A program made the translations under genes and the position numbers. Shown here piece after piece: positions 1 through 64,000 of a stretch of 64,000 nt of DNA (its first letter is position 1; each line of letters starts with the position of its first letter). Origin of the DNA: an uncultured Acidobacteriota bacterium (GTDB lineage: Bacteria; Acidobacteriota; UBA6911); contig CAZDMR010000006.1 of assembly GCA_964506795.1 (NCBI GenBank), positions 11,275-75,274 of the forward strand. The letters run 5' to 3'. The notes below the pieces were generated by a model. That model ran no database searches. It saw only the letters and a list, made by a program, of their open reading frames with translations, and was not told where the DNA came from.

Positions 1-1473
1 AAGCCCGTTGAGAGCCGCGACAACCGGTTTTTTCATCTGGTCCATGTACTCCAGGACCTTCGAATTTCCGCGCGACAATGCCTGGCCCTTCTCATGATTG
101 CCGAAGGTAGCTACGAATCCGCCGATATCGGCGCCGGCGCAGAAGGCCTTGGGGCCATAGCCGGTGATCACGAATCCTTTCACGGATGGATCCGCTTCAC
201 CCTCTCTGAGCTCGGAGAGAATTTCATTGCAGGTGTGGTCGCTCAGGGCGTTTGCCGCCTGAGGCCTACGGATCGTGAGGATTCTCACTCCGTCTGTTTC
301 GTCGACCAGGACGTCCCGCGGGAAAGCGAGGTACTCCTCAATCGATTTTGTGGGCTGCGGATAACCGGGGCGGTCGGCATCGAACTTCTTCACGATGTCG
401 CGGACCTTATCGGCCCCTAAATCGACCATAAGATCGAATACGCCCTTTTTATAGGACAGAGCGATCACGCTGCCGAAATTAAGGTCAGTTTGAGTCCCGA
501 GGTTCCTGTCTTGGATATCGAAACATTGGCTGAAAACGGTTCCCAGGAAGCGCATCCGGATCCAATCCGCAAGTTCAGGAGGCACGTCGACCTTTGTGCG
601 GGGTTTATTGAAAGCCCATTGCGCTACCGACAACAGTATATAATTCGGCTTATAAACCTCTCTTTCAACCATTCTGCGGGTTTGGGACGCATAGGTCAGC
701 GGATTGCCGCCCCCAACACCCGTCACAAAAAAAGGCCCGGCGCCGATAAACTCTTCGCTGATGTAATCGATTTCCCTACAGGTAGCCCGATCCAGCATCC
801 ATATGGCTTCGCTCACCCATGTTTCAAACAGCCGGTTCAGAAGGAAGGAAGGGACATTTTTGGCCGCTATCGGCGCTTTTCCGGTATTGGCCAAAAACCA
901 CAGCAGGAAATCTATGGTGTTTTTATCCGCGCCTTCCCAATTGACTACCTCGACTCCCATGCTATACCACGCAGGGGCGAAGAAATGCGTAACAGCAGCC
1001 CTCTCCGGGTGCTTCAAATGACTGAAGATCTTATCCGCCGGAATGCCGCTGGTGTTGGATGTCATGATGGCATCCTCTGCGACTATCGATTCGAGCTGTG
1101 AAAAAATCTTCTTTTTTAACTCAATGTTTTCGGTCGCCGCTTCTATCACCAGAGTGCAATTTTTAAGCTTATTGTAGTCAGTGGTATATTCGATATTGCC
1201 CAGGATGGCTTCCACCTGTTCGGGGCGCAGCTTTTTTTTCTCCACTCCCTTTTTTGCATAACCTTCAAACCGCTGCTTCGATTCCTCCAAAGCGGCTTCG
1301 ACCACATCCACCAGGTACAGTTTTGTCTCCGGGATGCCCGTCCGGAAAAAATAGCCGATATCGGCGCCGATATTGCCGGCGCCGATCACCGCCATCTCTT
1401 TGGGCATCGGCCGGGTGGGGTGAATAAGGAAGGGATTAAAAAAGGTTGGGTACAGACTCACATTTTTCTTCAT
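1..1473 (-). CDS. 3-hydroxyacyl-CoA dehydrogenase / enoyl-CoA hydratase fusion protein (FadB-like, dehydrogenase domain N-terminal); 3' end runs off the window edge
   Basis: Hand translation of the minus strand from ATG at 1473 has no stop through position 1; it is absent from the ORF track because no stop lies in the window. SD AGGAGA sits 7 nt upstream. Rossmann motif AVIGAGNIGADIG is N-terminal, followed by crotonase-fold motifs (KGFVITGYGPKAFCAGADI). Confidence 0.8.
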   Translation of the reverse strand, partial: MKKNVSLYPTFFNPFLIHPTRPMPKEMAVIGAGNIGADIGYFFRTGIPETKLYLVDVVEAALEESKQRFEGYAKKGVEKKKLRPEQVEAILGNIEYTTDYNKLKNCTLVIEAATENIELKKKIFSQLESIVAEDAIMTSNTSGIPADKIFSHLKHPERAAVTHFFAPAWYSMGVEVVNWEGADKNTIDFLLWFLANTGKAPIAAKNVPSFLLNRLFETWVSEAIWMLDRATCREIDYISEEFIGAGPFFVTGVGGGNPLTYASQTRRMVEREVYKPNYILLSVAQWAFNKPRTKVDVPPELADWIRMRFLGTVFSQCFDIQDRNLGTQTDLNFGSVIALSYKKGVFDLMVDLGADKVRDIVKKFDADRPGYPQPTKSIEEYLAFPRDVLVDETDGVRILTIRRPQAANALSDHTCNEILSELREGEADPSVKGFVITGYGPKAFCAGADIGGFVATFGNHEKGQALSRGNSKVLEYMDQMKKPVVAALNGL

Positions 1474-1501
1474 TGAATGTCTCCTGCGATATCATCTTTT
1501 A

Positions 1502-2692
1502 TTAGTTAACCTTGATAACGAGGGCGGCGCTCGAATCTCCTGCCGCGCAGCCGGTCAGCAGCCCATAGCCGCCGCCTTTAAGGACCAATTCCTCGATCAA
1601 TTCCACGCCCAACCTCATGGCTGTGGGTCCTTGAGGGTGTCCATAAATCAGGGAGCTTCCGTAGTTGTTGAGTATTTTGTCGTCAATTCCGAACTCTTTT
1701 ACCATAACGATATCGTTAACGGTAAACGGATTATGCATTTTAACAGCCGCAAGATCGGAAACCGATATTCCCGCTTTTTCCACCGCCTGCCTTGATGCCG
1801 GCACCGGCGCCTCCGCCATGTGTGCCTTCTCGGCGCGGGCAAATCCGTAAGAAAGAATTTGGATGGTCACGGCCTTGTCGGCCGAGAGTTCAGCGGCCTT
1901 CTCCTTTGTGGTGACGATCATACCGCCATTCCCATCTGCCGCATGGGTCTGGGCGCCAAAGGTCAGGATGGAATCCGGGGAAACCGTTTTCAGCGCTGCC
2001 AGTCCTTCGGCGGTAGAGGCAATAATTCCTTCGTCTTCTTCCACCACGATGGTCTTCTTCCTCGAAATCCTGACCTCCAAAGGAAGCATGTAGCGCTTCT
2101 GAAATTTGCGGCCGTCTGCAGTCGAATCCGCGTACTTCAAGTACCGATTAAGAGCCATAGCATCGGATTGTTCGCGTGTAATGCCGTGTTTCTTGGCAAC
2201 GTTGTCGGCCGTGCCAATGGGGCTGGTTGCGGCAACCGGATCCCAGTTGAAACCATCGACCATCCAGCTTTCATAGTCCGGTTTTGCACCGGGGCCCGCA
2301 GGATTCGGCCAAAGAATGTTCGGCCCGTTCGATGTCCGGTCGGCGGTGGCCACCAATATGTTTGCGTTGTTTCCAGATTCGATGAAAGATGCGGCCACAT
2401 TGAGGGAAACAGTGGAGGTGGCGCACGCCTGGGAGACTCGGGGACCGCTGATTTTCGGATTGCCCATCAACGTGGCAAAGTGAGGGGCATCGTAAAACCA
2501 CAGCGGTTGGGGAATCGTTGCACCGTAGACAATACCATCGAAGATATCGGGCGTAATCCCGCGCAATTCAAAGAACCGTTTTGCTGCGGCAGCCGCCAGT
2601 TCCGTGGAATTCTGATTTTGCAGCGATCCCTGCCATTTGCAAAAAGGCGAGCTCCAGTATCCTTTGTAAGGGATATATACATTCTTAAACAT
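1502..2692 (-). CDS. acetyl-CoA acetyltransferase / 3-ketoacyl-CoA thiolase
   Basis: ORF 1502..2779 shows a thiolase fold (N-terminal Cys region ...SQACATS..., C-terminal GHPQGPTAMR / GCAAGDSSAALV). Start chosen at internal Met MFKNVYIP (2692), preceded by AAAGGAG. Confidence 0.85.
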   Translation of the reverse strand: MFKNVYIPYKGYWSSPFCKWQGSLQNQNSTELAAAAAKRFFELRGITPDIFDGIVYGATIPQPLWFYDAPHFATLMGNPKISGPRVSQACATSTVSLNVAASFIESGNNANILVATADRTSNGPNILWPNPAGPGAKPDYESWMVDGFNWDPVAATSPIGTADNVAKKHGITREQSDAMALNRYLKYADSTADGRKFQKRYMLPLEVRISRKKTIVVEEDEGIIASTAEGLAALKTVSPDSILTFGAQTHAADGNGGMIVTTKEKAAELSADKAVTIQILSYGFARAEKAHMAEAPVPASRQAVEKAGISVSDLAAVKMHNPFTVNDIVMVKEFGIDDKILNNYGSSLIYGHPQGPTAMRLGVELIEELVLKGGGYGLLTGCAAGDSSAALVIKVN

Positions 2693-3375
2693 TTCCAGCT
2701 CCTTTCGAGTAAATACTTTGCGACTCTCTATTAAGATCTTAGCTTCAGGGCTATAAGGTAATGTGAAACTGTCAGGCAATGCAGATAAGGATGCAAGGCT
2801 TTTGAGGCCTTGAAACGGCCCACATGCTTTCTGAAATAACGAATGAGGTCTTCTTCCATCACCCTTGGTTCATTTTTTGAAACAAGCATGGCATGGCCGC
2901 TTTTCAGACTTTAAAAGATTCAAGCCAGTTCCACGACAAGCCGCCGTCTCCGAAAAATTTAGGTTGGTGAACATGGGGATTCAATCCTATGGCGACTACG
3001 GGGAAGGATTCGCCGCCTTGCGGCCTACCCATTACCTGATTTTAATCAGTTCAAAATCTCAAATGCGCGCTGGGTAACCTCTTTTCTCGCATCCTTGATG
3101 CCGTCCAGTGCGCGTTTGAGATTTCGCAAATTAGGATAGTAGAGACAGAGAAACATAGTCAAGCACGAAATGCCGTGTTTTGGAGCTATGTTATAGCAGA
3201 TGAAAGCCCTTTGCCCAAAGTGGTCCTTGACACCAAAACGAACATGTTGATAACGTAAAAACCCATTTCCTGGGACGGAACAAGTTGGGTTTTTACTTTG
3301 AGGGAAAGCCCGAGAGATGAAAAAGTACTTTGATTATAGTACCTTGCGATGGATCCACAGACACGGGAGACGCCT

Positions 3376-5532
3376 ATGGGAAAGATTTTATCGTTAGACG
3401 CGTTCTTTAAACCGCAGAGTGTAGCTATTGTCGGAGCGTCCTCTGATCCTAAAAAACCCGGCAACACTGCGCTCAAAAACCTCGTGTCCATGGGCTACCA
3501 GGGAAAGATCTTCCCGGTCAATCCGCGCGAGGATTCCATCCTCGGATTGCGCTGCTACAAGAGCATGCTGGACATCCCTGAACCGGTGGACGTTTGCGTT
3601 TTGCTGGTATCCGCCGATCTGACGATGCAGGTGGCCGAAGAACTCGTTCAAAGGAAGCGCCGGCTTGACGATGTATCCGCGGCCGTGTGCATGTCCGCAG
3701 GGTTCGGAGAACTGGGAACAAGCGAGGGAAAGCGGCGCGAGCAGGAACTCGTTCGGGCTTTAAGATCAGCTTCAATCAGGCTTATCGGGCCCAACTGCGT
3801 TGGGGTCATCGATGCTTACAGCGGATTCAACACCAATTTCGATATTCCGGCTTACGCGAAAGGCGGCGTCAGCATCCTCACACAGAGCGGCGCATTCGCC
3901 AATTCTTTCCTTTTCTGGGCGCAGAGACTGCGCTTGATCGGCCTCAGCAAATTCGCTTCGATCGGAAACATGGCCGACGTTAGCATGAGCGAACTGCTGA
4001 GTTACCTCAAAGACGATGATTCCACGCGCGTTATTGCAATTTATTTGGAGGGATTCTCGAATCCCAGGGAATTTTTTGAGAGCGCCCGCGACGTCAGCGC
4101 TGTAAAGCCCATTGTGGCAATAAAAACCGGCAAAAGCGATGTCGGCTCGAAAGCCGCTTTATCGCACACCGGTTCCGTGGCAGGATCAGATTCGATTTAC
4201 GACGGCGCTTTTAAACAGGCGGGAATCATTCGAGCCAAGACCATACTTGAATTCTACGATACCTTGAGAGCCTTCGAGAAGCAGCCGGTCCCGCAAGGGA
4301 GCCGCGTATCTGTTCTTACGCATATGGGCGGGCCCGGAACAATCTGCATCGATGAAATTTCCTCCATACCCGAACTGCAACTGGCCAAACTCTCGCCCGA
4401 GACGCAAAAGGCCCTAAAAAGCATTTGCGCTCCGATGGCGAACATCGGGCATCCCGACGGCTACGTGGATTTGACTGCCGCCCATTACGAAAAACTTCAC
4501 AACAAAGTCTTGCAGATTCTGTTCCAGGATAAAAACATCGACATGGTTCTTCAGATCCTCGCTCCGAGCGCATTCCTTGACCAGAAGCTTCTCGTGAAGG
4601 AAATCGTCGAAGCCTGCCGATTGCAGCAAGGGGGAAAAACATTCCTGAACGCAGTGACTTTCGGTGAATTTGCGCATGACGCCAGGCAGGGCCTCGAGGA
4701 TGCGGGCCTGCCGACCTTCGAATATACCGATATGCTCGCCAGGGTCGCGGGGAATATGGCAACTTATGCCGCTTTCGGCAAATCTCACTCCGGACAAGCC
4801 GGAGTTCCTCAATATAAGCTGAATCCGAAGAACCGGTCCGCGGAGGTCATTTCGAACGCATCAAATCGCGGACGAGTCAGCCTTTTGGAACCCGAGGCAT
4901 ACGAGGTATGCGGCGAATATGGAATAAGCGTGCCTCCCTTCCGGGTTGTGGAATCGGTCGAGGATGCAGTTGCTTCAGCCAATGAAATCGGGTATCCGGT
5001 TGCATTAAAGATCGTTTCGGAAGAAATCCTGCATAAGACAGATGCCGGAGGGGTGATGCTTGGGATAGATTCGGACAGCGGGTTGAAAGGATCTTACGAA
5101 CAGCTCGCCGCAAATGCAAAGAAAGCCGCTCCGAACTTATCCACGGTGAGGGTGCTGGTCCAGAAGATGATCCCTTCTAACACCGAGCTTGTGCTCGGAG
5201 CGCTCAGAGATAAGTCTTTTGGGCCTACGGTTATGTTCGGAATGGGCGGGATTTATGTGGAAGCGCTGAAGATGGTGGGCTTTCGCCTCTCGCCGATCCG
5301 CCTTGACGACGCGAGAAAGCTGATACACGAGACGCTCCCTCCCGCTCTGATCAAGGGAGTGCGAGGGAGGGAGCCGATGAACGTGGATTCCATTGCCGGC
5401 GTCCTTGTGTCGCTCGGACAAATGCTCGAAGAACAACCGCAAATCGAGGAAGTGGATTTCAATCCCGTTCTTCCATACCAGGACGGCTGCATTGCCGTCG
5501 ATGCAAGAATCATAATTTCAAAGTCCCGGTAA
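3376..5532 (+). CDS. acyl-CoA synthetase (NDP/ADP-forming), fused alpha+beta: CoA-binding, succinyl-CoA-synthetase-like and ATP-grasp domains
   Basis: 727-aa ORF with N-terminal CoA-binding signature (VAIVGASSDPKKPG) and C-terminal ATP-grasp (GYPVALKIVSEEILHKTDAGGV). Start at MGKILSLD, which has an SD. Confidence 0.8.
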   Translation: MGKILSLDAFFKPQSVAIVGASSDPKKPGNTALKNLVSMGYQGKIFPVNPREDSILGLRCYKSMLDIPEPVDVCVLLVSADLTMQVAEELVQRKRRLDDVSAAVCMSAGFGELGTSEGKRREQELVRALRSASIRLIGPNCVGVIDAYSGFNTNFDIPAYAKGGVSILTQSGAFANSFLFWAQRLRLIGLSKFASIGNMADVSMSELLSYLKDDDSTRVIAIYLEGFSNPREFFESARDVSAVKPIVAIKTGKSDVGSKAALSHTGSVAGSDSIYDGAFKQAGIIRAKTILEFYDTLRAFEKQPVPQGSRVSVLTHMGGPGTICIDEISSIPELQLAKLSPETQKALKSICAPMANIGHPDGYVDLTAAHYEKLHNKVLQILFQDKNIDMVLQILAPSAFLDQKLLVKEIVEACRLQQGGKTFLNAVTFGEFAHDARQGLEDAGLPTFEYTDMLARVAGNMATYAAFGKSHSGQAGVPQYKLNPKNRSAEVISNASNRGRVSLLEPEAYEVCGEYGISVPPFRVVESVEDAVASANEIGYPVALKIVSEEILHKTDAGGVMLGIDSDSGLKGSYEQLAANAKKAAPNLSTVRVLVQKMIPSNTELVLGALRDKSFGPTVMFGMGGIYVEALKMVGFRLSPIRLDDARKLIHETLPPALIKGVRGREPMNVDSIAGVLVSLGQMLEEQPQIEEVDFNPVLPYQDGCIAVDARIIISKSR

Positions 5533-5641
5533 GCTGCAAAAGCGAACACAATCTTTCCGGAACTCGACGAGTTCGCCCGCGCAGGTCTCGTGTTGCGCTA
5601 AGCGCGAATTGCCAAAAGGCCGCATCCCGCAAATGAGGAGT

Positions 5642-6547
5642 ATGCCAGTGAAAAAATTGTGCAGCTTGAGCGATGCGGTCGCTTCCATCCCCTCCGGCTC
5701 GCATGTGGCGCTGTCCGGTTTTGCCATTACCCGATGCGCCATGGCCTTTGCGCGCGAAGTCATCCGCCAGGGGATCAAAAAACTTACGATCTCGCAGTGC
5801 GTCGGCGCCATGGATACCGATCTCTTGGTGGGCGGAGGAGCCGTGGAGCGCCTCGTTTACGGCGGGGGCACTCTCGACCGTTTCGGGAGACTCGCTTGCG
5901 TGAATGCCGGGATCGAAAACGGTTCGCTCTCCGCCGAAGAATACAGCAGCCTTTCGATTGCTTTCCGTTACCTGGCCGGATCTCTGGGCATACCGTTTAT
6001 TCCAATAAGATCGCTTTCCGGATCGAGCCTCCTGAGCCGGCTCCAGGAGCAGTCGCAACCGCACGCCGCCTTCATCAATGATCCCTTTACAGGCGACCGG
6101 TGGCTGGTTTTGAAACCTCTGCTGCCCGACGTTGCCGTGGTCCAAGTCCAGACCTGCGACGAGGAAGGCAACGCCTGGATTATGGGCCCCAAGTGGGATT
6201 CTCCTGAACAGGCCAAGGCGAGCTCCCGCACAATCGTTATTGCCGAGCACGTCGTGCCGACAGAGATGATCCGCCGGGAGCCGGAACGGTGTGTTATCCC
6301 GAATCTGCTGGTTTCCCACGTGGTGGAACTCCCCTTTGGAGCGCATCCGACTTCCTTATATCGCGAGTATGATTACGACGCGGACGAAATCAGAAGATAC
6401 GTCGAAGCCGCCAAGAAACCGGATTCGTGGAAGACTTACCTGGATAAATATGTATATGGCGTCAAAGACCACTGGGAATACCTCGAATTGGTCGGCGGTC
6501 TTCGGCATCTTAGGAGTATTCAGGCTGATCCTATCTTGGGGTATTAA
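5642..6547 (+). CDS. CoA-transferase subunit A (glutaconate / 3-oxoacid CoA-transferase A family)
   Basis: Residues KKLCSLSDAVASIPSGSHVALSGF match the start of GctA/AtoD-like subunits. Start is ATG 5642 or GTG 5648; GAGGAG at 5635-5640 favours 5648. Confidence 0.75.
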   Translation: MPVKKLCSLSDAVASIPSGSHVALSGFAITRCAMAFAREVIRQGIKKLTISQCVGAMDTDLLVGGGAVERLVYGGGTLDRFGRLACVNAGIENGSLSAEEYSSLSIAFRYLAGSLGIPFIPIRSLSGSSLLSRLQEQSQPHAAFINDPFTGDRWLVLKPLLPDVAVVQVQTCDEEGNAWIMGPKWDSPEQAKASSRTIVIAEHVVPTEMIRREPERCVIPNLLVSHVVELPFGAHPTSLYREYDYDADEIRRYVEAAKKPDSWKTYLDKYVYGVKDHWEYLELVGGLRHLRSIQADPILGY

Positions 6548-6557
6548 CGAGCTAGAC

Positions 6558-7316
6558 ATGGATTTTACACCCTCTGAATTAATGGCGGTTTCCGGCGCCC
6601 GTGAATTGAAAGACGGCCAGATTGTGGCTGTGGGAATAGGGCTGCCGATGGTGGCTTCATTTCTCGCGAAAAAGAGCCATGCCCCCAATATGATTATTTT
6701 GTTTGAACTGGGAGTGATCGATCCTGAGCCGATTCACACCGGCGTGGGACTCGCCGACCCCAGGGTTTGGTATCGGGCAAAGACTCACAGCAGCTTTGTC
6801 GATATCCTGGGGACCGTTCTGCACCGCGGACGCGTGGATGTCGGTTTTCTGGGAGGGATCGAAGCGGATCCATTCGGCAATCTGAATACCACGATGGTCG
6901 GCGATCCTAAAGGCAAGTTTCGCCACATGGTCGGAAGCGGCGGCGCAAATGATATCGCGTCGTGCGCAAAAAAGACAATCATCATCATGCGCCAGGAGAA
7001 ACGCAAATTCCGGCAAACGATTTCATTTGTGACCAGTCCCGGATTCGTGAATGGGGGCGACAGCCGGAAAAAGGCCGGATTGCAGGGAGGGCCGAGCCGC
7101 GTCATAACCGACAAAGCGATTTATGGATTCGATCCGGAAACCAAAGCGATGATGCTCGTTTCTATACATCCCGGCAGCACGCTGAGGGATGTTACCTCGA
7201 CGCTGGGTTTCGAGCCCATTGTCCCGCCTCACGTTCCCTTTACGGAGCCGCCGACATCCGAGCAGCTCCGCCTGATACGCGAAGTAATCGATCCGGAACG
7301 GATGTACATGGAATAG
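6558..7316 (+). CDS. CoA-transferase subunit B
   Basis: Start at internal Met MDFTPSELMAVSGAR, 10 nt after the subunit-A stop. The SENG-like region (GGIEADPFGNLNTT) is typical of the family III-like B subunit. Confidence 0.8.
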   Translation: MDFTPSELMAVSGARELKDGQIVAVGIGLPMVASFLAKKSHAPNMIILFELGVIDPEPIHTGVGLADPRVWYRAKTHSSFVDILGTVLHRGRVDVGFLGGIEADPFGNLNTTMVGDPKGKFRHMVGSGGANDIASCAKKTIIIMRQEKRKFRQTISFVTSPGFVNGGDSRKKAGLQGGPSRVITDKAIYGFDPETKAMMLVSIHPGSTLRDVTSTLGFEPIVPPHVPFTEPPTSEQLRLIREVIDPERMYME

Positions 7317-7422
7317 ATCATGCGAGAGCTTTTTTGCCCTGCCTTCACGGCGAGTGAATGCCGACGGGGCAGTGTTTAACATAAACGCCAACTCGATTGC
7401 GGCGGCAGCCGCATTCGGCATT

Positions 7423-8139
7423 TCAGCCGGCCAGCCCAAGCAGCAGCCCGGTTAGCTCCTTCGGCTTGGTAATCATTGCGTCGTGGCCGGCCGCCAGCTC
7501 ATAGAACCTCCAGGATTTATCCTTCCGCGCCCGCTCCGCGAACTGGACGAAGGGGATGTCCGGCGGATTGTTGCACCATATGAATGTGCGCGGGATTAGG
7601 GCCCCCTGCCCGTCAATGAGGCGGACGGGGTCGAGTTTTGTCTTCAACGGATGAGGATCCATGCGTGGGCGCACCCAAGCCAGATCGGCTTCGTCCGTCA
7701 CTCCGAAGGCTTCAGGCGGGATCACGGCGGGCAGTTTGTAGCCTTCACCCTCCGTCTGCGTTCTTTCAACGAAAAGCTTCCGGGTCTCCGGTGACTGATA
7801 GTCGACCAGGGCTTTGCCGTCTTCGGGCACGAACGCGTCAAGGTATACGAGCTGTGCGATGCGGTCGGGCGCCCTATAGGCTACGCCTGTAACCACCATC
7901 CCCGCATAGCTGTGTCCGACCAGGATCACATCCCTCAGATCCTCATATTCCATCACCCCCAACACGTCCGCGATGTGAGTTTCGAGGCCGATTTCCGGAC
8001 TCATCAAATGCTTACGCTCCCCGAGCCCTGTGAGCGTCGGCGTGAAAACCTCGTGCCCCGAAGCTCTCAGCAGACGCGCTACCCGCTTCCAGCACCAGCC
8101 ACCGTGCCAGGCACCGTGGACAAGCAAATAGTCGGCCAT
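7423..8139 (-). CDS. alpha/beta-hydrolase fold esterase (methylesterase / salicylate-esterase-like)
   Basis: Nucleophile elbow GHSYAG. Strong AGGAGG 8 nt upstream of the ATG at 8139. Confidence 0.75.
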   Translation of the reverse strand: MADYLLVHGAWHGGWCWKRVARLLRASGHEVFTPTLTGLGERKHLMSPEIGLETHIADVLGVMEYEDLRDVILVGHSYAGMVVTGVAYRAPDRIAQLVYLDAFVPEDGKALVDYQSPETRKLFVERTQTEGEGYKLPAVIPPEAFGVTDEADLAWVRPRMDPHPLKTKLDPVRLIDGQGALIPRTFIWCNNPPDIPFVQFAERARKDKSWRFYELAAGHDAMITKPKELTGLLLGLAG

Positions 8140-8418
8140 AGCAACCTCCTGCTCATGCGAAAATCCCCGCCTTTTTGACGCCTACACAAAAAATTGCATA
8201 TTTGAATAGCTTAAGAAAAGGCAAGTATAGCCAGGCGGCGCGCGCAAGTTCAACGATTTGATGACGCCCGTTCCGGTACCGCGATAGGGGCCGCTTTCGT
8301 TTGCGGCCCAAAAGGCTCCCTGAGAATTCATCTATGCGGCGCCGATGCCGGCTTTGTCAATTTTGCATAGTCATATCGGAGACATTCCGGTTTAGAATAT
8401 TTGCAAAGGATTTTCGCA

Positions 8419-8985
8419 ATGAAGCAGGATGAGGGTAAAGGAATGCCGGGGGAGAGTCTTTCTGCGCTTCAGCTTTCTCGGATTATGCCGGAAGCCTATG
8501 ACGAGCTTCGGAAGCTGGCGCATTTTTACATGGCGAGGGAAAGGAAGGGCGCCGGGACCCTTCAGGCGACCGCGCTGGTCAATGAAGCCTACCTCAGGCT
8601 GAAGAAAGAGAAACTGCATCGCTGGCGAAATCGCGCGCACTTCTGCGCTATCGCCGCTCACGCCATGCGGGAAATCCTTGTTGAAAAAGCGAGAGCCAGG
8701 GCCGCAAAAAAACGGGGGGGCGCCGGCGCGCCCGCGACTTTCGTGGACAATATCGCTTTCGGACGGGAGCAATCAATAGATCTTTTATCCCTGAATGAAG
8801 CCATGGAACGCCTCAACCGGCAGGATGAGAAACTCGCGCGCGTGGTGGAGCTCCGCTTTTTCGGCGGGCTGACGGTCGAGGAGACGGCTGAGTCCCTGGG
8901 CATTTCCCCCGTCTCCGTAAAGCGCGCCTGGAGCATGGCAAAAGCGTGGCTGAAGAGAGAACTGGAGAGCGGCGGTGGATCCTGA
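8419..8985 (+). CDS. ECF-type RNA polymerase sigma factor (kinase-associated ECF group)
   Basis: Sigma-70 region 2 and region 4 motifs (VNEAYLRL..., LRFFGGLTVEETAESLGIS). Its stop overlaps the downstream kinase start by 11 nt. Confidence 0.8.
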   Translation: MKQDEGKGMPGESLSALQLSRIMPEAYDELRKLAHFYMARERKGAGTLQATALVNEAYLRLKKEKLHRWRNRAHFCAIAAHAMREILVEKARARAAKKRGGAGAPATFVDNIAFGREQSIDLLSLNEAMERLNRQDEKLARVVELRFFGGLTVEETAESLGISPVSVKRAWSMAKAWLKRELESGGGS

Positions 8986-10507
8986 ACGCTGGCAGCGTCT
9001 CAAAGACTTGTTTGAAGAAGCGGTAGAAATGGACGCTTCCCGCCGCGGCGTTTTTTTGGAAAAGGCCTGCAGCGACGATCCTTCTTTAAAAACCGAAGTC
9101 GAAGAACTTCTCCAACATCACGACGACGGCTTTCTGGAGAATTCGGCTTCCGGAATGTTCCCGGAACTGCTTGAAAGCGAAATGGACAGTCTCCCGCCGG
9201 GGAAAAAGCTGGGTCCCTATACCATCAACGGAATAATCGGCCGGGGAGGCATGGGAGTCGTATACCTTGCGCGGGACGGGCGGCTCGATCGACCGGTCGC
9301 TCTAAAAATGCTTCCCGCGGATTACCTGAAAGACAACGAGCAGCGGGAGCGGCTCCGGAGGGAAGCGCGCGCCGCCGCAAGGCTTTCCCATCCCGGGATT
9401 GCGACGGTCTATTCACTCGAGGAATGCGGAGACGATATTTACATCATCTCGGAATATGTGAGCGGCGGCACCTTGCGCGAAGTCATGACGGAGACTCCGC
9501 TACCTCTGGAAACGCTTCTGGATATAGGACTTCAGATCGGCCGCGCGCTTGCCGCGGCCCATGAGTATGGGATTGTTCACAGAGACCTGAAGCCGGAAAA
9601 TATCATGAAGACAGCAAGCGGCAGCATCAAAATTCTGGATTTCGGGCTTGCCCGAATTGAAGGCGAAAAACACGGCGGCGCCGCGGCCAGGCTGACCCGC
9701 GCCGGCATGTTTCTGGGCACTCCGTCCTACGCTTCTCCGGAGCAGCTGTTGGGAAAGGATGTCGATTTTCGCACGGATATTTTTTCTTTTGGAGTGCTGC
9801 TGTATGAGATGGCCGCGGGGAAACATCCTTTCGGCGCCCGAGACTCCATCGCTGCCATAGCGCACATTGTCGAAGGAGACGCACCGGACATTACCGCAAT
9901 AAATCCGTCGATCCCCGAAGATTTGAACACCGTTATACTGCGCTGCCTCAGGAAGCGTCCTGAGGACAGGTATCCCGACATGCAGGCCCTGCTGACGGAT
10001 CTCGAGAGCCTTTCCGAGTTCCATGACATAAAAGAGAAACGCTATCCGGTTCCAACCGGCCATCCTCCGGCGAAACATAAAAGGTTTCATCCGCTATGGT
10101 GGTGGCAGTTTCACCAGGCTGTCGCCGGATTCGGCTACTATGCGATGCTGTATCCTCAATGGAGAGTGAAGCAGTGGCTGGGAGGCGCGGAGGGCTCCTT
10201 GCTGTTTTTCCCGCTCTTAATCGGTGTGGGAATAGCAGCCAACCTGCGGCTGCATCTCTGGTTTACTTCCTGTTTTTACGCATCTGAGCTGGAAGCGCAG
10301 CGCCGCAAGGTCTCGCGGTGGATTCGATGGGCCGACTGGCTTTTCGCATTCATGCTTGCGGTTACCGCGGCCCGGATCCACTCGGAGCATGCAGTGATTG
10401 CGGCGCTGCTTATGGCGGTCGCGATAGGGAGCCTGGTGGCGTTTACCTTGATTGAGCCGACAACGGCGCGCGCGGCGCTGGAAAAAACAAGCTGGAATTC
10501 AAAATAA
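8975..10507 (+). CDS. Ser/Thr protein kinase with N-terminal ECF-sigma-associated domain and C-terminal multi-TM region
   Basis: GTG start overlapping the sigma gene stop. Hanks kinase motifs are present (GRGGMGVVY, HRDLKPENI, DFGLA, SPE). The C-terminal ~150 aa are hydrophobic helices. Confidence 0.85.
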   Translation: MDPERWQRLKDLFEEAVEMDASRRGVFLEKACSDDPSLKTEVEELLQHHDDGFLENSASGMFPELLESEMDSLPPGKKLGPYTINGIIGRGGMGVVYLARDGRLDRPVALKMLPADYLKDNEQRERLRREARAAARLSHPGIATVYSLEECGDDIYIISEYVSGGTLREVMTETPLPLETLLDIGLQIGRALAAAHEYGIVHRDLKPENIMKTASGSIKILDFGLARIEGEKHGGAAARLTRAGMFLGTPSYASPEQLLGKDVDFRTDIFSFGVLLYEMAAGKHPFGARDSIAAIAHIVEGDAPDITAINPSIPEDLNTVILRCLRKRPEDRYPDMQALLTDLESLSEFHDIKEKRYPVPTGHPPAKHKRFHPLWWWQFHQAVAGFGYYAMLYPQWRVKQWLGGAEGSLLFFPLLIGVGIAANLRLHLWFTSCFYASELEAQRRKVSRWIRWADWLFAFMLAVTAARIHSEHAVIAALLMAVAIGSLVAFTLIEPTTARAALEKTSWNSK

Positions 10508-10584
10508 AAAAATCCGGAATGCGCAGTCTGCAATCGTCCGTTGAAGGAAGATTCGCCTCCAATAAGCAGCCTGCTGTACTTATA

Positions 10585-11874
10585 CTACGGCCCGCTCATC
10601 ATGCGGGCGCGCATGGATTGAAGCGTTCTTTCCAGAGATTCTTTAGCGATGCGGTTGATGATCGGGCCGATCATAAGCTCCAGCGGCTTGGGGACAGTCC
10701 GGCTCAAAGTCAGCGATTCGCATTCCACAATAACGCCGCCCTGCATCTGTTCGTAGCGCCAGTAGGAGTTCATGCGCCAGAGAAACCCGTGGTCATTCCC
10801 TTCAGGCTTTTCGCGCTCCCGGTTCCCTTCAAGCCGTTCCACTTCCGCTATCTTCGTCGCAACACTGGTGCTCGAAGCCCTGCGCGCGCCGCGGCGCGTG
10901 ATCCGGACGAGATGTTCCGTATTGTAAATGACCGTTACGATTTTTGAGCGCTGCAATTTCAAAAACAGTTTAAGCCCTCCCGGGAAACGTTCCAGAACCT
11001 TGGATTCAAGCACGTCTTCCTGGGCCATTTCCGATTGTTCGGGATTCTCAACTCTTGAAAGAATAAAATCCAAATTCACGTCCGGTATAAAGACGCCGCC
11101 GCGCCAGTGATGAATTTCTCCGCCGGGGATTTTAACTTTGGAAGTGTTTTCGCCGGCCTCCATTTTTTTGATTGTAATGTCGCCGGACAAAAGCTTTCCC
11201 CGCTCGCGTTTCGCTTCATCCTTGTTTTGGAAATCCATAACAAGAAAGCCTCTATCCGATGCCAATTCGCGTTCGATCCGTTGCTCCGTTGTTTTCACGT
11301 AGGCATTCCAGGCTTGCACCGTTTTGCGCTCCAGCTCGGCGGATTCCGCTGCCTGACCATAGAACAACAGAGAGACCGCCAGGAGGAACAATCTTTGAGA
11401 CACTTTCCCGCCGCGCTTCGGACGCTTATTCCATTCCTCGGGGCTAGTCCGCATCCCGCCACACCGAAAGACAATTCGGTCGCCCGCGGCAAAATTTAAT
11501 ACAGAACAGATCGCAATGCTAAGCCCGCCGGCCAGCATATAGTGAAGGGAAAGCTCGTCCACGAACAGCTGCATCAGAAATATGTTTCCGGCCAGCGAGA
11601 TCGCTCCATTTGCAAGATGAAAATAAAGAAGCCTGGAAAGAACGCAATTCTTTGCATTCATTCGCCGATCCGCCCAGGTCCAGTTTTCATGCCAGACGAA
11701 ATTGTGCAAAACAGCGGTTTCAACCGCGACAATGGTTGCAATAAGATAGTGGAAACCAAAGACTGAAATCAAGGCCGCAAGAGCGCCCATCTGAACCAGA
11801 ATCCCCATGGCCCCTACGGAATTGAAAACCAGCCATCGTCTCAGCATGGAGGGGAATTTTTCGCATTTGCGCAT
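10585..11874 (-). CDS. GtrA-family membrane protein fused to a ~290-aa extracytoplasmic domain of unknown function
   Basis: N-terminal ~130 aa have the GtrA 4-TM signature (...HNFVWHENWTW...). They continue in frame through an extra hydrophobic helix (LFLLAVSLLFYGQAA) into a large soluble domain. SD GGAGAA precedes the ATG at 11874. Confidence 0.6.
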   Translation of the reverse strand: MRKCEKFPSMLRRWLVFNSVGAMGILVQMGALAALISVFGFHYLIATIVAVETAVLHNFVWHENWTWADRRMNAKNCVLSRLLYFHLANGAISLAGNIFLMQLFVDELSLHYMLAGGLSIAICSVLNFAAGDRIVFRCGGMRTSPEEWNKRPKRGGKVSQRLFLLAVSLLFYGQAAESAELERKTVQAWNAYVKTTEQRIERELASDRGFLVMDFQNKDEAKRERGKLLSGDITIKKMEAGENTSKVKIPGGEIHHWRGGVFIPDVNLDFILSRVENPEQSEMAQEDVLESKVLERFPGGLKLFLKLQRSKIVTVIYNTEHLVRITRRGARRASSTSVATKIAEVERLEGNREREKPEGNDHGFLWRMNSYWRYEQMQGGVIVECESLTLSRTVPKPLELMIGPIINRIAKESLERTLQSMRARMMSGP

Positions 11875-11916
11875 GTCCTGTTCTCCTCAAGAAGTTTTTA
11901 TCGACGTCGATCGGGA

Positions 11917-12588
11917 TTAAAGCGGCTCCGCCCGATACAGCATCCGCGTATTCCGAATTGACGAATAGATAAACGCCGAGGCAAGACCCGCTATGGACAG
12001 CACGCCTCCGACATCAAACAGACGGAACGTCCCCCATGCGCCTATCCGCACTGTCGGCTCGATAAGAAGATACAGCGTTCCGATGGAGAGCAGGATGCGC
12101 AGTTCGGTGGGTCCGAACCCGAAACAGGACAGCCGAAACACCTGCTGTACGTGGGTGGCCAGAAAGACTTCCGCTTCTACAAGCGCAAACGCCGCAAGCA
12201 GAGCAATCGCAATCAGAGGATTCATATAGCCGGACAGAGCCATTCCTGCAAGCAGCAATGCCGTTCCCGCGAGATCGATCACATGATCCACGTAATATCC
12301 GTAGCGGGGTCTCTGGCGCTTGCGCCATCGCGCCAGGGTTCCGTCGAGGCTGTCTCCGAACCAGTTGACGGCCAGTGCAACGATGACAAGCACCAGGGTC
12401 CATCTATTGTGTCCCGAAGCCCAAAAAGCCGCTCCGGCCGAAACCATTCCGATCAGCCCGAGCAGCGAAAGATGATCCGAATTCACCCATCCCGGCGTGC
12501 GCTGGGCGAGCCAGTTTAAGGCCTTCTTTTCTGGGACTGCCAGCAGCCCCCCGTTCTCGCGGATATGTAATTTTGCGTCGGTCTTCAT
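11917..12588 (-). CDS. CDP-alcohol phosphatidyltransferase family protein
   Basis: Signature D-G-x2-A-R-x8-G-x3-D-x3-D is present (DSLDGTLARWRKRQRPRYGYYVDHVIDLAG). Multi-TM protein. AAAGGAG lies upstream. Confidence 0.75.
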   Translation of the reverse strand: MKTDAKLHIRENGGLLAVPEKKALNWLAQRTPGWVNSDHLSLLGLIGMVSAGAAFWASGHNRWTLVLVIVALAVNWFGDSLDGTLARWRKRQRPRYGYYVDHVIDLAGTALLLAGMALSGYMNPLIAIALLAAFALVEAEVFLATHVQQVFRLSCFGFGPTELRILLSIGTLYLLIEPTVRIGAWGTFRLFDVGGVLSIAGLASAFIYSSIRNTRMLYRAEPL

Positions 12589-12735
12589 GACTTTAATCTC
12601 CTTTCATGAAGAAATGCGAAAATCGCTTCCGAAAGGGATCGGGGAATAATGAGCCTGATTTCGCCGGCAAGCTGATTTTGGTGTCATGAAAAACAGCCGC
12701 TTTTTGCTAATATTTATTTTGGTTCAGTTAAAAGT

Positions 12736-13422
12736 ATGAAAATGCTTTATAGGCTTTTTATTTTCGCCATCCTGTCGGCCGTCGGTTGCGGCTGGCAAAT
12801 CCCGTCCAAAGACAGATTAGAGTCGCAGGATGGATCCTCCGCCATTAAGACGCAAACGGGAAAGAAAACTATGGATTCAAAAGGCAATCTCAGGCTTGCG
12901 ACCTTCGGCAGCGGCTGTTTCTGGTGCACCGAGGCCGTTTTCGAGAATCTGGAAGGCGTAGAAAATGTGGTATCCGGATATTCGGGCGGCCATGTTGAGA
13001 ATCCCACCTATGAGCAGGTATGCTCGGGCGCTACGGGGCACGCGGAATCAGTCCAGGTTGCCTATGACAGCGCAAAGATATCCTACGAGGATCTTCTTGA
13101 GGTCTTTTGGAAAACCCACGACCCGACAACGAAGAACCGGCAGGGAGCCGACGTCGGTCCACAGTACCGCTCTGTGATTTTTTATCACGACGCCGAGCAG
13201 AAGAAGCTGGCGGAATCTTACAAAAATAAGCTTGAGGCCCAGGGCGTCTGGGATCGCCCGATCGTAACCGAAATCGAGCCGTTCACCGCCTTTTGGCCCG
13301 CGGAGGATTATCACCAAGACTATTACGAGAAAAATCCCTCCAAGCAATACTGCAATTTTGTCATCACTCCCAAGATCGAAAAGTTCAGAGAGATCTTCAA
13401 GGATCGTTTAAAAAAGCGATAA
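12736..13422 (+). CDS. msrA: peptide methionine sulfoxide reductase MsrA (lipoprotein-type signal peptide)
   Basis: Active-site motif GCFWC and the conserved MsrA core. N-terminal signal with lipobox LSAVGC. Confidence 0.9.
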   Translation: MKMLYRLFIFAILSAVGCGWQIPSKDRLESQDGSSAIKTQTGKKTMDSKGNLRLATFGSGCFWCTEAVFENLEGVENVVSGYSGGHVENPTYEQVCSGATGHAESVQVAYDSAKISYEDLLEVFWKTHDPTTKNRQGADVGPQYRSVIFYHDAEQKKLAESYKNKLEAQGVWDRPIVTEIEPFTAFWPAEDYHQDYYEKNPSKQYCNFVITPKIEKFREIFKDRLKKR

Positions 13423-13661
13423 TCCGCCCGGCGCAAGCGGCGGCGTGATTCTTGCCAATACAACGGAACAGCAAGGGACTATGATGTTTGTCGCCGTTCT
13501 CGAAAAAACTTCCGCCTGAATCGCGGTTGCCATTGTAGAATCTCTTTTTCTGAGGGAATACCTTCGCTGTCTCGAAGGCGGGTTGGGTATTATGACGGGA
13601 GCCGGATTGCTCCTTTGTTCCGTCTGCGGGCCGTAACGCGTTTTTTCAGCAGGATATCGCA

Positions 13662-15140
13662 TTGAAAAAGAACCTTCTGTTCATTGTAAAAAATCTCTAT
13701 ACCATGGAACGCCTCGGCGTCATGAGTATATCCGCCGCAGCCAAACTCCAAGGATGGCAGACCCGGCTTCTGGTTACCGACGGAAAGAGTTATGCCTCAA
13801 TCCGCAGGGAGGTGGATGCATTTGATCCCGACATTTTAGCGTTCAGCGCAATGAGTCCCGAATACCCCTATCTGGAACGCTTGGGCGCGCGGTTACATCG
13901 GTCAAATCCGCGCTACACGCTTTTCGGCGGATCCCATCCGACCTTTTTCCAGGAAATCATCCGGCGGCCGTTCATGAGCGCGATCTCATTCGGAGAAGCC
14001 GACTTGAGTTTTCCTCAATTCCTGGAGAAATTCGCAAGGGGCGACGACTATAGAAAAACCCGCGGGATGCATTTTCAATCCGGCGGAGAGGTCACCGTCA
14101 ACGATGCGGAAAGGCTTGCAGAAGATCTTGATGCGCTGCCTTTCCCGGACCGTTTCCTCCAAGTTGGCGGCAACACTCTTGCCGATTTCAGCCGCAGCCA
14201 TATCTTTATGGCTTCGCGGGGCTGTCCGAACCAGTGCACCTACTGCTTTAACCACAAATTCAACCGCATGTTCGCGGGATACGGCCCGCTGTATCGCAGG
14301 AGAACCGTCGCCAACCTTGTTTCGGAAATGCAGCAAGTGCGGGATTCATGCGGGATGGAGTTTGCCTACATCGACGATGACATCTTCACCCTGTGTCCCC
14401 AGGAGTGGCTGGAGGAATTCGTCGAACTCTATCGGGCGAGGGTGGCGGTGCCGTTCATGGTGAATGTTCATGTCAATTCCGTCACCTATGAACAGCTGCG
14501 GCTGCTCCGCCGAGCCGGCTGTGCCGTGATATGCTTCGGCATCGAATGCGGCATCGAAGAGATTTCAAGGACGCTCCTAAAGCGCCGCATAGAAAATGAA
14601 AAAATCGAGCGCCTCAGCCGCTGGATCCACGAGCTCGGAATGAAATTCATGACCCAGAATATTCTGGCGCTCCCCGTCCCGAACCCTCTGGAGGTGGACT
14701 TTCGGACGCTGGAGCTTAATCTCCGCTGCAAGCCTGATTATGCCATTGCCCATATATACTTCCCGCTTCCCGGGACAGAATTGACCGAGTATTGCGTGAA
14801 AAACGGCTATCTTGAATCGGACAGCGTTTCGCTGCCGGAAAGGACAAACACATACTCCGCCTTGCGGTTCCCGTCGGAGAGGGAAAAAGTGCTGGTGCAG
14901 CGTCTGCATAAGCTGTTCGGCATCGTTGTCAGTTTCCCCGTCCTGCGGAAGGTGCTGCCTTTTCTGGTTCGGCTGCCGGCAGGCTGGATTTATTCTTTTG
15001 TATTTGTCGCGTGGTACGGTTTTTCCCTGCGGTACCGCCTCGAGGGAACCCGCAAATCCCGCAACGAGACCGCCTATTTCCTGAAGAGTTCCCTGCGGTC
15101 CGCCGCTTCTTTTTTCCGGCGCCGGGACGCTTATCGCTAA
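13662..15140 (+). CDS. B12-binding domain radical SAM protein
   Basis: N-terminal cobalamin-binding-like domain and radical SAM cluster motif CPNQCTYC. TTG start at 13662; alternative ATG at 13704. Confidence 0.8.
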   Translation: MKKNLLFIVKNLYTMERLGVMSISAAAKLQGWQTRLLVTDGKSYASIRREVDAFDPDILAFSAMSPEYPYLERLGARLHRSNPRYTLFGGSHPTFFQEIIRRPFMSAISFGEADLSFPQFLEKFARGDDYRKTRGMHFQSGGEVTVNDAERLAEDLDALPFPDRFLQVGGNTLADFSRSHIFMASRGCPNQCTYCFNHKFNRMFAGYGPLYRRRTVANLVSEMQQVRDSCGMEFAYIDDDIFTLCPQEWLEEFVELYRARVAVPFMVNVHVNSVTYEQLRLLRRAGCAVICFGIECGIEEISRTLLKRRIENEKIERLSRWIHELGMKFMTQNILALPVPNPLEVDFRTLELNLRCKPDYAIAHIYFPLPGTELTEYCVKNGYLESDSVSLPERTNTYSALRFPSEREKVLVQRLHKLFGIVVSFPVLRKVLPFLVRLPAGWIYSFVFVAWYGFSLRYRLEGTRKSRNETAYFLKSSLRSAASFFRRRDAYR

Positions 15141-15146
15141 AATCCA

Positions 15147-16088
15147 TTACTCCGGATCTTCAACAACCGGTATTTTCCACAAAGGCTGATGCGCGTTTTC
15201 GCTTGTGAGGTACAGGGTTTTCCCGTCCGGCCCGTAGCATACGGATTCGCCCTGTTTGCGAACCGGAGCCTTGATGATGCGAGGCTCGCGGGAGAATGCC
15301 TGACCCCACGTCTCGCCGTTTTCGCGGGAAAACTCATACGCGTCGTCGTACGTCAGGACGACGGCACGATTCCCGTCCGGCGAAATATCCATCGCATTCG
15401 CATGGCGGAATTTCAGCGCAGCGATGAATCTTGCAAGGTTCGGCTCCTCTGATTCTTTCGGCGGAATGGGCATGGAGTAGATCCTGGATTCCTCGGGATG
15501 CTTGCTGACAAGATAGATTGCGCGTTCTCCTGGATCCACCGCCACTCCTTCACAATCGCGGGGGCCGTCCTCATAGCGGAAGCGGATCCGTGAATCCGGC
15601 TGGACTTCAATGCTCACCGCTTCTTCCGCTTGGGCATCGAAACGGATCTCCGGCTCTGGAATGACATAGAGGGCGCAGTCTTCGCGCCGCTTTGCGTTAT
15701 CGCCGGCATCGGCGATCAAAATAAAAGCTTCCCCTCCAAACTCGAAGGATGCAATGTCCTCCCAGTCAACGGCGGATGCCCCTTTGATACTGACGACGGC
15801 AAGCGTTCTTCCTTCTTTGCTGATCAGGAAAAGCCGGGCGGAATCCCCCGAATCGTTGTGCGTCCAGAATGCATCCTCGTACCGAATGGAAGCGGCGATG
15901 CCGCTTGATTCGTTTATGCGGTCATCCTGGATTTGCGACAGCTCCACGGGCGGGCCGTATTGCAAGGTCAAGGCCGATTCGGGGCTTGTTTGCGCAGCAT
16001 CAGGATCAGCCGAATTAACGGGCAGTTTGAATAGGAACAACAGAGCTGAAGCTAAAATGATTCGAGCGGAATATATTTCTAATCGCAT
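15147..16088 (-). CDS. secreted beta-propeller protein (phytase-like / SdiA-regulated family-like)
   Basis: Start at internal Met MRLEIYSARIILASALLFLF (signal peptide), preceded by GGAGAAA. Repeated blade-like segments are present. The family assignment is tentative. Confidence 0.5.
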   Translation of the reverse strand: MRLEIYSARIILASALLFLFKLPVNSADPDAAQTSPESALTLQYGPPVELSQIQDDRINESSGIAASIRYEDAFWTHNDSGDSARLFLISKEGRTLAVVSIKGASAVDWEDIASFEFGGEAFILIADAGDNAKRREDCALYVIPEPEIRFDAQAEEAVSIEVQPDSRIRFRYEDGPRDCEGVAVDPGERAIYLVSKHPEESRIYSMPIPPKESEEPNLARFIAALKFRHANAMDISPDGNRAVVLTYDDAYEFSRENGETWGQAFSREPRIIKAPVRKQGESVCYGPDGKTLYLTSENAHQPLWKIPVVEDPE

Positions 16089-16184
16089 TCGTTTCTCCGG
16101 ATCGGGTACGGCGGTAACACCCGCATTGCATGATTCTTGAAAAACCAAAGTCACATCGGCGGCGACGGATCGAAAATTACCCCA

Positions 16185-16637
16185 TCAGACGGCGTCTTTC
16201 CCCCCTGCTTTTTTGGGATCAAGGTATCGGTGATGAAAGATCCGCATGCGTTTGAACTTGCCATTTTCATCCAGATCGTAAAGCACAATCTGGTTCATGA
16301 CAATAAGGTCGCCCTCTTTCCATTGAGCTCCCGGCGATCCTGCCGGCGGCGTCCTAAAAACGTGAAATTCGGTAACAAGCTCAACGCAGAACTGCCTGCC
16401 CCTGGAAAGGAAAGCGCCGACATTCAGAACCTCGCGTATATTGGCGGCGATGGCCTGGTAGTTGGCGATGAACTCCTCCGGCCCGTGAAGGGTATTGGCC
16501 GTCAAGCCGGGCATCTGCGGGCCCATGAAGTTATCGGGATACGCCAGCGTGACATCCTGGCAGAAATAGCTGACGACTTTGTCAAATCTGCGGTTGTTAA
16601 AATGGTCGACGTATTCGAGGAATTGTTTGCGGTTCAT
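16185..16637 (-). CDS. SnoaL/NTF2-like domain protein
   Basis: Start at internal Met MNRKQFLEYVDHFNNRRFD with AAGGAGG upstream. The longer 218-aa ORF extension is low-complexity. Confidence 0.55.
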   Translation of the reverse strand: MNRKQFLEYVDHFNNRRFDKVVSYFCQDVTLAYPDNFMGPQMPGLTANTLHGPEEFIANYQAIAANIREVLNVGAFLSRGRQFCVELVTEFHVFRTPPAGSPGAQWKEGDLIVMNQIVLYDLDENGKFKRMRIFHHRYLDPKKAGGKDAV

Positions 16638-17179
16638 GGCAAAAAACCTCCTTTGATTATAATTGCACGGAATTTGAATGATCGCCGCAGCCGCGCGGCC
16701 TCTTCCGATTCCGGGCCTAACGGCCCGTCTGGCTACGGATTCTAAGCCAAAAGCGCAATCTTCCGTACACTCTCTTTTACAATGAGCAGGAAAATCCATC
16801 GCCTTGTTTTTCAGGGTTGAAGGAGAGCAATGCTTGGACACGGCCGTTGATGCGAATGGAAACCGTCAGCTCCGGCAATAGAATTAAAAATAAACCCGGA
16901 TTATTTATCAACAATTCCAGCGCTTAAGCATGCCATCCCGCGGCTGATACCTAGTCCGCGCGCCTCCTCCTCGCGCATCGATCTCGTCCCCAAGCCCCAT
17001 GCGCGCGGCATATCCTAATACTCGGACAGCCTCCTAGACGAAAATTCCCTCCTTAGCCGAAGTTTCATTGTCTCTTAATCGGAGCGTAACAATCCCCTGC
17101 AAAAATATGTCTGCTGTGAAAACCCCGTCTTTTGCCACGGCGGCTGTTGATCGCGATTCGGGAAGGAGGGTTGGCATTA

Positions 17180-17908
17180 ATGAATTTCTCGGATGAATTG
17201 GCAATCGTTATACCGGCAAAGAACGAAGAAAAGCTCCTGCCCCGTCTTCTGGCTTCCTTGGCGGAGCAAGACTATCCGTTGATGGCGGATACGCAAGTAT
17301 TAATTGCGGATGCGCACTCCACGGATCGCACTGTTGAAGCAGCCATGAAATTCAACCAAAGCCTGGCCATAGCAATAATAGAAGGAGGCCTGCCCTCTGT
17401 CGGCCGAAATAAAGGAGCGTTCTGCGCCGGCAGCCGTTACATCTTATTTCTCGATGCGGACATCGAGCTGCGGAATTCCACCCTTGTGCGACGCGCCGTG
17501 GAGCTGATGAAAAGGAAATCACTGCACTGCGTCACAACGGATATCCGGTGCCGCAATGGCGTTTTCCTGGATCACCTGCTGTATGGCTGCAACAACCTGC
17601 TGCAACGCCTTTCGCGCTTTCACAAGCCTTTTGCAACGGGCATGTTCATGCTTGTCGACAAGGAGCAGTTTGACGAGATCGGCGGTTTTGATGAAAAGGC
17701 GCTGTACGCCGAGGATTACCAGCTGAGCCGCCAATTTTCACGAAACCGCTTTCGCGTCATTCGCGGCGGGATATTCTCCACAAACCGGCGCTTTTTAAAA
17801 ATGGGCCATTGGACTATCGTCCGATTCTTCTTAAGCACCGCGGTGCACAGCCGGAAACCCAATTATTATCGCAGTAAGTATTACGAAACCTATTGGGAGG
17901 ATTATTGA
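17180..17908 (+). CDS. family 2 glycosyltransferase
   Basis: GT2 N-terminal motif (IVIPAKNEE...) and DxD (LDADIEL). Start MNFSDE is preceded by GGAAGGAGGG. Confidence 0.75.
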   Translation: MNFSDELAIVIPAKNEEKLLPRLLASLAEQDYPLMADTQVLIADAHSTDRTVEAAMKFNQSLAIAIIEGGLPSVGRNKGAFCAGSRYILFLDADIELRNSTLVRRAVELMKRKSLHCVTTDIRCRNGVFLDHLLYGCNNLLQRLSRFHKPFATGMFMLVDKEQFDEIGGFDEKALYAEDYQLSRQFSRNRFRVIRGGIFSTNRRFLKMGHWTIVRFFLSTAVHSRKPNYYRSKYYETYWEDY

Positions 17909-17976
17909 GCCTTTTCGGAAGGACGGGACTATTTCAGCCGCTGCGCTGATGTAACTTGCCACAAAGGAATGATGAC

Positions 17977-19002
17977 ATGATAACTAAAAAACTTCGGCCG
18001 CACCGTTGCGGTATTGTTTTAGCCGGCGGAGACGGAAGACGCTTGCAGCCTTTCGTTCGCGACTTCCTGGGAGTCGATCTTCCAAAACAATATGTAAATT
18101 TTACAGGGAGCCGGTCGATGTTGGAACACACCTTTGATCGCGCGGAACGGCTGATATCCCTGGAAAAGATTTTTGCGGTGGTTGCGCGGAGCCACCTGCG
18201 ACAAGCCGAAGTCCGGAACCAGTTAAGCGCGAGGCCGCCCCGTACGATTGTCGTACAGCCGATGAACAAAGAAACCGTTCCTGGATTGCTGCTTCCCCTC
18301 ATGCACGCATTACTGCACTACCCGAATTGCACCGTCGCCGTCTTCCCTTCAGACCATTTTGTTCTGCAGGAAGACCTTTTCATGGCCTATGTAGAACAGG
18401 CCTTTGAAATGGTGGAAAGATATCCCTCTAAAATGGTGCTTCTTGGTGCGAAACCGGACGCTCCGGAACCTGAATATGGTTATGTTCTTCCGGATAACGA
18501 TGAGCTGGATTTCAATTCACCTTTCAAGAGAGTGAAGTCATTTATTGAAAAACCGCAGCCCCGGATCGCCGTTCAGCTCACGGCATTGGGCGCCTTGTGG
18601 AACACCATGGTTATGGTGTTCAAACCTGAATCCCTGCTTCATCTTGTCTCGATTGCGGCCCCGATGTTACATCGTTCCTTTCAAAGGATCTTCAGAGCCC
18701 TGGAAACCTCGCGGGAATCTATTGTCATTGAAGAGGTCTACCGGCACTTGCAGCCCATGAATTTTTCAAAGGACTTAATCGAATCCTTGAATATTCATTC
18801 CCGCAACCAGTTGTATGTGATTCCCATGAAAGACGTTTTATGGAGTGACTGGGGCTCTCAAGCGCGAATTGTCTCAGTCATTAAAAAGCTCCAATCATTG
18901 GATTGCCTGCCGCGTGCATTTTCCATTGATGATCTTCGAGACCGCCTCCCCGAGGTTTTGACGTCCGTGTCGGCGCAAATCCTTAACCCGGATTATTCAT
19001 GA
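17977..19002 (+). CDS. mannose-1-phosphate guanylyltransferase-like sugar nucleotidyltransferase (no PMI/cupin domain)
   Basis: Nucleotidyltransferase motif GIVLAGGDGRRLQPF...PKQY. AAAGGA lies 8 nt upstream of ATG 17977. The stop overlaps the next gene's start (ATGA). Confidence 0.7.
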   Translation: MITKKLRPHRCGIVLAGGDGRRLQPFVRDFLGVDLPKQYVNFTGSRSMLEHTFDRAERLISLEKIFAVVARSHLRQAEVRNQLSARPPRTIVVQPMNKETVPGLLLPLMHALLHYPNCTVAVFPSDHFVLQEDLFMAYVEQAFEMVERYPSKMVLLGAKPDAPEPEYGYVLPDNDELDFNSPFKRVKSFIEKPQPRIAVQLTALGALWNTMVMVFKPESLLHLVSIAAPMLHRSFQRIFRALETSRESIVIEEVYRHLQPMNFSKDLIESLNIHSRNQLYVIPMKDVLWSDWGSQARIVSVIKKLQSLDCLPRAFSIDDLRDRLPEVLTSVSAQILNPDYS

Positions 19003-19003
19003 G
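18983..19003. repeat. MITE/REP-like core copy (R4) spanning a gene junction
   Basis: TTAACCCGGATTATTCATGAG supplies the last codons and stop of the nucleotidyltransferase gene and the overlapping ATG of the PAP2 gene. Confidence 0.5.
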
Positions 19004-19547
19004 CTTATTGATGCAACATCTCATCAAATGGGATTTCCTGGTGTTGGTATCCCTCACAAGACGTCTTAGGAGAGGCGGAGTGATTCGCGCGATGCAAAGG
19101 ATATCCAGGAGCGCGGACGGTCAGGCATATCCCGCCTTGCTTTTGCCCGTCGGCTTGATCCAATCCGATCGATGGGAGATCCTGACTGCATGCTTATTCG
19201 CTTTTTCATTGGAGCTTGCCGCATATAAGTTAATCAAGCAATTCATAAAACGGCCCAGACCATTCGAGGCGGTTGCGGGATTAGTCCGTTTGGTCGCGCC
19301 TCCCGATGCCTTCAGTTTTCCTTCAGGTCATACGGCCGGAGCTTTTGTTGCTGCCGCCATTATAGACTTTTGTTACCCGGAGCTTGCCATCCCCGTCTAT
19401 GTTTGGGCTTTGCTTGTCGGATTCTCACGCATCTACCTGGGGGTGCATTATCCGACCGATGTCATTGCCGGCGCGTGTCTTGGAATTCTGAGCGCAAGCG
19501 CCGGATTTTTTTTCACCGATTGCATTATGCGCCTGCCGCTTTTCTAA
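18999..19547 (+). CDS. PAP2-family phosphatase (membrane)
   Basis: PAP2 motifs KRPRP, PSGHTAG and SRIYLGVHYPTDV are all present. Confidence 0.75.
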   Translation: MSLLMQHLIKWDFLVLVSLTRRLRRGGVIRAMQRISRSADGQAYPALLLPVGLIQSDRWEILTACLFAFSLELAAYKLIKQFIKRPRPFEAVAGLVRLVAPPDAFSFPSGHTAGAFVAAAIIDFCYPELAIPVYVWALLVGFSRIYLGVHYPTDVIAGACLGILSASAGFFFTDCIMRLPLF

Positions 19548-19567
19548 AAACCATTCGGCTGTCAGGA

Positions 19568-20593
19568 TTAAAGATACTTCTCGCTGCATTCTGCCGCAGC
19601 CTGCAGAACGGCGTCAATGTCCTCCGTCTCGATGCCGTAATGCGTGACGGCGCGAATTTGACCGGGATGATCGCCGACCGTAATGCCTTTGGCCGCCATA
19701 AACATGCTGAACTTGCCCAGCAGCGGCTCGGCCAGGCTGAAAAATACCATGTTTGTTTGCGCCGGATGGAGGTCCACGTCAAAACCCGTAATAGCAGCCA
19801 ACCCTTCCGCCAGTTTGCGCGCGTTCACATGATCTTCGGCCAGCCGTTCAACCATTTTTGTGAGCGCAATGATTCCGGCTGCGGCCAAAACCCCGGCCTG
19901 GCGCATGCCTCCGCCGAGCATTTTGCGCCAGCGCCTGGCCTGTTTGATATAATCCGCCGGCCCGCACAACACCGATCCCACCGGCGCGGCCAACCCTTTC
20001 GAGAGGCAAACCATAACTGAATCGAACGGCCGCGATATTTCACGCGCGTCCACCCCCAGCTTGACCGCGGCGTTGAATATCCGCGCGCCGTCGAGATGAG
20101 AGGCCAGGCGATGCCTGCGGGCGAACTCGCCCGCCTTGACCAGATAGTCCATCGGCAAAGCTTTTCCCGCTTGAGTGTTTTCCACGCACAACAGGCGGGT
20201 CTTGGCAAAATGGAAATCATCCGGCTTGATGGCTTGTTCGACCTTGGCCAGATCCAGCGTCCCGTCGCGCTCGAAGTCAAGCGGTTGCGGTTGAATGCTG
20301 CCAAGCACGGCGGCGCCGCCGGCTTCGTAATGGTAGGTATGGCCCATTTGGCCGACGATGTACTCATCGCCTCGCTGGCAGTGGCTCATCACGGCCACCA
20401 GGTTGCCCTGCGTGCCGCTCGTCACAAACAAGGCGGCCTCTTTGCCCAATTTTTCCGCCGCCAGGGCTTCCAGGCGGTTGACAGTGGGATCTTCGCCGTA
20501 AACATCGTCGCCAAGCTCCGCCTCGGCCATGGCGCGCCTCATGCTCAGGGTCGGCAGGGTGACGGTATCGCTGCGCAAATCGATGTTTTTCAC
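19568..20593 (-). CDS. ltaE: low-specificity L-threonine aldolase
   Basis: N-terminus IDLRSDTVT and the PLP-lysine region match threonine aldolases. GTG start at 20593 with GAGAGG upstream; the longer ORF extension is unlikely. Confidence 0.85.
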   Translation of the reverse strand: MKNIDLRSDTVTLPTLSMRRAMAEAELGDDVYGEDPTVNRLEALAAEKLGKEAALFVTSGTQGNLVAVMSHCQRGDEYIVGQMGHTYHYEAGGAAVLGSIQPQPLDFERDGTLDLAKVEQAIKPDDFHFAKTRLLCVENTQAGKALPMDYLVKAGEFARRHRLASHLDGARIFNAAVKLGVDAREISRPFDSVMVCLSKGLAAPVGSVLCGPADYIKQARRWRKMLGGGMRQAGVLAAAGIIALTKMVERLAEDHVNARKLAEGLAAITGFDVDLHPAQTNMVFFSLAEPLLGKFSMFMAAKGITVGDHPGQIRAVTHYGIETEDIDAVLQAAAECSEKYL

Positions 20594-20778
20594 TTTAAAA
20601 ACCCTCTCGCAAATAAAACAGCCGGCCGGCCGCTTGTGCGGCAACAAAGCAAAGGCCGGGATAACAATAGGAAATTCCTTAAACCGCGCTATTTACAACC
20701 CCTCTAATTCACCGGTCTGTCCAGGGATATCTGCGGCGCCGCGATGCAAGCACGCATAATCGTTCAGACTAACATCCA

Positions 20779-22818
20779 TCAGCCTATGAACTCTGCAACG
20801 GCCTTGGACCATCCTTCGGGACCGATCCCTTTTATGCGGTTAAGATTTTTTACAGGGACCCTGTCCCAATGATTAGCCGCATTTTGCACCAACACCGGGA
20901 GATTCACTTCTTTCAGCATCCCGGCGTCATTTGGACTGTCCCCAATTCCCAGCGTTAGAATATCGCCGTAATTCAGCTTAAATAATTCAATGAGAAGCTT
21001 GGTTGCCTTGCTTTTATCTCCGCCCTCATAGACTTCGTAGAATTTACCTCCATGCACGCACGTCAAGCCGGTCTCCTTGACGGCATTGATTATTTCCTCA
21101 ATCTCCTCCTTCCCGCCGTTGATGATCATCGTTTCGCTGTATTCTCTTATTTTGGCTTTGCCCGCCATTAAAAGGTTGATGCAGGTTACTTTTGCAACTT
21201 CCTCTATAGTCATGTCTCCGAACAGCCTGATGAAATCCTTGTATCGTCCGGCGACCGGTTTCAACTTGTCCCTCACGGCATCATAGGACGCGCCCAGTTC
21301 GATAATAAAATAATCATCGATGACCCTGCTGAAGGAAAAGGGCAATCGAAAATAATCCTTGGGTATTGCGATGGCGCATCCGTTCTCCATAATAAAGGGA
21401 TCCTGTATTTTCAGCTCGTTGCGAAGAATTTCCTGTTCGGCCATTGTTTTTGCCGAACAGAAAACGACCGGGATATTCCTCCTCTGCAAACAACGGACCG
21501 AATCGAGCGAAGCGGCATAGGAATAGCTCGCCGGATGTAGAAGCGTGCCGTCGAGATCCGTGAAGACGATCCTTTTAATTTCGGTTGCTTTCTGACCGGA
21601 AGACAAGGGTTTGATCAAAACCGGCGACCCCTTAGGCAGGGTGTAATCGCTGAAACACGGATCTATGCGAGCGGCCAGCCTCCCCATGTCAATAGTATTT
21701 AAAGGAGGCATTATCTTGGGTCGGCGAATTTCATCTTCAGTCTTAATGCATCCCATCTCAGTCAGCTGCTTCCTTATCGCTTTGCGGCTGTTTTCATTGC
21801 ACAATCTGCTGTGATAGATAACCGAGAGGCTGGGAAGGAGCATATCCTGAAACAAATGCTCATCGCCCCGTTCTTCGTGAATATGCGGATTAATCGTTTC
21901 GGTCTGTATAATATCAATCCCGTTCTCGGCGGCGGTTTTGTCCGTTATGGGGAGCAGGCCCGAGTACTGCTCAAAAACCGACATCAGCTCTTGAGTCTCG
22001 ACTCCGTAGCCGGAGGCAAAACTCAGCCGGGTGGCCAGCGGCAGGCTCATGGCGTGTTCGCCGGCGTTTGCGGTTTTGATAATATTGGTTTCAAATCTGC
22101 CTTTGGTCGAAAGGAATTGATTCAGATACTTATTCGTTATCTCGGATACTCTCCCCCATTTCCTGAAATAGAGTTCTCCTGAGATTTTGGGCTTGTATCT
22201 CCAGAGGATTCTCACCATGGAATAGGGAGAATCTGAAAGGCTTAAACCAGCGGCATAATGATGGGCATATTCAAGAACAGCTCCGGGAATGTAGTTATCC
22301 GTATCGATAAATCCCACGTACTCTTTGCTCTGCAGGAGCGCCATAATAATGCCAACGATCATTCCCTCACATTTGCCGTTTCCGACCAGGCCTTTATCGT
22401 CCAGGATCCGGTCATATCCGCAATCGGCAAGAGCGCCTGCGATATGGGGGTCCTTTTGGTGGACGATGAGGCTGTTTCTGTCAGTCAGCCGGCAAAATCG
22501 ATTCAGCGTCTGCTGCTCTTTTTTGAAATTATCGATCTCTCCCCGACGGCTGTTGGAAACCACTATTATCAGGCAGTCGTGGGGCACGCCGCTTAATACG
22601 CCCTCAAAAATTTTAGGTTCTTCGTTTTTTACAGGCAATACTATCGCCATTTTCTTCAAGGCCAGGTCAATCGTTTCCCGATCGATTTTTTGCGCTTCCG
22701 TACTCTCTTTAAGCGTGGCCCGGGTCCTGGTGCCTGAATCTAATTCCATCACACGCCGCACATCGTGTATCCTGACCGCGCCGAGATGTTCGATTTGTTC
22801 GCTGCTTTCCATTCGCAT
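20779..22818 (-). CDS. mgsD: bifunctional mannosyl-3-phosphoglycerate synthase (GT55) / mannosyl-3-phosphoglycerate phosphatase (HAD) - mannosylglycerate biosynthesis
   Basis: N-terminal MpgS signature (HLGAVRIHDVRRVMELDSG...AIVLPVKNEE...VVSNS). C-terminal HAD-IIB domain (IVFTDLDGTLL ... GDSPND). The two are fused in one 679-aa ORF. Confidence 0.85.
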   Translation of the reverse strand: MRMESSEQIEHLGAVRIHDVRRVMELDSGTRTRATLKESTEAQKIDRETIDLALKKMAIVLPVKNEEPKIFEGVLSGVPHDCLIIVVSNSRRGEIDNFKKEQQTLNRFCRLTDRNSLIVHQKDPHIAGALADCGYDRILDDKGLVGNGKCEGMIVGIIMALLQSKEYVGFIDTDNYIPGAVLEYAHHYAAGLSLSDSPYSMVRILWRYKPKISGELYFRKWGRVSEITNKYLNQFLSTKGRFETNIIKTANAGEHAMSLPLATRLSFASGYGVETQELMSVFEQYSGLLPITDKTAAENGIDIIQTETINPHIHEERGDEHLFQDMLLPSLSVIYHSRLCNENSRKAIRKQLTEMGCIKTEDEIRRPKIMPPLNTIDMGRLAARIDPCFSDYTLPKGSPVLIKPLSSGQKATEIKRIVFTDLDGTLLHPASYSYAASLDSVRCLQRRNIPVVFCSAKTMAEQEILRNELKIQDPFIMENGCAIAIPKDYFRLPFSFSRVIDDYFIIELGASYDAVRDKLKPVAGRYKDFIRLFGDMTIEEVAKVTCINLLMAGKAKIREYSETMIINGGKEEIEEIINAVKETGLTCVHGGKFYEVYEGGDKSKATKLLIELFKLNYGDILTLGIGDSPNDAGMLKEVNLPVLVQNAANHWDRVPVKNLNRIKGIGPEGWSKAVAEFIG

Positions 22819-23222
22819 GTCATTCCTCCGGCATCAACACCCTGAACTCTCTATGCTTTTATCATAAACCCGGGGTATCTCCGGACACAGAATAATGCAT
22901 TCGCAGCCGAGGAGCATGTTCTAGAGTTAGGATGCGCTGCGCCCGTGGAGCGTGCCGGGCGAGTTCGAGGCGCGAGTCGGAACGCGGCGGTTTGCGCCTC
23001 CACCAGGGGCTGCCCGCCTCCGCCGTGGAGGTTTCCGTTCCATGGATCTTTGCCCGAACAGCGGAAACTTTTATCCGGCTATGGAAGAAGCAGAGCGGAA
23101 AGAGCGAGGCCGTTTAATCCCTTTAAAAGGACACGTTTCCGTCCCCCGGTTTTTGAGTGGATGGCGCGCGGAGCTTACGCCGGCACGGCGGATAAAGGCT
23201 TTTCATTAAGGAATTGCGCGAT

Positions 23223-24224
23223 TTACTTCACGGGCTTTTGACTCTTACTGAATTTCCTCAGGTAAAATTTATGGGATCCATACTCTATTTCGGACAGCTG
23301 TCCGTCGCCGACCAGGCGGCGCACAATCGTCCAGTCGACGCCGGTTCGCTTCAAGAGCTCATCGACCGCATCCTCCCGCATCGGATGCACCGCCGTGATA
23401 CTCAGAATGTCCTCTTCGACGTTGCCTGTATAAGCGAAAGCATTGCCCTCATAGCCCGTTAGGTATTCCACATGTTCCAATCTCTCGCTGAATATTTGAT
23501 AGGCCCTGTTAACGACCTCCTCGCCGGGCGCCTGGGCCCATGCTTGAGCCGGCGGGCGCGTGGGGATGCCAAGATAAGCGACTTCCGGACGCACCTGAGC
23601 AAGGAAATCCGCCATTTGGCCGAACTGCCCGTCGCTGTAATTGATGTCTGCCAGAAGCATCGTTTCAGTGATTAAGCTTCCTTGATAAGAGGCGGCAAAC
23701 TGCCTTATACCGTCAAGAATGGAATCCAGCCTAAGCGTTTTATGAGCGCGATCTATCTTGCGCCAAAGCGCCTCTTCGACCGCGTCCAACTTTACCGAGA
23801 CCAGATCCGCCTTCATCAAAGCCGTTCTTACGTCATGCTGCCAGATGAGAGAGCTATTGGTGATGACGGCGATGGGAATCGCCAGCGCTTTAAGCAGATC
23901 AATCTCCAGGCCGAGGTTAACATCCAGCGTGGGCTCGCCGTCGGGAACAAAGGTGAGGTAATCTATCCTTTCTCCGGTTTGCCTCAATTCTTTTACCTTG
24001 CGCCCGACAGCATCAACGACCTCTTCCGGAGGGTAAAACAAGCGGCGCTCCACCTCCATTTTTATTGTCCGCCCTATTTGACAATAAGCGCACGCATAGG
24101 TGCAGATTTTGGGAGGGATGTTGTTGATTCCCAAACTCTGCCCTAATCTTCGAGACGGGACCGGTCCAAAAATGATCCGGCTAGTTGCTTCGGCTTGCTT
24201 GATATCAATGTTGTCCGCTTGCAT
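23223..24224 (-). CDS. radical SAM protein (COG0731-like, archaeal-type Fe-S oxidoreductase family)
   Basis: Early CxxxCxxC motif (KICTYACAYCQIG) is preceded by GPVPSRRLGQSLGIN. Confidence 0.75.
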   Translation of the reverse strand: MQADNIDIKQAEATSRIIFGPVPSRRLGQSLGINNIPPKICTYACAYCQIGRTIKMEVERRLFYPPEEVVDAVGRKVKELRQTGERIDYLTFVPDGEPTLDVNLGLEIDLLKALAIPIAVITNSSLIWQHDVRTALMKADLVSVKLDAVEEALWRKIDRAHKTLRLDSILDGIRQFAASYQGSLITETMLLADINYSDGQFGQMADFLAQVRPEVAYLGIPTRPPAQAWAQAPGEEVVNRAYQIFSERLEHVEYLTGYEGNAFAYTGNVEEDILSITAVHPMREDAVDELLKRTGVDWTIVRRLVGDGQLSEIEYGSHKFYLRKFSKSQKPVK

Positions 24225-24237
24225 AACAAATTATCCC

Positions 24238-24335
24238 TTTAACCCGGATTATTCACGAGCGTTCGCGGCGAGGCGGCTTCGAAAGCTGTCGAGCAACAGT
24301 AGGCGCCCCGCGGCATAAGCATTATGAACAGCCCA
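24238..24335. repeat. MITE/REP-like dispersed repeat, degenerate copy (R1)
   Basis: TTTAACCCGGATTATTCACGAGCGTTCGCGGCGAGGCGGC matches the left end of the full element at 53088..53270 (core plus the GCGAGGCGGC block). Confidence 0.5.
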
Positions 24336-24387
24336 AGTCAAGAAAAAGGCCGGAGGGGACACGCGAAGCGGTGGATTCCGTCCTCTG

Positions 24388-25140
24388 TCATATATTCCTT
24401 ATCTCCGGTATCATTTTTGTACGGGTTTTTTCCGCTATTGCCTTAATCTTGTCAAGGATCTCGTTGGATATCGGGACCTCGATTTCTTCGCCTAAGAACG
24501 GGACATCTTTCATCCTCGATACTTGAAAAAACAATCGGATCGGTTTTTCCATCCGCGTGTACATCAAATTATCCGCCACCTCTTCCCATAGTCTAATGTC
24601 CTCCGCCAGCGCGCTGGTGCTTACAGAGAACAAATATGTTTTACTTCTATCATGCTGCAGGACCTCCGTTAGGTTTTTGATGACCCCGTTATGGTAGGTC
24701 GGCGAAAATAGAAGTAAATTTAGGGCAGATCCGAAAACCAGGGTCCCTAAAGCCGTCTGTTCGACCATTTCCCCGGCCTTCCGGACAACCTCATTCCATA
24801 CGGCCGGCTTTAAGAGATTCGCCTTTATAGTGTCGGTTTCCGTCTGCTCATAGTCCTCCATAGAGGGAACGAACTGAATATAGGCGGTTTTCCCGGCATA
24901 ATCCTCTAGATTCAACCGATAGAGTTCCTTCATGGCGGTTCTGAGAAGTTCGGCCGTCGGATATTGCAGCGGTATGCCTATGACCGATCCACCCGCCCTC
25001 AGCCAAGAAGTGACAAATGCAAATTCGACCAACGGCTTCCCCGTCCCGCCGGGCCCGCTAATAAGGGTTGACGAGGGATAAGGAAAGCCTTCCGGGAGTA
25101 ATTTCCGAAGCCAATCCTGATCCAGAGCTAGAGTGTCCAT
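24388..25140 (-). CDS. single-domain KaiC/RecA-superfamily (COG0467-like) protein with degenerate Walker A - probable pseudo-ATPase
   Basis: The KaiC/Rad55-like fold pattern is present (STLISGPGGTGKPLVEFAF), but the P-loop reads GPGGTGKP with Pro in place of the Ser/Thr after Lys. Confidence 0.6.
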   Translation of the reverse strand: MDTLALDQDWLRKLLPEGFPYPSSTLISGPGGTGKPLVEFAFVTSWLRAGGSVIGIPLQYPTAELLRTAMKELYRLNLEDYAGKTAYIQFVPSMEDYEQTETDTIKANLLKPAVWNEVVRKAGEMVEQTALGTLVFGSALNLLLFSPTYHNGVIKNLTEVLQHDRSKTYLFSVSTSALAEDIRLWEEVADNLMYTRMEKPIRLFFQVSRMKDVPFLGEEIEVPISNEILDKIKAIAEKTRTKMIPEIRNI

Positions 25141-26237
25141 TTTTTCATCCCCAGGGTTTGATCAAACAATGATAGCACACCCTTCGCCGCCGTTCGCGCG
25201 CCCTGTAATGCCCCCTGCCGGCCCGCGCTGTTTTTTGATCGGGCGGAAGCGGATTGCGGTTCAGGTCTGAGAAGCAAGGCTCCGTGTCCAGCCGTCTATC
25301 CCGCCCTTTTCCCATCTTCGATAGATAAGGTTTTGGATATCCCGCAGCCCGATTCCCACCTTTACGGGCTTTTAAGATTGTATTAAGAGATTGTGATGGC
25401 ATCTGTCTGGGAGGAAACAGCAGTGATCGAGATCCTATCGGCTTTCGGCAGCCTCGGCGCTCAATTCCTATCCGCCGTCGCTGATTGCAAGCTGTTGGGG
25501 CGGTTCTTCCGCTTAGTGAAACGGGGGTGGACAAAATTCCCGGAGCCGATACGGCAAACGACGTGATCCAGACGCTGATCCGGTCTGCTCTGCAGGCGCA
25601 ATCCTTTTTGCAGCCGGCGGCAACATCATCAGCCAGCTCAGCCCCGTGGCCGCGATGGTTCATGGACTGCTGGTTGCCGGGGGTGTATGCCGCCAAAGCC
25701 ACTGCCTGTCCTGCGATCACCGCCTCCACGGCCGGCGCGTGGCTCATCCCCTTGTCAGCATCGTCGAAGATATTGTTTCCGGAGTTGCACCCTTCATCTC
25801 CGTAATCCTTCCGATTCTATCGGCCCTATTACTCGCGGCGTTATTGGCGTCCTTTGTTTGGATGATTTCGCGCAGACACAGGCGCCGCGCCCAAGAGGCT
25901 TGAATCGCAGTCCCGCAGAAGATTTCCGACGGCCGAATAAAGCGCCGCTCAGCTTTCGGGAAAGCGCTTCCCATCTTTTATGGAGAGAATGCAAACATCT
26001 GCTGGGATCAAGAAAGTGCCGGCATGTCGGGCTGCCCGTAGTCTTGCCGGCATGTCTGAGCAGTTCCCGCCGAAAACCGGGGCGGGCCGGGCGCCGATCC
26101 CCGCATCGCCGCCCGAATTTGTCCGAGATAAACAGTCTTTCTCTTATAAGACTCTTTCGCTCCGGCGAGCGCCCGCCAGAAATCCTGTCAACGTAAGGAA
26201 ACGAGCGCTCTTCCTCTCTAATCCCCATTGAGGAAGC

Positions 26238-26498
26238 TTACGCCGAGGCCTTTTTCTTTTTAAACATACGGTAAATTGCAAGCAGGATCAGAGCGCCAAC
26301 AACAGCCGCAATGAAGCCTGCGGATTCACCCTCCTGATACCAGCCGATTGCTCGGCCCAGATAGGTCGCCAATAGGGCTCCGACGACGCCCAATACCGTT
26401 GTTACGATAAATCCTCCCGGATCTTTACCGGGCATGATGAATTTTGCTACCGCGCCGACGACAAAACCTATGATGATGGTCCAAAGCAGGCTTAGCAT
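26238..26498 (-). CDS. GlsB/YeaQ/YmgE-family small stress membrane protein
   Basis: 86-aa protein with two glycine-zipper TM helices typical of the family. Confidence 0.85.
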   Translation of the reverse strand: MLSLLWTIIIGFVVGAVAKFIMPGKDPGGFIVTTVLGVVGALLATYLGRAIGWYQEGESAGFIAAVVGALILLAIYRMFKKKKASA

Positions 26499-26571
26499 GA
26501 TTTCTCCGCGAGCATGGCTGATGTCGAATTATCCATGCGGAATAGCATTAAAAAACCAAGTCGTCGATCAA

Positions 26572-27168
26572 CTATTGCGCGGCCGCCTCAGGCACTTTCA
26601 TTCCTACGGCATTCATGATTTCGACGGCTTTTTCTTTAACATCATTTGCCTTGGCAACGGCATCCGTCAAATTGCCTCCCTGGTAGGCGTTGGTGGCGTC
26701 CGTCCAGGTTTGCGTAACCTCCGCCAGCGACGATTTCGCGGCCTCAAATTTGTCCTTGTCTATTCCGGAAGGAAGTCTTCTTGATTTAGAGAGGACATTG
26801 ATCCTGCTTTGTATGGCCTCCACCATTCCCGGCAGGCCGGCGCTCATGTCCTGCCATGATTTTGTCAATTCATCCTTCTTGGCGGCCACGGCTGCGGATA
26901 AATCCCCTGCTTTTGCCGGGAGATCCTGCGCTGTCGCAAGAGCCTCTTTATATTCGCTCTTCGCAAAGCTTTCCTTTGCGGCGGCCAGGGCCTCCTCGAT
27001 TTCATTGAGTTGATCGGGAACGTATTGCGATGCTTCTTCCCTGATTCCGGCGAGCGCACTTTCCGTTCCCTGGATGGCGGCTTCGGCTGGAGCCTTCGCG
27101 GTGGAGCAGGCTAATAAAGCGAAACCCAATGCCAGCGTGACAAAAGAAAAAATCAATCGTTTCGACAT
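26572..27168 (-). CDS. hypothetical lipoprotein, Ala/Glu/Lys-rich helical
   Basis: Signal peptide plus lipobox LLACS. AAAGGA upstream. Confidence 0.5.
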   Translation of the reverse strand: MSKRLIFSFVTLALGFALLACSTAKAPAEAAIQGTESALAGIREEASQYVPDQLNEIEEALAAAKESFAKSEYKEALATAQDLPAKAGDLSAAVAAKKDELTKSWQDMSAGLPGMVEAIQSRINVLSKSRRLPSGIDKDKFEAAKSSLAEVTQTWTDATNAYQGGNLTDAVAKANDVKEKAVEIMNAVGMKVPEAAAQ

Positions 27169-27374
27169 AGTTCATTCCTTTCTTGTAATCAGATTTGCAA
27201 TAAATCCTTCTGCGTTTTCGCCTTTGCGTCCAAGTCGTCGCAGAGCGTTAAACTATAAGCGCGCTTCCCTCGCAGAAAAGCACCTAACCTGGATTATTTC
27301 ATTGATCTCTTACCACCGCCGTTGATGGGGGCATGGCCGCGGCGCCTTGTTATGAATCCTATGGAAAACCTGAG

Positions 27375-27584
27375 CTAAGGAATGCGCAGTTTCTGGCCTA
27401 TCATTATCTTATCGGGGTCGGTCAGGATGTCCTTGTTGGCTTCAAATATCTGGGGATAGAGGCTTGCGTCGCCGTAATACTTCAGGGCGATCTTGGAAAG
27501 CGTATCTCCCTTAACGACCTCATGCCATTGGGTTGCATCCCAAGATTTGGATGCCGGAATATTCTGTTCCCTGTCTTCAGGCAT
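27375..27584 (-). CDS. LysM domain protein (small)
   Basis: LysM consensus (VVKGDTLSKIALKYYGD...YPQIFEANKD). AAAGGA lies 9 nt upstream. Confidence 0.7.
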   Translation of the reverse strand: MPEDREQNIPASKSWDATQWHEVVKGDTLSKIALKYYGDASLYPQIFEANKDILTDPDKIMIGQKLRIP

Positions 27585-27810
27585 TTTAGAATTCCTTTCT
27601 CGTCGGCATTACAATTATTTTAATCATACTCCTATTTGGGCGCGCGAGGGACAATTTCTAAATCCACGGCAAAAAGCAAATGAGCTGTTTGGCAATCGAT
27701 TCAGCTCGGACACGCGCGATCCATAGGGCAAAAAGCAGAAAGAGGCACTCAAAACCACCCGCGACGCCGAAGCGGAAGATTCGTGAATATCCCGGGCAAA
27801 CGGCTGCCTC

Positions 27811-28665
27811 TCAGAATCCAGCCGCTTTTCTCACGCCCAGCATTACCGGAACCGGCCGATGAGCCTTGTCAGACGGGCTGTTGAGCGTCCGCATTTCCTT
27901 GCCCGGTTCCTCTATCAACATGATGCTGCTGCCGCCGCCGTCGAGGTTGATGGATTGGGAACACCCGTGAGATCGAAGGATTTGCGCAAGTTCGTATAGC
28001 GTCACTCCTTCGCTGAAACCCCGTTGGCGCCCATCCACCACAACCAGCAGGAGCCAGGCGCCGCTCTCGTCGTATCCCAGCGCAGTTCTCGGGTGCAGAG
28101 CCCGATCCGCCCTGTCCGGCACGATCCGGGAATCCACTAAAAGCGGAGAAAACCAATCGGAAACAGCTTCCGCCACCGAATCGCCCGTCCCGGGATTTCC
28201 GATGTGAGGCCGCCCCGAGGAATCGAGCCAAAAAGCAGTTCGGCCGCTTTCCACAGGACTGATTGTGGCGCCTTGGGAAACCACCATTCCATGGACATTC
28301 ACCGGGAGGCCTTCAAACCACGCCGGCACGCTGCCCTTATCCTCGTTCAAGCCGGAAAAAGCATTTGCATTGACGGCTGCCAACGCCTGAAACTTCCTGA
28401 ATAAGTCCGCCGGTTTGGCCAATTGACTTTCGGCCGGCCCGGCAGCGTCGGGATCATCTGCTGGAAGTGCTACTACTTCAATCTGTTCGGCCTCAAGAGA
28501 GACTTTCAGAAAATGCATTCTAAGCGGCCGGGGAGATGTACGGATTTCAGTCCAACAAATCAACGCGCCGGGGCTGTCCGGAAACAAATCCAAAGCATCC
28601 TGGTCGCACCCGGCGCAGCATACTAATAAAATGAAGATCGCCGTTCCCGCAAAAACTCTTTTCAT
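27811..28665 (-). CDS. phosphodiester glycosidase family protein (NAGPA-like, DUF2233), lipoprotein
   Basis: NLDGGGSS motif. N-terminal signal with Cys cluster (LLVCCAGC). SD AGGGGA upstream. Confidence 0.7.
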   Translation of the reverse strand: MKRVFAGTAIFILLVCCAGCDQDALDLFPDSPGALICWTEIRTSPRPLRMHFLKVSLEAEQIEVVALPADDPDAAGPAESQLAKPADLFRKFQALAAVNANAFSGLNEDKGSVPAWFEGLPVNVHGMVVSQGATISPVESGRTAFWLDSSGRPHIGNPGTGDSVAEAVSDWFSPLLVDSRIVPDRADRALHPRTALGYDESGAWLLLVVVDGRQRGFSEGVTLYELAQILRSHGCSQSINLDGGGSSIMLIEEPGKEMRTLNSPSDKAHRPVPVMLGVRKAAGF

Positions 28666-29491
28666 TAGAATCCCCTGCTTATTCCCGATTTGCCAGTGAA
28701 TGACAACTGTCTGTTGCTAAACTCGGCTTGCCGGCTTAAAACTGAATTCATCGTTGGGTTCCTGAATCAATGAAACCGTATTCGAGAGGCCTACCGCACC
28801 GTAAAACGAATCTCGTCCAAGACGGTGCCGTCCTCTTGCTCGATTGAAAGTCTATAATCTCCAGGCCGCGGTTTCCATAGGCGGCCGCTTCCGGCCGGGC
28901 CAAGTTCCGCATCATTCAGCTTTAACAGCATCGAGGCCTTTGCGCCCTTGACGGTGAACGTCACGCGCTGCCGCTCACCCGGAATATCGGGATCGATTGC
29001 GATCACCATGTCGTCCGCCGAACTTGTGATGCGAGGGATCACGCCGCGGCGGCTCAACGGAAGGCAAAAACTCAACTCCGCGGGCCGATACCCCCTTGGA
29101 CGTGCGGGCTTTTTGAAAGGGCCGCCCTGCGTGCAACTTCGCCATGACTTCCCGCCAAACGGGCGCCGCGCACGAGACGCGGGATATCCTCGCTCCATTC
29201 CGGTTCAACCGGCATGCCCAGCAGCATGCGCACTGCGTCAGAATCTTCTGCAATCATAAGCCGCCCGAGCGCATCGCTGCGCTCCGTCGAGAATCCCATT
29301 CTTGTGCCCTGAAAGTTGGGCCGCGACCGCAGCATGCTTAGAGCCGTCCTACATTCTTGCTCCGCATTCGGGATACCCTTAGCGCGATCCGGTACACCAA
29401 GCCAATCAATCACAGCCGAGCTCGGCCACAGATTTGGCTCTATTGCAATACTGTCCAGCATAGTCGACCGGGCCGCTCCGTATCGCGACAG
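28647..29491. repeat. diverged segmental duplicate (copy A) of the pbpC 3' end plus an internal A2M segment
   Basis: 28647-~29165 aligns to 37856-~38440: near-identical over the first ~145 nt, about 85-88% over the coding part, with one ~50-nt indel. ~29165-29491 aligns to 40851-41178 inside the A2M gene. Confidence 0.8.
28791..29461 (-). pseudogene. remnant of alpha-2-macroglobulin / PbpC operon (internal deletion, frameshifts)
   Basis: ORFs 28791..29198 and 28975..29253 translate to PbpC C-terminal sequence (PVWREVMAKLHAGRPF..., ...YRLSIEQEDGTVLDEIRFTVR). ORF 29072..29461 translates to an A2M segment (IEPNLWPSSAVIDWLG...). The frames are discontinuous. Confidence 0.7.
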
Positions 29492-29597
29492 CTTGTTTTG
29501 ATGGATTTGCTGCCATGAATATGAGATTATGCAATCACTTTTTTCCCGTTACTCCATAATCCATTCGTGCGGGAAAATTTCGGATAGGAACACGGAG

Positions 29598-31061
29598 ATG
29601 GTGAAGAAAAAACGGGCACCTATGTTGCCGGACGGTATTGAAAAATGCCCGACGGGCATTACGGGCCTTGATGAGATCACCGAGGGTGGATTGCCCCGCG
29701 GCCGCCCGACGCTTGTCTGCGGCGGAGCGGGCAGCGGAAAGACGCTGCTGGCGATGGAGTTTCTCGTTCGCGGCATCACGGAATTCGACGAACCGGGCGT
29801 TTTTGTGGCGTTTGAGGAAACCGCCGAAGAACTGGCTGAAAATGTCTCCTCATTAGGCTTTGACGTAAAGGGCCTGATTGCCCGGAAAAAGCTCGGTATC
29901 GATCACATAGAAATAGAGCGCAGCGAGTACATAGAAACCGGCGAATTCGACCTGGAGGGCCTGTTCGTTCGGATCAATTGGATGATTGAACAGACGAAGG
30001 CCAAGCGCCTGGCTCTCGATACCATCGAAGCGCTTTTTGCCGGGATGCCTAACGAGGCCGTCCTGAGGGCAGAATTGCGGCGCCTGTTCCGCTGGCTCAA
30101 GGACCGAGGTGTCACGGCAATCATCACAAGCGAACAGGGCAAAAACACTCTGACCCGCTACGGCATCGAGGAATACGTCAGCGATTGCGTAATTTTCCTG
30201 GATCACCGCGTGCGCAATCAGATCGCCACCCGCCGGCTGCGGATTGTTAAATATCGCGGATCCAAGCACGGTACCAATGAATATCCTACTGTAATTGACG
30301 AGAACGGCCTGTCGGTCCTGCCGATCAGCTCGCTAGCACTCAATTACCCAGCCGGCAACGAGAGGATTTCATCAGGGTTGCCGTGGTTGGATGACATGAT
30401 GGGCGGCAAGGGCTATTTCCGCGGATCCAGCATTCTGGTTTCCGGCGGCGTCGGTACGGGCAAAACCAGTGTTGCGTCGTCTTTTGTCGACGGCATTTGC
30501 CGCCGCGGCGCACACTGCGTATATATCTCGCTCGAGGAATCACCGGCCCAGATTGTACGAAACATGCAATCCATCGGCATCGATTTGGGAAAGTGGCAGA
30601 AAAGGGGCCTCCTCACCTTCAATTCCGTCCGCCCGACTTTTTTCGGACTGGAGACCCACCTGGCGAAAGTTCACCGGATCGTCGACGAGTTTAATCCCGC
30701 GGCCCTGGTAATGGATCCAATCACAAGCTTTTCCCCAGTGGGAGAAGCAGCCGAAATACGCGCAATGTTGACAAGAATAATGGATTTATTGAAAAGACGC
30801 CGGATAACCACGATATACACAAATCTCACGACCGGAGAAAGCTCGCTGGAAGGAAGCGAAGCCCCAATTTCCTCTCTCATAGACACATGGCTGGTTTTGA
30901 GCATGGTTGAAACCAAGGGAGAAAGATCCCGCTTTCTGCATATTTTAAAAAGCCGGGGAATGGTGCATTCCCTGAAGGACACATACATCCAACTAACCGA
31001 CAGAGGAATTCAAGCTGCGACTAGTCCGCCGATTCCGGGAAGGGACCTTCCGCGAGTGTGA
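29598..31061 (+). CDS. kaiC: circadian-clock-type protein KaiC (double RecA/AAA domain)
   Basis: Two Walker A motifs ([16 protein letters not shown]) with catalytic Glu pairs ([11 protein letters not shown]). A Ser-Ser pair ([11 protein letters not shown]) sits where cyanobacterial S431/T432 lie. ATG 29598 with SD. Confidence 0.9.
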
Positions 31062-31107
31062 ATCATTACGCCTGGAAGGCAAATCCCGATCGACAGGAGA
31101 AGATTTC

Positions 31108-31437
31108 ATGCATCCGGCAGGAAAAGGAAGCAGAAAGTCAGCAAGTCAGAAAGATCCGGGGGAATCGTGGGAATTACGGCTTTACATAGCCGGGGAGACA
31201 CAGCGGGCGGTCGCCGCGCTTACGAATTTGAAAAAGATTTGCGAAGAGCACCTGAATTCCAAGTACCGCATAGAAGTCATAGACCTTCTCAAAAATCCAA
31301 AGTTGGCCAAAGGGGATCAAATCCTGGCGGTGCCTACACTCGTACGCAAGCTGCCGGTGCCTGTGCGCAAAATCATCGGGGATTTGTCGAACACCGAGCG
31401 GGTCCTTGTGGGGCTGGATCTGCGGTCCCGGAGCTGA
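31108..31437 (+). CDS. kaiB: KaiB (thioredoxin-like clock protein), paralog 1
   Basis: KaiB core [12 protein letters not shown]...[12 protein letters not shown]...IGDLS. AGGAGA lies 7 nt upstream. Confidence 0.85.
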
Positions 31438-31480
31438 TACCCGCCCGGCTCTTCATTTTAAAAAGAAAAGGGCGGCCTTC

Positions 31481-31828
31481 ATGGCGGCAAAACGAACTAC
31501 TACCCACAGCGCGCAAAACCCGGAAAAGGCTCCAAATCAAAAGATGTCGAAACAGAAGTACGTTCTGACCCTCTATATTGCAGGGATCAGTCCAAGATCA
31601 TCCGCCGCGATCCGGTCAATCAGGGAAATCTGCGACGAGCATTTGCAAAATCGATATGAACTGGAAATCGTCGATATTTACCAACGGTCGGCTCTGACGA
31701 AAAAGGCCCAGATTGTTGCAGCCCCAACGCTTATCAAAAAACTGCCCAAACCGTTGCGGCGGTTCATAGGAGATCTTTCCGAAAAAGAGCGGATTCTGAT
31801 CGGGCTGGATCTTAAGACCAACAAATAG
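31481..31828 (+). CDS. kaiB: KaiB paralog 2
   Basis: LTLYIAGISPRS...IVAAPTLIKKLP...IGDLS, about 50% identical to paralog 1. A shorter MSKQKY start is possible. Confidence 0.85.
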   Translation: MAAKRTTTHSAQNPEKAPNQKMSKQKYVLTLYIAGISPRSSAAIRSIREICDEHLQNRYELEIVDIYQRSALTKKAQIVAAPTLIKKLPKPLRRFIGDLSEKERILIGLDLKTNK

Positions 31829-31839
31829 TTGGTGCCGTT

Positions 31840-33546
31840 ATGCAGACAAAAAAAAAGCCACCGGAAAAAAGGGCGCAGGAACTTCAGCGGAAGAACAAAG
31901 AACTTCGGCTTCGGCTTGCGGAGGCGGAAGAAACTCTGCGGGCCATCCACGAAGGCGAAGTGGATGCCGTGGTGGTATCCGGGAGGAAAGGCGAACAGAT
32001 TTATTCGCTTGTGGGCGCCGATTCCATTTACCGCCTGATTGTGGAGACCATGAGAGAGGCCGCTTTTATGGTCTCTTTGGAGGGGATAATTCTGTTCTGC
32101 AACGCACAGTTCGGCGAATTCGTCAAACAGCCGATGGAGCGCATCCTCGGCCGGCCTCTGCGGGAATTCGTTAGTCGGGACGACCGCTCTGCTTCCGACT
32201 CGCTGCTGGCGCAAGCCCGGAATCATCCCGTCAAGGATCGGTTGGTTTTTTCCGATGCCGGCGGTAAAGCTAAGCCAGCGCATATTTCCGCCGGCGTTCT
32301 GGATCATCAGGACGGTCCGAGTATCTGCATAGTGGCCACAGACCTGAGCGACCTTGAAAGCTCGTCGAAATTGATTCGTCAACTTTGCGACCAGCGGGAG
32401 GAATTGAACCGGCAGCGCGCTCAGCTGGAAGCGATTTTTAAATACTTACCGGTAGGCATCATAATCGCCGAGTCGCCGTCCGGAAAAATCGTCTTGAGCA
32501 ATGAAAGAGTCGAACAGATCTGGAAGCACGAAAAATTCTCCCAGCCGGAATGCAAAAGCGAGTACGACAAGTACAAAGGATTCCACGCGAACGGCCAGCC
32601 CTATCTTTCCCATGAATGGCCTCTCGCCCGGACTATTGCTTCCGGGGAGAGAGTCCTGCAGGAAGAGGTACGATTTCAGAGGGGCGACGTTTCGTTCGGC
32701 TGGATGTCTATAAACTCGGCCCCAATCCGCGGAAACGACGGGAAAATCATAATGGGCATGGTTGCTTTTACCGACATAACCGCGCGCAAGCAGGCCGAGG
32801 AAGAACTCCTTAGGATGAATGAAGCACTCGAGCGCCGTGTCGCTGAGCGGACCAAAGAGGTTCAACAGCGGGCGGACGAACTGCGAGCGCTGGCTGCTCA
32901 ACTGATTCGCTCAGAGCAAGAAGAGCGCAGCAGCTTGGCGCGGATACTTCATGATCATATCCAGCAGCTCATCGTGGCCGGGCAGTTCCAGTTGGAATAT
33001 ATCAGACAGCGCAGGGATATGGGATTTGAAGAATTGCAGCAAGAAATACAGCAGGCGAACAATATTCTGGACGAAGCATTGGAAGCGTCCCGTTCTTTGG
33101 CCGTCGATCTGTACCCTCCTGCGCTTCACAAAGGCGGATTGATCCAGGCGCTGAAATGGCTTGCCGTCCGCATGCGGGGAAAATACTACTTCACCGTCAA
33201 TCTCGGCGTGGCGGATGATGCAGAGCCGACAAAGGATGAACTGCGGTTTTTCCTCTTTGATTGCGCGAGAGAGTTGCTTCTTAATGCTGTAAAGCACTCC
33301 GGTGTGCGGGAGGCGGACATCGATCTTTCGCGAACCAACAAAAACACAATCCAAATGATCGTGCGCGACCTGGGCAAGGGATTCGATATTGAAAAGTTTC
33401 AGAATCGGAATCCGGAAGAGTCCACTTTCGGCCTGTTCAGCATTCAACAGCGCTTGATATATATGGGAGGCCGGATAGAGATAAAAAGTGTGCCCGGAAA
33501 GGGTACCACTGTCATGCTGGTCGCACCGGATCACCTGATCAGCTAA
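31840..33546 (+). CDS. PAS-domain sensor histidine kinase (HisKA_3 / NarL-partner type), cytoplasmic
   Basis: N-terminal coiled coil, two PAS-like regions, HisKA_3 His box (LHDHIQQLIVAG) and a HATPase_c domain. Starts 11 nt after kaiB2. Confidence 0.85.
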   Translation: MQTKKKPPEKRAQELQRKNKELRLRLAEAEETLRAIHEGEVDAVVVSGRKGEQIYSLVGADSIYRLIVETMREAAFMVSLEGIILFCNAQFGEFVKQPMERILGRPLREFVSRDDRSASDSLLAQARNHPVKDRLVFSDAGGKAKPAHISAGVLDHQDGPSICIVATDLSDLESSSKLIRQLCDQREELNRQRAQLEAIFKYLPVGIIIAESPSGKIVLSNERVEQIWKHEKFSQPECKSEYDKYKGFHANGQPYLSHEWPLARTIASGERVLQEEVRFQRGDVSFGWMSINSAPIRGNDGKIIMGMVAFTDITARKQAEEELLRMNEALERRVAERTKEVQQRADELRALAAQLIRSEQEERSSLARILHDHIQQLIVAGQFQLEYIRQRRDMGFEELQQEIQQANNILDEALEASRSLAVDLYPPALHKGGLIQALKWLAVRMRGKYYFTVNLGVADDAEPTKDELRFFLFDCARELLLNAVKHSGVREADIDLSRTNKNTIQMIVRDLGKGFDIEKFQNRNPEESTFGLFSIQQRLIYMGGRIEIKSVPGKGTTVMLVAPDHLIS

Positions 33547-33822
33547 TTCGCATTTCTCCCCGGCTTCCATGGCGAGGCGGCCCAGACGGGCATGCATGCA
33601 AGGCGCGCGGCCGCACAGTTCCGCAGTCGTATCCGGCAGGACATCGCGCAACGCGACCGGGCGCAACATCATGGACACGCCCGGATCCTCCGTAACAAGC
33701 ATTTCCGATATCGCCAACCTGGTGAATGAAAGCCAAATTTTCCGGGCATATTCTGTAACGTACAAGAGAGGGCGTCGGTCTATAGCCATAGAGGATGACA
33801 TAAACTGAAAAGGAGCACTGTA

Positions 33823-36321
33823 ATGGATCCCGTCCAACCGAATGAGCCCGACAAACGCAGGACAGTGAAGGTGGAACCGTTGGAAATCCGCGATTTGTAC
33901 CTCCGGTGCGATCCGGACCAGTTCCATTTTGAAACCACATCGGAACTGGAATTCGATATCGGGCCGGTGCATCAGCCGCGGGCGGCTGAATCGCTGAAAT
34001 TCGGCATGAATATTGAACACGAAGGCTACAACATATTCGCCCTGGGGCACCCCGGTACCGGCAAATATACACTCGTGAACCGATTCCTGCAGAATCAGGC
34101 GAAGAACGAAAAACGCCCTCAAGACATATGCTACGTCAACAACTTCGAAGAATCCCACAAGCCGCGAATCCTCCAGATGCCCCCCGGAAAAGGGAAAGAG
34201 CTATCCGGGGATATGAAAAACCTGGTGGATGAAATAGGCAACAGCCTGCGGGCCGCTTTCGAAAATGAAGAAAATCAGAACAGGCGGCAGAGAATTGCTC
34301 AAGATCTGGCCGACCGGCAGCAGAAGGCCTTCGAGGAGCTGCAAAAAAACGCGGAGAAGCGGGAATTGAGTCTCTTTCGTATGCCGGGAGGCTTTGCATT
34401 TGCTCCCATCCGCGATGGAGAGGTGATTCCACCGGAAGAATTTAAAAAGCTGCCTGAAGATGAGCGGAAGAAAGTCGAAGAACAGGCTCAGGAACTGATG
34501 CAGGAGGCGCAGAAGCTGTTCCAGAAGATCCCCCAGTGGGAGCGCGAGGTCCGGGAAAAAAGCCGGGAGTTAAACCAGGAAATAACCCAGTATGCAATCG
34601 GCCCGCTCCTGGAGGAGATCCGAAAGAAATACGCGGGAATGCCGAAAGTTCTGGATTATGTGGATGCGGTGGAAAAAGACATTATCGACAACGCCCAGGC
34701 CATCCTCGAGCAGCAGGAAAGCCGGCCTCAGCTGCTGCTACAACAGGCGGCGCAGGGCCAAGCGCAGCAGCAGGAACTGTTTCCCGGGCCATCTTCACAA
34801 GCACAACCTCCTATCCTGCGGCGATACCAAGTTAATGTCCTGGTAGACCACAGCGAGACAAAAGGCGCGCCGGTTATACACGAATACAATCCTACATATC
34901 AAAATGTCACCGGACGTGTGGAGCACCTGGCTCAAATGGGAATGCTGCTCACCGATTTTAATATGATCCGGGCCGGCGCTCTGCATCGGGCCAACGGCGG
35001 TTATTTGATTCTCGATAGTCTTAAAGTACTGATGCAGCCTTTCGCCTGGGAAGGCCTGAAGCGGGCATTGCAAACGCGGGAGTTGAAGATAGAGTCTTTG
35101 GGACAGGCGTACAGCCTGGTCAGCACCGTCTCCCTGGAACCGGAGCCGATGCCGCTGGATGTAAAAGTCATACTGCTCGGCCCCCCGCAGATCTACTACC
35201 TTCTGCGCGCCTACGATCCTGAATTCGGGAAGCTCTTCAAAGTAGCTGCGGACTTTGATTATGAGATGGCGCGCACCAGCGAAAACCAGGAAGCCTATAG
35301 CAAATTGATTGCCGACGTGGCGCGCACCGAGGGGCTGCGCTCCTTGGACCGCAATGCCGTCGCAAGGGTCATCGAACAGAGCGCCCGAAACGCCGGGGAC
35401 AAGGAAAAGCTTTCCGTGCATCTGCAGAGCATGACGGACCTTCTAAAAGAATCGGATTACTGGGCGGGACAGAATGGCAATGGTGCGGTTTCCGCCGCAG
35501 ACGTTCAAAAAGCCATCGATTCCCGGATCTACCGCTCGGACCGGGTGCGGGAGCGGATCCAGGAGCACATCACGCGCGGAACCATCATCATCGACACCGA
35601 GGACGCCAAGGTCGGGCAGGTCAACGGGCTTTCAGTCATCACTCTCGGAGATTTCTCCTTTGGACAGCCCAACCGGATCACGGCCAGGGTCCGCATGGGA
35701 AAAGGCGAAGTCGTGGATATCGAGAGGGAAGTGGAAATGGGCGGCCCGATTCACTCCAAAGGCGTTCTGATCCTGGCCGGTTTTTTGGGCGCCCGGTACG
35801 CCGTGAAGCTGCCCCTGTCGCTTTCGGCCAGCCTGGTATTCGAGCAGTCTTATAACAGCATAGAGGGTGACAGCGCTTCCTCGGCCGAACTGTATGCCCT
35901 GCTTTCGGCTATTGCCGGCGTGCCCGTCAAGCAATCCTTTGCGGTGACGGGATCGGTGAACCAGCACGGACAGATTCAGCCCATCGGAGGCGTGAATGAA
36001 AAAATCGAGGGGTTCTTTGATATCTGCAAGGCGAAGGGGTTGAACGGCGATCAGGGTGTGCTCATTCCTGCGTCCAACGTGAAAAACCTGATGTTGCGGC
36101 GGGATGTGATCGAGGCGGTGGAACAGCAAAAATTCCGCGTATATCCCGTGGAAACCGTCGACCAGGGCATAGCGCTGCTTACCGGGATGGAGGCCGGTGA
36201 ACCGGATGCGGAGGGCGACTATCCGGAAGAAACCGTCAACGGCAAGGTTCAAAGGAGGCTGGAAGATTTTGCGGAAAGGCAGAAGAAATTCAGCATATCC
36301 GGAGAAAAGGTGAATTCATGA
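33823..36321 (+). CDS. Lon-like AAA+ ATP-dependent protease (COG1067 / LonB-like, soluble)
   Basis: Walker A GHPGTGKYT. C-terminal S16 Lon domain with catalytic Ser (GDSASSAEL) and Lys (IGGVNEKIEGF). AAAGGAG SD. Confidence 0.8.
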   Translation: MDPVQPNEPDKRRTVKVEPLEIRDLYLRCDPDQFHFETTSELEFDIGPVHQPRAAESLKFGMNIEHEGYNIFALGHPGTGKYTLVNRFLQNQAKNEKRPQDICYVNNFEESHKPRILQMPPGKGKELSGDMKNLVDEIGNSLRAAFENEENQNRRQRIAQDLADRQQKAFEELQKNAEKRELSLFRMPGGFAFAPIRDGEVIPPEEFKKLPEDERKKVEEQAQELMQEAQKLFQKIPQWEREVREKSRELNQEITQYAIGPLLEEIRKKYAGMPKVLDYVDAVEKDIIDNAQAILEQQESRPQLLLQQAAQGQAQQQELFPGPSSQAQPPILRRYQVNVLVDHSETKGAPVIHEYNPTYQNVTGRVEHLAQMGMLLTDFNMIRAGALHRANGGYLILDSLKVLMQPFAWEGLKRALQTRELKIESLGQAYSLVSTVSLEPEPMPLDVKVILLGPPQIYYLLRAYDPEFGKLFKVAADFDYEMARTSENQEAYSKLIADVARTEGLRSLDRNAVARVIEQSARNAGDKEKLSVHLQSMTDLLKESDYWAGQNGNGAVSAADVQKAIDSRIYRSDRVRERIQEHITRGTIIIDTEDAKVGQVNGLSVITLGDFSFGQPNRITARVRMGKGEVVDIEREVEMGGPIHSKGVLILAGFLGARYAVKLPLSLSASLVFEQSYNSIEGDSASSAELYALLSAIAGVPVKQSFAVTGSVNQHGQIQPIGGVNEKIEGFFDICKAKGLNGDQGVLIPASNVKNLMLRRDVIEAVEQQKFRVYPVETVDQGIALLTGMEAGEPDAEGDYPEETVNGKVQRRLEDFAERQKKFSISGEKVNS

Positions 36322-37175
36322 ACGAGGCAAATCGGAACAGTTCATCGGAAATCCGCCGTATCCTGGTTGCGGTGGACGCCTCCCCGCGCAGTTTGGCCAG
36401 AATCGAGACCGCAGCGGAGCTGGCCGCGAATCTGCAGGCGGAACTCATCGGCATTTTCGTAGAAGAAGCAAACCTTTTGCGGATGGCGGAACTGCCTTTT
36501 GCCAGGGAAATCAGCATGTTTTCGCCGATCGTCCGCCGGATCGAGCTCGAGCGGCTTCAGTGGGAGCTCCGCGCGCAGGCTGATCGAATGCGGCGGGCCC
36601 TGGCCTCGGCGGCGGATTCCAGAAAGGTTCCCTGGACGTTCAGCCAAGTTCGGGGTTCCGTGGCGGCGGAGGTTCTGGCGGCGGCTTCCAAAGCGGATCT
36701 GATCATTGTGGGCAAAATGACGTGGGCGCCGGCCGGAGCGAGGCGGCTCGGATCCGAGGTTCAAATGATACTGAGGCAGGGCAGGGGATTGACGCTGGTT
36801 ATCCACGAGCGAACCAGCTGGAGCCTGCTTCCGATCACGGTGGTTTTCGACGGTTCGGATCTGTCCCAAAAAGCCCTGCACATAGCGGCCCGTCTGGTAC
36901 AAATCCACGGCGGCAGGCTGAATGTCCTGATCCTGGCTTCCGGCCGGGAGACGGCCCGGGAAAAGCAGGCAAAGGTTGCGGAAGAATTGTCGGAGCGGAA
37001 GCTTGCGGCCGAATTCCGCCTTTTGATCAATCCGACCCTTAACACGGTCGCCTGGCTGGTTCAAAATCTGGGAAGCAATCCTCTGGTGCTTCCCTGCAGC
37101 GAAAATCTTTTGCAGGGCGAAGAATTGTGTTCTCTGATCCGCGATGTCGACAATCCGGTGTTCCTTGTGAGATAG
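36318..37175 (+). CDS. universal stress protein, tandem Usp domains
   Basis: Two UspA-like halves (ILVAVDASPRS...; ITVVFDGSDLS...). Its start overlaps the Lon-like stop (ATGA). Confidence 0.85.
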   Translation: MNEANRNSSSEIRRILVAVDASPRSLARIETAAELAANLQAELIGIFVEEANLLRMAELPFAREISMFSPIVRRIELERLQWELRAQADRMRRALASAADSRKVPWTFSQVRGSVAAEVLAAASKADLIIVGKMTWAPAGARRLGSEVQMILRQGRGLTLVIHERTSWSLLPITVVFDGSDLSQKALHIAARLVQIHGGRLNVLILASGRETAREKQAKVAEELSERKLAAEFRLLINPTLNTVAWLVQNLGSNPLVLPCSENLLQGEELCSLIRDVDNPVFLVR

Positions 37176-37694
37176 CGGCCCCTTGACGGATCCGGCGGCT
37201 TCGCCCCCGGATTGAAACGCCTCAAATTATTTCGAGAACCTCTATCTCAAAATTAAGATTCTTGCCCGCCAAGGGGTGGTTTGGCACAAGAGTAATTCTT
37301 TCATCGGTAAAATCGCTTGCGGAAACCAGGAAACCATGCACTCCGGCCGGAATGCCGGAAAAGATCAGCCCGTATCCTCCGTATCCATTGTTCGCCTGTG
37401 ATGGGCCATTTTATAAATTCGGGGGGCGGAGCTCCAGCCGGTTTCAAAAAGATACCGGCATTGGCGGGCGCGGTCCATCGGTATCGTCTTATTCAACGGG
37501 GAAACTGTAAACACGGGAAATAGCGGCAGCCGAGGTCATGATATGCCGTGCGTAAGCCTAGCCTGCGCCTAAATTGCGGCACCAAACCGCAGCGCTCCAA
37601 GAGGCCGCCTGATTGAAACATTTGGGAATTGAGCAGTGAAACGCTGCTGAAACCGGTGCCTGTCGGAGGGGAAATTCCCGTTTGGCGCCGAAAC

Positions 37695-37874
37695 TCACCT
37701 ACGGCGCCTCAATGAAAACTGCGCCTTCCCCTGCGCCGGATAATATATTCGATAGATTCGCCCGCCGCGGTCGTCCGAAACCAGTAGGGCGCCGTCTGGC
37801 ATCACCAGGACATCGACAGGGCGGCCGAATCCCTCGCTGTCCACGAGCCAGCCTTCCGCAAAAACTCTTTTCAT
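37695..37874 (-). pseudogene. chimeric 59-codon ORF: first 6 codons identical to the glycosidase gene start, fused to a C-terminal beta-propeller fragment (PQQ-sugar-dehydrogenase/SMP-30-like)
   Basis: Hand translation gives MKRVFA|EGWLVDSEGFGRPVDVLVMPDGALLVSDDRGGRIYRIYYPAQGK... The duplicated block begins exactly at the ATG. Confidence 0.4.
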
Positions 37875-37999
37875 TAGAATCCCCTGCTTATTCCCGATTT
37901 GCCAGTGAATGACAACTGTCTGTTGCTAAACTCGGCTTGCCGGCTTAAAACTGAATTCATCGTTGGGTTCCTGAACCAATGAAACCGTATTCTAGAGGC

Positions 38000-40126
38000 C
38001 TACCGCACCGTAAAACGAATTTCGTCCAAGACGGTGCCGTCCTCTTGCTCGATTGAAAGCCTATAAGCGCCCAACTGAGGCTCCCATAATCGGTCGCCTT
38101 CGGCGGGGCCGAGAGCGGCGCCATTGAGTTTAAGAATTATGGAAGCGTTTGCGCCTTTAACGGAGAGCGGCACACGCTGCCGCTCCCGCGGAATATCGGG
38201 ATCGATTGCAATCACCATGCCGTCCGCCGGACTTGTGATGCGCGGGATCTCGCCGCGGGAGCCAACGGCAACAACGCGCTGCGTCATCGTATCCCCCAAG
38301 AACCATTCGCTCCGCGGCGGCTCAACGGGAGGCGAAAACTCAACGGGGCCGGCCGATACTCCCTTCGGCGCGCGGGGCGCTTGAAAAGGCCGCCCTGCGT
38401 GCAATTCCGCCATGACTTCCTGCCAGACAGGCGCGGCGCCCGTTACGCCGCTCACATCGTGCATCGAATCGCCTTCAAAATTTCCAACCCATACGGCAAC
38501 CGTGAAGAGCCTGGAAAACCCCACGCACCAGTTGTCGCGCATGTCTTTGCTGGTTCCGGTCTTGGCTGCGCTCCAGTATGGAGTGTTGAGATAGTTGGCA
38601 AGGCCGAAAGTCACGGTTCGAGCCGCGCGGTCGCTTAAGATATCGTCAATGATAAAACTGGCGTCCTCCGACATTACGCGCCGCTCCGCAGCCGCGCCGC
38701 CGGTCTGCAGGCGAATCGGCGTCCAGCGCCCTCCCCGCGCAAGGGCGCGGTACGCCTGCGCCTGTTCCCAAAGGCTCACTTCGGCCGAACCCAGCGCCAG
38801 GGAATATCCGTAGAATTCCGCGCTTTCGGTGATACCCAAATAACCAAGCCTGCATAACCGGTCGCGGAATGCGTCGACGCCTACCAGCATCAGAGCGCGC
38901 ACGGCGGGGATATTCAAGGAACCCCCGAGGGCCGTGCGGACGCTCACCAGTCCTTTGTAATCCTGCTCATAATCCTGCGGATGATAGAGTCCGCTCGCGG
39001 TTTCAAGATTTAGAGGAGCATCTTCCAGCAAAGAAGCCGCGGTTAGATAACGCCGTTCCAGCGCAATTCCGTACAGGAACGGTTTCAGCGTCGAGCCGGC
39101 TTGCCGCCTTGCCCGCACGCCGTCAACCTCGCCTGCGCTTGACTGAGGGCCGGCCGAACCGACATAGGCAAGCACTTCGCCGCTGTCATTGTCGACCACA
39201 AGGACGGCTCCGTCGCGAACGTTGCGCCCCTCAAGGCCGGAAAGATGCCGGCTCAGTATATCCCGCGCCAGCCGTTGCGTGCGTCCATCCAGCGTGGTGT
39301 GGACGCGCGCCCCCGGCTTTTTGGCTAACATGCGCGCCACATGCGGGGCCATCGGGATTGACAAATCCTCCGCGGCAGGCCGCGCAAAGAGATCGGCCGC
39401 CGCGCCGCGAATAGCTTCGCAGCTTATAGGCAGTCCTCGCGATGCGGCTCTTGCGCAAGCTCGCTCCACAATGCGTTCTTTTGCCGCATTCGGAGCCGGC
39501 AGCAAAGCGGCCAGCACGAGGCTTTCAGCCAGATTGAGCCCGGACGGCGCTTTGTCGGCGAGCAGCCGGGCGGCGGCGCCGATCCCTTGAAGTTCCCCGC
39601 GATAGCCGAGCAAATTCAGATATGCCTCGAGAATCTGCTCCTTGCTCCAGCGAGCTTCCAGCCGCTGCGCGGCCCTCATTTGAGCGCACTTGCGCTTCAG
39701 CGCGGAACTCTCACGCCTCGCCGGCACTCCCGCATCGATCAGAGCCGCGAGCTGCATGGTAATGGTGCTGCCGCCCCGGATGCGCCTGTGGATGACGTAA
39801 TCCTTAACCGCGCCGATCATGCCGAGCCAGTCTACGCCGGAGTGACTCCAGAATCGCCGGTCCTCGCCGTCGATAACGGCTTCCACAAGCGCCGGCGAAA
39901 CTGCCTCCAACTCGACCCATTCGAAGCGCCTCACGCCGTAGTTCACGCGCACGCTGTCGAGCGGATCCCCGTGCCGGTCGAGGACATAGGCTTCCGAAGG
40001 CACCCATCTTGATTTCACGGCCTCAAATTCGGGGACATTGGGATACGGCCGAAAGACCATCACCGCAATACCGGCGGCAACAGCGACGCCGGCAATCATC
40101 AGGATTGGACCAAACCGCCGTATCAT
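38000..40126 (-). CDS. pbpC: penicillin-binding protein 1C (transglycosylase GT51 + transpeptidase + PbpC C-terminal domain)
   Basis: GT51 motifs (EDRRFWSHSGVD, RGGSTITMQLA), a transpeptidase region and the PbpC-specific C-terminal domain. Its start overlaps the A2M stop. Confidence 0.9.
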   Translation of the reverse strand: MIRRFGPILMIAGVAVAAGIAVMVFRPYPNVPEFEAVKSRWVPSEAYVLDRHGDPLDSVRVNYGVRRFEWVELEAVSPALVEAVIDGEDRRFWSHSGVDWLGMIGAVKDYVIHRRIRGGSTITMQLAALIDAGVPARRESSALKRKCAQMRAAQRLEARWSKEQILEAYLNLLGYRGELQGIGAAARLLADKAPSGLNLAESLVLAALLPAPNAAKERIVERACARAASRGLPISCEAIRGAAADLFARPAAEDLSIPMAPHVARMLAKKPGARVHTTLDGRTQRLARDILSRHLSGLEGRNVRDGAVLVVDNDSGEVLAYVGSAGPQSSAGEVDGVRARRQAGSTLKPFLYGIALERRYLTAASLLEDAPLNLETASGLYHPQDYEQDYKGLVSVRTALGGSLNIPAVRALMLVGVDAFRDRLCRLGYLGITESAEFYGYSLALGSAEVSLWEQAQAYRALARGGRWTPIRLQTGGAAAERRVMSEDASFIIDDILSDRAARTVTFGLANYLNTPYWSAAKTGTSKDMRDNWCVGFSRLFTVAVWVGNFEGDSMHDVSGVTGAAPVWQEVMAELHAGRPFQAPRAPKGVSAGPVEFSPPVEPPRSEWFLGDTMTQRVVAVGSRGEIPRITSPADGMVIAIDPDIPRERQRVPLSVKGANASIILKLNGAALGPAEGDRLWEPQLGAYRLSIEQEDGTVLDEIRFTVR

Positions 40127-43100
40127 TTTACAGGCTCCACGACCATCGCCGCGTTTGGAAATTCACCGAGCATTTCCGGCGCATATAACGCTTCGACGCG
40201 CGTCGCAGGCAGAAGGAACGTTCCGGGATTGTTGAGACGCACGGTGTACTCTACTGTCCACTTCCCTTTGGGGACAAACCGGTAGTAAGCGCGGAACGCT
40301 TCGAAGCGGCGCTCTTCAAATGCCGGCCAAACCCAGCCCTCCCGGCGCTCCCCCCGCTGCAGGATCCGAGATTGCCCGCCGAGACCCGAACCCAAAGCAG
40401 TCGCTCCGCCTGGGATGGGATCGTCAACGACGACCCAACTCATGTCGGATTGTGCTTCAAGTTCCAGCCGCACCCGCGCCACGTCGCCCGCAGTCCAGCG
40501 GCCCTTGACTGCCTGAGCGACCGGAATTACCGCCCGGCTTATTTTGTAGCCGGTCGACAAAGGAGCATCGAGGGGCAAAGCCGCAGTCGTTCGCAGCATG
40601 AGCCAGGGACTTCCCGCCCCTTGATGTTTCACATCGAGTGTGCCGCGCCCGGCATCCCAGGGCAAAACAATAGTGCCCGCGCCGGCCGCACGCGGCCAGG
40701 TTACGGATTTCTTCTCCGCGGCATATTGGACGGAGGTGGCGCCTGAAACAGGAGTCGATTCGAAAGCGGCGGAAAACTTTTCAAGAGCGAGCACTCCCCA
40801 TGCATTGGCGACCGTCGTATTCCAATGCCCGCGCTGCTGCCTGCCGAGAGCGCCGCGCACGAGACGCGGGATATCTTCACGCCAGTCCGGTTCCCCCAGC
40901 ACCGCCAGCAGCATGCGCACGGCGTTGGAATCTTCGGAAATCATAAGCCACCAGAGGGCATCGCTGCGCTCCGTCGAGAATCCCATAATCGTACCCTGAA
41001 AGTTAAGCCGCGATCGCAGGATGCTTAGAGCCGTCCGGCGTTCTTCCGGCGCATTCGGGATGCCCTGAACACGCTCCAGGATACCAAGCCAATCAATCAC
41101 GGCCGAGGTCGGCCACAGATTCGGCTCTATTGTAATGCTGTCCAGCATATCGGCCCGGGCCGCGCCGTATCGCGACAGGGCATCGATCGCCGCAACTTTG
41201 CGAATGGCAAGATCGGCGGTCGGCAAAGCCGAGCGCCGCACAATTCGGCCTTCAACAAAACCGGTCAGCGCCTGTATAAGGCCCTGCCTTAGGGAATAAG
41301 GAATTTCCCATCCCGCTTCCTGCCCGATCGCAAGCACATAAGCCGTCAGTGTGTCCTCTCCCTCAAGCCATCTTGTGGGAAAGTACTTGAGCAAACCATC
41401 CCGGTCCGTATAGGCGGGAAGCCGGTTCATCCACGAATTCCACCAGCTGCGATCACGCAGCGCAACTGCCCGCGAGATGCTCTGCTCGAGGCAGACGTAC
41501 GAATAGAACTGCATATATTCGCGGACGCCTTCCAGATTATCCCCGAGCTTAGCGCGGAGGTCGACCTCCAGGCCGCCGCGTCCGGAAATAGAGCCCTTCG
41601 GCCGCTCGGCCGGCATTGACAAAGGCCCTGTCAATTGCGCAATGGTTGCTTGATAGGTCCGCACCGGATAGGCTGGAATCACGTTTTGGACGACTTTCAA
41701 CGAATCCAGCACGGTCCCGTTCGGTCCCGTTGCATTGACCGTCCAGGTTATCTTTTCATAGCCGACCGGAGCCTCAAACCGCCACACGACCTTGCGCGCT
41801 TCGCCGGCTCGCAGCGCGAGGGCTGCGTTCAATGCTTGCGGTGAAGATGCCGGCTTTGACGGGACCGTTTCGGCATCCAATTCGAGTTGAATCTCGCGGT
41901 CGGTCGTATTGCGCACGGTAAAGGAAGCCGCATAGCGGTCGCCTTCCCGCACCAGGGGCGGCAGGCCCGACATTAAGATCAAATCCTGAGTCGTCGCAAT
42001 GGCCGCCGTGCCCGTGCCGAAAAGCTGGGCGCCGCTGTGCGCGATCGCGGCAATGCGAAACGACGTCATGGAATCGTTCAGGGGGACCGTTACCATTGCC
42101 TCGCCGTTGGCATCCAACACAACGCGCGCGCGCCACATAAGCAGCGTGTCGAAGAGCTCGCGCGCGACTTCTCTTCCGCCGCCTCCGCCGTGGAGCACCG
42201 CCTTCTTGCCGTAATGCCTTTTTCCGACGACTTGCATCTGCGCTGTTGAAGTCCAGACTTCAAGCCCCCTTATGCCCATCATGGCTTCGAGCAGAGCCCA
42301 GCTGCGGTTGGGCATGAGCTCAAGGAGCGCTTCGTCCACGGCGGCGATGGCGACTTCCGTTCCTGCAGGCAGCCTGCCGCCGTTGGCGCGCGTCACTTTG
42401 ATACGCACCTTGGCTTTCTCCCGCACGCGGTATGTTGTTTGTTCCGGAGTGACGCGCACATCCAGGCGATGAGGCTTCCAGCCGACGCGAATCTCGGCCA
42501 TCCCCAGACGATAAGCCGGCTTGTTCAAATCGACGAGCGCGGTGATGTCGGCGTCGCCTGGCCCGTTACGTGCCTTTGAACTCTCGCTGCGGGCCACGCG
42601 GCCGCGCACTGCAAGAACCGATACGAAAACGTTTGGAGCAAAATTGTCCTTGATAGGCACTTCGATTCTTGGCTCGCGGCCGTTCAGTTTGGTGACAAAA
42701 CTCTCAAGGATTCCTTCGCGCTCAACGGTGACGAGCGCCGTCGCCGACCGGAAGGGCATGCGCACCTGAAAGCGGGCCGTCTGACCGCTTTCGTATTCCT
42801 TTTCCTCCGGCAATAGATCCATGCGGTCGCCCGACGTGCCGCCGAACCACCAGTCGTCCTCTCCGACAACCCAGATAGACGCTGTTGCGAGCGCGGGATT
42901 GCCGGCCTTGTCCTGCGTTTCAGCCCGCAGCAGTATTTCTCCCGATACCCCGGGCGCAATTTCACAAACGAGAAGGCCCTGCGCATTGGTTTTTCCGGCG
43001 CAGCTCGTCGGGAGTTTTTTGGTCTCGGTTATTGTGCTGTAAGCATAGAAACCGCCTATCAGCCGCTTGCGGTAGGAATATGCTTTTGCTTGAAAAAGGT

Positions 43101-45957
43101 TTACGGCAATAGGCTGTCCCGCAATCGGACGGCCTTCCAGATCAAGCGCCACGACGCGAAAGCGCATCTGTTTTTCGCTCGCCGCCCATCCCTCGCGCCG
43201 GATGCCGAGACTTATCGCAGACGGCAAGAGCCGAACGCGTCCGGTGCTCGTCAGGAGTTCGCCGTTTGGGTCGGCATATTCGAGCTCTGCCAAAAGTTGC
43301 GCCGGTTTCTCCATAACGGGCAGATTGGGAACCGTCACGCGCGCAACGCCGTGCGCATCTAGCGTCAAAGGCATCACCCTGGCCTTCATCGCGCCGGGCG
43401 CTGCAGAATCCGCATCCTGTGAACCGGACGCTTCGCCGCCTTCAAAATCATAGTCGTACCGCGAGCCGCTTGACTCGACAACGCCCTCTTTGACCTCGGA
43501 GCCCCCGAACTGAAAATCCTCATAGCCGGCATATCGCATCGGCCGCGGCTCGACGATCGCCCGCAGAGTCACAGGAAGGTTGGAAGCGCCTCCGCCCGAC
43601 ATATAGGCGACCTGTAAATCGAGCGTGACCTCACGTGAATTTACTAACGGCTTAGCGGGTCCCTGCACCGCCGCGCGCATGGTTGGGAGGCGGAACTCTT
43701 CTACCTTAAAACCGCCGCTCCGGCGCTTCACGCCCCCGGAAAATTCCACGGCAATGGCATAGTCCCCGAGCTTCGCCTCTTTCGGTATCGTCCACGCGTG
43801 CTCCGCTATCCCGTCGGCGCCGAACGATGCGGTAAGCTCGTAATTTTGGTCGCTTCCCATGTGAGAGATGACGACTTTGCGTGTTGCAGCCTCGTCCTGA
43901 GGAATTCCGATACCGTCGCTGTGATGGCGCCTGATGAAATGCTTCATCGAAACGGTTTCGCCGGCGCGGAACAGCGGACGATCAAGCACGGTGTGCACGA
44001 TATCCGCTCTCCACTCCGACCCGATCTGAAGGCCGAAATTGTATGGTCGGATGCCCTCGTTCCAGCTCGATATGGCAAAACTGAAGTCTTCGCCCTTCTG
44101 AGCCGTCACCATCAATGGGCCCCCGCCCAACTTTCCACAGTACTCGCCCGAATGCGGTTCCCCCAAGGAACTCTCGATCAGGGCGATTCCATCGCTATCG
44201 GTGCGGCCCTGCCAGAGAAATGAACCGTAGCAGTAATTAATGATATAAACTGTGGCGTCCCGGACGGGATTGCCGTCATCGAGGCGCGTCACCCAGACGC
44301 GGGATTTTTCCCGGCCCCATTTAAAATGCACGGCCATATTAGTAACCAGCGCTGATGTTGCAACGTAGCGGACTTCGTCGCCTCCGAGCAGTGAAGCGCC
44401 GAGGGTGCGGCTTTCCAGTTCTACAACGTAGAAGCCGGGATCTTTCAGCGGGATACCCACGACTTCAGTTTCGCTGCTCCCCAGCGCTTTATTTATCTTG
44501 AAGGGCGTTGTTTCTTCCCAACTGTGGAACACCGAAGCGGCGCCTGTCTCTGTTCTAAAGACGGAGCGTTTTTTTTCATCGTCAAAGATCCATGTGCCCC
44601 TGGACTCGGCCGCCTCTTTGACCCGCCACAGCCAGTCTGCAATATCGGCCGGATCCTTGCCTAGGCGCATGATTCTCCCTGGGATTTCGATCCGGCGCGC
44701 CGGCAGTTCCGCTTCGACATTGCGAAGGGTGACAGGCAGGATGCCGCCTTCCTTCAATTCAAGGATGCCGAATTCCCCCGAAAATTTGGCAAGCGGCGGA
44801 TATTCATCCACGCGGAGCTCGAGCGGAAACCGCGCGGCATTCTCAAGCGGACGCCCGGCATCGTCGACGATTCCTTCAGGCAGGCTCACCATGACCGTGC
44901 TGGAAGCCGGGAAAGGACCTTTGAAATTCAGAAATTCCAAGGCCGGTTCCTGCCCCGCCGCAGTCTCGTCCGGCTTGTAAACTGTCCCGTCGGGCGCCGT
45001 AAGACGCACGCCCGCCACCTTCGCGCGCGGCACGGGAGCGCTGAACCGCACCGTGATCGGAAGCATCGGCATGCATCCGGCGCGCGCGTTGACGCGCGAG
45101 CATTCCACCCGGGCCGTAAAGGCCGGCCGCACACGGAAAACGAGCCTTTGATCCTGTGCGGTCGCGGGGCCCCCTGTCGCTGCGATTCCGGCGCCCCAGA
45201 CCAGATCCACGCGCGCCGCGGAGGGGAAGCGCCTCCTGCATCGGCCGACAAGGATCGCTGCCTCCGCCGCTTCGAGATTGCGGTCCCGGACCCGCGCCTG
45301 CGACGTGCGGCCGCTTTTCCAGAGCAGCTCATAATACGCGTAGCCCAGCTCCGCGCGCTGCGCGAGTATTTGCTTGCGGGCATTGCCCGCCAAGATTTCA
45401 ATCGGGATCCTTTCGGACAACTCGCCAATCACGAAATAGGCATTCCGCCGGACAGTCGCCGGGAGCGCGGGCGCATCAAGCTTGAGCAGGAACACCTGCT
45501 CCTCGTCAATCTCCCGCCAGCCGTCCCGAGGAAAGGACGCGATAATTGCCGGCCCGCCCGTGTCAAAAAGAAACTTGCGCTTTCCCGCAACGGGCGTTCC
45601 GTCAAGGGATGCTAGTCCATCTTTCATAATGAATTCGCATCGCACTCCGGCGGGCAGATCTCTGTCAAAATCATAAATCCAGTTGCGTCCGTCCGCCCAT
45701 CGTCCTTTGCCGGGCTCCGGGCAGTTGACGGTAAAAGGATCGGAAAGACGCGGATCGCCGAGCGCAACCATCGGCAACGTAAACCGCGCGGTTGCCTGCC
45801 GTACTCTTTTGACGGTTCCCTCAGGAGAAAAGAATTCCACCTGGGCGGCCTGTGCGCCCAGGCTTGAAACGCAGAAGCCCGCGCCGGCCAACGAGGCAAA
45901 CAGAATTCCCGTCACGCAGCGCAGGCGGCGCGCAAAACGATTCTTTATGGCCGACAT
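40123..45957 (-). CDS. yfhM: bacterial alpha-2-macroglobulin family protein (YfhM/ECAM-like), thioester-containing
   Basis: 1944-aa secreted protein with MG-domain architecture. Thioester motif CLEQ is encoded at ~41483-41494. The A2M-pbpC pairing is the classic operon arrangement. Confidence 0.9.
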   Translation of the reverse strand: MSAIKNRFARRLRCVTGILFASLAGAGFCVSSLGAQAAQVEFFSPEGTVKRVRQATARFTLPMVALGDPRLSDPFTVNCPEPGKGRWADGRNWIYDFDRDLPAGVRCEFIMKDGLASLDGTPVAGKRKFLFDTGGPAIIASFPRDGWREIDEEQVFLLKLDAPALPATVRRNAYFVIGELSERIPIEILAGNARKQILAQRAELGYAYYELLWKSGRTSQARVRDRNLEAAEAAILVGRCRRRFPSAARVDLVWGAGIAATGGPATAQDQRLVFRVRPAFTARVECSRVNARAGCMPMLPITVRFSAPVPRAKVAGVRLTAPDGTVYKPDETAAGQEPALEFLNFKGPFPASSTVMVSLPEGIVDDAGRPLENAARFPLELRVDEYPPLAKFSGEFGILELKEGGILPVTLRNVEAELPARRIEIPGRIMRLGKDPADIADWLWRVKEAAESRGTWIFDDEKKRSVFRTETGAASVFHSWEETTPFKINKALGSSETEVVGIPLKDPGFYVVELESRTLGASLLGGDEVRYVATSALVTNMAVHFKWGREKSRVWVTRLDDGNPVRDATVYIINYCYGSFLWQGRTDSDGIALIESSLGEPHSGEYCGKLGGGPLMVTAQKGEDFSFAISSWNEGIRPYNFGLQIGSEWRADIVHTVLDRPLFRAGETVSMKHFIRRHHSDGIGIPQDEAATRKVVISHMGSDQNYELTASFGADGIAEHAWTIPKEAKLGDYAIAVEFSGGVKRRSGGFKVEEFRLPTMRAAVQGPAKPLVNSREVTLDLQVAYMSGGGASNLPVTLRAIVEPRPMRYAGYEDFQFGGSEVKEGVVESSGSRYDYDFEGGEASGSQDADSAAPGAMKARVMPLTLDAHGVARVTVPNLPVMEKPAQLLAELEYADPNGELLTSTGRVRLLPSAISLGIRREGWAASEKQMRFRVVALDLEGRPIAGQPIAVNLFQAKAYSYRKRLIGGFYAYSTITETKKLPTSCAGKTNAQGLLVCEIAPGVSGEILLRAETQDKAGNPALATASIWVVGEDDWWFGGTSGDRMDLLPEEKEYESGQTARFQVRMPFRSATALVTVEREGILESFVTKLNGREPRIEVPIKDNFAPNVFVSVLAVRGRVARSESSKARNGPGDADITALVDLNKPAYRLGMAEIRVGWKPHRLDVRVTPEQTTYRVREKAKVRIKVTRANGGRLPAGTEVAIAAVDEALLELMPNRSWALLEAMMGIRGLEVWTSTAQMQVVGKRHYGKKAVLHGGGGGREVARELFDTLLMWRARVVLDANGEAMVTVPLNDSMTSFRIAAIAHSGAQLFGTGTAAIATTQDLILMSGLPPLVREGDRYAASFTVRNTTDREIQLELDAETVPSKPASSPQALNAALALRAGEARKVVWRFEAPVGYEKITWTVNATGPNGTVLDSLKVVQNVIPAYPVRTYQATIAQLTGPLSMPAERPKGSISGRGGLEVDLRAKLGDNLEGVREYMQFYSYVCLEQSISRAVALRDRSWWNSWMNRLPAYTDRDGLLKYFPTRWLEGEDTLTAYVLAIGQEAGWEIPYSLRQGLIQALTGFVEGRIVRRSALPTADLAIRKVAAIDALSRYGAARADMLDSITIEPNLWPTSAVIDWLGILERVQGIPNAPEERRTALSILRSRLNFQGTIMGFSTERSDALWWLMISEDSNAVRMLLAVLGEPDWREDIPRLVRGALGRQQRGHWNTTVANAWGVLALEKFSAAFESTPVSGATSVQYAAEKKSVTWPRAAGAGTIVLPWDAGRGTLDVKHQGAGSPWLMLRTTAALPLDAPLSTGYKISRAVIPVAQAVKGRWTAGDVARVRLELEAQSDMSWVVVDDPIPGGATALGSGLGGQSRILQRGERREGWVWPAFEERRFEAFRAYYRFVPKGKWTVEYTVRLNNPGTFLLPATRVEALYAPEMLGEFPNAAMVVEPVK

Positions 45958-46110
45958 GCAGTGTATCTCCCTGTGATATAGGCGGTTGATTTCTATTTAT
46001 AGGAAAATAGTATCACGCGTCCGGACAATTGTCATACGGAATGGCGCCGACACGCATCCAAACGATGATTCTTGACCTTCAATCCCCGACTTTCGGCCTT
46101 TTGCTTTTTT

Positions 46111-48942
46111 TTACAGTGGATTCGCCTTGATGGATTCCAGTTCCTCCTCAAAATCCGATCCGAGGAAATATTTTTCGGGAGTCAGATCCTCTCCCCGCTG
46201 CTTGGCCTCCCAGGCGGCCTTGACCTTATCCGGAGTCGCCGGCAGCGAATAGATGCGGACGCCGCAGGCGTTGTTGATGGCATTGATCACGGCCATATGG
46301 TTGGAACTCTGGAAATTCTCGGAACAGCCGCAGGAACCATGGGGCCCTCGGGGGCGAGGCGTCTCGATGAATATGAGGTTTATGTCGTCGGGTATGACAT
46401 CAATTGTTGGGACGCCGCAAGCGACTATATTGCTGTGCTTGTCCTTGGCTTCGTATTGTTCGCTCAGGGCAAAGCCGATAGCATGCGACAATCCTCCATA
46501 CCCTTGGCCCTCCACGGCAAGCAGGTTGCCGATGACGCCGACATCGGCAACACAGGTGAATTTCAGGACCTTGGTCTTGCCGGTTTTGACATCCACTTCA
46601 ACTTCGGCCACATTGACCCCGTACATGTAGGTCGGATTTTTTTCGCCTTCGCCGGTATTTGGATCCAAGCCGGGAGGCAGCCCGATATCGAACTGGTCGT
46701 AATGGCCGACGTACTTTGTCGGGATCTTTTCCGCGACCATTTCCTTATAGGTGCGGTAGCTGCCGTCCTGCCTGCGCATGGCATCCATCAGCTTTTTCGC
46801 CGCATCGATGGTGGCGTTGCCGGCCATATAATGCGACCGGCTGGCGGCAGCCAGGCCCGTGTCGGGGCAAGTCTTGCTGTCGTTCATGACAAGCCGCACC
46901 TGCTCGGCTTTGATACCCAAGGGAGCCAGAGCTTTCACCGTATGGGTCAGCGTGCCGATGTCGCCTCCCTGTCCCATGTCTTCCCACGTGTTCCAGTGGG
47001 TAATGGTCCCGTCGGCGTTCAATTCGAGCGCTACTTCGGCCCGGTCGAATTTTCCGATGGTAATGATGAATCCTCCCATGCTCATGCCGACGCCCACATG
47101 CCTGCCTTCGCTCTTGGCCTTCTCGGCGTCGGCTTTATACTGGTCGTATATCGGTTTGGCCTTTTCCAAAAGCGAGGGGTAGATGTAATCGTAATAGGGA
47201 CGACTGTTCGGAGTAAGATCTCCCGGCCTGGCCGCGTTTTTATAGCGGAATTCCCAAGGATCGATGCCGGCTTTTTCAGCGATCATGTCGACAAGGGCCT
47301 CGGTACAGGTGTAAATCTGGGGAGAGCCGAATCCTCGGTATGCGGTGTTGAAGGCATGGTTGGAAGAACCGCCGCGGGCGAGAGCCTTGAAATTCGGTAT
47401 GTTGTATCCGTAGAACCCGACGGAAACCAGATTGTTGAAAATATGTCCGGCGACGACGGCATAGGCCCCGTGATCCAAAGCCACATCATATTCGGCGGCG
47501 ATGAGTTTGCCTTCCTTGTCGCAGGCTATGCAGCCGTTTGTGAAGGTTGCCGATCTTTTGCCGGTCATATGGTTGAATTCTTCATAGCTCAACGTCATGG
47601 TGCAGGGCACGTCCAGATTTTGAACGGCCGTGGCGACCAGGGCGAATGTGTTGGGACTGGTGGAGTATCCGAAAGAGCCGCCCACATGGTTTAAAAGCAT
47701 GCGGATATTCTCCTTCGGGATTCCACACGCCATCGATAGGGCATCCCGGTTTTCATCAAGGGATTGGCATTTGGACTGCAGGGTGAGCATGCCGTCGACG
47801 CCCCAGTATCCCTGAACGACATCAGGTTCCAGGGGCAGATGGGGTTCATGCTGCGAATGAAAGCTGCCCTCGGCAACAAAAGCGGCCTCTTTAAATACTT
47901 CCGCAGTCTCCCTGCCTTTGAAGACAGGCTGCTCCATGTAAAAGTTAGGCAGGCCTTCGTGGATTTGCACGGCATCAGGCATCGCGGCTTCCGGGAAAGT
48001 CATGTATGCGGGCAGGATTTCCAGGTTCTGCTTCACCTTATTGGCGGCTTCGCGGGCGTGCTCTTCGGTATCGGCTGCAACGAGGGCCACAACATCGCCG
48101 CGCCGCCGGATCTTTTTGCCGGCAATGACGGGGAATTCGGTAATGCCTTTCGCTTTCTGGCGCGGCACAAGGGCTGGGAACGCCATATTATTGGTTCCCT
48201 TGACATCCTTTGCGGTCATGACCTTGATGACGCCGGGCATGGCTTCGGCTTCCTTCGTATCAATGCCGAGGATATTGGCGTGCGGCACTTTGGAGATTAC
48301 AACGGCAAGGTGCGCGGTTCCTTCGGGCATGTGCAGCTTGACATCGTCGCCGTAATCCGCCAGCCCGGTGACCTTGGCCAGCGCAGTGGGCCGGGGCCGG
48401 CGCGAACCGTAGATTTCCTTCTCCCCGGCAAAATCATACGTAATATCCTTCATGGCGGCTTCGCCGCGCATCACTTTGGCTGCAGCCATGACTGCATCCA
48501 CGATCGGTTTGTACCCGGTACAGCGGCAGATATTCTGGTGCTTTTTGAACCACATGCGAACTTCTTCGCGAGTCGGCGCAGGGTTCTCGGAAAGCAGTCC
48601 ATAAGCGGATACAATAAATCCGGGAGAGCAGAAACCGCACTGCGCGGCGCCGTAAGTGATCCACGCCTGCTGGAGGGGATGCAGATGCGGCGGCGAGCCG
48701 ATTCCTTCAATGGTGGTGATTTCGCTGAATTCCGCGACATTTTTCATTTTAATGGTGCAGGAACGAACCACTTTTCCGTTTAAGATCACGGAGCAGGCGC
48801 CGCAAACGCCGGTATTGCATCCGATCTTAGTGCCCGTAAGACCCATCCGGCGGATGGCCACGGCCAGATTGTCTTTTTCCGGATCGCACAGCACCTGTCT
48901 TTCAACACCGTTAATCATCAAGTTCAATCTTCTAAGTTTCAT
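46111..48942 (-). CDS. molybdopterin-dependent aldehyde oxidoreductase (MOP-like; fused 2Fe-2S + Mo-cofactor domains, no FAD domain)
   Basis: N-terminal plant-type and second 2Fe-2S motifs (CNTGVCGACSV, CGFCSPG, CRCTGY), followed by the XDH-family a/b hammerhead and MoCo-binding domains. At 943 aa it resembles Desulfovibrio MOP. Confidence 0.8.
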   Translation of the reverse strand: MKLRRLNLMINGVERQVLCDPEKDNLAVAIRRMGLTGTKIGCNTGVCGACSVILNGKVVRSCTIKMKNVAEFSEITTIEGIGSPPHLHPLQQAWITYGAAQCGFCSPGFIVSAYGLLSENPAPTREEVRMWFKKHQNICRCTGYKPIVDAVMAAAKVMRGEAAMKDITYDFAGEKEIYGSRRPRPTALAKVTGLADYGDDVKLHMPEGTAHLAVVISKVPHANILGIDTKEAEAMPGVIKVMTAKDVKGTNNMAFPALVPRQKAKGITEFPVIAGKKIRRRGDVVALVAADTEEHAREAANKVKQNLEILPAYMTFPEAAMPDAVQIHEGLPNFYMEQPVFKGRETAEVFKEAAFVAEGSFHSQHEPHLPLEPDVVQGYWGVDGMLTLQSKCQSLDENRDALSMACGIPKENIRMLLNHVGGSFGYSTSPNTFALVATAVQNLDVPCTMTLSYEEFNHMTGKRSATFTNGCIACDKEGKLIAAEYDVALDHGAYAVVAGHIFNNLVSVGFYGYNIPNFKALARGGSSNHAFNTAYRGFGSPQIYTCTEALVDMIAEKAGIDPWEFRYKNAARPGDLTPNSRPYYDYIYPSLLEKAKPIYDQYKADAEKAKSEGRHVGVGMSMGGFIITIGKFDRAEVALELNADGTITHWNTWEDMGQGGDIGTLTHTVKALAPLGIKAEQVRLVMNDSKTCPDTGLAAASRSHYMAGNATIDAAKKLMDAMRRQDGSYRTYKEMVAEKIPTKYVGHYDQFDIGLPPGLDPNTGEGEKNPTYMYGVNVAEVEVDVKTGKTKVLKFTCVADVGVIGNLLAVEGQGYGGLSHAIGFALSEQYEAKDKHSNIVACGVPTIDVIPDDINLIFIETPRPRGPHGSCGCSENFQSSNHMAVINAINNACGVRIYSLPATPDKVKAAWEAKQRGEDLTPEKYFLGSDFEEELESIKANPL

Positions 48943-49090
48943 ATCCCTATCCTTTTATTTAAGTAAAAATATGAAGAATAGTAATAATAAGGTATAAATG
49001 GGTTATATTTGTTATAAAATGTGCGGAATTTTAATTCTATTCAAGGTCGCCGGTTCAACTTAAAACAAAACAATCCTCTACTGTGGGCCC
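48943..49090. promoter_or_regulatory. strongly AT-rich upstream island of the aldehyde oxidoreductase gene (putative promoter/regulatory region)
   Basis: About 130 nt at roughly 25% GC, directly 5' of the start codon at 48942, in a ~58% GC background. Confidence 0.3.
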
Positions 49091-49218
49091 GGCCGGCGGA
49101 CGGATGCATATAGGCAGACGAAAGCGGCGCGTCCGAAAACCAGGAATCGGCTATACATCATCCGGTCCCCTATGGATTCAGAACATCGCCGCCTCTTAAC
49201 CCGGAGTATCCATGCCGA

Positions 49219-49749
49219 TTATCGCCTGCGCAATTTATCGCTCGCACCGGCAACGCGGCGCAAACCGGGCCTGCCGACGCCCGGTCGGTCCGGAGAATCA
49301 ATCAGGTCGAAAGCCACCGCAGCTCGCGCGACGGGCAAAATCCTGAGGGCTTCTTCCAATTTATCGAGAGACGCGAGCTGATCCTGATTTAATAATTCCC
49401 GGAGCTGTAATTGAAATTTTTGCCTCTGGCCCTCTATCTGATCCCGCAAAGCGGAAATTCGTTCCTTCAATGCAGCGATTGTCTCGGAATTTGGATCGCT
49501 TTTTTGGTTTTCTTCGCGCAGCGCTTTGGTCTTGGCGGCCAATTCTTGAACCAGCGGCCTGTGCGCATCTCGCATCGAAGCCCGTAGGCTCCGCATGTCC
49601 GAAATCTGCGCATCGGATAAATCCAGGTAATTCTTCAACGCCTGAACCTGCAAAACTCCTTCCCCGAGGATTCCCTGCCGGGGACCCTGCTGCGCCCATA
49701 CTATTGCTGAGAATAAAACGCCGGAAAGCAGCAAGCCTGTGAATTTCAT
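49219..49749 (-). CDS. Spy/CpxP-family periplasmic protein (LTXXQ motifs)
   Basis: Signal peptide. Two LTxxQ-like motifs (LDLSDAQ, LNQDQLASL). GGAGGA SD. The C-terminal ~30 aa are low-complexity. Confidence 0.55.
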   Translation of the reverse strand: MKFTGLLLSGVLFSAIVWAQQGPRQGILGEGVLQVQALKNYLDLSDAQISDMRSLRASMRDAHRPLVQELAAKTKALREENQKSDPNSETIAALKERISALRDQIEGQRQKFQLQLRELLNQDQLASLDKLEEALRILPVARAAVAFDLIDSPDRPGVGRPGLRRVAGASDKLRRR

Positions 49750-49902
49750 TTCTCTTTTCCTCCATATTTTTAGTCGCTGCCATTAGCGGCGAACCCACCG
49801 CTTACGATATATAGGACGCAGCCCTCGGGATAATGTTGGATAAGAGTTTGTTAAAGTTACTTAACATGGGGTTAACATCAAAACCGCGCTGCTTGCCCGC
49901 GA

Positions 49903-50586
49903 TCAGTCCTGAAAACGGTATCCGGTACCGTGCACGGTAAGAATCCACCGGGGTTGGCCCGGATCATCCTCCAATTTCTGCCGCAGCCAGGCAACGTGAA
50001 CATCCACAGTCCGCGTCGTTGTGGGAGACCGGTAGTCCCAGATATCTTTCAAAATGCGTTCGCGCGTCATCGCTTCCCCGCGGTGTTCCAAAAAGTACCG
50101 GAGCAGCTGGTATTCCTTTGCTGCGAGATCCACCTTTTTCCCGCCGCGAGTCACCTCGGCTTTGCGAAAATCGACTTCTATCTCGCCGAATCGGTGCAAT
50201 CCGCTGCGGGGCTGCTCGCTATAAGCGCGTCGCAGCAGCGCTTCAATGCGCGCCAGAAGCTCCAGCATTTCAAAAGGCTTTGTAAGATAGTCGTCCGCTC
50301 CCAGCTTCAATCCCAGAACCTTGTCCACCGTTTGATCCCGGGCTGTGAGGATGAGGACGGGCGCGGAAATACCTTGCTGCCGCAGATCCCGGCAGACGTC
50401 GAGGCCGCTTTTTTCCGGCAGCATAAGATCCAGCAGAAACAGATCAAAGCTCTCCTCCAAGCCCCGCCGATAAGCATCGCCGCCGGTTGAGGCGGTTTCA
50501 ACAACGTACTGTTCTTTGCGCAGCCGGTCGGCCAGCGTCATCCGCAGCCCCGGGTCATCCTCTACAAGCAGTATCTTCCGTCTCAT
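49903..50586 (-). CDS. OmpR-family response regulator (REC + winged helix)
   Basis: REC motifs (LLVEDD, DLMLP, conserved K) and an OmpR/PhoB-type C-terminal DNA-binding domain. Confidence 0.9.
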   Translation of the reverse strand: MRRKILLVEDDPGLRMTLADRLRKEQYVVETASTGGDAYRRGLEESFDLFLLDLMLPEKSGLDVCRDLRQQGISAPVLILTARDQTVDKVLGLKLGADDYLTKPFEMLELLARIEALLRRAYSEQPRSGLHRFGEIEVDFRKAEVTRGGKKVDLAAKEYQLLRYFLEHRGEAMTRERILKDIWDYRSPTTTRTVDVHVAWLRQKLEDDPGQPRWILTVHGTGYRFQD

Positions 50587-50605
50587 TTTTCATGCTCCCG
50601 CGTTT

Positions 50606-52360
50606 TTAACTTTTCCTATCTATAGGGCCGGCGGAGCGAAGATAAATCGTGAAACTGCATCCGCCGCCGCGGTCGCTGCGCAAGCTCACGCGGCCCCCCA
50701 TCATCTCCAGGCTCTGCTTTACGATGGTCAGCCCCAGCCCGCTGCCCGGAACGCCGGCGGCGTTACGGCCCCGATAAAACGGTTCAAAAACATGAGGCGC
50801 GTCGCCGGGGTCGATGCCTGTTCCGCGATCATCGACCGAAATGGCTATTTCGTCCTTTCCCGAGGTCCGCACGCGCTCCGCTCGGATACGCGCCCAGCGG
50901 TTCGATGCGCCGTGCTTTAACGCGTTTGAGATCAAATTCTGCAGCGCCTGCTCAAGCAGCGAAGGATCTCCAAGCGCGTCCGGAAGATCCGGAGGGATCT
51001 CTTTTTCCAAGATGAATCCAAGAGAGAGGATGAAGGGATTCTCTTCCGCGAGCACTTTGCTTAAAATCTCACCGACGGAGAACGGTTGCGGATGGATACT
51101 GCGGCGGCCGGACGCAAGATCTGCATACTGGAGGATCTGTTCCACCATCGCCGATAGTTTGCGCCCCTCCGAACGAATCAAGGCGCCGTATTCCTTGACG
51201 CGCGACGCCGAATCCTCGACAATCCCTTCGGCCAGATTGTCGGCCGCGGTACCTATCACCGAAAGCGGCGTCCTCAAATCGTGCGACACGCCGGCCACGA
51301 ATCTCATTTGCAATTCGGCCAGCCGCCGGGAACGCCGCGCGCCCCAAACGATCAGCGCCATTCCTATTCCTAGAAGCAGAAGAATCCCGAAACTCACAGC
51401 CAGGTTGCGCCGCCGCGATCGGGACACAATGACTTCCAGCGGACCGCCGCGATAATCCGCAACCAGCTCCCAGTTGCATCCCTGTGGCGCGCGAAGCGGC
51501 GGGATAAACTCGTTCGGCCGCGCGTACCCGTCCATTGTCCCGATCCCGGGGGAATCCGCATCCAAAAAATCAGGATCGGCGCCGTATCCAAGGAGAGGGA
51601 TCCGAAGGCTTGGATTTTCAAGCAAGGTCGCGCCGGATTCTAATTTCGAAGAGACCAAAACCGGCGTTCGCCGATTCTCGATCACGACGGCCGCGTCGAA
51701 TTCGGCATCCGGACGACCGTTAAAATGATGCTGCATTAGGCCGGGCAAGAACTCGTTTTCAAAATAGCTCTCGTTAAAAACCAGAAATAGAAAGCCCGCG
51801 ATTCCTGAAGTAGCAGAATCCGTGCCGGGCACCACGAGCGCACGGATGAGGACGAGGTCATCAGGCAATACGCGCCAATAGGAGAACTGTCCCGACTCAG
51901 ATCCCGGAATGGCTCCTATAAAGAGTTGATCCAGGCTTTGGCTGATTTGACCCATCGTGCCGGTCCACGCCGACGGCAGCCACCGGCCGGTCTGAAAATC
52001 GAGCCAGAATAAACCTTTATCCCGGCGAACACCATCCATCTGCAGGAAAACATCCTCGACGAGTTTGGCGTGGCGATCTTCGCTCAGCCAGTAGTCATAG
52101 CGTTCAATCAGCCGGTCCCAATCCTGCGCCCGGAGCGAATCTGGCCCCAATTCAAAGGAAAGGCAAATTCGACGCAGCTCCAAATTAAATTCCGTCCGGA
52201 ACCTGTATGCGGCGTTTTCGAGCCCCTCCCGCAGGCGGATTCGTTCCATTCGGCCGATCTCGCCGATCCAGCGGTATTGCAGAACGGCGAGGACGACAAG
52301 CGTCACGCTCATTAAAACAACAAGCGCCACCGCCGGGGTTTCGCTCCGTTTACGAACCAT
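50606..52360 (-). CDS. sensor histidine kinase (HisKA + HATPase_c), membrane-anchored with periplasmic domain
   Basis: H-box SHDLRTPL, N/G boxes, and two TM segments flanking a ~250-aa periplasmic region. Confidence 0.85.
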   Translation of the reverse strand: MVRKRSETPAVALVVLMSVTLVVLAVLQYRWIGEIGRMERIRLREGLENAAYRFRTEFNLELRRICLSFELGPDSLRAQDWDRLIERYDYWLSEDRHAKLVEDVFLQMDGVRRDKGLFWLDFQTGRWLPSAWTGTMGQISQSLDQLFIGAIPGSESGQFSYWRVLPDDLVLIRALVVPGTDSATSGIAGFLFLVFNESYFENEFLPGLMQHHFNGRPDAEFDAAVVIENRRTPVLVSSKLESGATLLENPSLRIPLLGYGADPDFLDADSPGIGTMDGYARPNEFIPPLRAPQGCNWELVADYRGGPLEVIVSRSRRRNLAVSFGILLLLGIGMALIVWGARRSRRLAELQMRFVAGVSHDLRTPLSVIGTAADNLAEGIVEDSASRVKEYGALIRSEGRKLSAMVEQILQYADLASGRRSIHPQPFSVGEILSKVLAEENPFILSLGFILEKEIPPDLPDALGDPSLLEQALQNLISNALKHGASNRWARIRAERVRTSGKDEIAISVDDRGTGIDPGDAPHVFEPFYRGRNAAGVPGSGLGLTIVKQSLEMMGGRVSLRSDRGGGCSFTIYLRSAGPIDRKS

Positions 52361-52407
52361 GCCTATGTTTTACGCCGGCAACGGCGCTTTGTCGCGCCTA
52401 ATTTTTT

Positions 52408-53028
52408 TTAATGGAAACGCAGTATGAAGCTGCCGTGCCATAGCTGGTATAGGCCCATTGCCGCAAGGGCAATCGACGACAAGCCTATCAAAGCCTTCCG
52501 GATGCGCGGCCCCAACGTTCCTGCGGCGGTAAACAGCAGGATCATTGCTATCATGGCGGCGATCATTGTCGAATAAAAACCCAGGATCAAAGCCACTCCG
52601 TTCATTGCGGAATCGCGCCATCCTTCGAGCACCATCGGACCGAGGATTATGCTCCATCCCAGGTAGGGATTCGGATTCAGCCAGTTTATAAGGACAGCTT
52701 TCACCAAGTTGTTCGGCCGGGATTCTAGGCGCGTTTCATTTTCCGATCGGAAGCCGCGCCAGCATTTCCACGCTTCGAAAGCCAGGTACAGAATGAAAAT
52801 CCCGCCCAGAAGCTGCAAATAATGTACAAGCTTTGGGGGCACCCGGCTCAAAGCCGTCAGGACAAGCACGGCGATGGGACCGTCGCTCAACAGCGGCGCG
52901 AAGGCGACCGGCAGCGCATGGCGGCGGTCGCGGCTTACGGATTGTGACATGAGGTACATCGAGAGGGGGCCGGGCGTGACGGCCGCGGCGAAGCCATAGG
53001 TTATTCCGGGGATCAGGTATGCCAGCAT
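52408..53028 (-). CDS. LysE/RhtB-family amino-acid exporter
   Basis: The family N-terminus TPGP is present. Start chosen at MLAYLIPGITYGF. The longer ORF start at 53088 sits inside the MITE. Confidence 0.7.
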   Translation of the reverse strand: MLAYLIPGITYGFAAAVTPGPLSMYLMSQSVSRDRRHALPVAFAPLLSDGPIAVLVLTALSRVPPKLVHYLQLLGGIFILYLAFEAWKCWRGFRSENETRLESRPNNLVKAVLINWLNPNPYLGWSIILGPMVLEGWRDSAMNGVALILGFYSTMIAAMIAMILLFTAAGTLGPRIRKALIGLSSIALAAMGLYQLWHGSFILRFH

Positions 53029-53087
53029 AGGTTTATTCGCTGACGAATAGATATACCACGGCCCCTGCAGGATACGGTCAGCGGCCA

Positions 53088-53270
53088 TTAACCCGAATTA
53101 TTCATGAGGATTCGTAGCGAGGCGGCGTAGACCGGCATGGATACAAGGCGCGCGACCGAGAGCCCCGCAGGCGTACTCGACAGTACGTCGAGGAGCTCGA
53201 AGGAGCGCAACGCAGGAAACATGCCTGGATCCGGCGCCGCAGTAGAAGCTTCACGAATAATCCGGGTTAA
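53088..53270. mobile_element. MITE-like element (R2), complete copy with ~20-bp terminal inverted repeats
   Basis: Left end is TTAACCCGAATTATTCATGAGG. Right end is CTTCACGAATAATCCGGGTTAA, its reverse complement. The 183-bp element exactly fills the gap between two convergent/divergent genes. Confidence 0.7.
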
Positions 53271-53279
53271 GCCGCCTGT

Positions 53280-53915
53280 TTATTGTTTGTTATAAACTAT
53301 TTTCTGAACGGTACTGCGGCTGGACATTCCGTTCGTTACCGTTTGATTAGATATTTTCAGAGTCAGGACCTTCCCGTCCTTGGAAAGAGAAAACTCCTTT
53401 TTGACTTCATTTTGGGTGGAAGTGGTTGTGGTTTTTGTCGAAATCGTAATCTTGTTTTTTTTCTGTTTTGCTTTTGTCTTTCGTTCCGATTTTTCCTGAG
53501 AATTAGGAACCGCCGTCTCTTGAACGGTATCTTTTCCGTCAAGCGTATAATTCTCAATGATGGGCATTTCCTTGCCGCCCATGTTCATAGTCGTGATAAT
53601 TTGTATTTCCTTCCCCGAATGCTTGATGACCATAGGCGGTGGCGGAGTATTCGCCGCCGGTTGTTTTGCATTTTGGCCGCCAGGCATCGGCCCGCCCATG
53701 CCGCCGCCGAAGCCGCCCATTCCACCCATCCCGCCCATGCCGCCGGGCATGATATCGTTAGGCGCTCCGAGACTTCGCATAAATTTAGGATGGGCGTCAC
53801 TTTGGTCCATGTCCTGAATCCACGTCCCCGAAAAATCAACCTGCGGGCTCTCCGCCCAAGCGCACATGACCATAAATAGGAGTATAAAACTGACTGCCGT
53901 TGCTAGTGGTTTCAT
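53280..53915 (-). CDS. secreted hypothetical protein with Gly/Met-rich low-complexity repeat (GMGGMGGMGGFGGGMGG)
   Basis: Signal peptide MKPLATAVSFILLFMVMCAWA with GAGAGGGA SD. A GM repeat is followed by a Thr/Lys-rich tail. Confidence 0.5.
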   Translation of the reverse strand: MKPLATAVSFILLFMVMCAWAESPQVDFSGTWIQDMDQSDAHPKFMRSLGAPNDIMPGGMGGMGGMGGFGGGMGGPMPGGQNAKQPAANTPPPPMVIKHSGKEIQIITTMNMGGKEMPIIENYTLDGKDTVQETAVPNSQEKSERKTKAKQKKNKITISTKTTTTSTQNEVKKEFSLSKDGKVLTLKISNQTVTNGMSSRSTVQKIVYNKQ

Positions 53916-53982
53916 GATCCCTCTCATCCGATGCATCTAATTCCTCTTGCTGATAAAGCGCAAACAAAATCTCTCCGGATAT

Positions 53983-54087
53983 CCGCATGAATCATTCATG
54001 AAGCTGCTATGGCGGCGAACACAGGAATTTCTACGGCGTCGCTTTGCTTCAGACCGCCTTTTTAGGAATCCTCATGAATAATTCGCG
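53983..54087. repeat. MITE-like element, short copy in inverted orientation (R6)
   Basis: Ends CCGCATGAATCATTCATGAAG ... CCTCATGAATAATTCGCG correspond to the R2 termini in reverse orientation. Confidence 0.55.
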
Positions 54088-54345
54088 TCAGCGGCAATAT
54101 CCGAAAATTTTTCCTTTCTATATTATATACTCCAAAAACAATTAAACCGCATTCGAAATACACACGGCTCATGCTTATGAAGCGCGCGTTCGCTCCGCCA
54201 AGAAATTCGAGAAAATGGAGAATTTCCGCTTCACGACGGCGCGTTGAAAACAAAACGACCGAAATCCCATTCCCGACGTTCGCAATTACGCGCAGGCCTA
54301 TGATAGATTAGTCTGGCTTTTATCCTGGTAAATTCCCGGAGGAAA

Positions 54346-55029
54346 TTGATGAATATTGTCCCTTCCCTAAACTACCACCCAAGCCTGGCGCCCCGGACCG
54401 TTCGCACAGCTGTGATTTGGGGGTTAGGCATGCCGGAATGCGGGCAAACCGAAGCGCCTCCCCCCTTCGTTGCCTCTCTATTGGAGCAGGCACGCATCGC
54501 GGGAGAGGGATTCCTGCCTCCGGGGCGAAAGGCCGCAGTCCGAAATATGCTTCGCTATGGATCCTACAAACCTTCGGGACGGAGCAAACCTTCCAGCGAG
54601 TATCTCCTCGCAGCGGCATTGCAGGACCGTTTTCCTCTTGTCAATAAAGCCGTGGACGTAAATAACGCAGTCAGCCTGCAATGGGGCTACCCCGCGAGCA
54701 TTTTCGACATGGATCTTTGCGGGACAAATCTTCTTCTGCGGCGCGGCACCGCGGAGGAATCCTACATTTTCAATTCTGCGGGACAGAGCATCGAGCTTAA
54801 AGATCTTATTTGCGTCTGTCGCGCGGAAGGCGACAGATGGCTCCCTTGCGGAAACCCCGTCAAGGATGCCATGGCCACAAAAATCAGCGACTCCACCCGC
54901 AATGTGATCGCGGTTATTTACGCGCCTGTAACGGAATCGCTCTCAGAGCTTGAAGGCGCCGCCGCACGCTTCGCAGACCTCCTTCGTTCCCACTGTGAAA
55001 TCTCCAAAAGCGCCTGGTTCATACCCTAA
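54346..55029 (+). CDS. B3/4-domain-containing protein (COG3382-like)
   Basis: The VDVNNAVSLQWGYPASIFDMD pattern resembles B3/4 (PheT-related) domain proteins. Tentative. Confidence 0.45.
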   Translation: MMNIVPSLNYHPSLAPRTVRTAVIWGLGMPECGQTEAPPPFVASLLEQARIAGEGFLPPGRKAAVRNMLRYGSYKPSGRSKPSSEYLLAAALQDRFPLVNKAVDVNNAVSLQWGYPASIFDMDLCGTNLLLRRGTAEESYIFNSAGQSIELKDLICVCRAEGDRWLPCGNPVKDAMATKISDSTRNVIAVIYAPVTESLSELEGAAARFADLLRSHCEISKSAWFIP

Positions 55030-55089
55030 GATCCGAGGGTTAGGATGCGCCGACTCCGCCGCAGATCCTCAAGAACAATCCGCGCGATT

Positions 55090-56379
55090 TCACCTCGATT
55101 CCTTCGGAATATAATGGTTCAAATTCTTGCCCATGTATATCTGCCTCGGACGGGCAATGCGCCCCGCGGGATCGTCACGTTGTTCTTTCCATTGCGCGAT
55201 CCACCCCGGCAGTCGTCCGATAGAGAACATGACGGGGAACATGCTCGTCGGTATGCCGATGGCGCGCATAATGATGCCGCTGTAGAAATCCACATTGGGG
55301 TACAGCTTTTTCTCGATGAAGTACGAATCCTTAAGCGCGAGGTCCTCGAGATGCAGGGCAATGTCGAGCAGCGGATCACTGGTTCCCAGCTTATCCAGCA
55401 CTTTATGGCAGGTTTTTTTCAGGATCCTGGCTCTCGGGTCATAGTTTTTGTATACGCGGTGCCCGAATCCCATGAGCCGAAAACCGCTGCTCTTGTCCTT
55501 AACCAAATCGATGTATTCCTCGACCTTCTTCTTCCCCTTTTGGATGGACTCAAGCATTTCGATAACGGCAAGGTTGGCGCCGCCGTGCAGCGGCCCCCAA
55601 AGGGCGCAGACTCCGGAGGCGCAGGCAGCGTAGAGGTTGGCCTGGCTGGAACCCACTATACGCACTGTGGATGTGCTGCAGTTCTGCTCATGATCGGCGT
55701 GCAGGATGAAAAGGAGATTCAGCGCGTCCTCGACGTCGGGATCAACTTCGAACTCCTGGTAGGGCATTGAAAACATCATATGAAGGAAATTCGCGCAGTA
55801 GCGCAGCGAAGGATTAGGGTAGATCAGCGGCAGGCCGCGCGAGCGGCGATAGGAGTATGCGGCAACGGTTCGTATCTGGCTGATGACTCGAGCGGCTGCG
55901 TCTTCGAAAGAGTTCGAATCTTCAAGCGTGAAATATTCCGGATGGAAGCAGGAGATTGCATTGATCATTGCGGAAAGCTGCGCCATGGGAGGGGCGGTGA
56001 TCGGGAATCCTTCGAAATGGTGCTTCATGCTTTCATCGAGATTCGCCGTCGCTCTGCTGACCATTCGGAAACGCAGCAAATGATCCGCCTTCGGAAGCTC
56101 GCCGAATATGATGAGCATCGCGACTTCCAGGAAGTCCGGATTCGGACGGTCGAACTCCTCGATGGGGATGCCGCGGTAACGCAGTATGCCCTTTTCGCCG
56201 TCGATAAAGGTAATAGCGCTTTTGCAGGATCCCGTATTTGCGTACCCCGGATCATACGTGATGAGCCCTGTTTGCTCCCTCAGCCTGCTGATTTCGATTG
56301 CCAGTTCGCCTTCCGTTCCTTCTATGACCGGAAGCTCCAGAATTTTGCCATTGAAATTAAGCGTTGCTTTGTGCGCCAT
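55090..56379 (-). CDS. gltA: citrate synthase (type II)
   Basis: Conserved GFGHRVYKNYDPRA and catalytic His/Asp regions. Start at MAHKATLNFNGK with GGAGG SD. Confidence 0.9.
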   Translation of the reverse strand: MAHKATLNFNGKILELPVIEGTEGELAIEISRLREQTGLITYDPGYANTGSCKSAITFIDGEKGILRYRGIPIEEFDRPNPDFLEVAMLIIFGELPKADHLLRFRMVSRATANLDESMKHHFEGFPITAPPMAQLSAMINAISCFHPEYFTLEDSNSFEDAAARVISQIRTVAAYSYRRSRGLPLIYPNPSLRYCANFLHMMFSMPYQEFEVDPDVEDALNLLFILHADHEQNCSTSTVRIVGSSQANLYAACASGVCALWGPLHGGANLAVIEMLESIQKGKKKVEEYIDLVKDKSSGFRLMGFGHRVYKNYDPRARILKKTCHKVLDKLGTSDPLLDIALHLEDLALKDSYFIEKKLYPNVDFYSGIIMRAIGIPTSMFPVMFSIGRLPGWIAQWKEQRDDPAGRIARPRQIYMGKNLNHYIPKESR

Positions 56380-56669
56380 ATATGAACCTCCCATGCAGCA
56401 TGGTGATGCGCCTGAGTTCAATATTGGTTGCCGTCTGATTGACCTAACCCGGATTCAGGTTAAACATAACGGCTGCGCACTCCCGCCGTAAAGCGGAAAA
56501 TGGATTTAAGCACTCTTTTTATATTCCGATGTCCATTCATGGTTTCCGTAAAGAGGCTTCCGCAACAACCCTCTCCTTCCCATTCAAGGCGGCCGATCTC
56601 CTTTCCCCAATCCAAGGGCCTCCGGAGAGAATCCCGGCATCCATGCGGCTGTTCCACCTATCCGTCGGT

Positions 56670-57131
56670 TTATGTCTGCCTTTTTGTTTTTTCGTGCCCG
56701 CCGGGATCCGCTTCGGAAAGTGTTCCCGCGCCGATCATGATGGTCAGTTCCAGGTGCGGCTTTTCAAATTTTTTCCAGACCAGCGGCCCGTGTTTTACGC
56801 CTTTGGGCACATAAATAGCCGACGTGCGGTTGATTACCACGGGACGGCCGTCAATGCCGATCTCAATTTCTCCGCCGAGATCTTCGGGATTTTGCGGATC
56901 CGTTCCGATATGCAATATGATTTCGTCGTAATCGTGGGTATGTTCGCCGATGTGCGGATTCGGATCGGGCATTCCCAATACCCACCCCGTCTCGATGTAC
57001 ATCTTTGCGCCCGGAACCAGATTGGAGCTCATCAGCGTCATTGCGGGGATCCGGCCTTTAACCTCCATTTTCGGCGTCACTTCATACGCGGGCTTCTGGA
57101 CCACGTATTTTTTATAATCGAATGCAGCCAT
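56670..57131 (-). CDS. cupin-domain protein
   Basis: Cupin motifs (GEHTHDYDEIILHIG ... GVKHGP). GGAGGAG SD. Confidence 0.6.
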   Translation of the reverse strand: MAAFDYKKYVVQKPAYEVTPKMEVKGRIPAMTLMSSNLVPGAKMYIETGWVLGMPDPNPHIGEHTHDYDEIILHIGTDPQNPEDLGGEIEIGIDGRPVVINRTSAIYVPKGVKHGPLVWKKFEKPHLELTIMIGAGTLSEADPGGHEKTKRQT

Positions 57132-57145
57132 TTTGTCGCTCCTCC

Positions 57146-57176
57146 TTAACCCGGATTATCCATGAAGAATCCGCGT
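57146..57176. repeat. MITE/REP-like core copy (R5)
   Basis: TTAACCCGGATTATCCATGAAGAATCCGCG lies between the cupin start and the glgP stop. Confidence 0.5.
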
Positions 57177-57202
57177 TAGAAAATCCGCCAAAGGAAAAAA
57201 CA

Positions 57203-59794
57203 CTACACGAACCGATCCGCCCAGGCTACGAGTCTCGGCTCAAATTTATTTCTCAAATCGGGGTGATGCGGCAGGATGCGCGCCGTAATTCCATGCCGGC
57301 CGCTGCCGCAGCACGAAATTTCGTCCGTTTCATATATATACCCATTTTTGTCGTGGCGGACCGGTTTCATTTCGACAATTCTGGCTCCTTCAATTTCATC
57401 GTCCGCATTCATTTGTCCCGACAAAAGCTCCACCTGAATATCCTCAGGCGCAAGGGCGCCGGTCTCGACGCGCGCCTTAAATCGGACTTTCGCCCCCACC
57501 TGGATTTCGGAAGGCAGCCCCGGATCCAACACTTCAATGCGCACCTGCGGCCAGGAGGTTCGAATGCGGTTGAGCGAGGAAGCCAGCGATTTAGCGCGGG
57601 CCGCGCCGGCGGCCGCAAGCTCGCGGCTATGGGAGTGCGAAGGCAGATAGAACCGTTCGGTGTATTCGCGAACCATTCTGTTGGTGTTGAAAAGGTGGCA
57701 CAAACTGCCGATGGAGGCCTTCATAAGCTGGATCCATCGGTGCGGCAGCCCGTCTGCGCGCCGTTCGTAGAAGGCAGGGACGACATCTCGTTCCAGAATT
57801 TCGTAAAGCGCTTCCGCTTCAACCTGATCCTGGTATTCCGGATCCGAATAGGCCTCCCCCTTGCCGATCGTCCATCCGATCACAGGACTGCCTTCGGTGC
57901 GCGACCGCTCTACTTCGTCCCACCATCCGTCCAGAGTACTCAGATTGAGCACTCCGTTGGCGATCGCCTTCATGCCGCTGGTGCCGCTGGCTTCATTGGG
58001 CCGCAGCGGCGTATTCAGCCATACGTCGACTCCCTGAACCAGATAGCGCGCGACGCTCAAATCATAATCTTCAAGGAAAACGATCCGGCGCCGGAATAAC
58101 GGATCGCGCGCAAGCGACGCAATCTGCCGGATCAGTTCCTTCCCTTCGTCATCCCGAGGGTGCGCCTTGCCTGCGAAGATAAGCTGGACGGGGCGCTGGC
58201 TGTTGTTCAGGATATCGGCAAGCCGGGCCGTATTTTTGAGCAGCAGCGTGCCTCGCTTATAAGGCGTGAACCGGCGCGCAAAGCCGATAGTCAACGCTTC
58301 TGGATCCAGGACATCGGCGGCTTCCTCGATTTCAGCCTGCGAAGCCCCCCTGCGCAGCAGCTGGGATTGAAGCCTTCTGCGCGCGAAAGTGATAAGGCGC
58401 TCTTTTCTCCTTTCGTGCGTCCGCCACAAACCTTCCGCTGAAATCGACTCAATGCGGCGCCATACGCTCTGCTCCGCGGGCTGCTCGCGCCAGCTTGGGC
58501 CGATATATCTTTCGTAGAGGTAGTTCATCTCCTGAGAAATCCAGGATTGAAAATGCACTGCATTGGTGATGTGCGTTATAGGGATCTCCTCCTCCGGCAG
58601 ATCCGGCCAGAGATCACGCCACAGGCGCCGGCTGACTTCTCCGTGCAGCTCGCTGACACCGTTGCTTGAAGAAGCCATGCGGAGGGCGAGCGTCGTCATA
58701 CAGAAATTTTCATTGGCATTTGCCGGATCCTTTCTTCCCAGCGCAAGGAACGCATCGCGTTCTATTCCCAATCTCGGAATGTATTCCGAAAAATAACGAT
58801 CCATCACTTCGGGCGGAAAGTAGTCGTGGCCGGCGGCTACCGGGGTGTGCGTTGTAAAGACCAAGGAAGCCGAAGCGAGCTGCGTCGCCTCGGCAAACGA
58901 CAGCCCATGCTGTTCCATGAGGCGCCGCGTCAACTCAAGGGAGACGAAGGCGGAGTGCCCCTCATTCATGTGAAACACGCTTGGGTGGATGTTCAAAGCT
59001 TCCAGTATTCGGAATCCTCCGATCCCCAGGAGGATTTCTTGGCGGATGCGGTTGTCGAGATCCCCCCCGTAAAGCTGGTCGGTGATGTCTCTGTCCGCTC
59101 CGATACTGTTGGCCGGAATATTGGTATCGAGCAGATAAAGCCGGATTCTCCCCACCTGCGCGCGCCATACCTGGGCCACGACTTTGTTTTTAGGATAGAA
59201 AACATCGATGGTCAGCGGCTCTCCGTCGGCTCCCCGTTCAAGGAGCAAGGGAAGCGTGTGGAAATCATTGTCCTCGTAAACTTCCTGTTGCCACCCCGCC
59301 GAGTTCAAATATTGCCGGAAGTAACCCTGCTGATACAGCAGTCCGACGCCGACCAAGGGGATTCCAAGGTCGCTGGCGGATTTCAGGTGATCGCCCGACA
59401 GGATGCCCAATCCCCCGGCAAATATCGACAAGCACTCCGTCAAGCCGAATTCCGCGGAAAAATATGCAATCATGGGACCGTCCGTCGGGCGGTGCGTCTT
59501 GCGGAACCAGCTTGCCGCACTTTTCATATAGGCGTCGTAATCTTCGATCACGCGTTCGAAATGAGCCAGGAACGATTCATCCTCGGCCATCTCCTCCAGC
59601 TTTCCCTGATCGAGTAATCCGATCATTTTTACGGGATTATGGCCGCTCGATTCCCATAGGTCGCTGTCCAGACGGCGGAAAAGCGCGATTGTATCCTGGT
59701 TCCAAGACCAGCGGAGGTTATAGGCCAAATCGCGCAGGCGCTTGATGGATTCCGGAAGCTTGGGAATTACGGTGTATGTATGAATCGGCTTCAT
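57203..59794 (-). CDS. glgP: alpha-glucan (glycogen/maltodextrin) phosphorylase, GT35
   Basis: 863-aa protein with GT35 signature regions including the PLP-lysine segment (EASGTSGMKAIANG). Confidence 0.9.
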   Translation of the reverse strand: MKPIHTYTVIPKLPESIKRLRDLAYNLRWSWNQDTIALFRRLDSDLWESSGHNPVKMIGLLDQGKLEEMAEDESFLAHFERVIEDYDAYMKSAASWFRKTHRPTDGPMIAYFSAEFGLTECLSIFAGGLGILSGDHLKSASDLGIPLVGVGLLYQQGYFRQYLNSAGWQQEVYEDNDFHTLPLLLERGADGEPLTIDVFYPKNKVVAQVWRAQVGRIRLYLLDTNIPANSIGADRDITDQLYGGDLDNRIRQEILLGIGGFRILEALNIHPSVFHMNEGHSAFVSLELTRRLMEQHGLSFAEATQLASASLVFTTHTPVAAGHDYFPPEVMDRYFSEYIPRLGIERDAFLALGRKDPANANENFCMTTLALRMASSSNGVSELHGEVSRRLWRDLWPDLPEEEIPITHITNAVHFQSWISQEMNYLYERYIGPSWREQPAEQSVWRRIESISAEGLWRTHERRKERLITFARRRLQSQLLRRGASQAEIEEAADVLDPEALTIGFARRFTPYKRGTLLLKNTARLADILNNSQRPVQLIFAGKAHPRDDEGKELIRQIASLARDPLFRRRIVFLEDYDLSVARYLVQGVDVWLNTPLRPNEASGTSGMKAIANGVLNLSTLDGWWDEVERSRTEGSPVIGWTIGKGEAYSDPEYQDQVEAEALYEILERDVVPAFYERRADGLPHRWIQLMKASIGSLCHLFNTNRMVREYTERFYLPSHSHSRELAAAGAARAKSLASSLNRIRTSWPQVRIEVLDPGLPSEIQVGAKVRFKARVETGALAPEDIQVELLSGQMNADDEIEGARIVEMKPVRHDKNGYIYETDEISCCGSGRHGITARILPHHPDLRNKFEPRLVAWADRFV

Positions 59795-59956
59795 AGTTCA
59801 GTCCCCCCATAGGACGGAGTTTGCGTAGTTCTTTTATTGCTCGGACAGGCTTCGAGCGGGCGCTCCCGCCGGCAGCCGATTATATCGCCAATCGCGATTC
59901 ATTTGCATTATAAGGTCTGGGAGCCTATTTGGACGCGGCATTGATGCTATAGTGTC

Positions 59957-60085
59957 CCCGAATTATTCATGAAGGTTCGCTGCGAGGAAGCGCAGACGGG
60001 TACGAATGCGAGACGCGCGGCGGCAGGATCCCGCAGCCGCCCTTGACAGTAACTCAAGGAATCCGGCCGAGCGCAACGCAGCCGA
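59957..60085. repeat. MITE-like element, 5' portion (R3)
   Basis: CCCCGAATTATTCATGAAGGTTCGCTGCGAGGAAGCGCAG... and the internal block GAGCGCAACGCAG are shared with R2. No right terminal repeat. Confidence 0.5.
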
Positions 60086-60104
60086 TCCAGAGAAAGCTGA
60101 AAAA

Positions 60105-60830
60105 ATGAATGCCGAAAGAAAACGGCCCGAGGCCGACGCCATCCGCGCCGAATTGAGGTCCCTCGCCGATCCCGCGAGAGCCGTGATTTCCTCGCGTTTT
60201 TTCAAGACAGGGCCGGGAGATTACGGAGAGAGGGATCGGTTCCTCGGGGTGTCGACACCCGCAATCCGAAAGCTCGCAAAGGCCCGCATCCATGCCGCAA
60301 GCAAAGAAGTGCAGGCACTGCTTCGGTCCGAGTATCACGAAGAACGGCTTGCCGCCCTGCTTATCCTCGTCGAGCAGTACCGGCGGGGCGATGCATCCCG
60401 CAGAAAAGCCGTTCGCAATCTTTATCTCGGCTCCACTTCATATATCAACAGCTGGGACCTGGTAGACGTCACCGCGCCTCACATCGTGGGCGGCTATGCG
60501 TTCGAGGAGCATTCGCCTGTGCCGACCGAATTGGCCCTTTCCCCAAACCTATGGGAGCGCCGGATTGCAATAGTGGCAACCCATTATTTCATCCGGCGGG
60601 GAGACAGCAGCGAAACGTTCCGCATTGCGGGCCTGCTGCTCCGCGATTCCGAGGACTTGATCCATAAGGCCGTCGGATGGATGCTGCGCGAAGCGGGGAA
60701 ACACTGCTCGTTAAAAACGGAATGCAGATTTCTGGACGCCCACGCGGCGCGAATGCCGCGGACAATGCTTCGCTATGCGGTCGAACGTTTTCCGGATCGT
60801 TTGAGGCTGAAGTACCTGAACCGAAAATAG
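60105..60830 (+). CDS. DNA alkylation repair enzyme-like HEAT-repeat protein (AlkD/AlkC family-like)
   Basis: AlkD-like helical repeat pattern (WDLVD...; KAVGWMLRE). Start MNAERKRPEA; the longer upstream ORF overlaps the MITE. Confidence 0.55.
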   Translation: MNAERKRPEADAIRAELRSLADPARAVISSRFFKTGPGDYGERDRFLGVSTPAIRKLAKARIHAASKEVQALLRSEYHEERLAALLILVEQYRRGDASRRKAVRNLYLGSTSYINSWDLVDVTAPHIVGGYAFEEHSPVPTELALSPNLWERRIAIVATHYFIRRGDSSETFRIAGLLLRDSEDLIHKAVGWMLREAGKHCSLKTECRFLDAHAARMPRTMLRYAVERFPDRLRLKYLNRK

Positions 60831-60869
60831 TGCGGTCGCTTTTCCGTTTCTGTGATAGGAGGATACGCC

Positions 60870-62189
60870 ATGCTGCAAAGGTTATTCCGGCTTGAAGAGA
60901 ACCATACAAATGTGAAGACAGAAATCCTGGCCGGCGCCACAACCTTTATGACGCTGTCCTATATTATTTTCGTGCAGCCCACGGTGCTTTCGGCCTGCGG
61001 CATGGATTTCGGTGCCGTATTGTTTGCAACCTGCATTGCAAGCGCCGCCGCCACCTTTTTGATGGGCATCTATGCAAATTATCCCATCGCTCTGGCTCCC
61101 GGAATGGGACAGAACTTCTTTTTTGCCTATACAGTAGTTCTCGGGATGGGGATCCCATGGGAAAAGGCGCTCGGCGCCGTATTTATTTCCGGCGCACTGT
61201 TCTTGTTTCTTTCTTTTTTCGGCCTCCGGGAAAAGCTCATCGACGGCATTCCCGATTCCCTAAAGGAAGCGATTGCCATCGGCCTCGGCCTTTTTATAGC
61301 CATGATAGGATTTCAGTGGTCCGGCGTAGTCGTTGCGGCTTCCGGAAGCCTCGTCGGCCTCGGCTCTCTAAAAAGCGCTCCGGTGCTGCTTTCTCTTTTC
61401 GGCCTTCTTTTTACCGTGATTCTTATTGCAGCCCGCGTCCGTGGCGCCCTTCTTTGGGGCATCCTGGCGATGGCGCTGGCCGGCCTTCCTTTCGGAATCG
61501 TCCATTACCACGGAATCGTGGGCCCGGTCCCGTCCATGATGCCGACGCTGCTGAAGCTCGACATACCGGGAGCTTTCAATATCGGACTCGTCGGCGTTAT
61601 TTTCGTTTTCTTCTTTCTGGCGCTTTTCGATTCTGTCGGCACCCTGATCGGCGTCAGCGGCCGCGCCGGCCTCCTCGTGAACGGGAAACTGCCTCGGGCG
61701 CGCCAAGCTCTTGCAGCCGACGCCTTCGGTTCGGTTTCGGGCGCTCTGCTTGGAACTTCCACCATCACCGCTTATGTGGAAAGCGCTGCCGGAGTTGCGG
61801 AGGGAGGGCGAACCGGCCTGGCCAACATGGTTACCGGTCTCCTGATGCTGGCGGCGCTGGGTTTGTATCCCTTATCCCGTATGATCGGCGACGGCTATCA
61901 GCTGGCCAACGGCTCTCAGATTTACCCCGTGGTCGCACCCGCCCTGATTGTGGTCGGAAGCATGATGCTGCGGAACATCGGCCGGATACGCTGGGAGGAT
62001 ACGACCGACTCCATACCCGCATTCCTGACGATGGTGATAATGCCCTTTACCTTCAGCATCACAGAAGGTATCGCATTCGGCTTCATTTCCTGTTCGCTGC
62101 TTAAGCTTGTTACCGGCAGGGCAAAGGAAGTGCACGGCTTGGTCCATCTCTTCGCCGCCCTTTTCGTGCTCCGCTATATGCTTCTCTAA
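60870..62189 (+). CDS. NCS2-family nucleobase permease (AzgA/xanthine-uracil permease-like)
   Basis: 12-14 TM helices with the NCS2 signature regions. Start MLQRLFRLEENH. Confidence 0.8.
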   Translation: MLQRLFRLEENHTNVKTEILAGATTFMTLSYIIFVQPTVLSACGMDFGAVLFATCIASAAATFLMGIYANYPIALAPGMGQNFFFAYTVVLGMGIPWEKALGAVFISGALFLFLSFFGLREKLIDGIPDSLKEAIAIGLGLFIAMIGFQWSGVVVAASGSLVGLGSLKSAPVLLSLFGLLFTVILIAARVRGALLWGILAMALAGLPFGIVHYHGIVGPVPSMMPTLLKLDIPGAFNIGLVGVIFVFFFLALFDSVGTLIGVSGRAGLLVNGKLPRARQALAADAFGSVSGALLGTSTITAYVESAAGVAEGGRTGLANMVTGLLMLAALGLYPLSRMIGDGYQLANGSQIYPVVAPALIVVGSMMLRNIGRIRWEDTTDSIPAFLTMVIMPFTFSITEGIAFGFISCSLLKLVTGRAKEVHGLVHLFAALFVLRYMLL

Positions 62190-62204
62190 TCCGTTTAAAG
62201 CCGA

Positions 62205-62987
62205 TCAGTCGTAAACAAAGATCTTGTTGAACACGAGAAGCATCAGAGAAGAGACCGCCTCCCCGTTTTCACTGGCCGGCCGGCATCGCGCGATCGTGAT
62301 CATCTCGTTGAAATTATTCAGGAGTGTCTCGTCCTCAGGATGATCCAAAACATATTGAATCTTAGCCGAACCGTTTCTATCCACTTCTGTTACGACGGAA
62401 AAGGCGTCGTCTTTCCCCCCTTGGGCGACGTTTTGGCCGTAATACAAAAAGTAAAGATCGTTGATTGCAGGATCGCTTTTCAGCGCCGGCGCCTTGTGCG
62501 CTTTAGCCGAAAACCACCTGAGCCTTGATAGAAGATTCTGGCCGGCCTGAAGCTGGACGTAGTTCTGGGCCAGAGCGCTCCATTCGTTTGCCGCGGCGCT
62601 TGCATGATTATAGGAAGGCGAAATAGAGACAGCGATCAGAATGAAGAAAATGCAGGCCATGACGGTCCCCGCGGCTCTGGTTAGATACCATCGGCTTTCG
62701 GTCGTCCGGATCAGGGACCACCGACGCTCAAGTTCGTTGCGCAGCCGGACGCTTCCGCGATCCCGGGATATACTCGTCAGCCGGCTTTGAACCAAAGTAT
62801 GAAGATATTCCGGCGCTTGTGCTCTATCGAGAGAGTTCAATTTATCGTGAAGAGCTGAAATGGCGTTGAACTCCCTCCGGCAACGGAGGCACCGGCTGAG
62901 ATGCTGGGACACCTGGACGGCAGTATCCGCATCGAGGGCTCCGTCACAATACTCCGACAAAAGCGGCAACACCTTCTTACATAACAT
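62205..62987 (-). CDS. anti-sigma factor with zinc-finger (zf-HC2) N-terminal domain and one TM
   Basis: HLSRCLRCRREF matches the HxxxCxxC anti-sigma zinc motif. Immediately downstream of an ECF sigma gene. Confidence 0.7.
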   Translation of the reverse strand: MLCKKVLPLLSEYCDGALDADTAVQVSQHLSRCLRCRREFNAISALHDKLNSLDRAQAPEYLHTLVQSRLTSISRDRGSVRLRNELERRWSLIRTTESRWYLTRAAGTVMACIFFILIAVSISPSYNHASAAANEWSALAQNYVQLQAGQNLLSRLRWFSAKAHKAPALKSDPAINDLYFLYYGQNVAQGGKDDAFSVVTEVDRNGSAKIQYVLDHPEDETLLNNFNEMITIARCRPASENGEAVSSLMLLVFNKIFVYD

Positions 62988-63005
62988 GGCAACCCCTGCC
63001 TTCGC

Positions 63006-63674
63006 TCACAGCGCCCGGATATGGCGCTTGAGCGTTTCTCTTCCTCTGGCAATCCGCGACTTCACGGTTCCGAGAGACACCCTCATGGATTCGGCGATTT
63101 CCTCATAGGATAATTCCTCAACATCCCGCATGATCACTGCGACTCTCTGCTGCAACGGTAGTTCCTGCAGCAAACGCTCAACCTCTCTCTTTTCTTCAGT
63201 CAGAAGAAGGGCCTCTTCAGGATTTCGAATGCCGGATTTAAGGTTATAGAAAAGCTCGTTGTTAGCGCCGTTGGACATACGATCATCCAGCGAAACCGTA
63301 CCTTTACGCCTAAACCGGTTCCACCAGCGGCACCTGTTTGCCGCATGGTGAACGGCGATACGATAAATCCATGTTTTCAGGGAAGATTCTCCTCTAAAGC
63401 TATTCATCTTGCGGTAGATCGTAAGGAAAATTTCCTGCGATACATCCAGCGCCTCTTCGCGGTCTCCCAAGATTCTTAGAACCAGGCTGAAAACCATTGA
63501 ACTGTAATTCTCAAATAGCTGCTCAAAGGTAAGATCCACCCTTGAGTCAGCCCGTTCAAAGGCGGATTCTTTTCTCACTACACTGTCTTCTTCAAACAGT
63601 GCTAATTCATCAGGATACATAATCCAATCCACGGTTTTGCCGATGCGAAACTCGTGTTCCTTTATTTCAGACAT
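63006..63674 (-). CDS. ECF sigma factor (RpoE-like)
   Basis: Region 2 (FENYSSMVFSLVLRILGDREEALDVSQEIFL) and region 4 (VIMRDVEELSYEEIAESMRVSLGTVKSR). The N-terminal start is uncertain (M1 or M19). Confidence 0.8.
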   Translation of the reverse strand: MSEIKEHEFRIGKTVDWIMYPDELALFEEDSVVRKESAFERADSRVDLTFEQLFENYSSMVFSLVLRILGDREEALDVSQEIFLTIYRKMNSFRGESSLKTWIYRIAVHHAANRCRWWNRFRRKGTVSLDDRMSNGANNELFYNLKSGIRNPEEALLLTEEKREVERLLQELPLQQRVAVIMRDVEELSYEEIAESMRVSLGTVKSRIARGRETLKRHIRAL

Positions 63675-63702
63675 TTTTATGAAGCAAAAAGTTCCATTTT
63701 TA

Positions 63703-63990
63703 TTAGGCCGGCGGGAGGGACGGGTTTGGCACGGCCGTCAGCTCGTTCAATTCCTCTCGCGTCAGCTGCTGCACCTTTTCCAGGAGCCTGGAAATCCGCA
63801 GCAAAGTATCCATTTCGCTTTTGCGGTCAGGAGCCGCCGATAAAAGGGCTTGAAAACGCTTTTTCAACAAGATTTCATCGGTTCCCGCGGGGGCTTTCTG
63901 AATCAGCGATTGTTCGACAACATGACGAATCATTAAGGGAGAATAATATCGCGCCGCTCCATAAAAGCATAAGGCAAAAGCAAAAACCAC
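63703..63990 (-). CDS. hypothetical protein (may extend past the window end)
   Basis: ORF co-oriented upstream of the ECF sigma. No recognisable motif. Confidence 0.3.
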   Translation of the reverse strand: MVFAFALCFYGAARYYSPLMIRHVVEQSLIQKAPAGTDEILLKKRFQALLSAAPDRKSEMDTLLRISRLLEKVQQLTREELNELTAVPNPSLPPA

Positions 63991-64000
63991 TATCAGGACC

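Follow-up and report, generated by a model that had tools for sequence, protein, structure and literature searches.

Decayed remains of a second A2M-pbpC operon, with mosaic identity to the intact copy, in an uncultured Acidobacteriota bacterium

The window analysed here is a 64-kb stretch of DNA from an uncultured Acidobacteriota bacterium, and all coordinates refer to it. Beside the intact NAGPA lipoprotein gene, and immediately upstream of it in the transcription sense, lies a segment (28647-29491) that resembles parts of an alpha-2-macroglobulin (A2M)/pbpC operon located 9.2 kb away in direct orientation. Is this segment a gene or the remains of one, and how did its two ends come to differ so strongly in their similarity to the intact operon?

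The intact copy (38000-45957) comprises a class-I A2M with the CxEQ motif and bacterial A2M domains, and an adjacent, co-oriented gene for PBP1c (Table 1). The thioester motif CLEQ occupies residues 1489-1492 of A2M, and the A2M stop overlaps the pbpC start as ATGA. This locus has the layout of a yfhM-pbpC type operon, with a thioester A2M translationally coupled to PBP1c. Such juxtaposition of the two genes has already been described (PMC3328433).

A blastn self-search of the 64-kb window returned three colinear matches between the segment and the intact operon, and these were its only strong internal repeats. The similarity between 28.6-29.5 kb and 37.8-41.2 kb reported in the initial annotation was thus confirmed, including the assignment of ~29165-29491 to an internal part of A2M. 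The alignment offsets between the two loci are 9209, 9268 and 11687, so 59 bp and 2419 bp of the intact operon are missing from the segment; the length that remains (3323 - 59 - 2419 = 845 bp) is the same as the span of 28647-29491. The part from 28647 to ~29165 had been described as the pbpC 3' end with its intergenic region. Its homology is real, but it continues past the intergenic region and takes in the first 19 nt of NAGPA. The pbpC part contains an additional 59-bp frameshifting deletion between direct repeats that had been overlooked.

Table 1 Features of the relic locus and of the intact operon locus (window coordinates)
Feature	Coordinates	Strand	Description
Gene X, NAGPA/phosphodiester-glycosidase, 284 aa, intact, downstream	27811-28665	-	Pfam PF09992, E 1.5e-29
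Near-identical tract	28647-28850	-	98.5% identical to 37856-38059
pbpC' segment 1, diverged part	28851-29043	-	PBP1c residues ~626-687 (BiPBP_C domain); in frame with the near-identical tract
59-bp deletion junction	29044-29060		Intact 38253-38311 missing; overlap of two BLAST alignments, 9268 - 9209 = 59
pbpC' segment 2	29061-29162	-	PBP1c residues ~559-607; frame differs from segment 1; 80.4% DNA identity
2419-bp deletion junction	29163-29166		Three-way alignment; 11687 - 9268 = 2419
A2M' segment	29167-29491	-	Intact A2M residues 1594-1702; third reading frame; 84.6% DNA identity, ungapped
FKBP-type peptidyl-prolyl isomerase tail, last ~30 residues	37222-37341	-	NCBIfam PRK15095 profile positions 114-143 of 156, E 6.5e-6
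Chimeric 59-aa ORF	37695-37874	-	Start and first 6 codons of gene X joined in frame to a C-terminal beta-propeller blade (NHL/GSDH-like)
Tract counterpart, intact locus	37856-38059	-	19-nt stub of gene X, 125-nt spacer, last ~20 codons of intact pbpC
Intact pbpC (PBP1c, 708 aa)	38000-40126	-	NCBIfam TIGR02073, 607 bits (cut-off 494); Pfam Transgly, Transpeptidase, BiPBP_C
Intact class-I bacterial A2M (1944 aa)	40123-45957	-	Pfam bMG3, MG2, bMG5, A2M_BRD, A2M, bMG10
Match 1 (blastn)	28647-29060 / 37856-38268		87.7% identity; E 5e-147
Match 2 (blastn)	29044-29180 / 38312-38448		82.5% identity; E 1e-34
Match 3 (blastn)	29163-29491 / 40850-41178		84.8% identity; ungapped; E 1e-103

What survives in the segment corresponds to PBP1c residues ~559-708 minus 20 (~150 codons) and 109 codons of A2M. 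Each of the three pieces is in a reading frame of its own, as the fragmented ORFs had initially suggested, and no small indels or stop codons were found within them. An ORF at 28791-29198 matches Pfam BiPBP_C, and the translation of the second pbpC' segment, SCAAPVWREVMAKLHAGRPF..., pairs with TGAAPVWQEVMAELHAGRPF... of the intact PBP1c. The A2M' segment lies ~100 residues downstream of the position of the CLEQ motif. At its right end, where it adjoins the kaiC upstream region, it is abruptly truncated, and all of A2M upstream of codon 1594 is gone. Judged by Pfam domains and by motif position, the complete frames with transglycosylase domain, transpeptidase domain and CLEQ thioester that characterize a functional A2M-PBP1c pair are absent; the segment derives from a second copy of the yfhM-pbpC type unit but differs from it in having none of the catalytic or thioester motifs. 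It is significantly similar, and colinear, to a functional gene, yet its frames are disrupted by the 59-bp deletion, the 2419-bp deletion and 5' truncation. The region 28647-29491 is therefore a non-functional relic of a second class-I A2M/PBP1c operon copy, derived from the family but not a functional member of it, and has no function of its own. The initial view of a decayed, internally deleted second copy stands.

Short direct repeats are found at the end-points of both deletions, with the microhomologies read from the intact copy as a proxy for the relic's own ancestor. The 59-bp deletion, which causes a frameshift, sits between imperfect direct repeats of ~18 nt (CCGCGG..GC.CAACGG). Its exact microhomology in the proxy parent is 6 nt, and the chance of at least 6 nt is 0.003. 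The 2419-bp deletion took out pbpC codons 1-~558 and A2M codons ~1703-1944. Here GCGC is common to both parental positions and lies inside a 10/12 imperfect match; the chance of at least 4 nt of exact microhomology is 0.023 with the same proxy. About 2.4 kb had been thought to be missing at a short GC-rich microhomology, in good agreement with these measurements. The microhomology itself is weaker than had been claimed, as it contains no clean 10-mer. Both deletions resemble those of bacterial pseudogene erosion, in which sequence is lost between short direct repeats by replication slippage or illegitimate recombination under a deletional bias. Compared with that process, neither the deletions nor the relaxed constraint described below are unusual.

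We then consider the constraint on the remaining codons. With L002 as outgroup, dN was 0.110 on the relic branch and 0.012 on the intact branch, and 37 polarised amino-acid changes were relic-derived versus 10 intact-derived, many of them at positions invariant in 12 outgroups. For the A2M' segment (dS 0.34 and dN 0.12 against the intact copy), 19 changes were relic-derived, including invariant WW->GR and L->P. Segment 1 of pbpC' has 76.8% DNA identity to the intact copy, with dN/dS of 0.24 and dS of 0.73, and overall dN/dS between relic and intact copy is 0.24-0.44. Because nearly all amino-acid change falls on the relic branch, the outgroup polarisation indicates that the relic drifted roughly neutrally for most of its history, consistent with the old pseudogene originally proposed. 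This relaxed constraint is seen over only 208 codons, none of which has yet become a stop codon. The probability of finding no stop is 0.05-0.29, varying with the number of neutral substitutions, and the stop-free frames are thus only weakly compatible with long neutral drift. Furthermore, dS between the two copies is 0.34, whereas dS from the copies to L002 is 1.3-1.9. A value of ~0.34 against more than 1.3 to the nearest sampled genome shows that the copies split well after the split from that genome.

Identity is not evenly distributed along the relic. The 85-88% initially given for its coding parts averages a zone of 98.5% (28647-28850) and a zone of 77-85% to the right of it. In the tract at the left end, 3 of 204 columns differ (positions 28767, 28784 and 28812), compared with 115 of 620 to the right (81.5% identity). 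The maximum chi-square breakpoint falls at 28851 (Fisher p 3.6e-12), a value reached by none of 2000 permutations. On the relic side, 19 nt of the tract belong to the start of the NAGPA gene; a spacer of 125 nt (28666-28790) follows, then the stop codon of pbpC' (28791-28793) and its final ~20 codons. The tract holds a 120-nt exact core. The reading frame is continuous across the tract boundary, and this register indicates homologous continuity rather than a random junction. Simple old divergence is insufficient to explain 3 differences in 204 bp; a recent exchange between the two loci is needed. The mosaic suggests that ectopic gene conversion or recombination took place recently between them.

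A significant block of excess identity, in register with diverged homology, is what ectopic (interlocus) gene conversion between diverged paralogues produces, and the relic and its intact counterpart switch sharply from 98.5% to ~81%. A length of ~200 bp is within the usual range of bacterial conversion tracts. Three features set this case apart from usual interlocus conversion. One partner is a pseudogene, and the tract runs from the end of one gene across a spacer into the beginning of another, unrelated one. Further, diverged homology is present on one side only, as the tract extends to the very edge of detectable homology (28647/37856). This is awkward for classical two-sided conversion unless homology once extended further, and one-ended repair or later deletion in the flank is also required. 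As for the direction of the exchange, G+C, GC3 and GC->AT asymmetry gave no signal. All residues conserved in 80 homologues are retained in the 21 codons of the tract (P ~0.1), which mildly favours transfer from the intact copy to the relic, or may be chance.

Truncated gene ends adjoin the tract at the intact locus, indicating that this flank was rearranged as well. A chimeric ORF marks the breakpoint at 37855/37856. Its propeller blade is similar to the C-terminus of a PF07995 GSDH ORF in L003 (tblastn, E 7e-5), and its PDB matches are NHL blades and residues 312-338 of 352 of chain 2ism. No remainder of the GSDH-like propeller gene and no further A2M or pbpC debris were found within the window by tblastn. 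With the tail of an FKBP-type isomerase also remaining beyond it, the flank downstream of intact pbpC is likewise rearranged and eroded by deletions, the same erosion process that shaped the relic.

Taken together, we consider it probable that the relic is a dead second copy that underwent near-neutral decay and deletions between short repeats, followed by a later short exchange with the intact locus. In this account, the two copies parted well after the nearest sampled genome had branched off. The second copy then lost its function and has drifted near-neutrally for most of the time since. The 59-bp and 2419-bp deletions whittled it down, and all of A2M ahead of codon 1594 was lost. Much later, a short ectopic conversion or recombination may have homogenised ~200 bp, from the final ~20 codons of pbpC through the spacer and 19 nt into NAGPA, which would leave one end of the relic nearly identical and the remainder diverged. 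Deletions at the intact-locus flank would have left the 19-nt NAGPA stub on a single propeller blade, with the FKBP tail beyond. The stub can be read in two ways. The ancestral duplicate may have had a second NAGPA gene that was later deleted, amounting to complementary loss at the two loci, or the stub may have been copied in during break repair.

Whether the second operon arose within this genome bears on the first step of the preferred account. The relic could instead be a xenolog, that is, an A2M-pbpC operon acquired horizontally from a related lineage (dS ~0.3-0.7 away), with decay, deletions and later conversion unchanged. We regard this as a serious but rather doubtful alternative. Such an origin fits the patchy distribution of A2M-pbpC operons, which are believed to be transferred horizontally (Budd et al. 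2004, as cited in PMC3328433), and the G+C content of both copies (0.59-0.62, compared with 0.52-0.57 in neighbouring genes). The flanking genes, moreover, are different in every relative examined. On the other hand, among 5.8 billion proteins and 185,579 genomes, the nearest PBP1c sequences have 72-74% amino-acid identity, the closest to the intact one being 74%. The relic is by far the closest relative of the intact copy at synonymous sites, for which in-genome duplication is the simplest account. Scans of genomes with PBP1c and of metagenomes with the NAGPA protein, and searches of 5.8 billion proteins, detected no sister genome or strain with an intact second operon at this position. The nearest NAGPA homologue is 72% identical, and homologues of 60-72% occur widely across Acidobacteria metagenome bins, surrounded by other genes. 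Among the best matches, no relative whose context was examined has NAGPA, the propeller gene or the kaiC cluster beside pbpC, and the spacers downstream of pbpC and the flanking genes in relatives are unrelated to those here.

For the exchange itself, a specific variant of the preferred account, not opposed to it, is one-ended repair. A double-strand break just downstream of functional pbpC would have been repaired with the relic locus as template, copying the tail of pbpC', then the spacer and the initial 19 nt of NAGPA, after which the new strand would have been joined non-homologously to the other broken end inside the beta-propeller gene. A single event would then account for the 98.5% tract as well as for the NAGPA stub and the truncation of the propeller gene, without a second NAGPA gene ever having existed. 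The tract stops exactly where homology ends, abutting a gene fragment in frame. The relic locus, with its complete gene, is the native site of the NAGPA start and its lipoprotein-like signal (MKRVFAGTAIFILLVCCAGC). Nevertheless, the invading end requires homology to the right of 38060, where identity is the lowest of the alignment (~60-77%). Functional PBP1c would also hold 21 codons from a long-dead pseudogene, yet its conserved C-terminal residues are intact, and the separately truncated FKBP tail shows that several deletions occurred on this flank anyway. This variant is judged unlikely, though conceivable.

Two further explanations give the tract or the relic a function, in conflict with the preferred account of a dead copy and a recent exchange. 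It is very unlikely that the tract is old and owes its near-identity to purifying selection acting on a non-coding element with a function, for instance a terminator, promoter, leader or small RNA. The tract does hold the NAGPA ribosome-binding site and start codon and presumably its promoter. However, the high identity includes the synonymous sites of 21 codons and the 125-nt spacer, next to coding sequence with dS of 0.3-0.7. Rfam, tRNA, sigma-70-like promoter and terminator scans of the tract were all empty, and its RNA folding was no better than that of shuffled sequence (z 0.25). At the intact locus the element would drive only the 59-aa chimeric ORF, and in distant relatives the spacer sequence is absent both downstream of pbpC and upstream of NAGPA. 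Scarcely credible is the idea that the relic is not inert, either because the ~200-bp tract is a functional module (pbpC 3' end/terminator plus NAGPA promoter, leader and start) that couples expression at both loci, or because transcripts of the relic, either antisense or arising by read-through from the kaiC side, pair with the 3' end of the mRNA of the functional A2M-pbpC operon. If such base-pairing did occur, the relic would be a pseudogene-derived regulator of its parent operon.

The arrangement at the relic locus is reproduced by the independent JGI contig Ga0307422_1020749 (2589 bp, metagenome 3300031369), which is 100% identical to window positions 27770-30358, from NAGPA across the entire relic to the start of kaiC. 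When the 59-aa ORF, Usp and PBP1c were looked up as exact proteins, no second contig emerged in support of the intact-locus junction at 37856. That the relic is a chimeric join or a collapsed or misplaced repeat from a mixed population has a negligible probability: the source is evidently a metagenome-assembled contig, and a 204-bp near-identical repeat with its exact core can mislead short-read assemblers, but besides the identical contig, two direct repeats with one intervening segment allow only one linear order that uses all segments, and the diverged 620 bp are unique sequence, continuous and in frame with the tract. The initial annotation had rejected an assembly artefact as well.

An origin of the 204-bp repeat through insertion of a mobile element or a Campbell-type event was also considered and rejected, as a single crossover of diverged copies would not give a 98.5% tract. 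The 9.2-kb segment between the repeats encodes only KaiC-like, PAS histidine kinase, Lon-like and Usp proteins; no integrase, transposase, att-like features, mobile-element domains or tRNA were found in it.

This uncultured lineage once had two A2M-pbpC operons and kept one. Apart from its mosaic identity, which is the new point, the relic is an ordinary pseudogene, and its significance beyond annotation is little. It does provide a clean, small example of three textbook processes occurring together: neutral decay, short-repeat deletion and conversion of a short tract between two loci, one of them a pseudogene. Positions 28666-29491 should be annotated as a pseudogene remnant rather than as the small ORFs predicted there by gene callers; one public assembly annotates 87-aa and 94-aa 'BiPBP_C' genes inside it. 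At both loci, the near-identical repeat is a practical hazard for assemblers and read mappers.

A blastn search of the relic at 28647-29491 against the whole window returned exactly three colinear matches, which a window-wide rerun also gave, and their targets were the pbpC 3' end, the sequence downstream of pbpC and an internal part of A2M. The alignment offsets relative to the intact operon (9209, 9268, and 11687) indicate that the relic lacks 59 bp and 2419 bp of that operon, and its reported span is recovered exactly (3323 - 59 - 2419 = 845 bp). The initial annotation, which described a decayed, internally deleted copy of the A2M-pbpC tail missing about 2.4 kb, was therefore correct in outline. 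Its ORF fragments in different frames were also recovered, as three coding pieces in three different frames, each free of internal indels and stop codons. The pbpC part owes its frameshift to the 59-bp deletion and not to small scattered indels. The A2M piece falls in the thioester-domain region, roughly 100 residues beyond CLEQ; everything upstream of codon 1594 is gone, the relic adjoins the kaiC upstream region, and a tblastn search of the window turned up no other A2M or pbpC remains. After the relic, in minus-strand sense, a 125-nt spacer separates its pbpC stop from the NAGPA gene start.

Features of the relic and intact A2M-pbpC loci, in window coordinates
Feature	Position	Strand	Details
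blastn match 1	28647-29060		to 37856-38268; 87.7%, E 5e-147
blastn match 2	29044-29180		to 38312-38448; 82.5%, E 1e-34
blastn match 3	29163-29491		to 40850-41178; 84.8%, ungapped, E 1e-103
Relic A2M piece	29491-29167	minus	A2M residues 1594-1702
Relic GCGC junction	29166-29163	minus sense	2419-bp deletion site
Relic PBP1c piece	29162-29061	minus	residues ~559-607
Relic 59-bp deletion junction	inside 29060-29044	minus sense	
Relic PBP1c tail	29043-28794	minus	residues 626-708
Relic pbpC stop codon	28793-28791	minus	
NAGPA/phosphodiester-glycosidase lipoprotein gene	27811-28665	minus	intact, 284 aa; PF09992, E 1.5e-29
FKBP-type peptidyl-prolyl isomerase C-terminal fragment	37222-37341	minus	last ~30 residues; NCBIfam PRK15095
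Chimeric ORF	37695-37874	minus	59 aa; MKRVFA|EGWLVDSEGFGRPVDVLVMPDGALLVSDDRGGRIYRIYY...; breakpoint 37855/37856 just downstream of functional pbpC
pbpC (PBP1c)	38000-40126	minus	708 aa; NCBIfam TIGR02073, 607 bits (cut-off 494)
Alpha-2-macroglobulin (A2M)	40123-45957	minus	1944 aa; bMG3, MG2, BRD, A2M, bMG10 domains

In the intact operon, PBP1c has Transgly, Transpeptidase, and BiPBP_C Pfam domains, A2M carries its thioester CLEQ at residue 1489, and the A2M stop codon overlaps the pbpC start (ATGA). The locus is an instance of the published class-I A2M/PBP1c pairing (PMC3328433). The G+C content of the operon (38000-45957) is 0.60-0.63 versus 0.52-0.57 in its surroundings, which is compatible with a foreign origin of the operon family in this genome.

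The relic is not an assembly artefact, as the initial annotation already stated. The NAGPA protein to its left also occurs in JGI metagenome 3300031369, on an independent contig of 2589 bp that matches 27770-30358 at 100% identity and runs from the NAGPA gene through the entire relic to the kaiC start. Furthermore, with two direct repeat copies and one segment between them, a single linear order accommodates all pieces, and the 620 diverged relic bases are unique sequence, continuous and in frame with the repeat. A search for a second assembly across the intact-locus junction found none. The public annotation of the JGI contig Ga0307422_1020749 places two small genes of 87 and 94 aa within the relic, naming the 94-aa one 'BiPBP_C' (contig positions 1024-1568, window ~28791-29335); these are pseudogene fragments wrongly annotated as genes, and the relic is mainly of use for correct annotation.

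The relic deletions would have arisen at short direct repeats. With the intact copy standing in for the parent of the relic, the 59-bp deletion, an additional slippage event absent from the initial annotation, lies between imperfect direct repeats (..CGCCGCGGGAGCCAACGG.. / ..CTCCGCGGCGGCTCAACGG..) with 6 exact bases common at the junction, while a three-way alignment places the 2419-bp deletion at GCGC within a 10/12 match (GCGC-GCGC-CG). The chance of exact microhomology among 200,000 random pbpC/A2M junction pairs was 0.003 for at least 6 nt and 0.023 for at least 4 nt. The short repeats at both deletions favor the microhomology-mediated deletion proposed earlier, but the 10-mer cited for it is exact in neither parent, and the microhomology is weaker than claimed.

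Nei-Gojobori estimates between relic and intact copies gave dS 0.34 and dN 0.12 for the A2M piece, 0.39 and 0.17 for pbpC piece 2, and 0.73 and 0.17 for the diverged pbpC tail. The nearest genome among 185,579 species representatives was an Acidobacteria metagenome bin (L002, 72% PBP1c identity), and the next best PBP1c among 5.8 billion proteins was 74% identical. For the A2M piece, dS to L002 was 1.3 from the intact copy and 1.9 from the relic; the two copies in the window thus resemble each other far more than they do any sampled sequence. The corresponding dN values (0.098 intact-L002, 0.196 relic-L002, and 0.122 intact-relic) yield, with L002 as outgroup, branch dN of ~0.110 for the relic versus ~0.012 for the intact copy. 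Amino-acid changes polarised with the 12 best outgroups were 37 relic-derived versus 10 intact-derived; where all outgroups agree, the relic has acquired, among others, WW->GR, three L->P, G->D, and P->S. By these asymmetries, the relic has evolved near-neutrally over most of the period after the two copies diverged, and the label of old pseudogene was right. The absence of stop codons from 208 relic codons is only mildly surprising (P 0.29 at 40 neutral substitutions, 0.05 at 100). Both copies have G+C of 0.59-0.62 versus 0.52-0.57 in neighboring genes, and the second copy came either from in-genome duplication or from a relative.

Instead of the 85-88% identity first reported, the relic is strongly mosaic. 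The tract 28647-28850 (37856-38059 at the intact locus) has 3 differences in 204 columns (98.5% identity), while the columns to the right, starting at 28851, have 115 in 620 (81.5%), the three diverged pieces having 77, 80, and 85% in turn. A maximum chi-square scan set the breakpoint at 28851 (Fisher's exact p 3.6e-12), and the observed statistic was reached in none of 2000 permutations. Included in the tract are the final ~20 codons of pbpC, the spacer in full, and 19 nt (ATGAAAAGAGTTTTTGCGG) at the start of the NAGPA gene. The reading frame runs on in register across the identity switch (...LWKPRPGDYRLSIEQ... vs ...LWEPQLGAYRLSIEQ...), so the switch is a homologous exchange point and not a random junction. 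The mosaic pattern points to recent interlocus exchange, best explained by a short and recent event of ectopic gene conversion or recombination between the two loci; composition tests on its direction were uninformative. Selection on a non-coding element keeping the tract identical is unconvincing, given that the tract yielded no Rfam family, tRNA, sigma-70-like promoter or terminator, and folds no better than shuffled sequence (z = 0.25), and that pbpC is followed by unrelated spacers in relatives.

At the intact locus, the tract ends at 37856, 19 nt into a NAGPA start. In the chimeric ORF there, the NAGPA promoter-proximal region, ribosome-binding site, start, and first 6 codons are fused in frame to 53 codons of a single C-terminal beta-propeller blade (NHL/GSDH-like). 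Matches to the blade are the C-terminus of a glucose/sorbosone-dehydrogenase ORF (PF07995) on another sequence (L003; tblastn E 7e-5), blades of NHL type, and PDB chain 2ism at residues 312-338 of 352; the window holds no other parts of the propeller gene. The FKBP fragment aligns to positions 114-143 of 156 in its model (E 6.5e-6). The stretch 37176-37874 is thus a series of truncated 3' gene ends: several deletions have eroded the flank of the functional operon. Two histories both fit. The ancestral duplicate may have included a second NAGPA gene, conversion would then have homogenised the NAGPA-start/spacer/pbpC-tail region, and a later deletion would have removed the second NAGPA body, giving complementary loss at the two loci. 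Alternatively, in a single one-ended break-repair event, ~200 bp of the relic locus would have been copied and attached to a broken propeller gene. This accounts for the tract reaching the very edge of homology, but it needs strand invasion at the least similar part of the alignment and places pseudogene-derived codons in a working PBP1c, yet the conserved C-terminal residues are all intact.

Overall, the observation stands and the earlier interpretation was largely right, amended by the 59-bp deletion, weaker microhomology, mosaic identity, and the rearranged functional-locus flank. The components are all well-known processes, namely the decay of a pseudogene, deletions at short repeats, and conversion between paralogous genes, and the relic is a tidy but ordinary example of them.

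Neither locus has an integrase, transposase or tRNA nearby. The 9.2 kb between the copies holds a co-oriented plus-strand cluster (29529-37175) whose products are a double-domain ATPase resembling KaiC, a PAS/HisKA_3 histidine kinase, an AAA protease of the LonB/LonC-like type, and a tandem-Usp protein; an ORF at 24388-25140 is weakly KaiC-like. Synteny was no help: Acidobacteria bins commonly carry NAGPA homologues (60-72%), which never adjoin pbpC, and downstream of pbpC at the closest loci are ABC-transporter genes or REP-like palindromes. The closest PBP1c (74%) is carried by three independent Logan contigs, L085 (8879-8917), L086, and L087, which all break 37 nt past the pbpC stop within a REP-like palindrome (GCCGGCGTCTCGCCGGC); on L085, a Y1 (IS200/RAYT-type) transposase gene (96-710) lies directly upstream of A2M. 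Within the window, a ~120-nt G+C-rich intergenic repeat, one copy of which had no Rfam match, occurs in three ~74% identical copies (33572-33688, 53092-53232, and 59957-60081) with the core GCGAGGCGGCGCAGACGGGCATG...GCGCGCGGCCGCAG...GAGCGCAAC.

Follow-up and report, generated by a model that had tools for sequence, protein, structure and literature searches.

What are the short repeats scattered between the genes of this Acidobacteriota contig, what would have moved them, and what is the sequence enclosed by their ends? The stretch analyzed here (the window, 64,000 nt in length) holds one complete copy, at 53088-53270, together with a number of partial ones. A first-pass annotation had labelled them 'MITE/REP-like' and had suggested that they might supply promoters or terminators, or be bound by a nucleoid or regulatory protein.

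The repeat family is real. The core 20-mer TTAACCCGGATTATTCATGA has seven matches in the window at up to 3 mismatches, against 0.00 in 100 dinucleotide-preserving shuffles, and we count ~11 copies or remnants in all (Table 1). The 183-bp copy at 53088-53270 is as it had been described, with inverted 20-nt termini, TTAACCCGAATTATTCATGA and TCACGAATAATCCGGGTTAA (the right terminus reads TTAACCCGGATTATTCGTGA on the other strand); it is the sole intact copy, the rest being deleted or decayed. Either nhmmer or covariance model R1 recovers every copy listed by the first-pass annotation: its copies R6, R3, R1, R4 and R5 and the partial cores at 56444 and 16891 stand, while the one at 27284-27305 is a weak degenerate match. 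The internal blocks that the copies were said to share, GCGAGGCGGC and GAGCGCAACGCAG, are real as well. Two further pieces are new: a long but decayed copy (33543-33698) and a solo end in degenerate form (49196-49215). Because the window copies are mutually divergent and mostly truncated they look like fossils, and there is no IS1380 transposase gene within the 64 kb.

Table 1. Repeat copies and their parts in the 64-kb window (positions counted from its first nucleotide; model scores refer to covariance model R1)
Feature	Position	Strand	Remarks
Intact copy, left target-site duplication TTAA	53088..53091	.	TTAA at both ends
Intact copy, left TIR CCCGAATTATTCATGA, end class TIR1	53092..53107	+	16-mer also bounds the 1.68-1.77-kb elements L011, L020, L031 and L101
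Intact copy, type-A interior, long imperfect hairpin with purine-rich internal loops	53108..53250	+	Alignment A1; covariance model R1
Intact copy, apex module GGCGTACTCGACAGTACGTCGAGG, 7-bp stem	53170..53193	+	Conserved G·T pair; flanked 5′ by GCA and 3′ by GA-GG
Intact copy, right TIR, reads TCACGAATAATCCGGG on the + strand	53251..53266	-	Inverted match to left TIR
Intact copy, right target-site duplication TTAA	53267..53270	.	
R1, 103-bp internally deleted type-A copy	24239..24341	+	Left TTAA and TIR intact (1 mismatch); right end decayed; model 26.8 bits, E = 7e-7
R6, ~110-bp shortened inverted copy	53982..54091	-	Both TIRs degenerate; model 26.3 bits
R3, decayed type-A copy	59957..~60122	+	nhmmer E = 1.8e-13; left TIR without adjoining TTAA; apex mutated; right end lost and right boundary uncertain
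Decayed type-A copy, second end class	33543..33698	+	CTAA followed by TTCGCATTTCTCCCCGG, close to CCCGCATTTCTCACCAGG; nhmmer E = 3.6e-12; CTAA holds the stop codon of ORF 31840-33546; aligns with TIR2-type elements (alignment A3)
R5, mini-palindrome	57146..57179	.	TTAA + 26 bp (two abutting TIR halves) + TTAG; TAA of TTAA is the stop codon of ORF 56529-57149; model 21.3 and 18.6 bits on the two strands
20-bp remnant, CTAA CCCGGATTCAGG TTAA	56444..56463	.	Model 10.7 bits, E = 0.04
R4, solo TTAA + TIR, exact 20/20 match	18983..19002	+	ORF 17956-19002 stops and ORF 18999-19547 starts within its ATGA
Degenerate end or mini-element, 3 mismatches in the 20-mer	16891..16926	.	Weak, 6.8 bits
Degenerate solo end, 3 mismatches	49196..49215	+	ORF 49219-49749 has its stop 3 nt away
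Very degenerate solo end CTAACCTGGATTATTTCATTGA	27284..27305	+	Marginal call

ORFs make up 87.8% of the window, and the midpoints of 9 of the 11 copies fall outside them. The exceptions are a copy that overlaps the spuriously extended 5′ end of the DNA-alkylation-repair ORF and a solo end within the final 20 nt of the nucleotidyl-transferase ORF. Neighbouring genes are mutually unrelated (LysE, a hypothetical protein, a B3/4-domain protein, citrate synthase, glycogen phosphorylase, a DNA-alkylation repair enzyme, a nucleotidyl transferase, PAP2 and a radical-SAM protein), and the intact copy is antisense to both of the genes that adjoin it. Most copies had been said to sit next to start or stop codons. 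For stop codons this is borne out, the TAA of the target being itself the stop codon at 57147-57149 (TTAA) and at 33544-33546 (CTAA); the closeness is best explained by a target (YTAR/TTAA) that includes TAA, together with selection against insertions within genes. The start codon at the LysE edge is an artefact: the LysE ORF has been over-extended to an ATG formed at the TTAA junction, and since homologues measure 206-207 aa the true start lies near 53031. The impression that the intact copy exactly fills an intergenic gap comes in part from the same over-extension.

The family extends far beyond the window and keeps no fixed place beside one gene family: a one-genome-per-species scan with TTAACCCGRATTATYCRYGA found at least 118 loci spread over numerous genomes and gene contexts, where ~17 chance matches are expected in 596 Gb by our own arithmetic. 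Among the matches listed, the 20-mer marks the ends of elements that vary inside, both in sequence and in length: 26-30 bp, with two ends abutting as a near-perfect palindrome; ~50-120 bp; 162-191 bp, the largest class; 223-247 bp; and, in 4 cases, 1676-1769 bp. The 26-bp mini-palindrome of the kind found at 57146-57179 recurs at loci L007, L016, L049 and L112.

The target-site duplications that the first-pass annotation had proposed to look for are present. TTAA stands on both sides of the intact copy, and the matches listed include 75 paired ends at related loci, with TTAA/TTAA flanks in 37 pairs. A search that did not require TTAA gave 215 ends among the matches listed, with T, T, A and A at positions -4 to -1 in 185-199 of them and random sequence further out. 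Flanks other than TTAA recur as direct, not inverted, repeats (GTAA/GTAA, CTAT/CTAT, CTAG/CTAG, and CTAA/CTAA in L241). Because TTAA lies just outside CCCG, the sequence beyond it is random and the odd flanks are directly repeated, the 20-mer is a 4-bp target-site duplication (TTAA) followed by a 16-bp terminal inverted repeat (TIR), CCCGGATTATTCATGA.

These same duplications bear on whether the repeats could be integron attC sites, in a cassette array or in a CALIN (an attC cluster without an integrase). Read on into its flank, the right end of the window copy gives GTTAAGC, which fits the attC core GTTRRRY, and the elements are hairpins with extra-helical bases; but what is conserved is 16 bp of specific sequence rather than a 7-bp core, the duplications are those of a target, copies occur in both orientations scattered among housekeeping genes, and the same ends bound an IS1380 transposase gene. 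We give attC sites next to no probability.

That transposase gene is found in the four longest elements (L011, L020, L031 and L101; 1676-1769 bp), which have the same ends and one ORF each, of 456-490 aa; a partial autonomous element lies in L032. The ORF matches the NCBIfam model NF033539 (IS1380 family transposase) with 363.5 and 373.8 bits, the cut-off being 180, and Pfam PF13701 with E ~1e-124 (3.5e-124). Members of the IS1380 family, as described at ISfinder, are ~1.55-2.0 kb long, with ends beginning CC and a 4-5-bp duplication. The long elements agree in length, in the match to the curated model, in their ends (CCCGG…) and in a 4-bp duplication. Because these 1.68-1.77-kb elements share its ends and encode IS1380-family DDE transposases, the window family can be read as IS1380-type MITEs, and sequence comparison makes it very probable that the repeats are a MITE family of a TTAA-targeting IS1380-type transposon. 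The intact copy is non-coding and, at 175 bp between duplications, well below the ~500 bp that a MITE may reach, with TIRs, a target-site duplication and ends in common with an autonomous element. The transposases that go with the common TIR are only 36-61% identical to each other, with the ends kept, and no transposase of the plasmid collection reaches 40% identity to this subgroup. In an IS1380 member from Mesorhizobium (39% identity), CTAG is followed by CCCGTCTTATGCACGA. Such divergence among transposases that keep their ends, taken with the Mesorhizobium terminus, suggests that the pattern CCCGnnTTATnCAnGA and a YTAR target change only slowly within the family.

Two other readings of the interior were tried and rejected. 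The MITE is not a plain deletion derivative of the four autonomous elements because these lack the MITE interior, their sub-terminal sequence being unrelated to it. Nor does the interior appear to be protein-coding: the frame opened by an ATG in the TIR ends after 8-9 codons in the window copy, and indels break the frame between lineages. In Pirellulaceae copies the frame from this ATG runs to 53 codons.

The first-pass annotation had also suggested that the core is an operator or a nucleoid-protein site regulating the adjacent genes, pointing to a palindromic half-site, TTATTCATGAATAA. This is the inner end of the TIR, and it forms a palindrome only where two TIRs abut in mini-elements. The nearness of copies to gene starts and stops, along with that palindromy, is what an operator would have in its favour. 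We think it extremely unlikely all the same: the adjoining genes are unrelated (LysE, citrate synthase, glycogen phosphorylase, DNA-alkylation repair enzyme, PAP2, radical-SAM), no gene family recurs beside the repeats, the same 20-mer bounds transposase genes, and the spacing of the half-sites ranges from 0 to ~1750 bp.

The ends, among the matches listed, occur in MAGs assigned to ~15 phyla, with the reservation that many host assignments rest on MAGs and some may reflect mis-binning. The hosts, by MAG label, are Planctomycetota, Acidobacteriota, Bacteroidota (including Balneolia and Rhodothermales), Gamma- and Zetaproteobacteria, Thermodesulfobacteriota, Myxococcota, Bdellovibrionota, Nitrospirota, Gemmatimonadota, Methylomirabilota, Binatia, Krumholzibacteriia, Leptospirales, Rubrobacteraceae, Clostridia and one 'archaeon' bin. 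The G+C of the elements alone varies between 0.44 and 0.69 from locus to locus, as adaptation to the hosts would lead one to expect, and sequences differ between lineages, which argues for long residence in the hosts rather than contamination. Ten copies in a single Pirellulaceae MAG share 96-100% identity, each bounded by TTAA or CTAG, in flanks that are 25% identical (the random level); this is the signature of a recent burst. From these near-identical dispersed copies in another genome we infer that the family is mobile. For the window copies no pair of filled and empty sites was found; the nearest LysE relatives match the downstream synteny and differ in the upstream gene. A blastn search of the element against the plasmid collection gave no match, and viral contigs gave one solo end only.

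The interior is ~140 nt long, and elements of the 175-191-bp class from 7 phyla could be aligned with MAFFT from end to end (alignment A1; 15 sequences). RNAalifold predicts for A1 one long hairpin of 56 pairs, 31 of which show compensatory double changes. Cells of the alignment are paired in 91.9% of cases, compared with 75.8% after shuffling of columns and <43% after a shift of the partners by 1-3 columns, and on none of five pairing measures do any of 500 shuffles reach the observed value. Stems vary while loops are fixed: GTnGCGAGG lies opposite CGCAGYAG near the ends, and the apex is CCGCAG-GCGTAC…GTACGTC-GAGG, with a G·T (G·U) pair in 12 of the 15 sequences. The intact copy folds with -84.4 kcal/mol as RNA (z = -7.6 against shuffles) and -42.7 kcal/mol as DNA (z = -4.5), and under covariance model R1 its + strand scores 160 bits, its - strand 75. 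A short hairpin singled out by the first-pass annotation, CGAAT-N11-ATTCG, is not conserved; in the conserved fold the termini pair with each other. A k-turn reading of the apex loop was rejected on our own inspection, the G·A/A·G register being a misfit.

The same interior also occurs within a second end class (TIR2), bounded by CTAG followed by CCCGCATTTCTCACCAGG; the window copy at 33543 is of this class. Comparison of TIR1 with TIR2 elements (alignment A3) gives 86-91% identity over the 138-nt interior and 44-72% in the ends. The interior is a separately conserved long hairpin, not a remnant of a transposase gene. The strands of type-A interiors are not equivalent: with orientation set by sequence homology alone, the forward strand gives the more stable fold in all 10 lineages compared, with a consensus energy of -71.6 kcal/mol against -49.8 kcal/mol for the reverse, and it has 44 G·U pairs against 12 A·C mismatches.

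A metagenome scan for the apex alone (GGCGTAY-N5-8-RTACGTCGAGG) found at least 120 loci. Among those listed with enough flank, 97 of 113 cap a hairpin with at least 12 further pairs; the remaining ones look like chance matches in coding DNA. The ends CCCGGATTATTCATGA are found on only about one in ten of the apex matches listed. Another apex family has TACCRAnTTGCATTCAA ends, and six of nine cases show a 3-bp direct duplication of TTA, TAA or TGA; such TNA duplications we take to be in the style of IS5/Harbinger. Further apex-bearing hairpin families among the matches listed have other termini, and the apex also occurs in tandem arrays of 2-3 units with a period of 102-106 nt between housekeeping genes (bioB/rapZ, downstream of dnaK, upstream of ilvD).

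Strand asymmetry is a property of these wider families too. With the G·T pair that the search pattern forces neutralised beforehand, the forward strand is the more stable in 70 of 79 non-redundant apex hairpins with RNA parameters and in 71 of 79 with DNA parameters (p ≈ 1e-12), and its unpaired non-apical positions are 85% purine, against 60% purine overall. Among the apex loci listed, repeats face gene 3′ ends in 62 cases and 5′ ends in 37, and convergent contexts number 9 against 4 divergent. REPs and MITEs generally favour gene 3′ ends and convergent contexts. No orientation bias with respect to neighbouring genes was seen: tandem contexts are 9 sense and 12 antisense, and those of type-A copies 3 and 6. 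No gene family lies within 2.5 kb of more than three of 120 apex loci.

An asymmetry of this kind would suit a structured non-coding RNA gene or cis-regulatory RNA as the primary entity, with the inverted ends incidental; so would the strong covariation, the conserved G·U pair of the apex stem and the confinement of purine-rich unpaired positions to one strand. We consider such an RNA unlikely, given that the asymmetry appears with DNA energy parameters as well, that there is no bias of orientation to flanking genes and no recurrent neighbour gene, and that the window copy is antisense to both adjoining genes. Supply of promoters or terminators by the elements had been suggested, but the element contains no σ70-like promoter and no convincing terminator. 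Rfam gave no hit above the gathering score in the window, none of relevance at E <= 10 over 52900-54300, and no hit on ten apex-bearing loci.

A REP/REPIN-type origin, in which a RAYT-type (HUH/Y1) transposase rather than a DDE enzyme would mobilise the hairpin units on single-stranded DNA, has more points of contact with the interior than with the whole element. In its favour are the strand-specific mismatches of the long interior hairpin and the short tandem arrays that related apex modules build between housekeeping genes, much as BIME clusters do; repeats lie mostly downstream of genes without orientation bias, and super-families of REPs that span phyla have been described (PMC3733652). 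For the bounded repeats, the ends are identical to those of IS1380 elements and are flanked by 4-bp duplications. Neither GTAG nor CGTC occurs as an unpaired tag ('GTnG' close to the ends is variable; the apical CGTC is base-paired), and no Y1 gene recurs within 2.5 kb of the repeats at 120 apex loci. Transposition by HUH enzymes leaves no target duplication. We judge mobilisation of this type very unlikely for the element, and the label 'MITE/REP-like' can be divided accordingly: its MITE half holds, by the 16-bp TIR, the TTAA duplication and the IS1380 ends, and its REP half fails for the TIR-bounded element while describing the type of the interior hairpin.

As IS1380-type MITEs, the repeats would move as follows. 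A transposase of the IS1380 family, of the DDE type and encoded elsewhere, would bind the two ends of an element, excise it and insert it at a TTAA, which would thereby be duplicated. Both TIRs have at their inner edge an 8-bp palindrome, TTCATGAA; because it is itself palindromic, its two copies are direct as well as inverted repeats. Slippage between them probably removed the interior in some copies, leaving 26-bp mini-palindromes or solo ends; in R5 the TIR halves are joined at TTCATGAA. For the core, our best guess is a REP-like hairpin module of which one strand would be read as folded single-stranded DNA or RNA. Because the mismatches are strand-specific and purine-rich and there is no preference of transcriptional orientation, a structure read as folded single-stranded DNA fits, and self-promoted RNA is less likely. 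The palindromic arms might make such a module an easy seed for a MITE, a transposase end gained on one arm being mirrored on the other, and in this working model one core would come to have multiple end classes because its complementary arms seed MITEs.

Covariation alone could arise without selection, by template-switch 'correction' of quasi-palindromes. That process would erase the conserved asymmetric loops rather than keep them.

More tentatively, the hairpin interior may be the conserved functional unit in its own right, an undescribed, phylum-spanning structured element that is captured by, or seeds, unrelated mobile shells; we regard this as possible though doubtful. One strand, as folded single-stranded DNA or RNA, would then be recognised by a conserved factor of the host or of a mobile element. 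The core has the outline P1, an AAGG/AACGMAG loop, P2, a GNR/GA loop, and GGCGUAY-loop-RUACGUC with the fixed G·U(T) pair. Its shells would be the two IS1380 end classes, a TNA-duplicating IS5/Harbinger-like MITE and REP-like tandem arrays, and long hairpin repeats would be seeding MITEs of different transposase superfamilies.

In kind the family is ordinary as a MITE. Bacterial IS-derived MITEs such as Correia/NEMIS, RUP, Nezha, Chunjie and the MaeMITEs of Microcystis are also short, non-coding, bounded by TIRs and target-duplicating, with many dispersed intergenic copies that form hairpins and share their ends with an autonomous IS. The window family differs from these in having IS1380 as its partner and, unlike typical MITEs, has an interior that covaries across phyla and is better conserved than the ends. 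That order of conservation, the phylum-spanning conservation of the ends and an apex common to repeats of other transposases are what is unusual. The long relatives fit the definition of the IS1380 family (ISEcp1, IS1380, IS1247), of which the window elements lack the transposase.

As an analogy for the core, the REP concept is the closest that we have. Like REPs, BIMEs, REPINs and the GTAG/CGTC-tagged palindromes (PMC3733652), the interior and apex repeats are intergenic, mostly downstream of genes and present in many phyla, and apex repeats occur singly, as inverted dimers or in short arrays. Unlike REPs, which have an 8-9 bp stem starting with A-T pairs, they have a 7-bp apex stem with a conserved G·T pair; the units are far longer, at ~100-140 nt, than a palindromic unit of 20-40 bp with an unpaired end tag; their ends, where TIR-bounded, are CCCG… in place of a GTAG/CGTC tag; and no association with RAYT was seen.

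With piggyBac the window family has in common the TTAA duplication and the CCC…/…GGG ends, and differs from it in the transposase of its autonomous relatives, which is IS1380 by both NCBIfam and Pfam, and in its bacterial hosts. Precise excision is a hallmark of piggyBac. IS1380 transposases have been used as the prokaryotic outgroup of piggyBac (PMC10813416), and an IS1380 subgroup with the piggyBac design of ends would be a tractable bacterial model for the evolution of that design. In the literature we found neither an IS1380-derived MITE nor the TIR sequence, and the apex only in unrelated primers; most subscription journals and ISfinder lay outside the search, and an earlier description is possible.

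The family puts a name to a dense set of repeats in little-studied bacteria of soil and sediment (Acidobacteriota, Planctomycetota, Bacteroidota and others). If the core is functional, it would be a new and widespread structured element of DNA or RNA; if it is not, the family would be a clear case of how palindromic repeats seed new MITEs. For the handling of such genomes, it accounts for ORF callers over-extending genes at TTAA-ATG junctions and for assembly breaks at repeats. Assemblies commonly break at repeats, and an independent Logan assembly of the same LysE gene stops 38 nt into the element.

In Balneolia and other Bacteroidota, the same ends as those of the window element bound an interior of ~230 bp, which is distinct from the type-A interior of that element and contains the conserved blocks CAAATTTGGGT and GCTGCGAAATTT. 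With these elements the transposon has a second MITE lineage that is widespread.

The apex module, the conserved hairpin tip of the type-A interior, is found in other repeat families as well. At four loci it recurs in each unit of arrays of 2-3 tandem units with a period of 102-106 nt; placed between housekeeping genes, these arrays have no recognisable transposon ends and resemble REP/BIME clusters. It is also carried by a MITE-like family of metagenome loci whose ends read TACCRAnTTGCATTCAA and whose direct duplications are 3 bp long (TTA, TAA or TGA), a combination in the IS5/Harbinger style. The presence of the module in this family suggests that a related core is mobilised by a second transposase superfamily (IS5/Harbinger-like). 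At one locus (L231) a type-A element bounded by the second end class lies ~130 nt from an Acido-Lenti-1 RNA.

Element ends also enter gene boundaries. A solo TTAA + TIR in the window provides two codons, the stop (TGA) of a nucleotidyl-transferase ORF at 17956-19002 and the start (ATG) of a PAP2 ORF at 18999-19547, the ATGA overlap of the two ORFs being contained in the transposon-end sequence. Among viral contigs the one match was a single such end. Beside the complete element, the called ATG of the LysE-family ORF coincides with the TTAA junction. Since LysE homologues have 206-207 aa, compared with 226 aa for the called ORF, the true start should lie near 53031, and is probably at that position; the upstream ATG is spurious, made by the element insertion. 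An independent Logan contig with the same LysE gene stops 38 nt inside the element, which illustrates how the repeat disrupts short-read assemblies.

The stretch holding the alpha-2-macroglobulin/PBP1c-type gene pair has a G+C content of ~60%, compared with ~53% elsewhere. At 28647-29462 a second copy is represented by fragments with 82-88% identity, which look like a decayed duplicate.

Coordinates of the features in the window and at other loci
Feature	Locus	Position	Strand	Remarks
Solo TTAA + TIR	window	18983-19002		exact 20/20 match
BiPBP_C-domain ORF	window	28791-29198		inside second-copy fragments
Gene pair: alpha-2-macroglobulin, 1944 aa; PBP1c-type, 708 aa	window	38000-45957	-	
LysE-family ORF	window	52408-53088	-	226 aa as called in public records
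Logan assembly end	L244	1-38		SRR8556479
Single TTAA + TIR end	L123	8470-8489		IMG/VR contig; immediately after an ORF
Acido-Lenti-1 RNA (Rfam)	L231	4591-4636	-	49.5 bits; gathering score 37
Type-A element, second end class	L231	4768-4951		
Tandem apex arrays	L130; L175; L170; L230	2946-3289; 1924-2157; 7838-8065; 619-852		
TACCRAnTTGCATTCAA-ended family	L191, L198, L205, L228, L233, L156			
~230-bp interior	L012, L022, L033, L043, L044, L051, L067-L069, L071, L076, L081-L083, L109, L110
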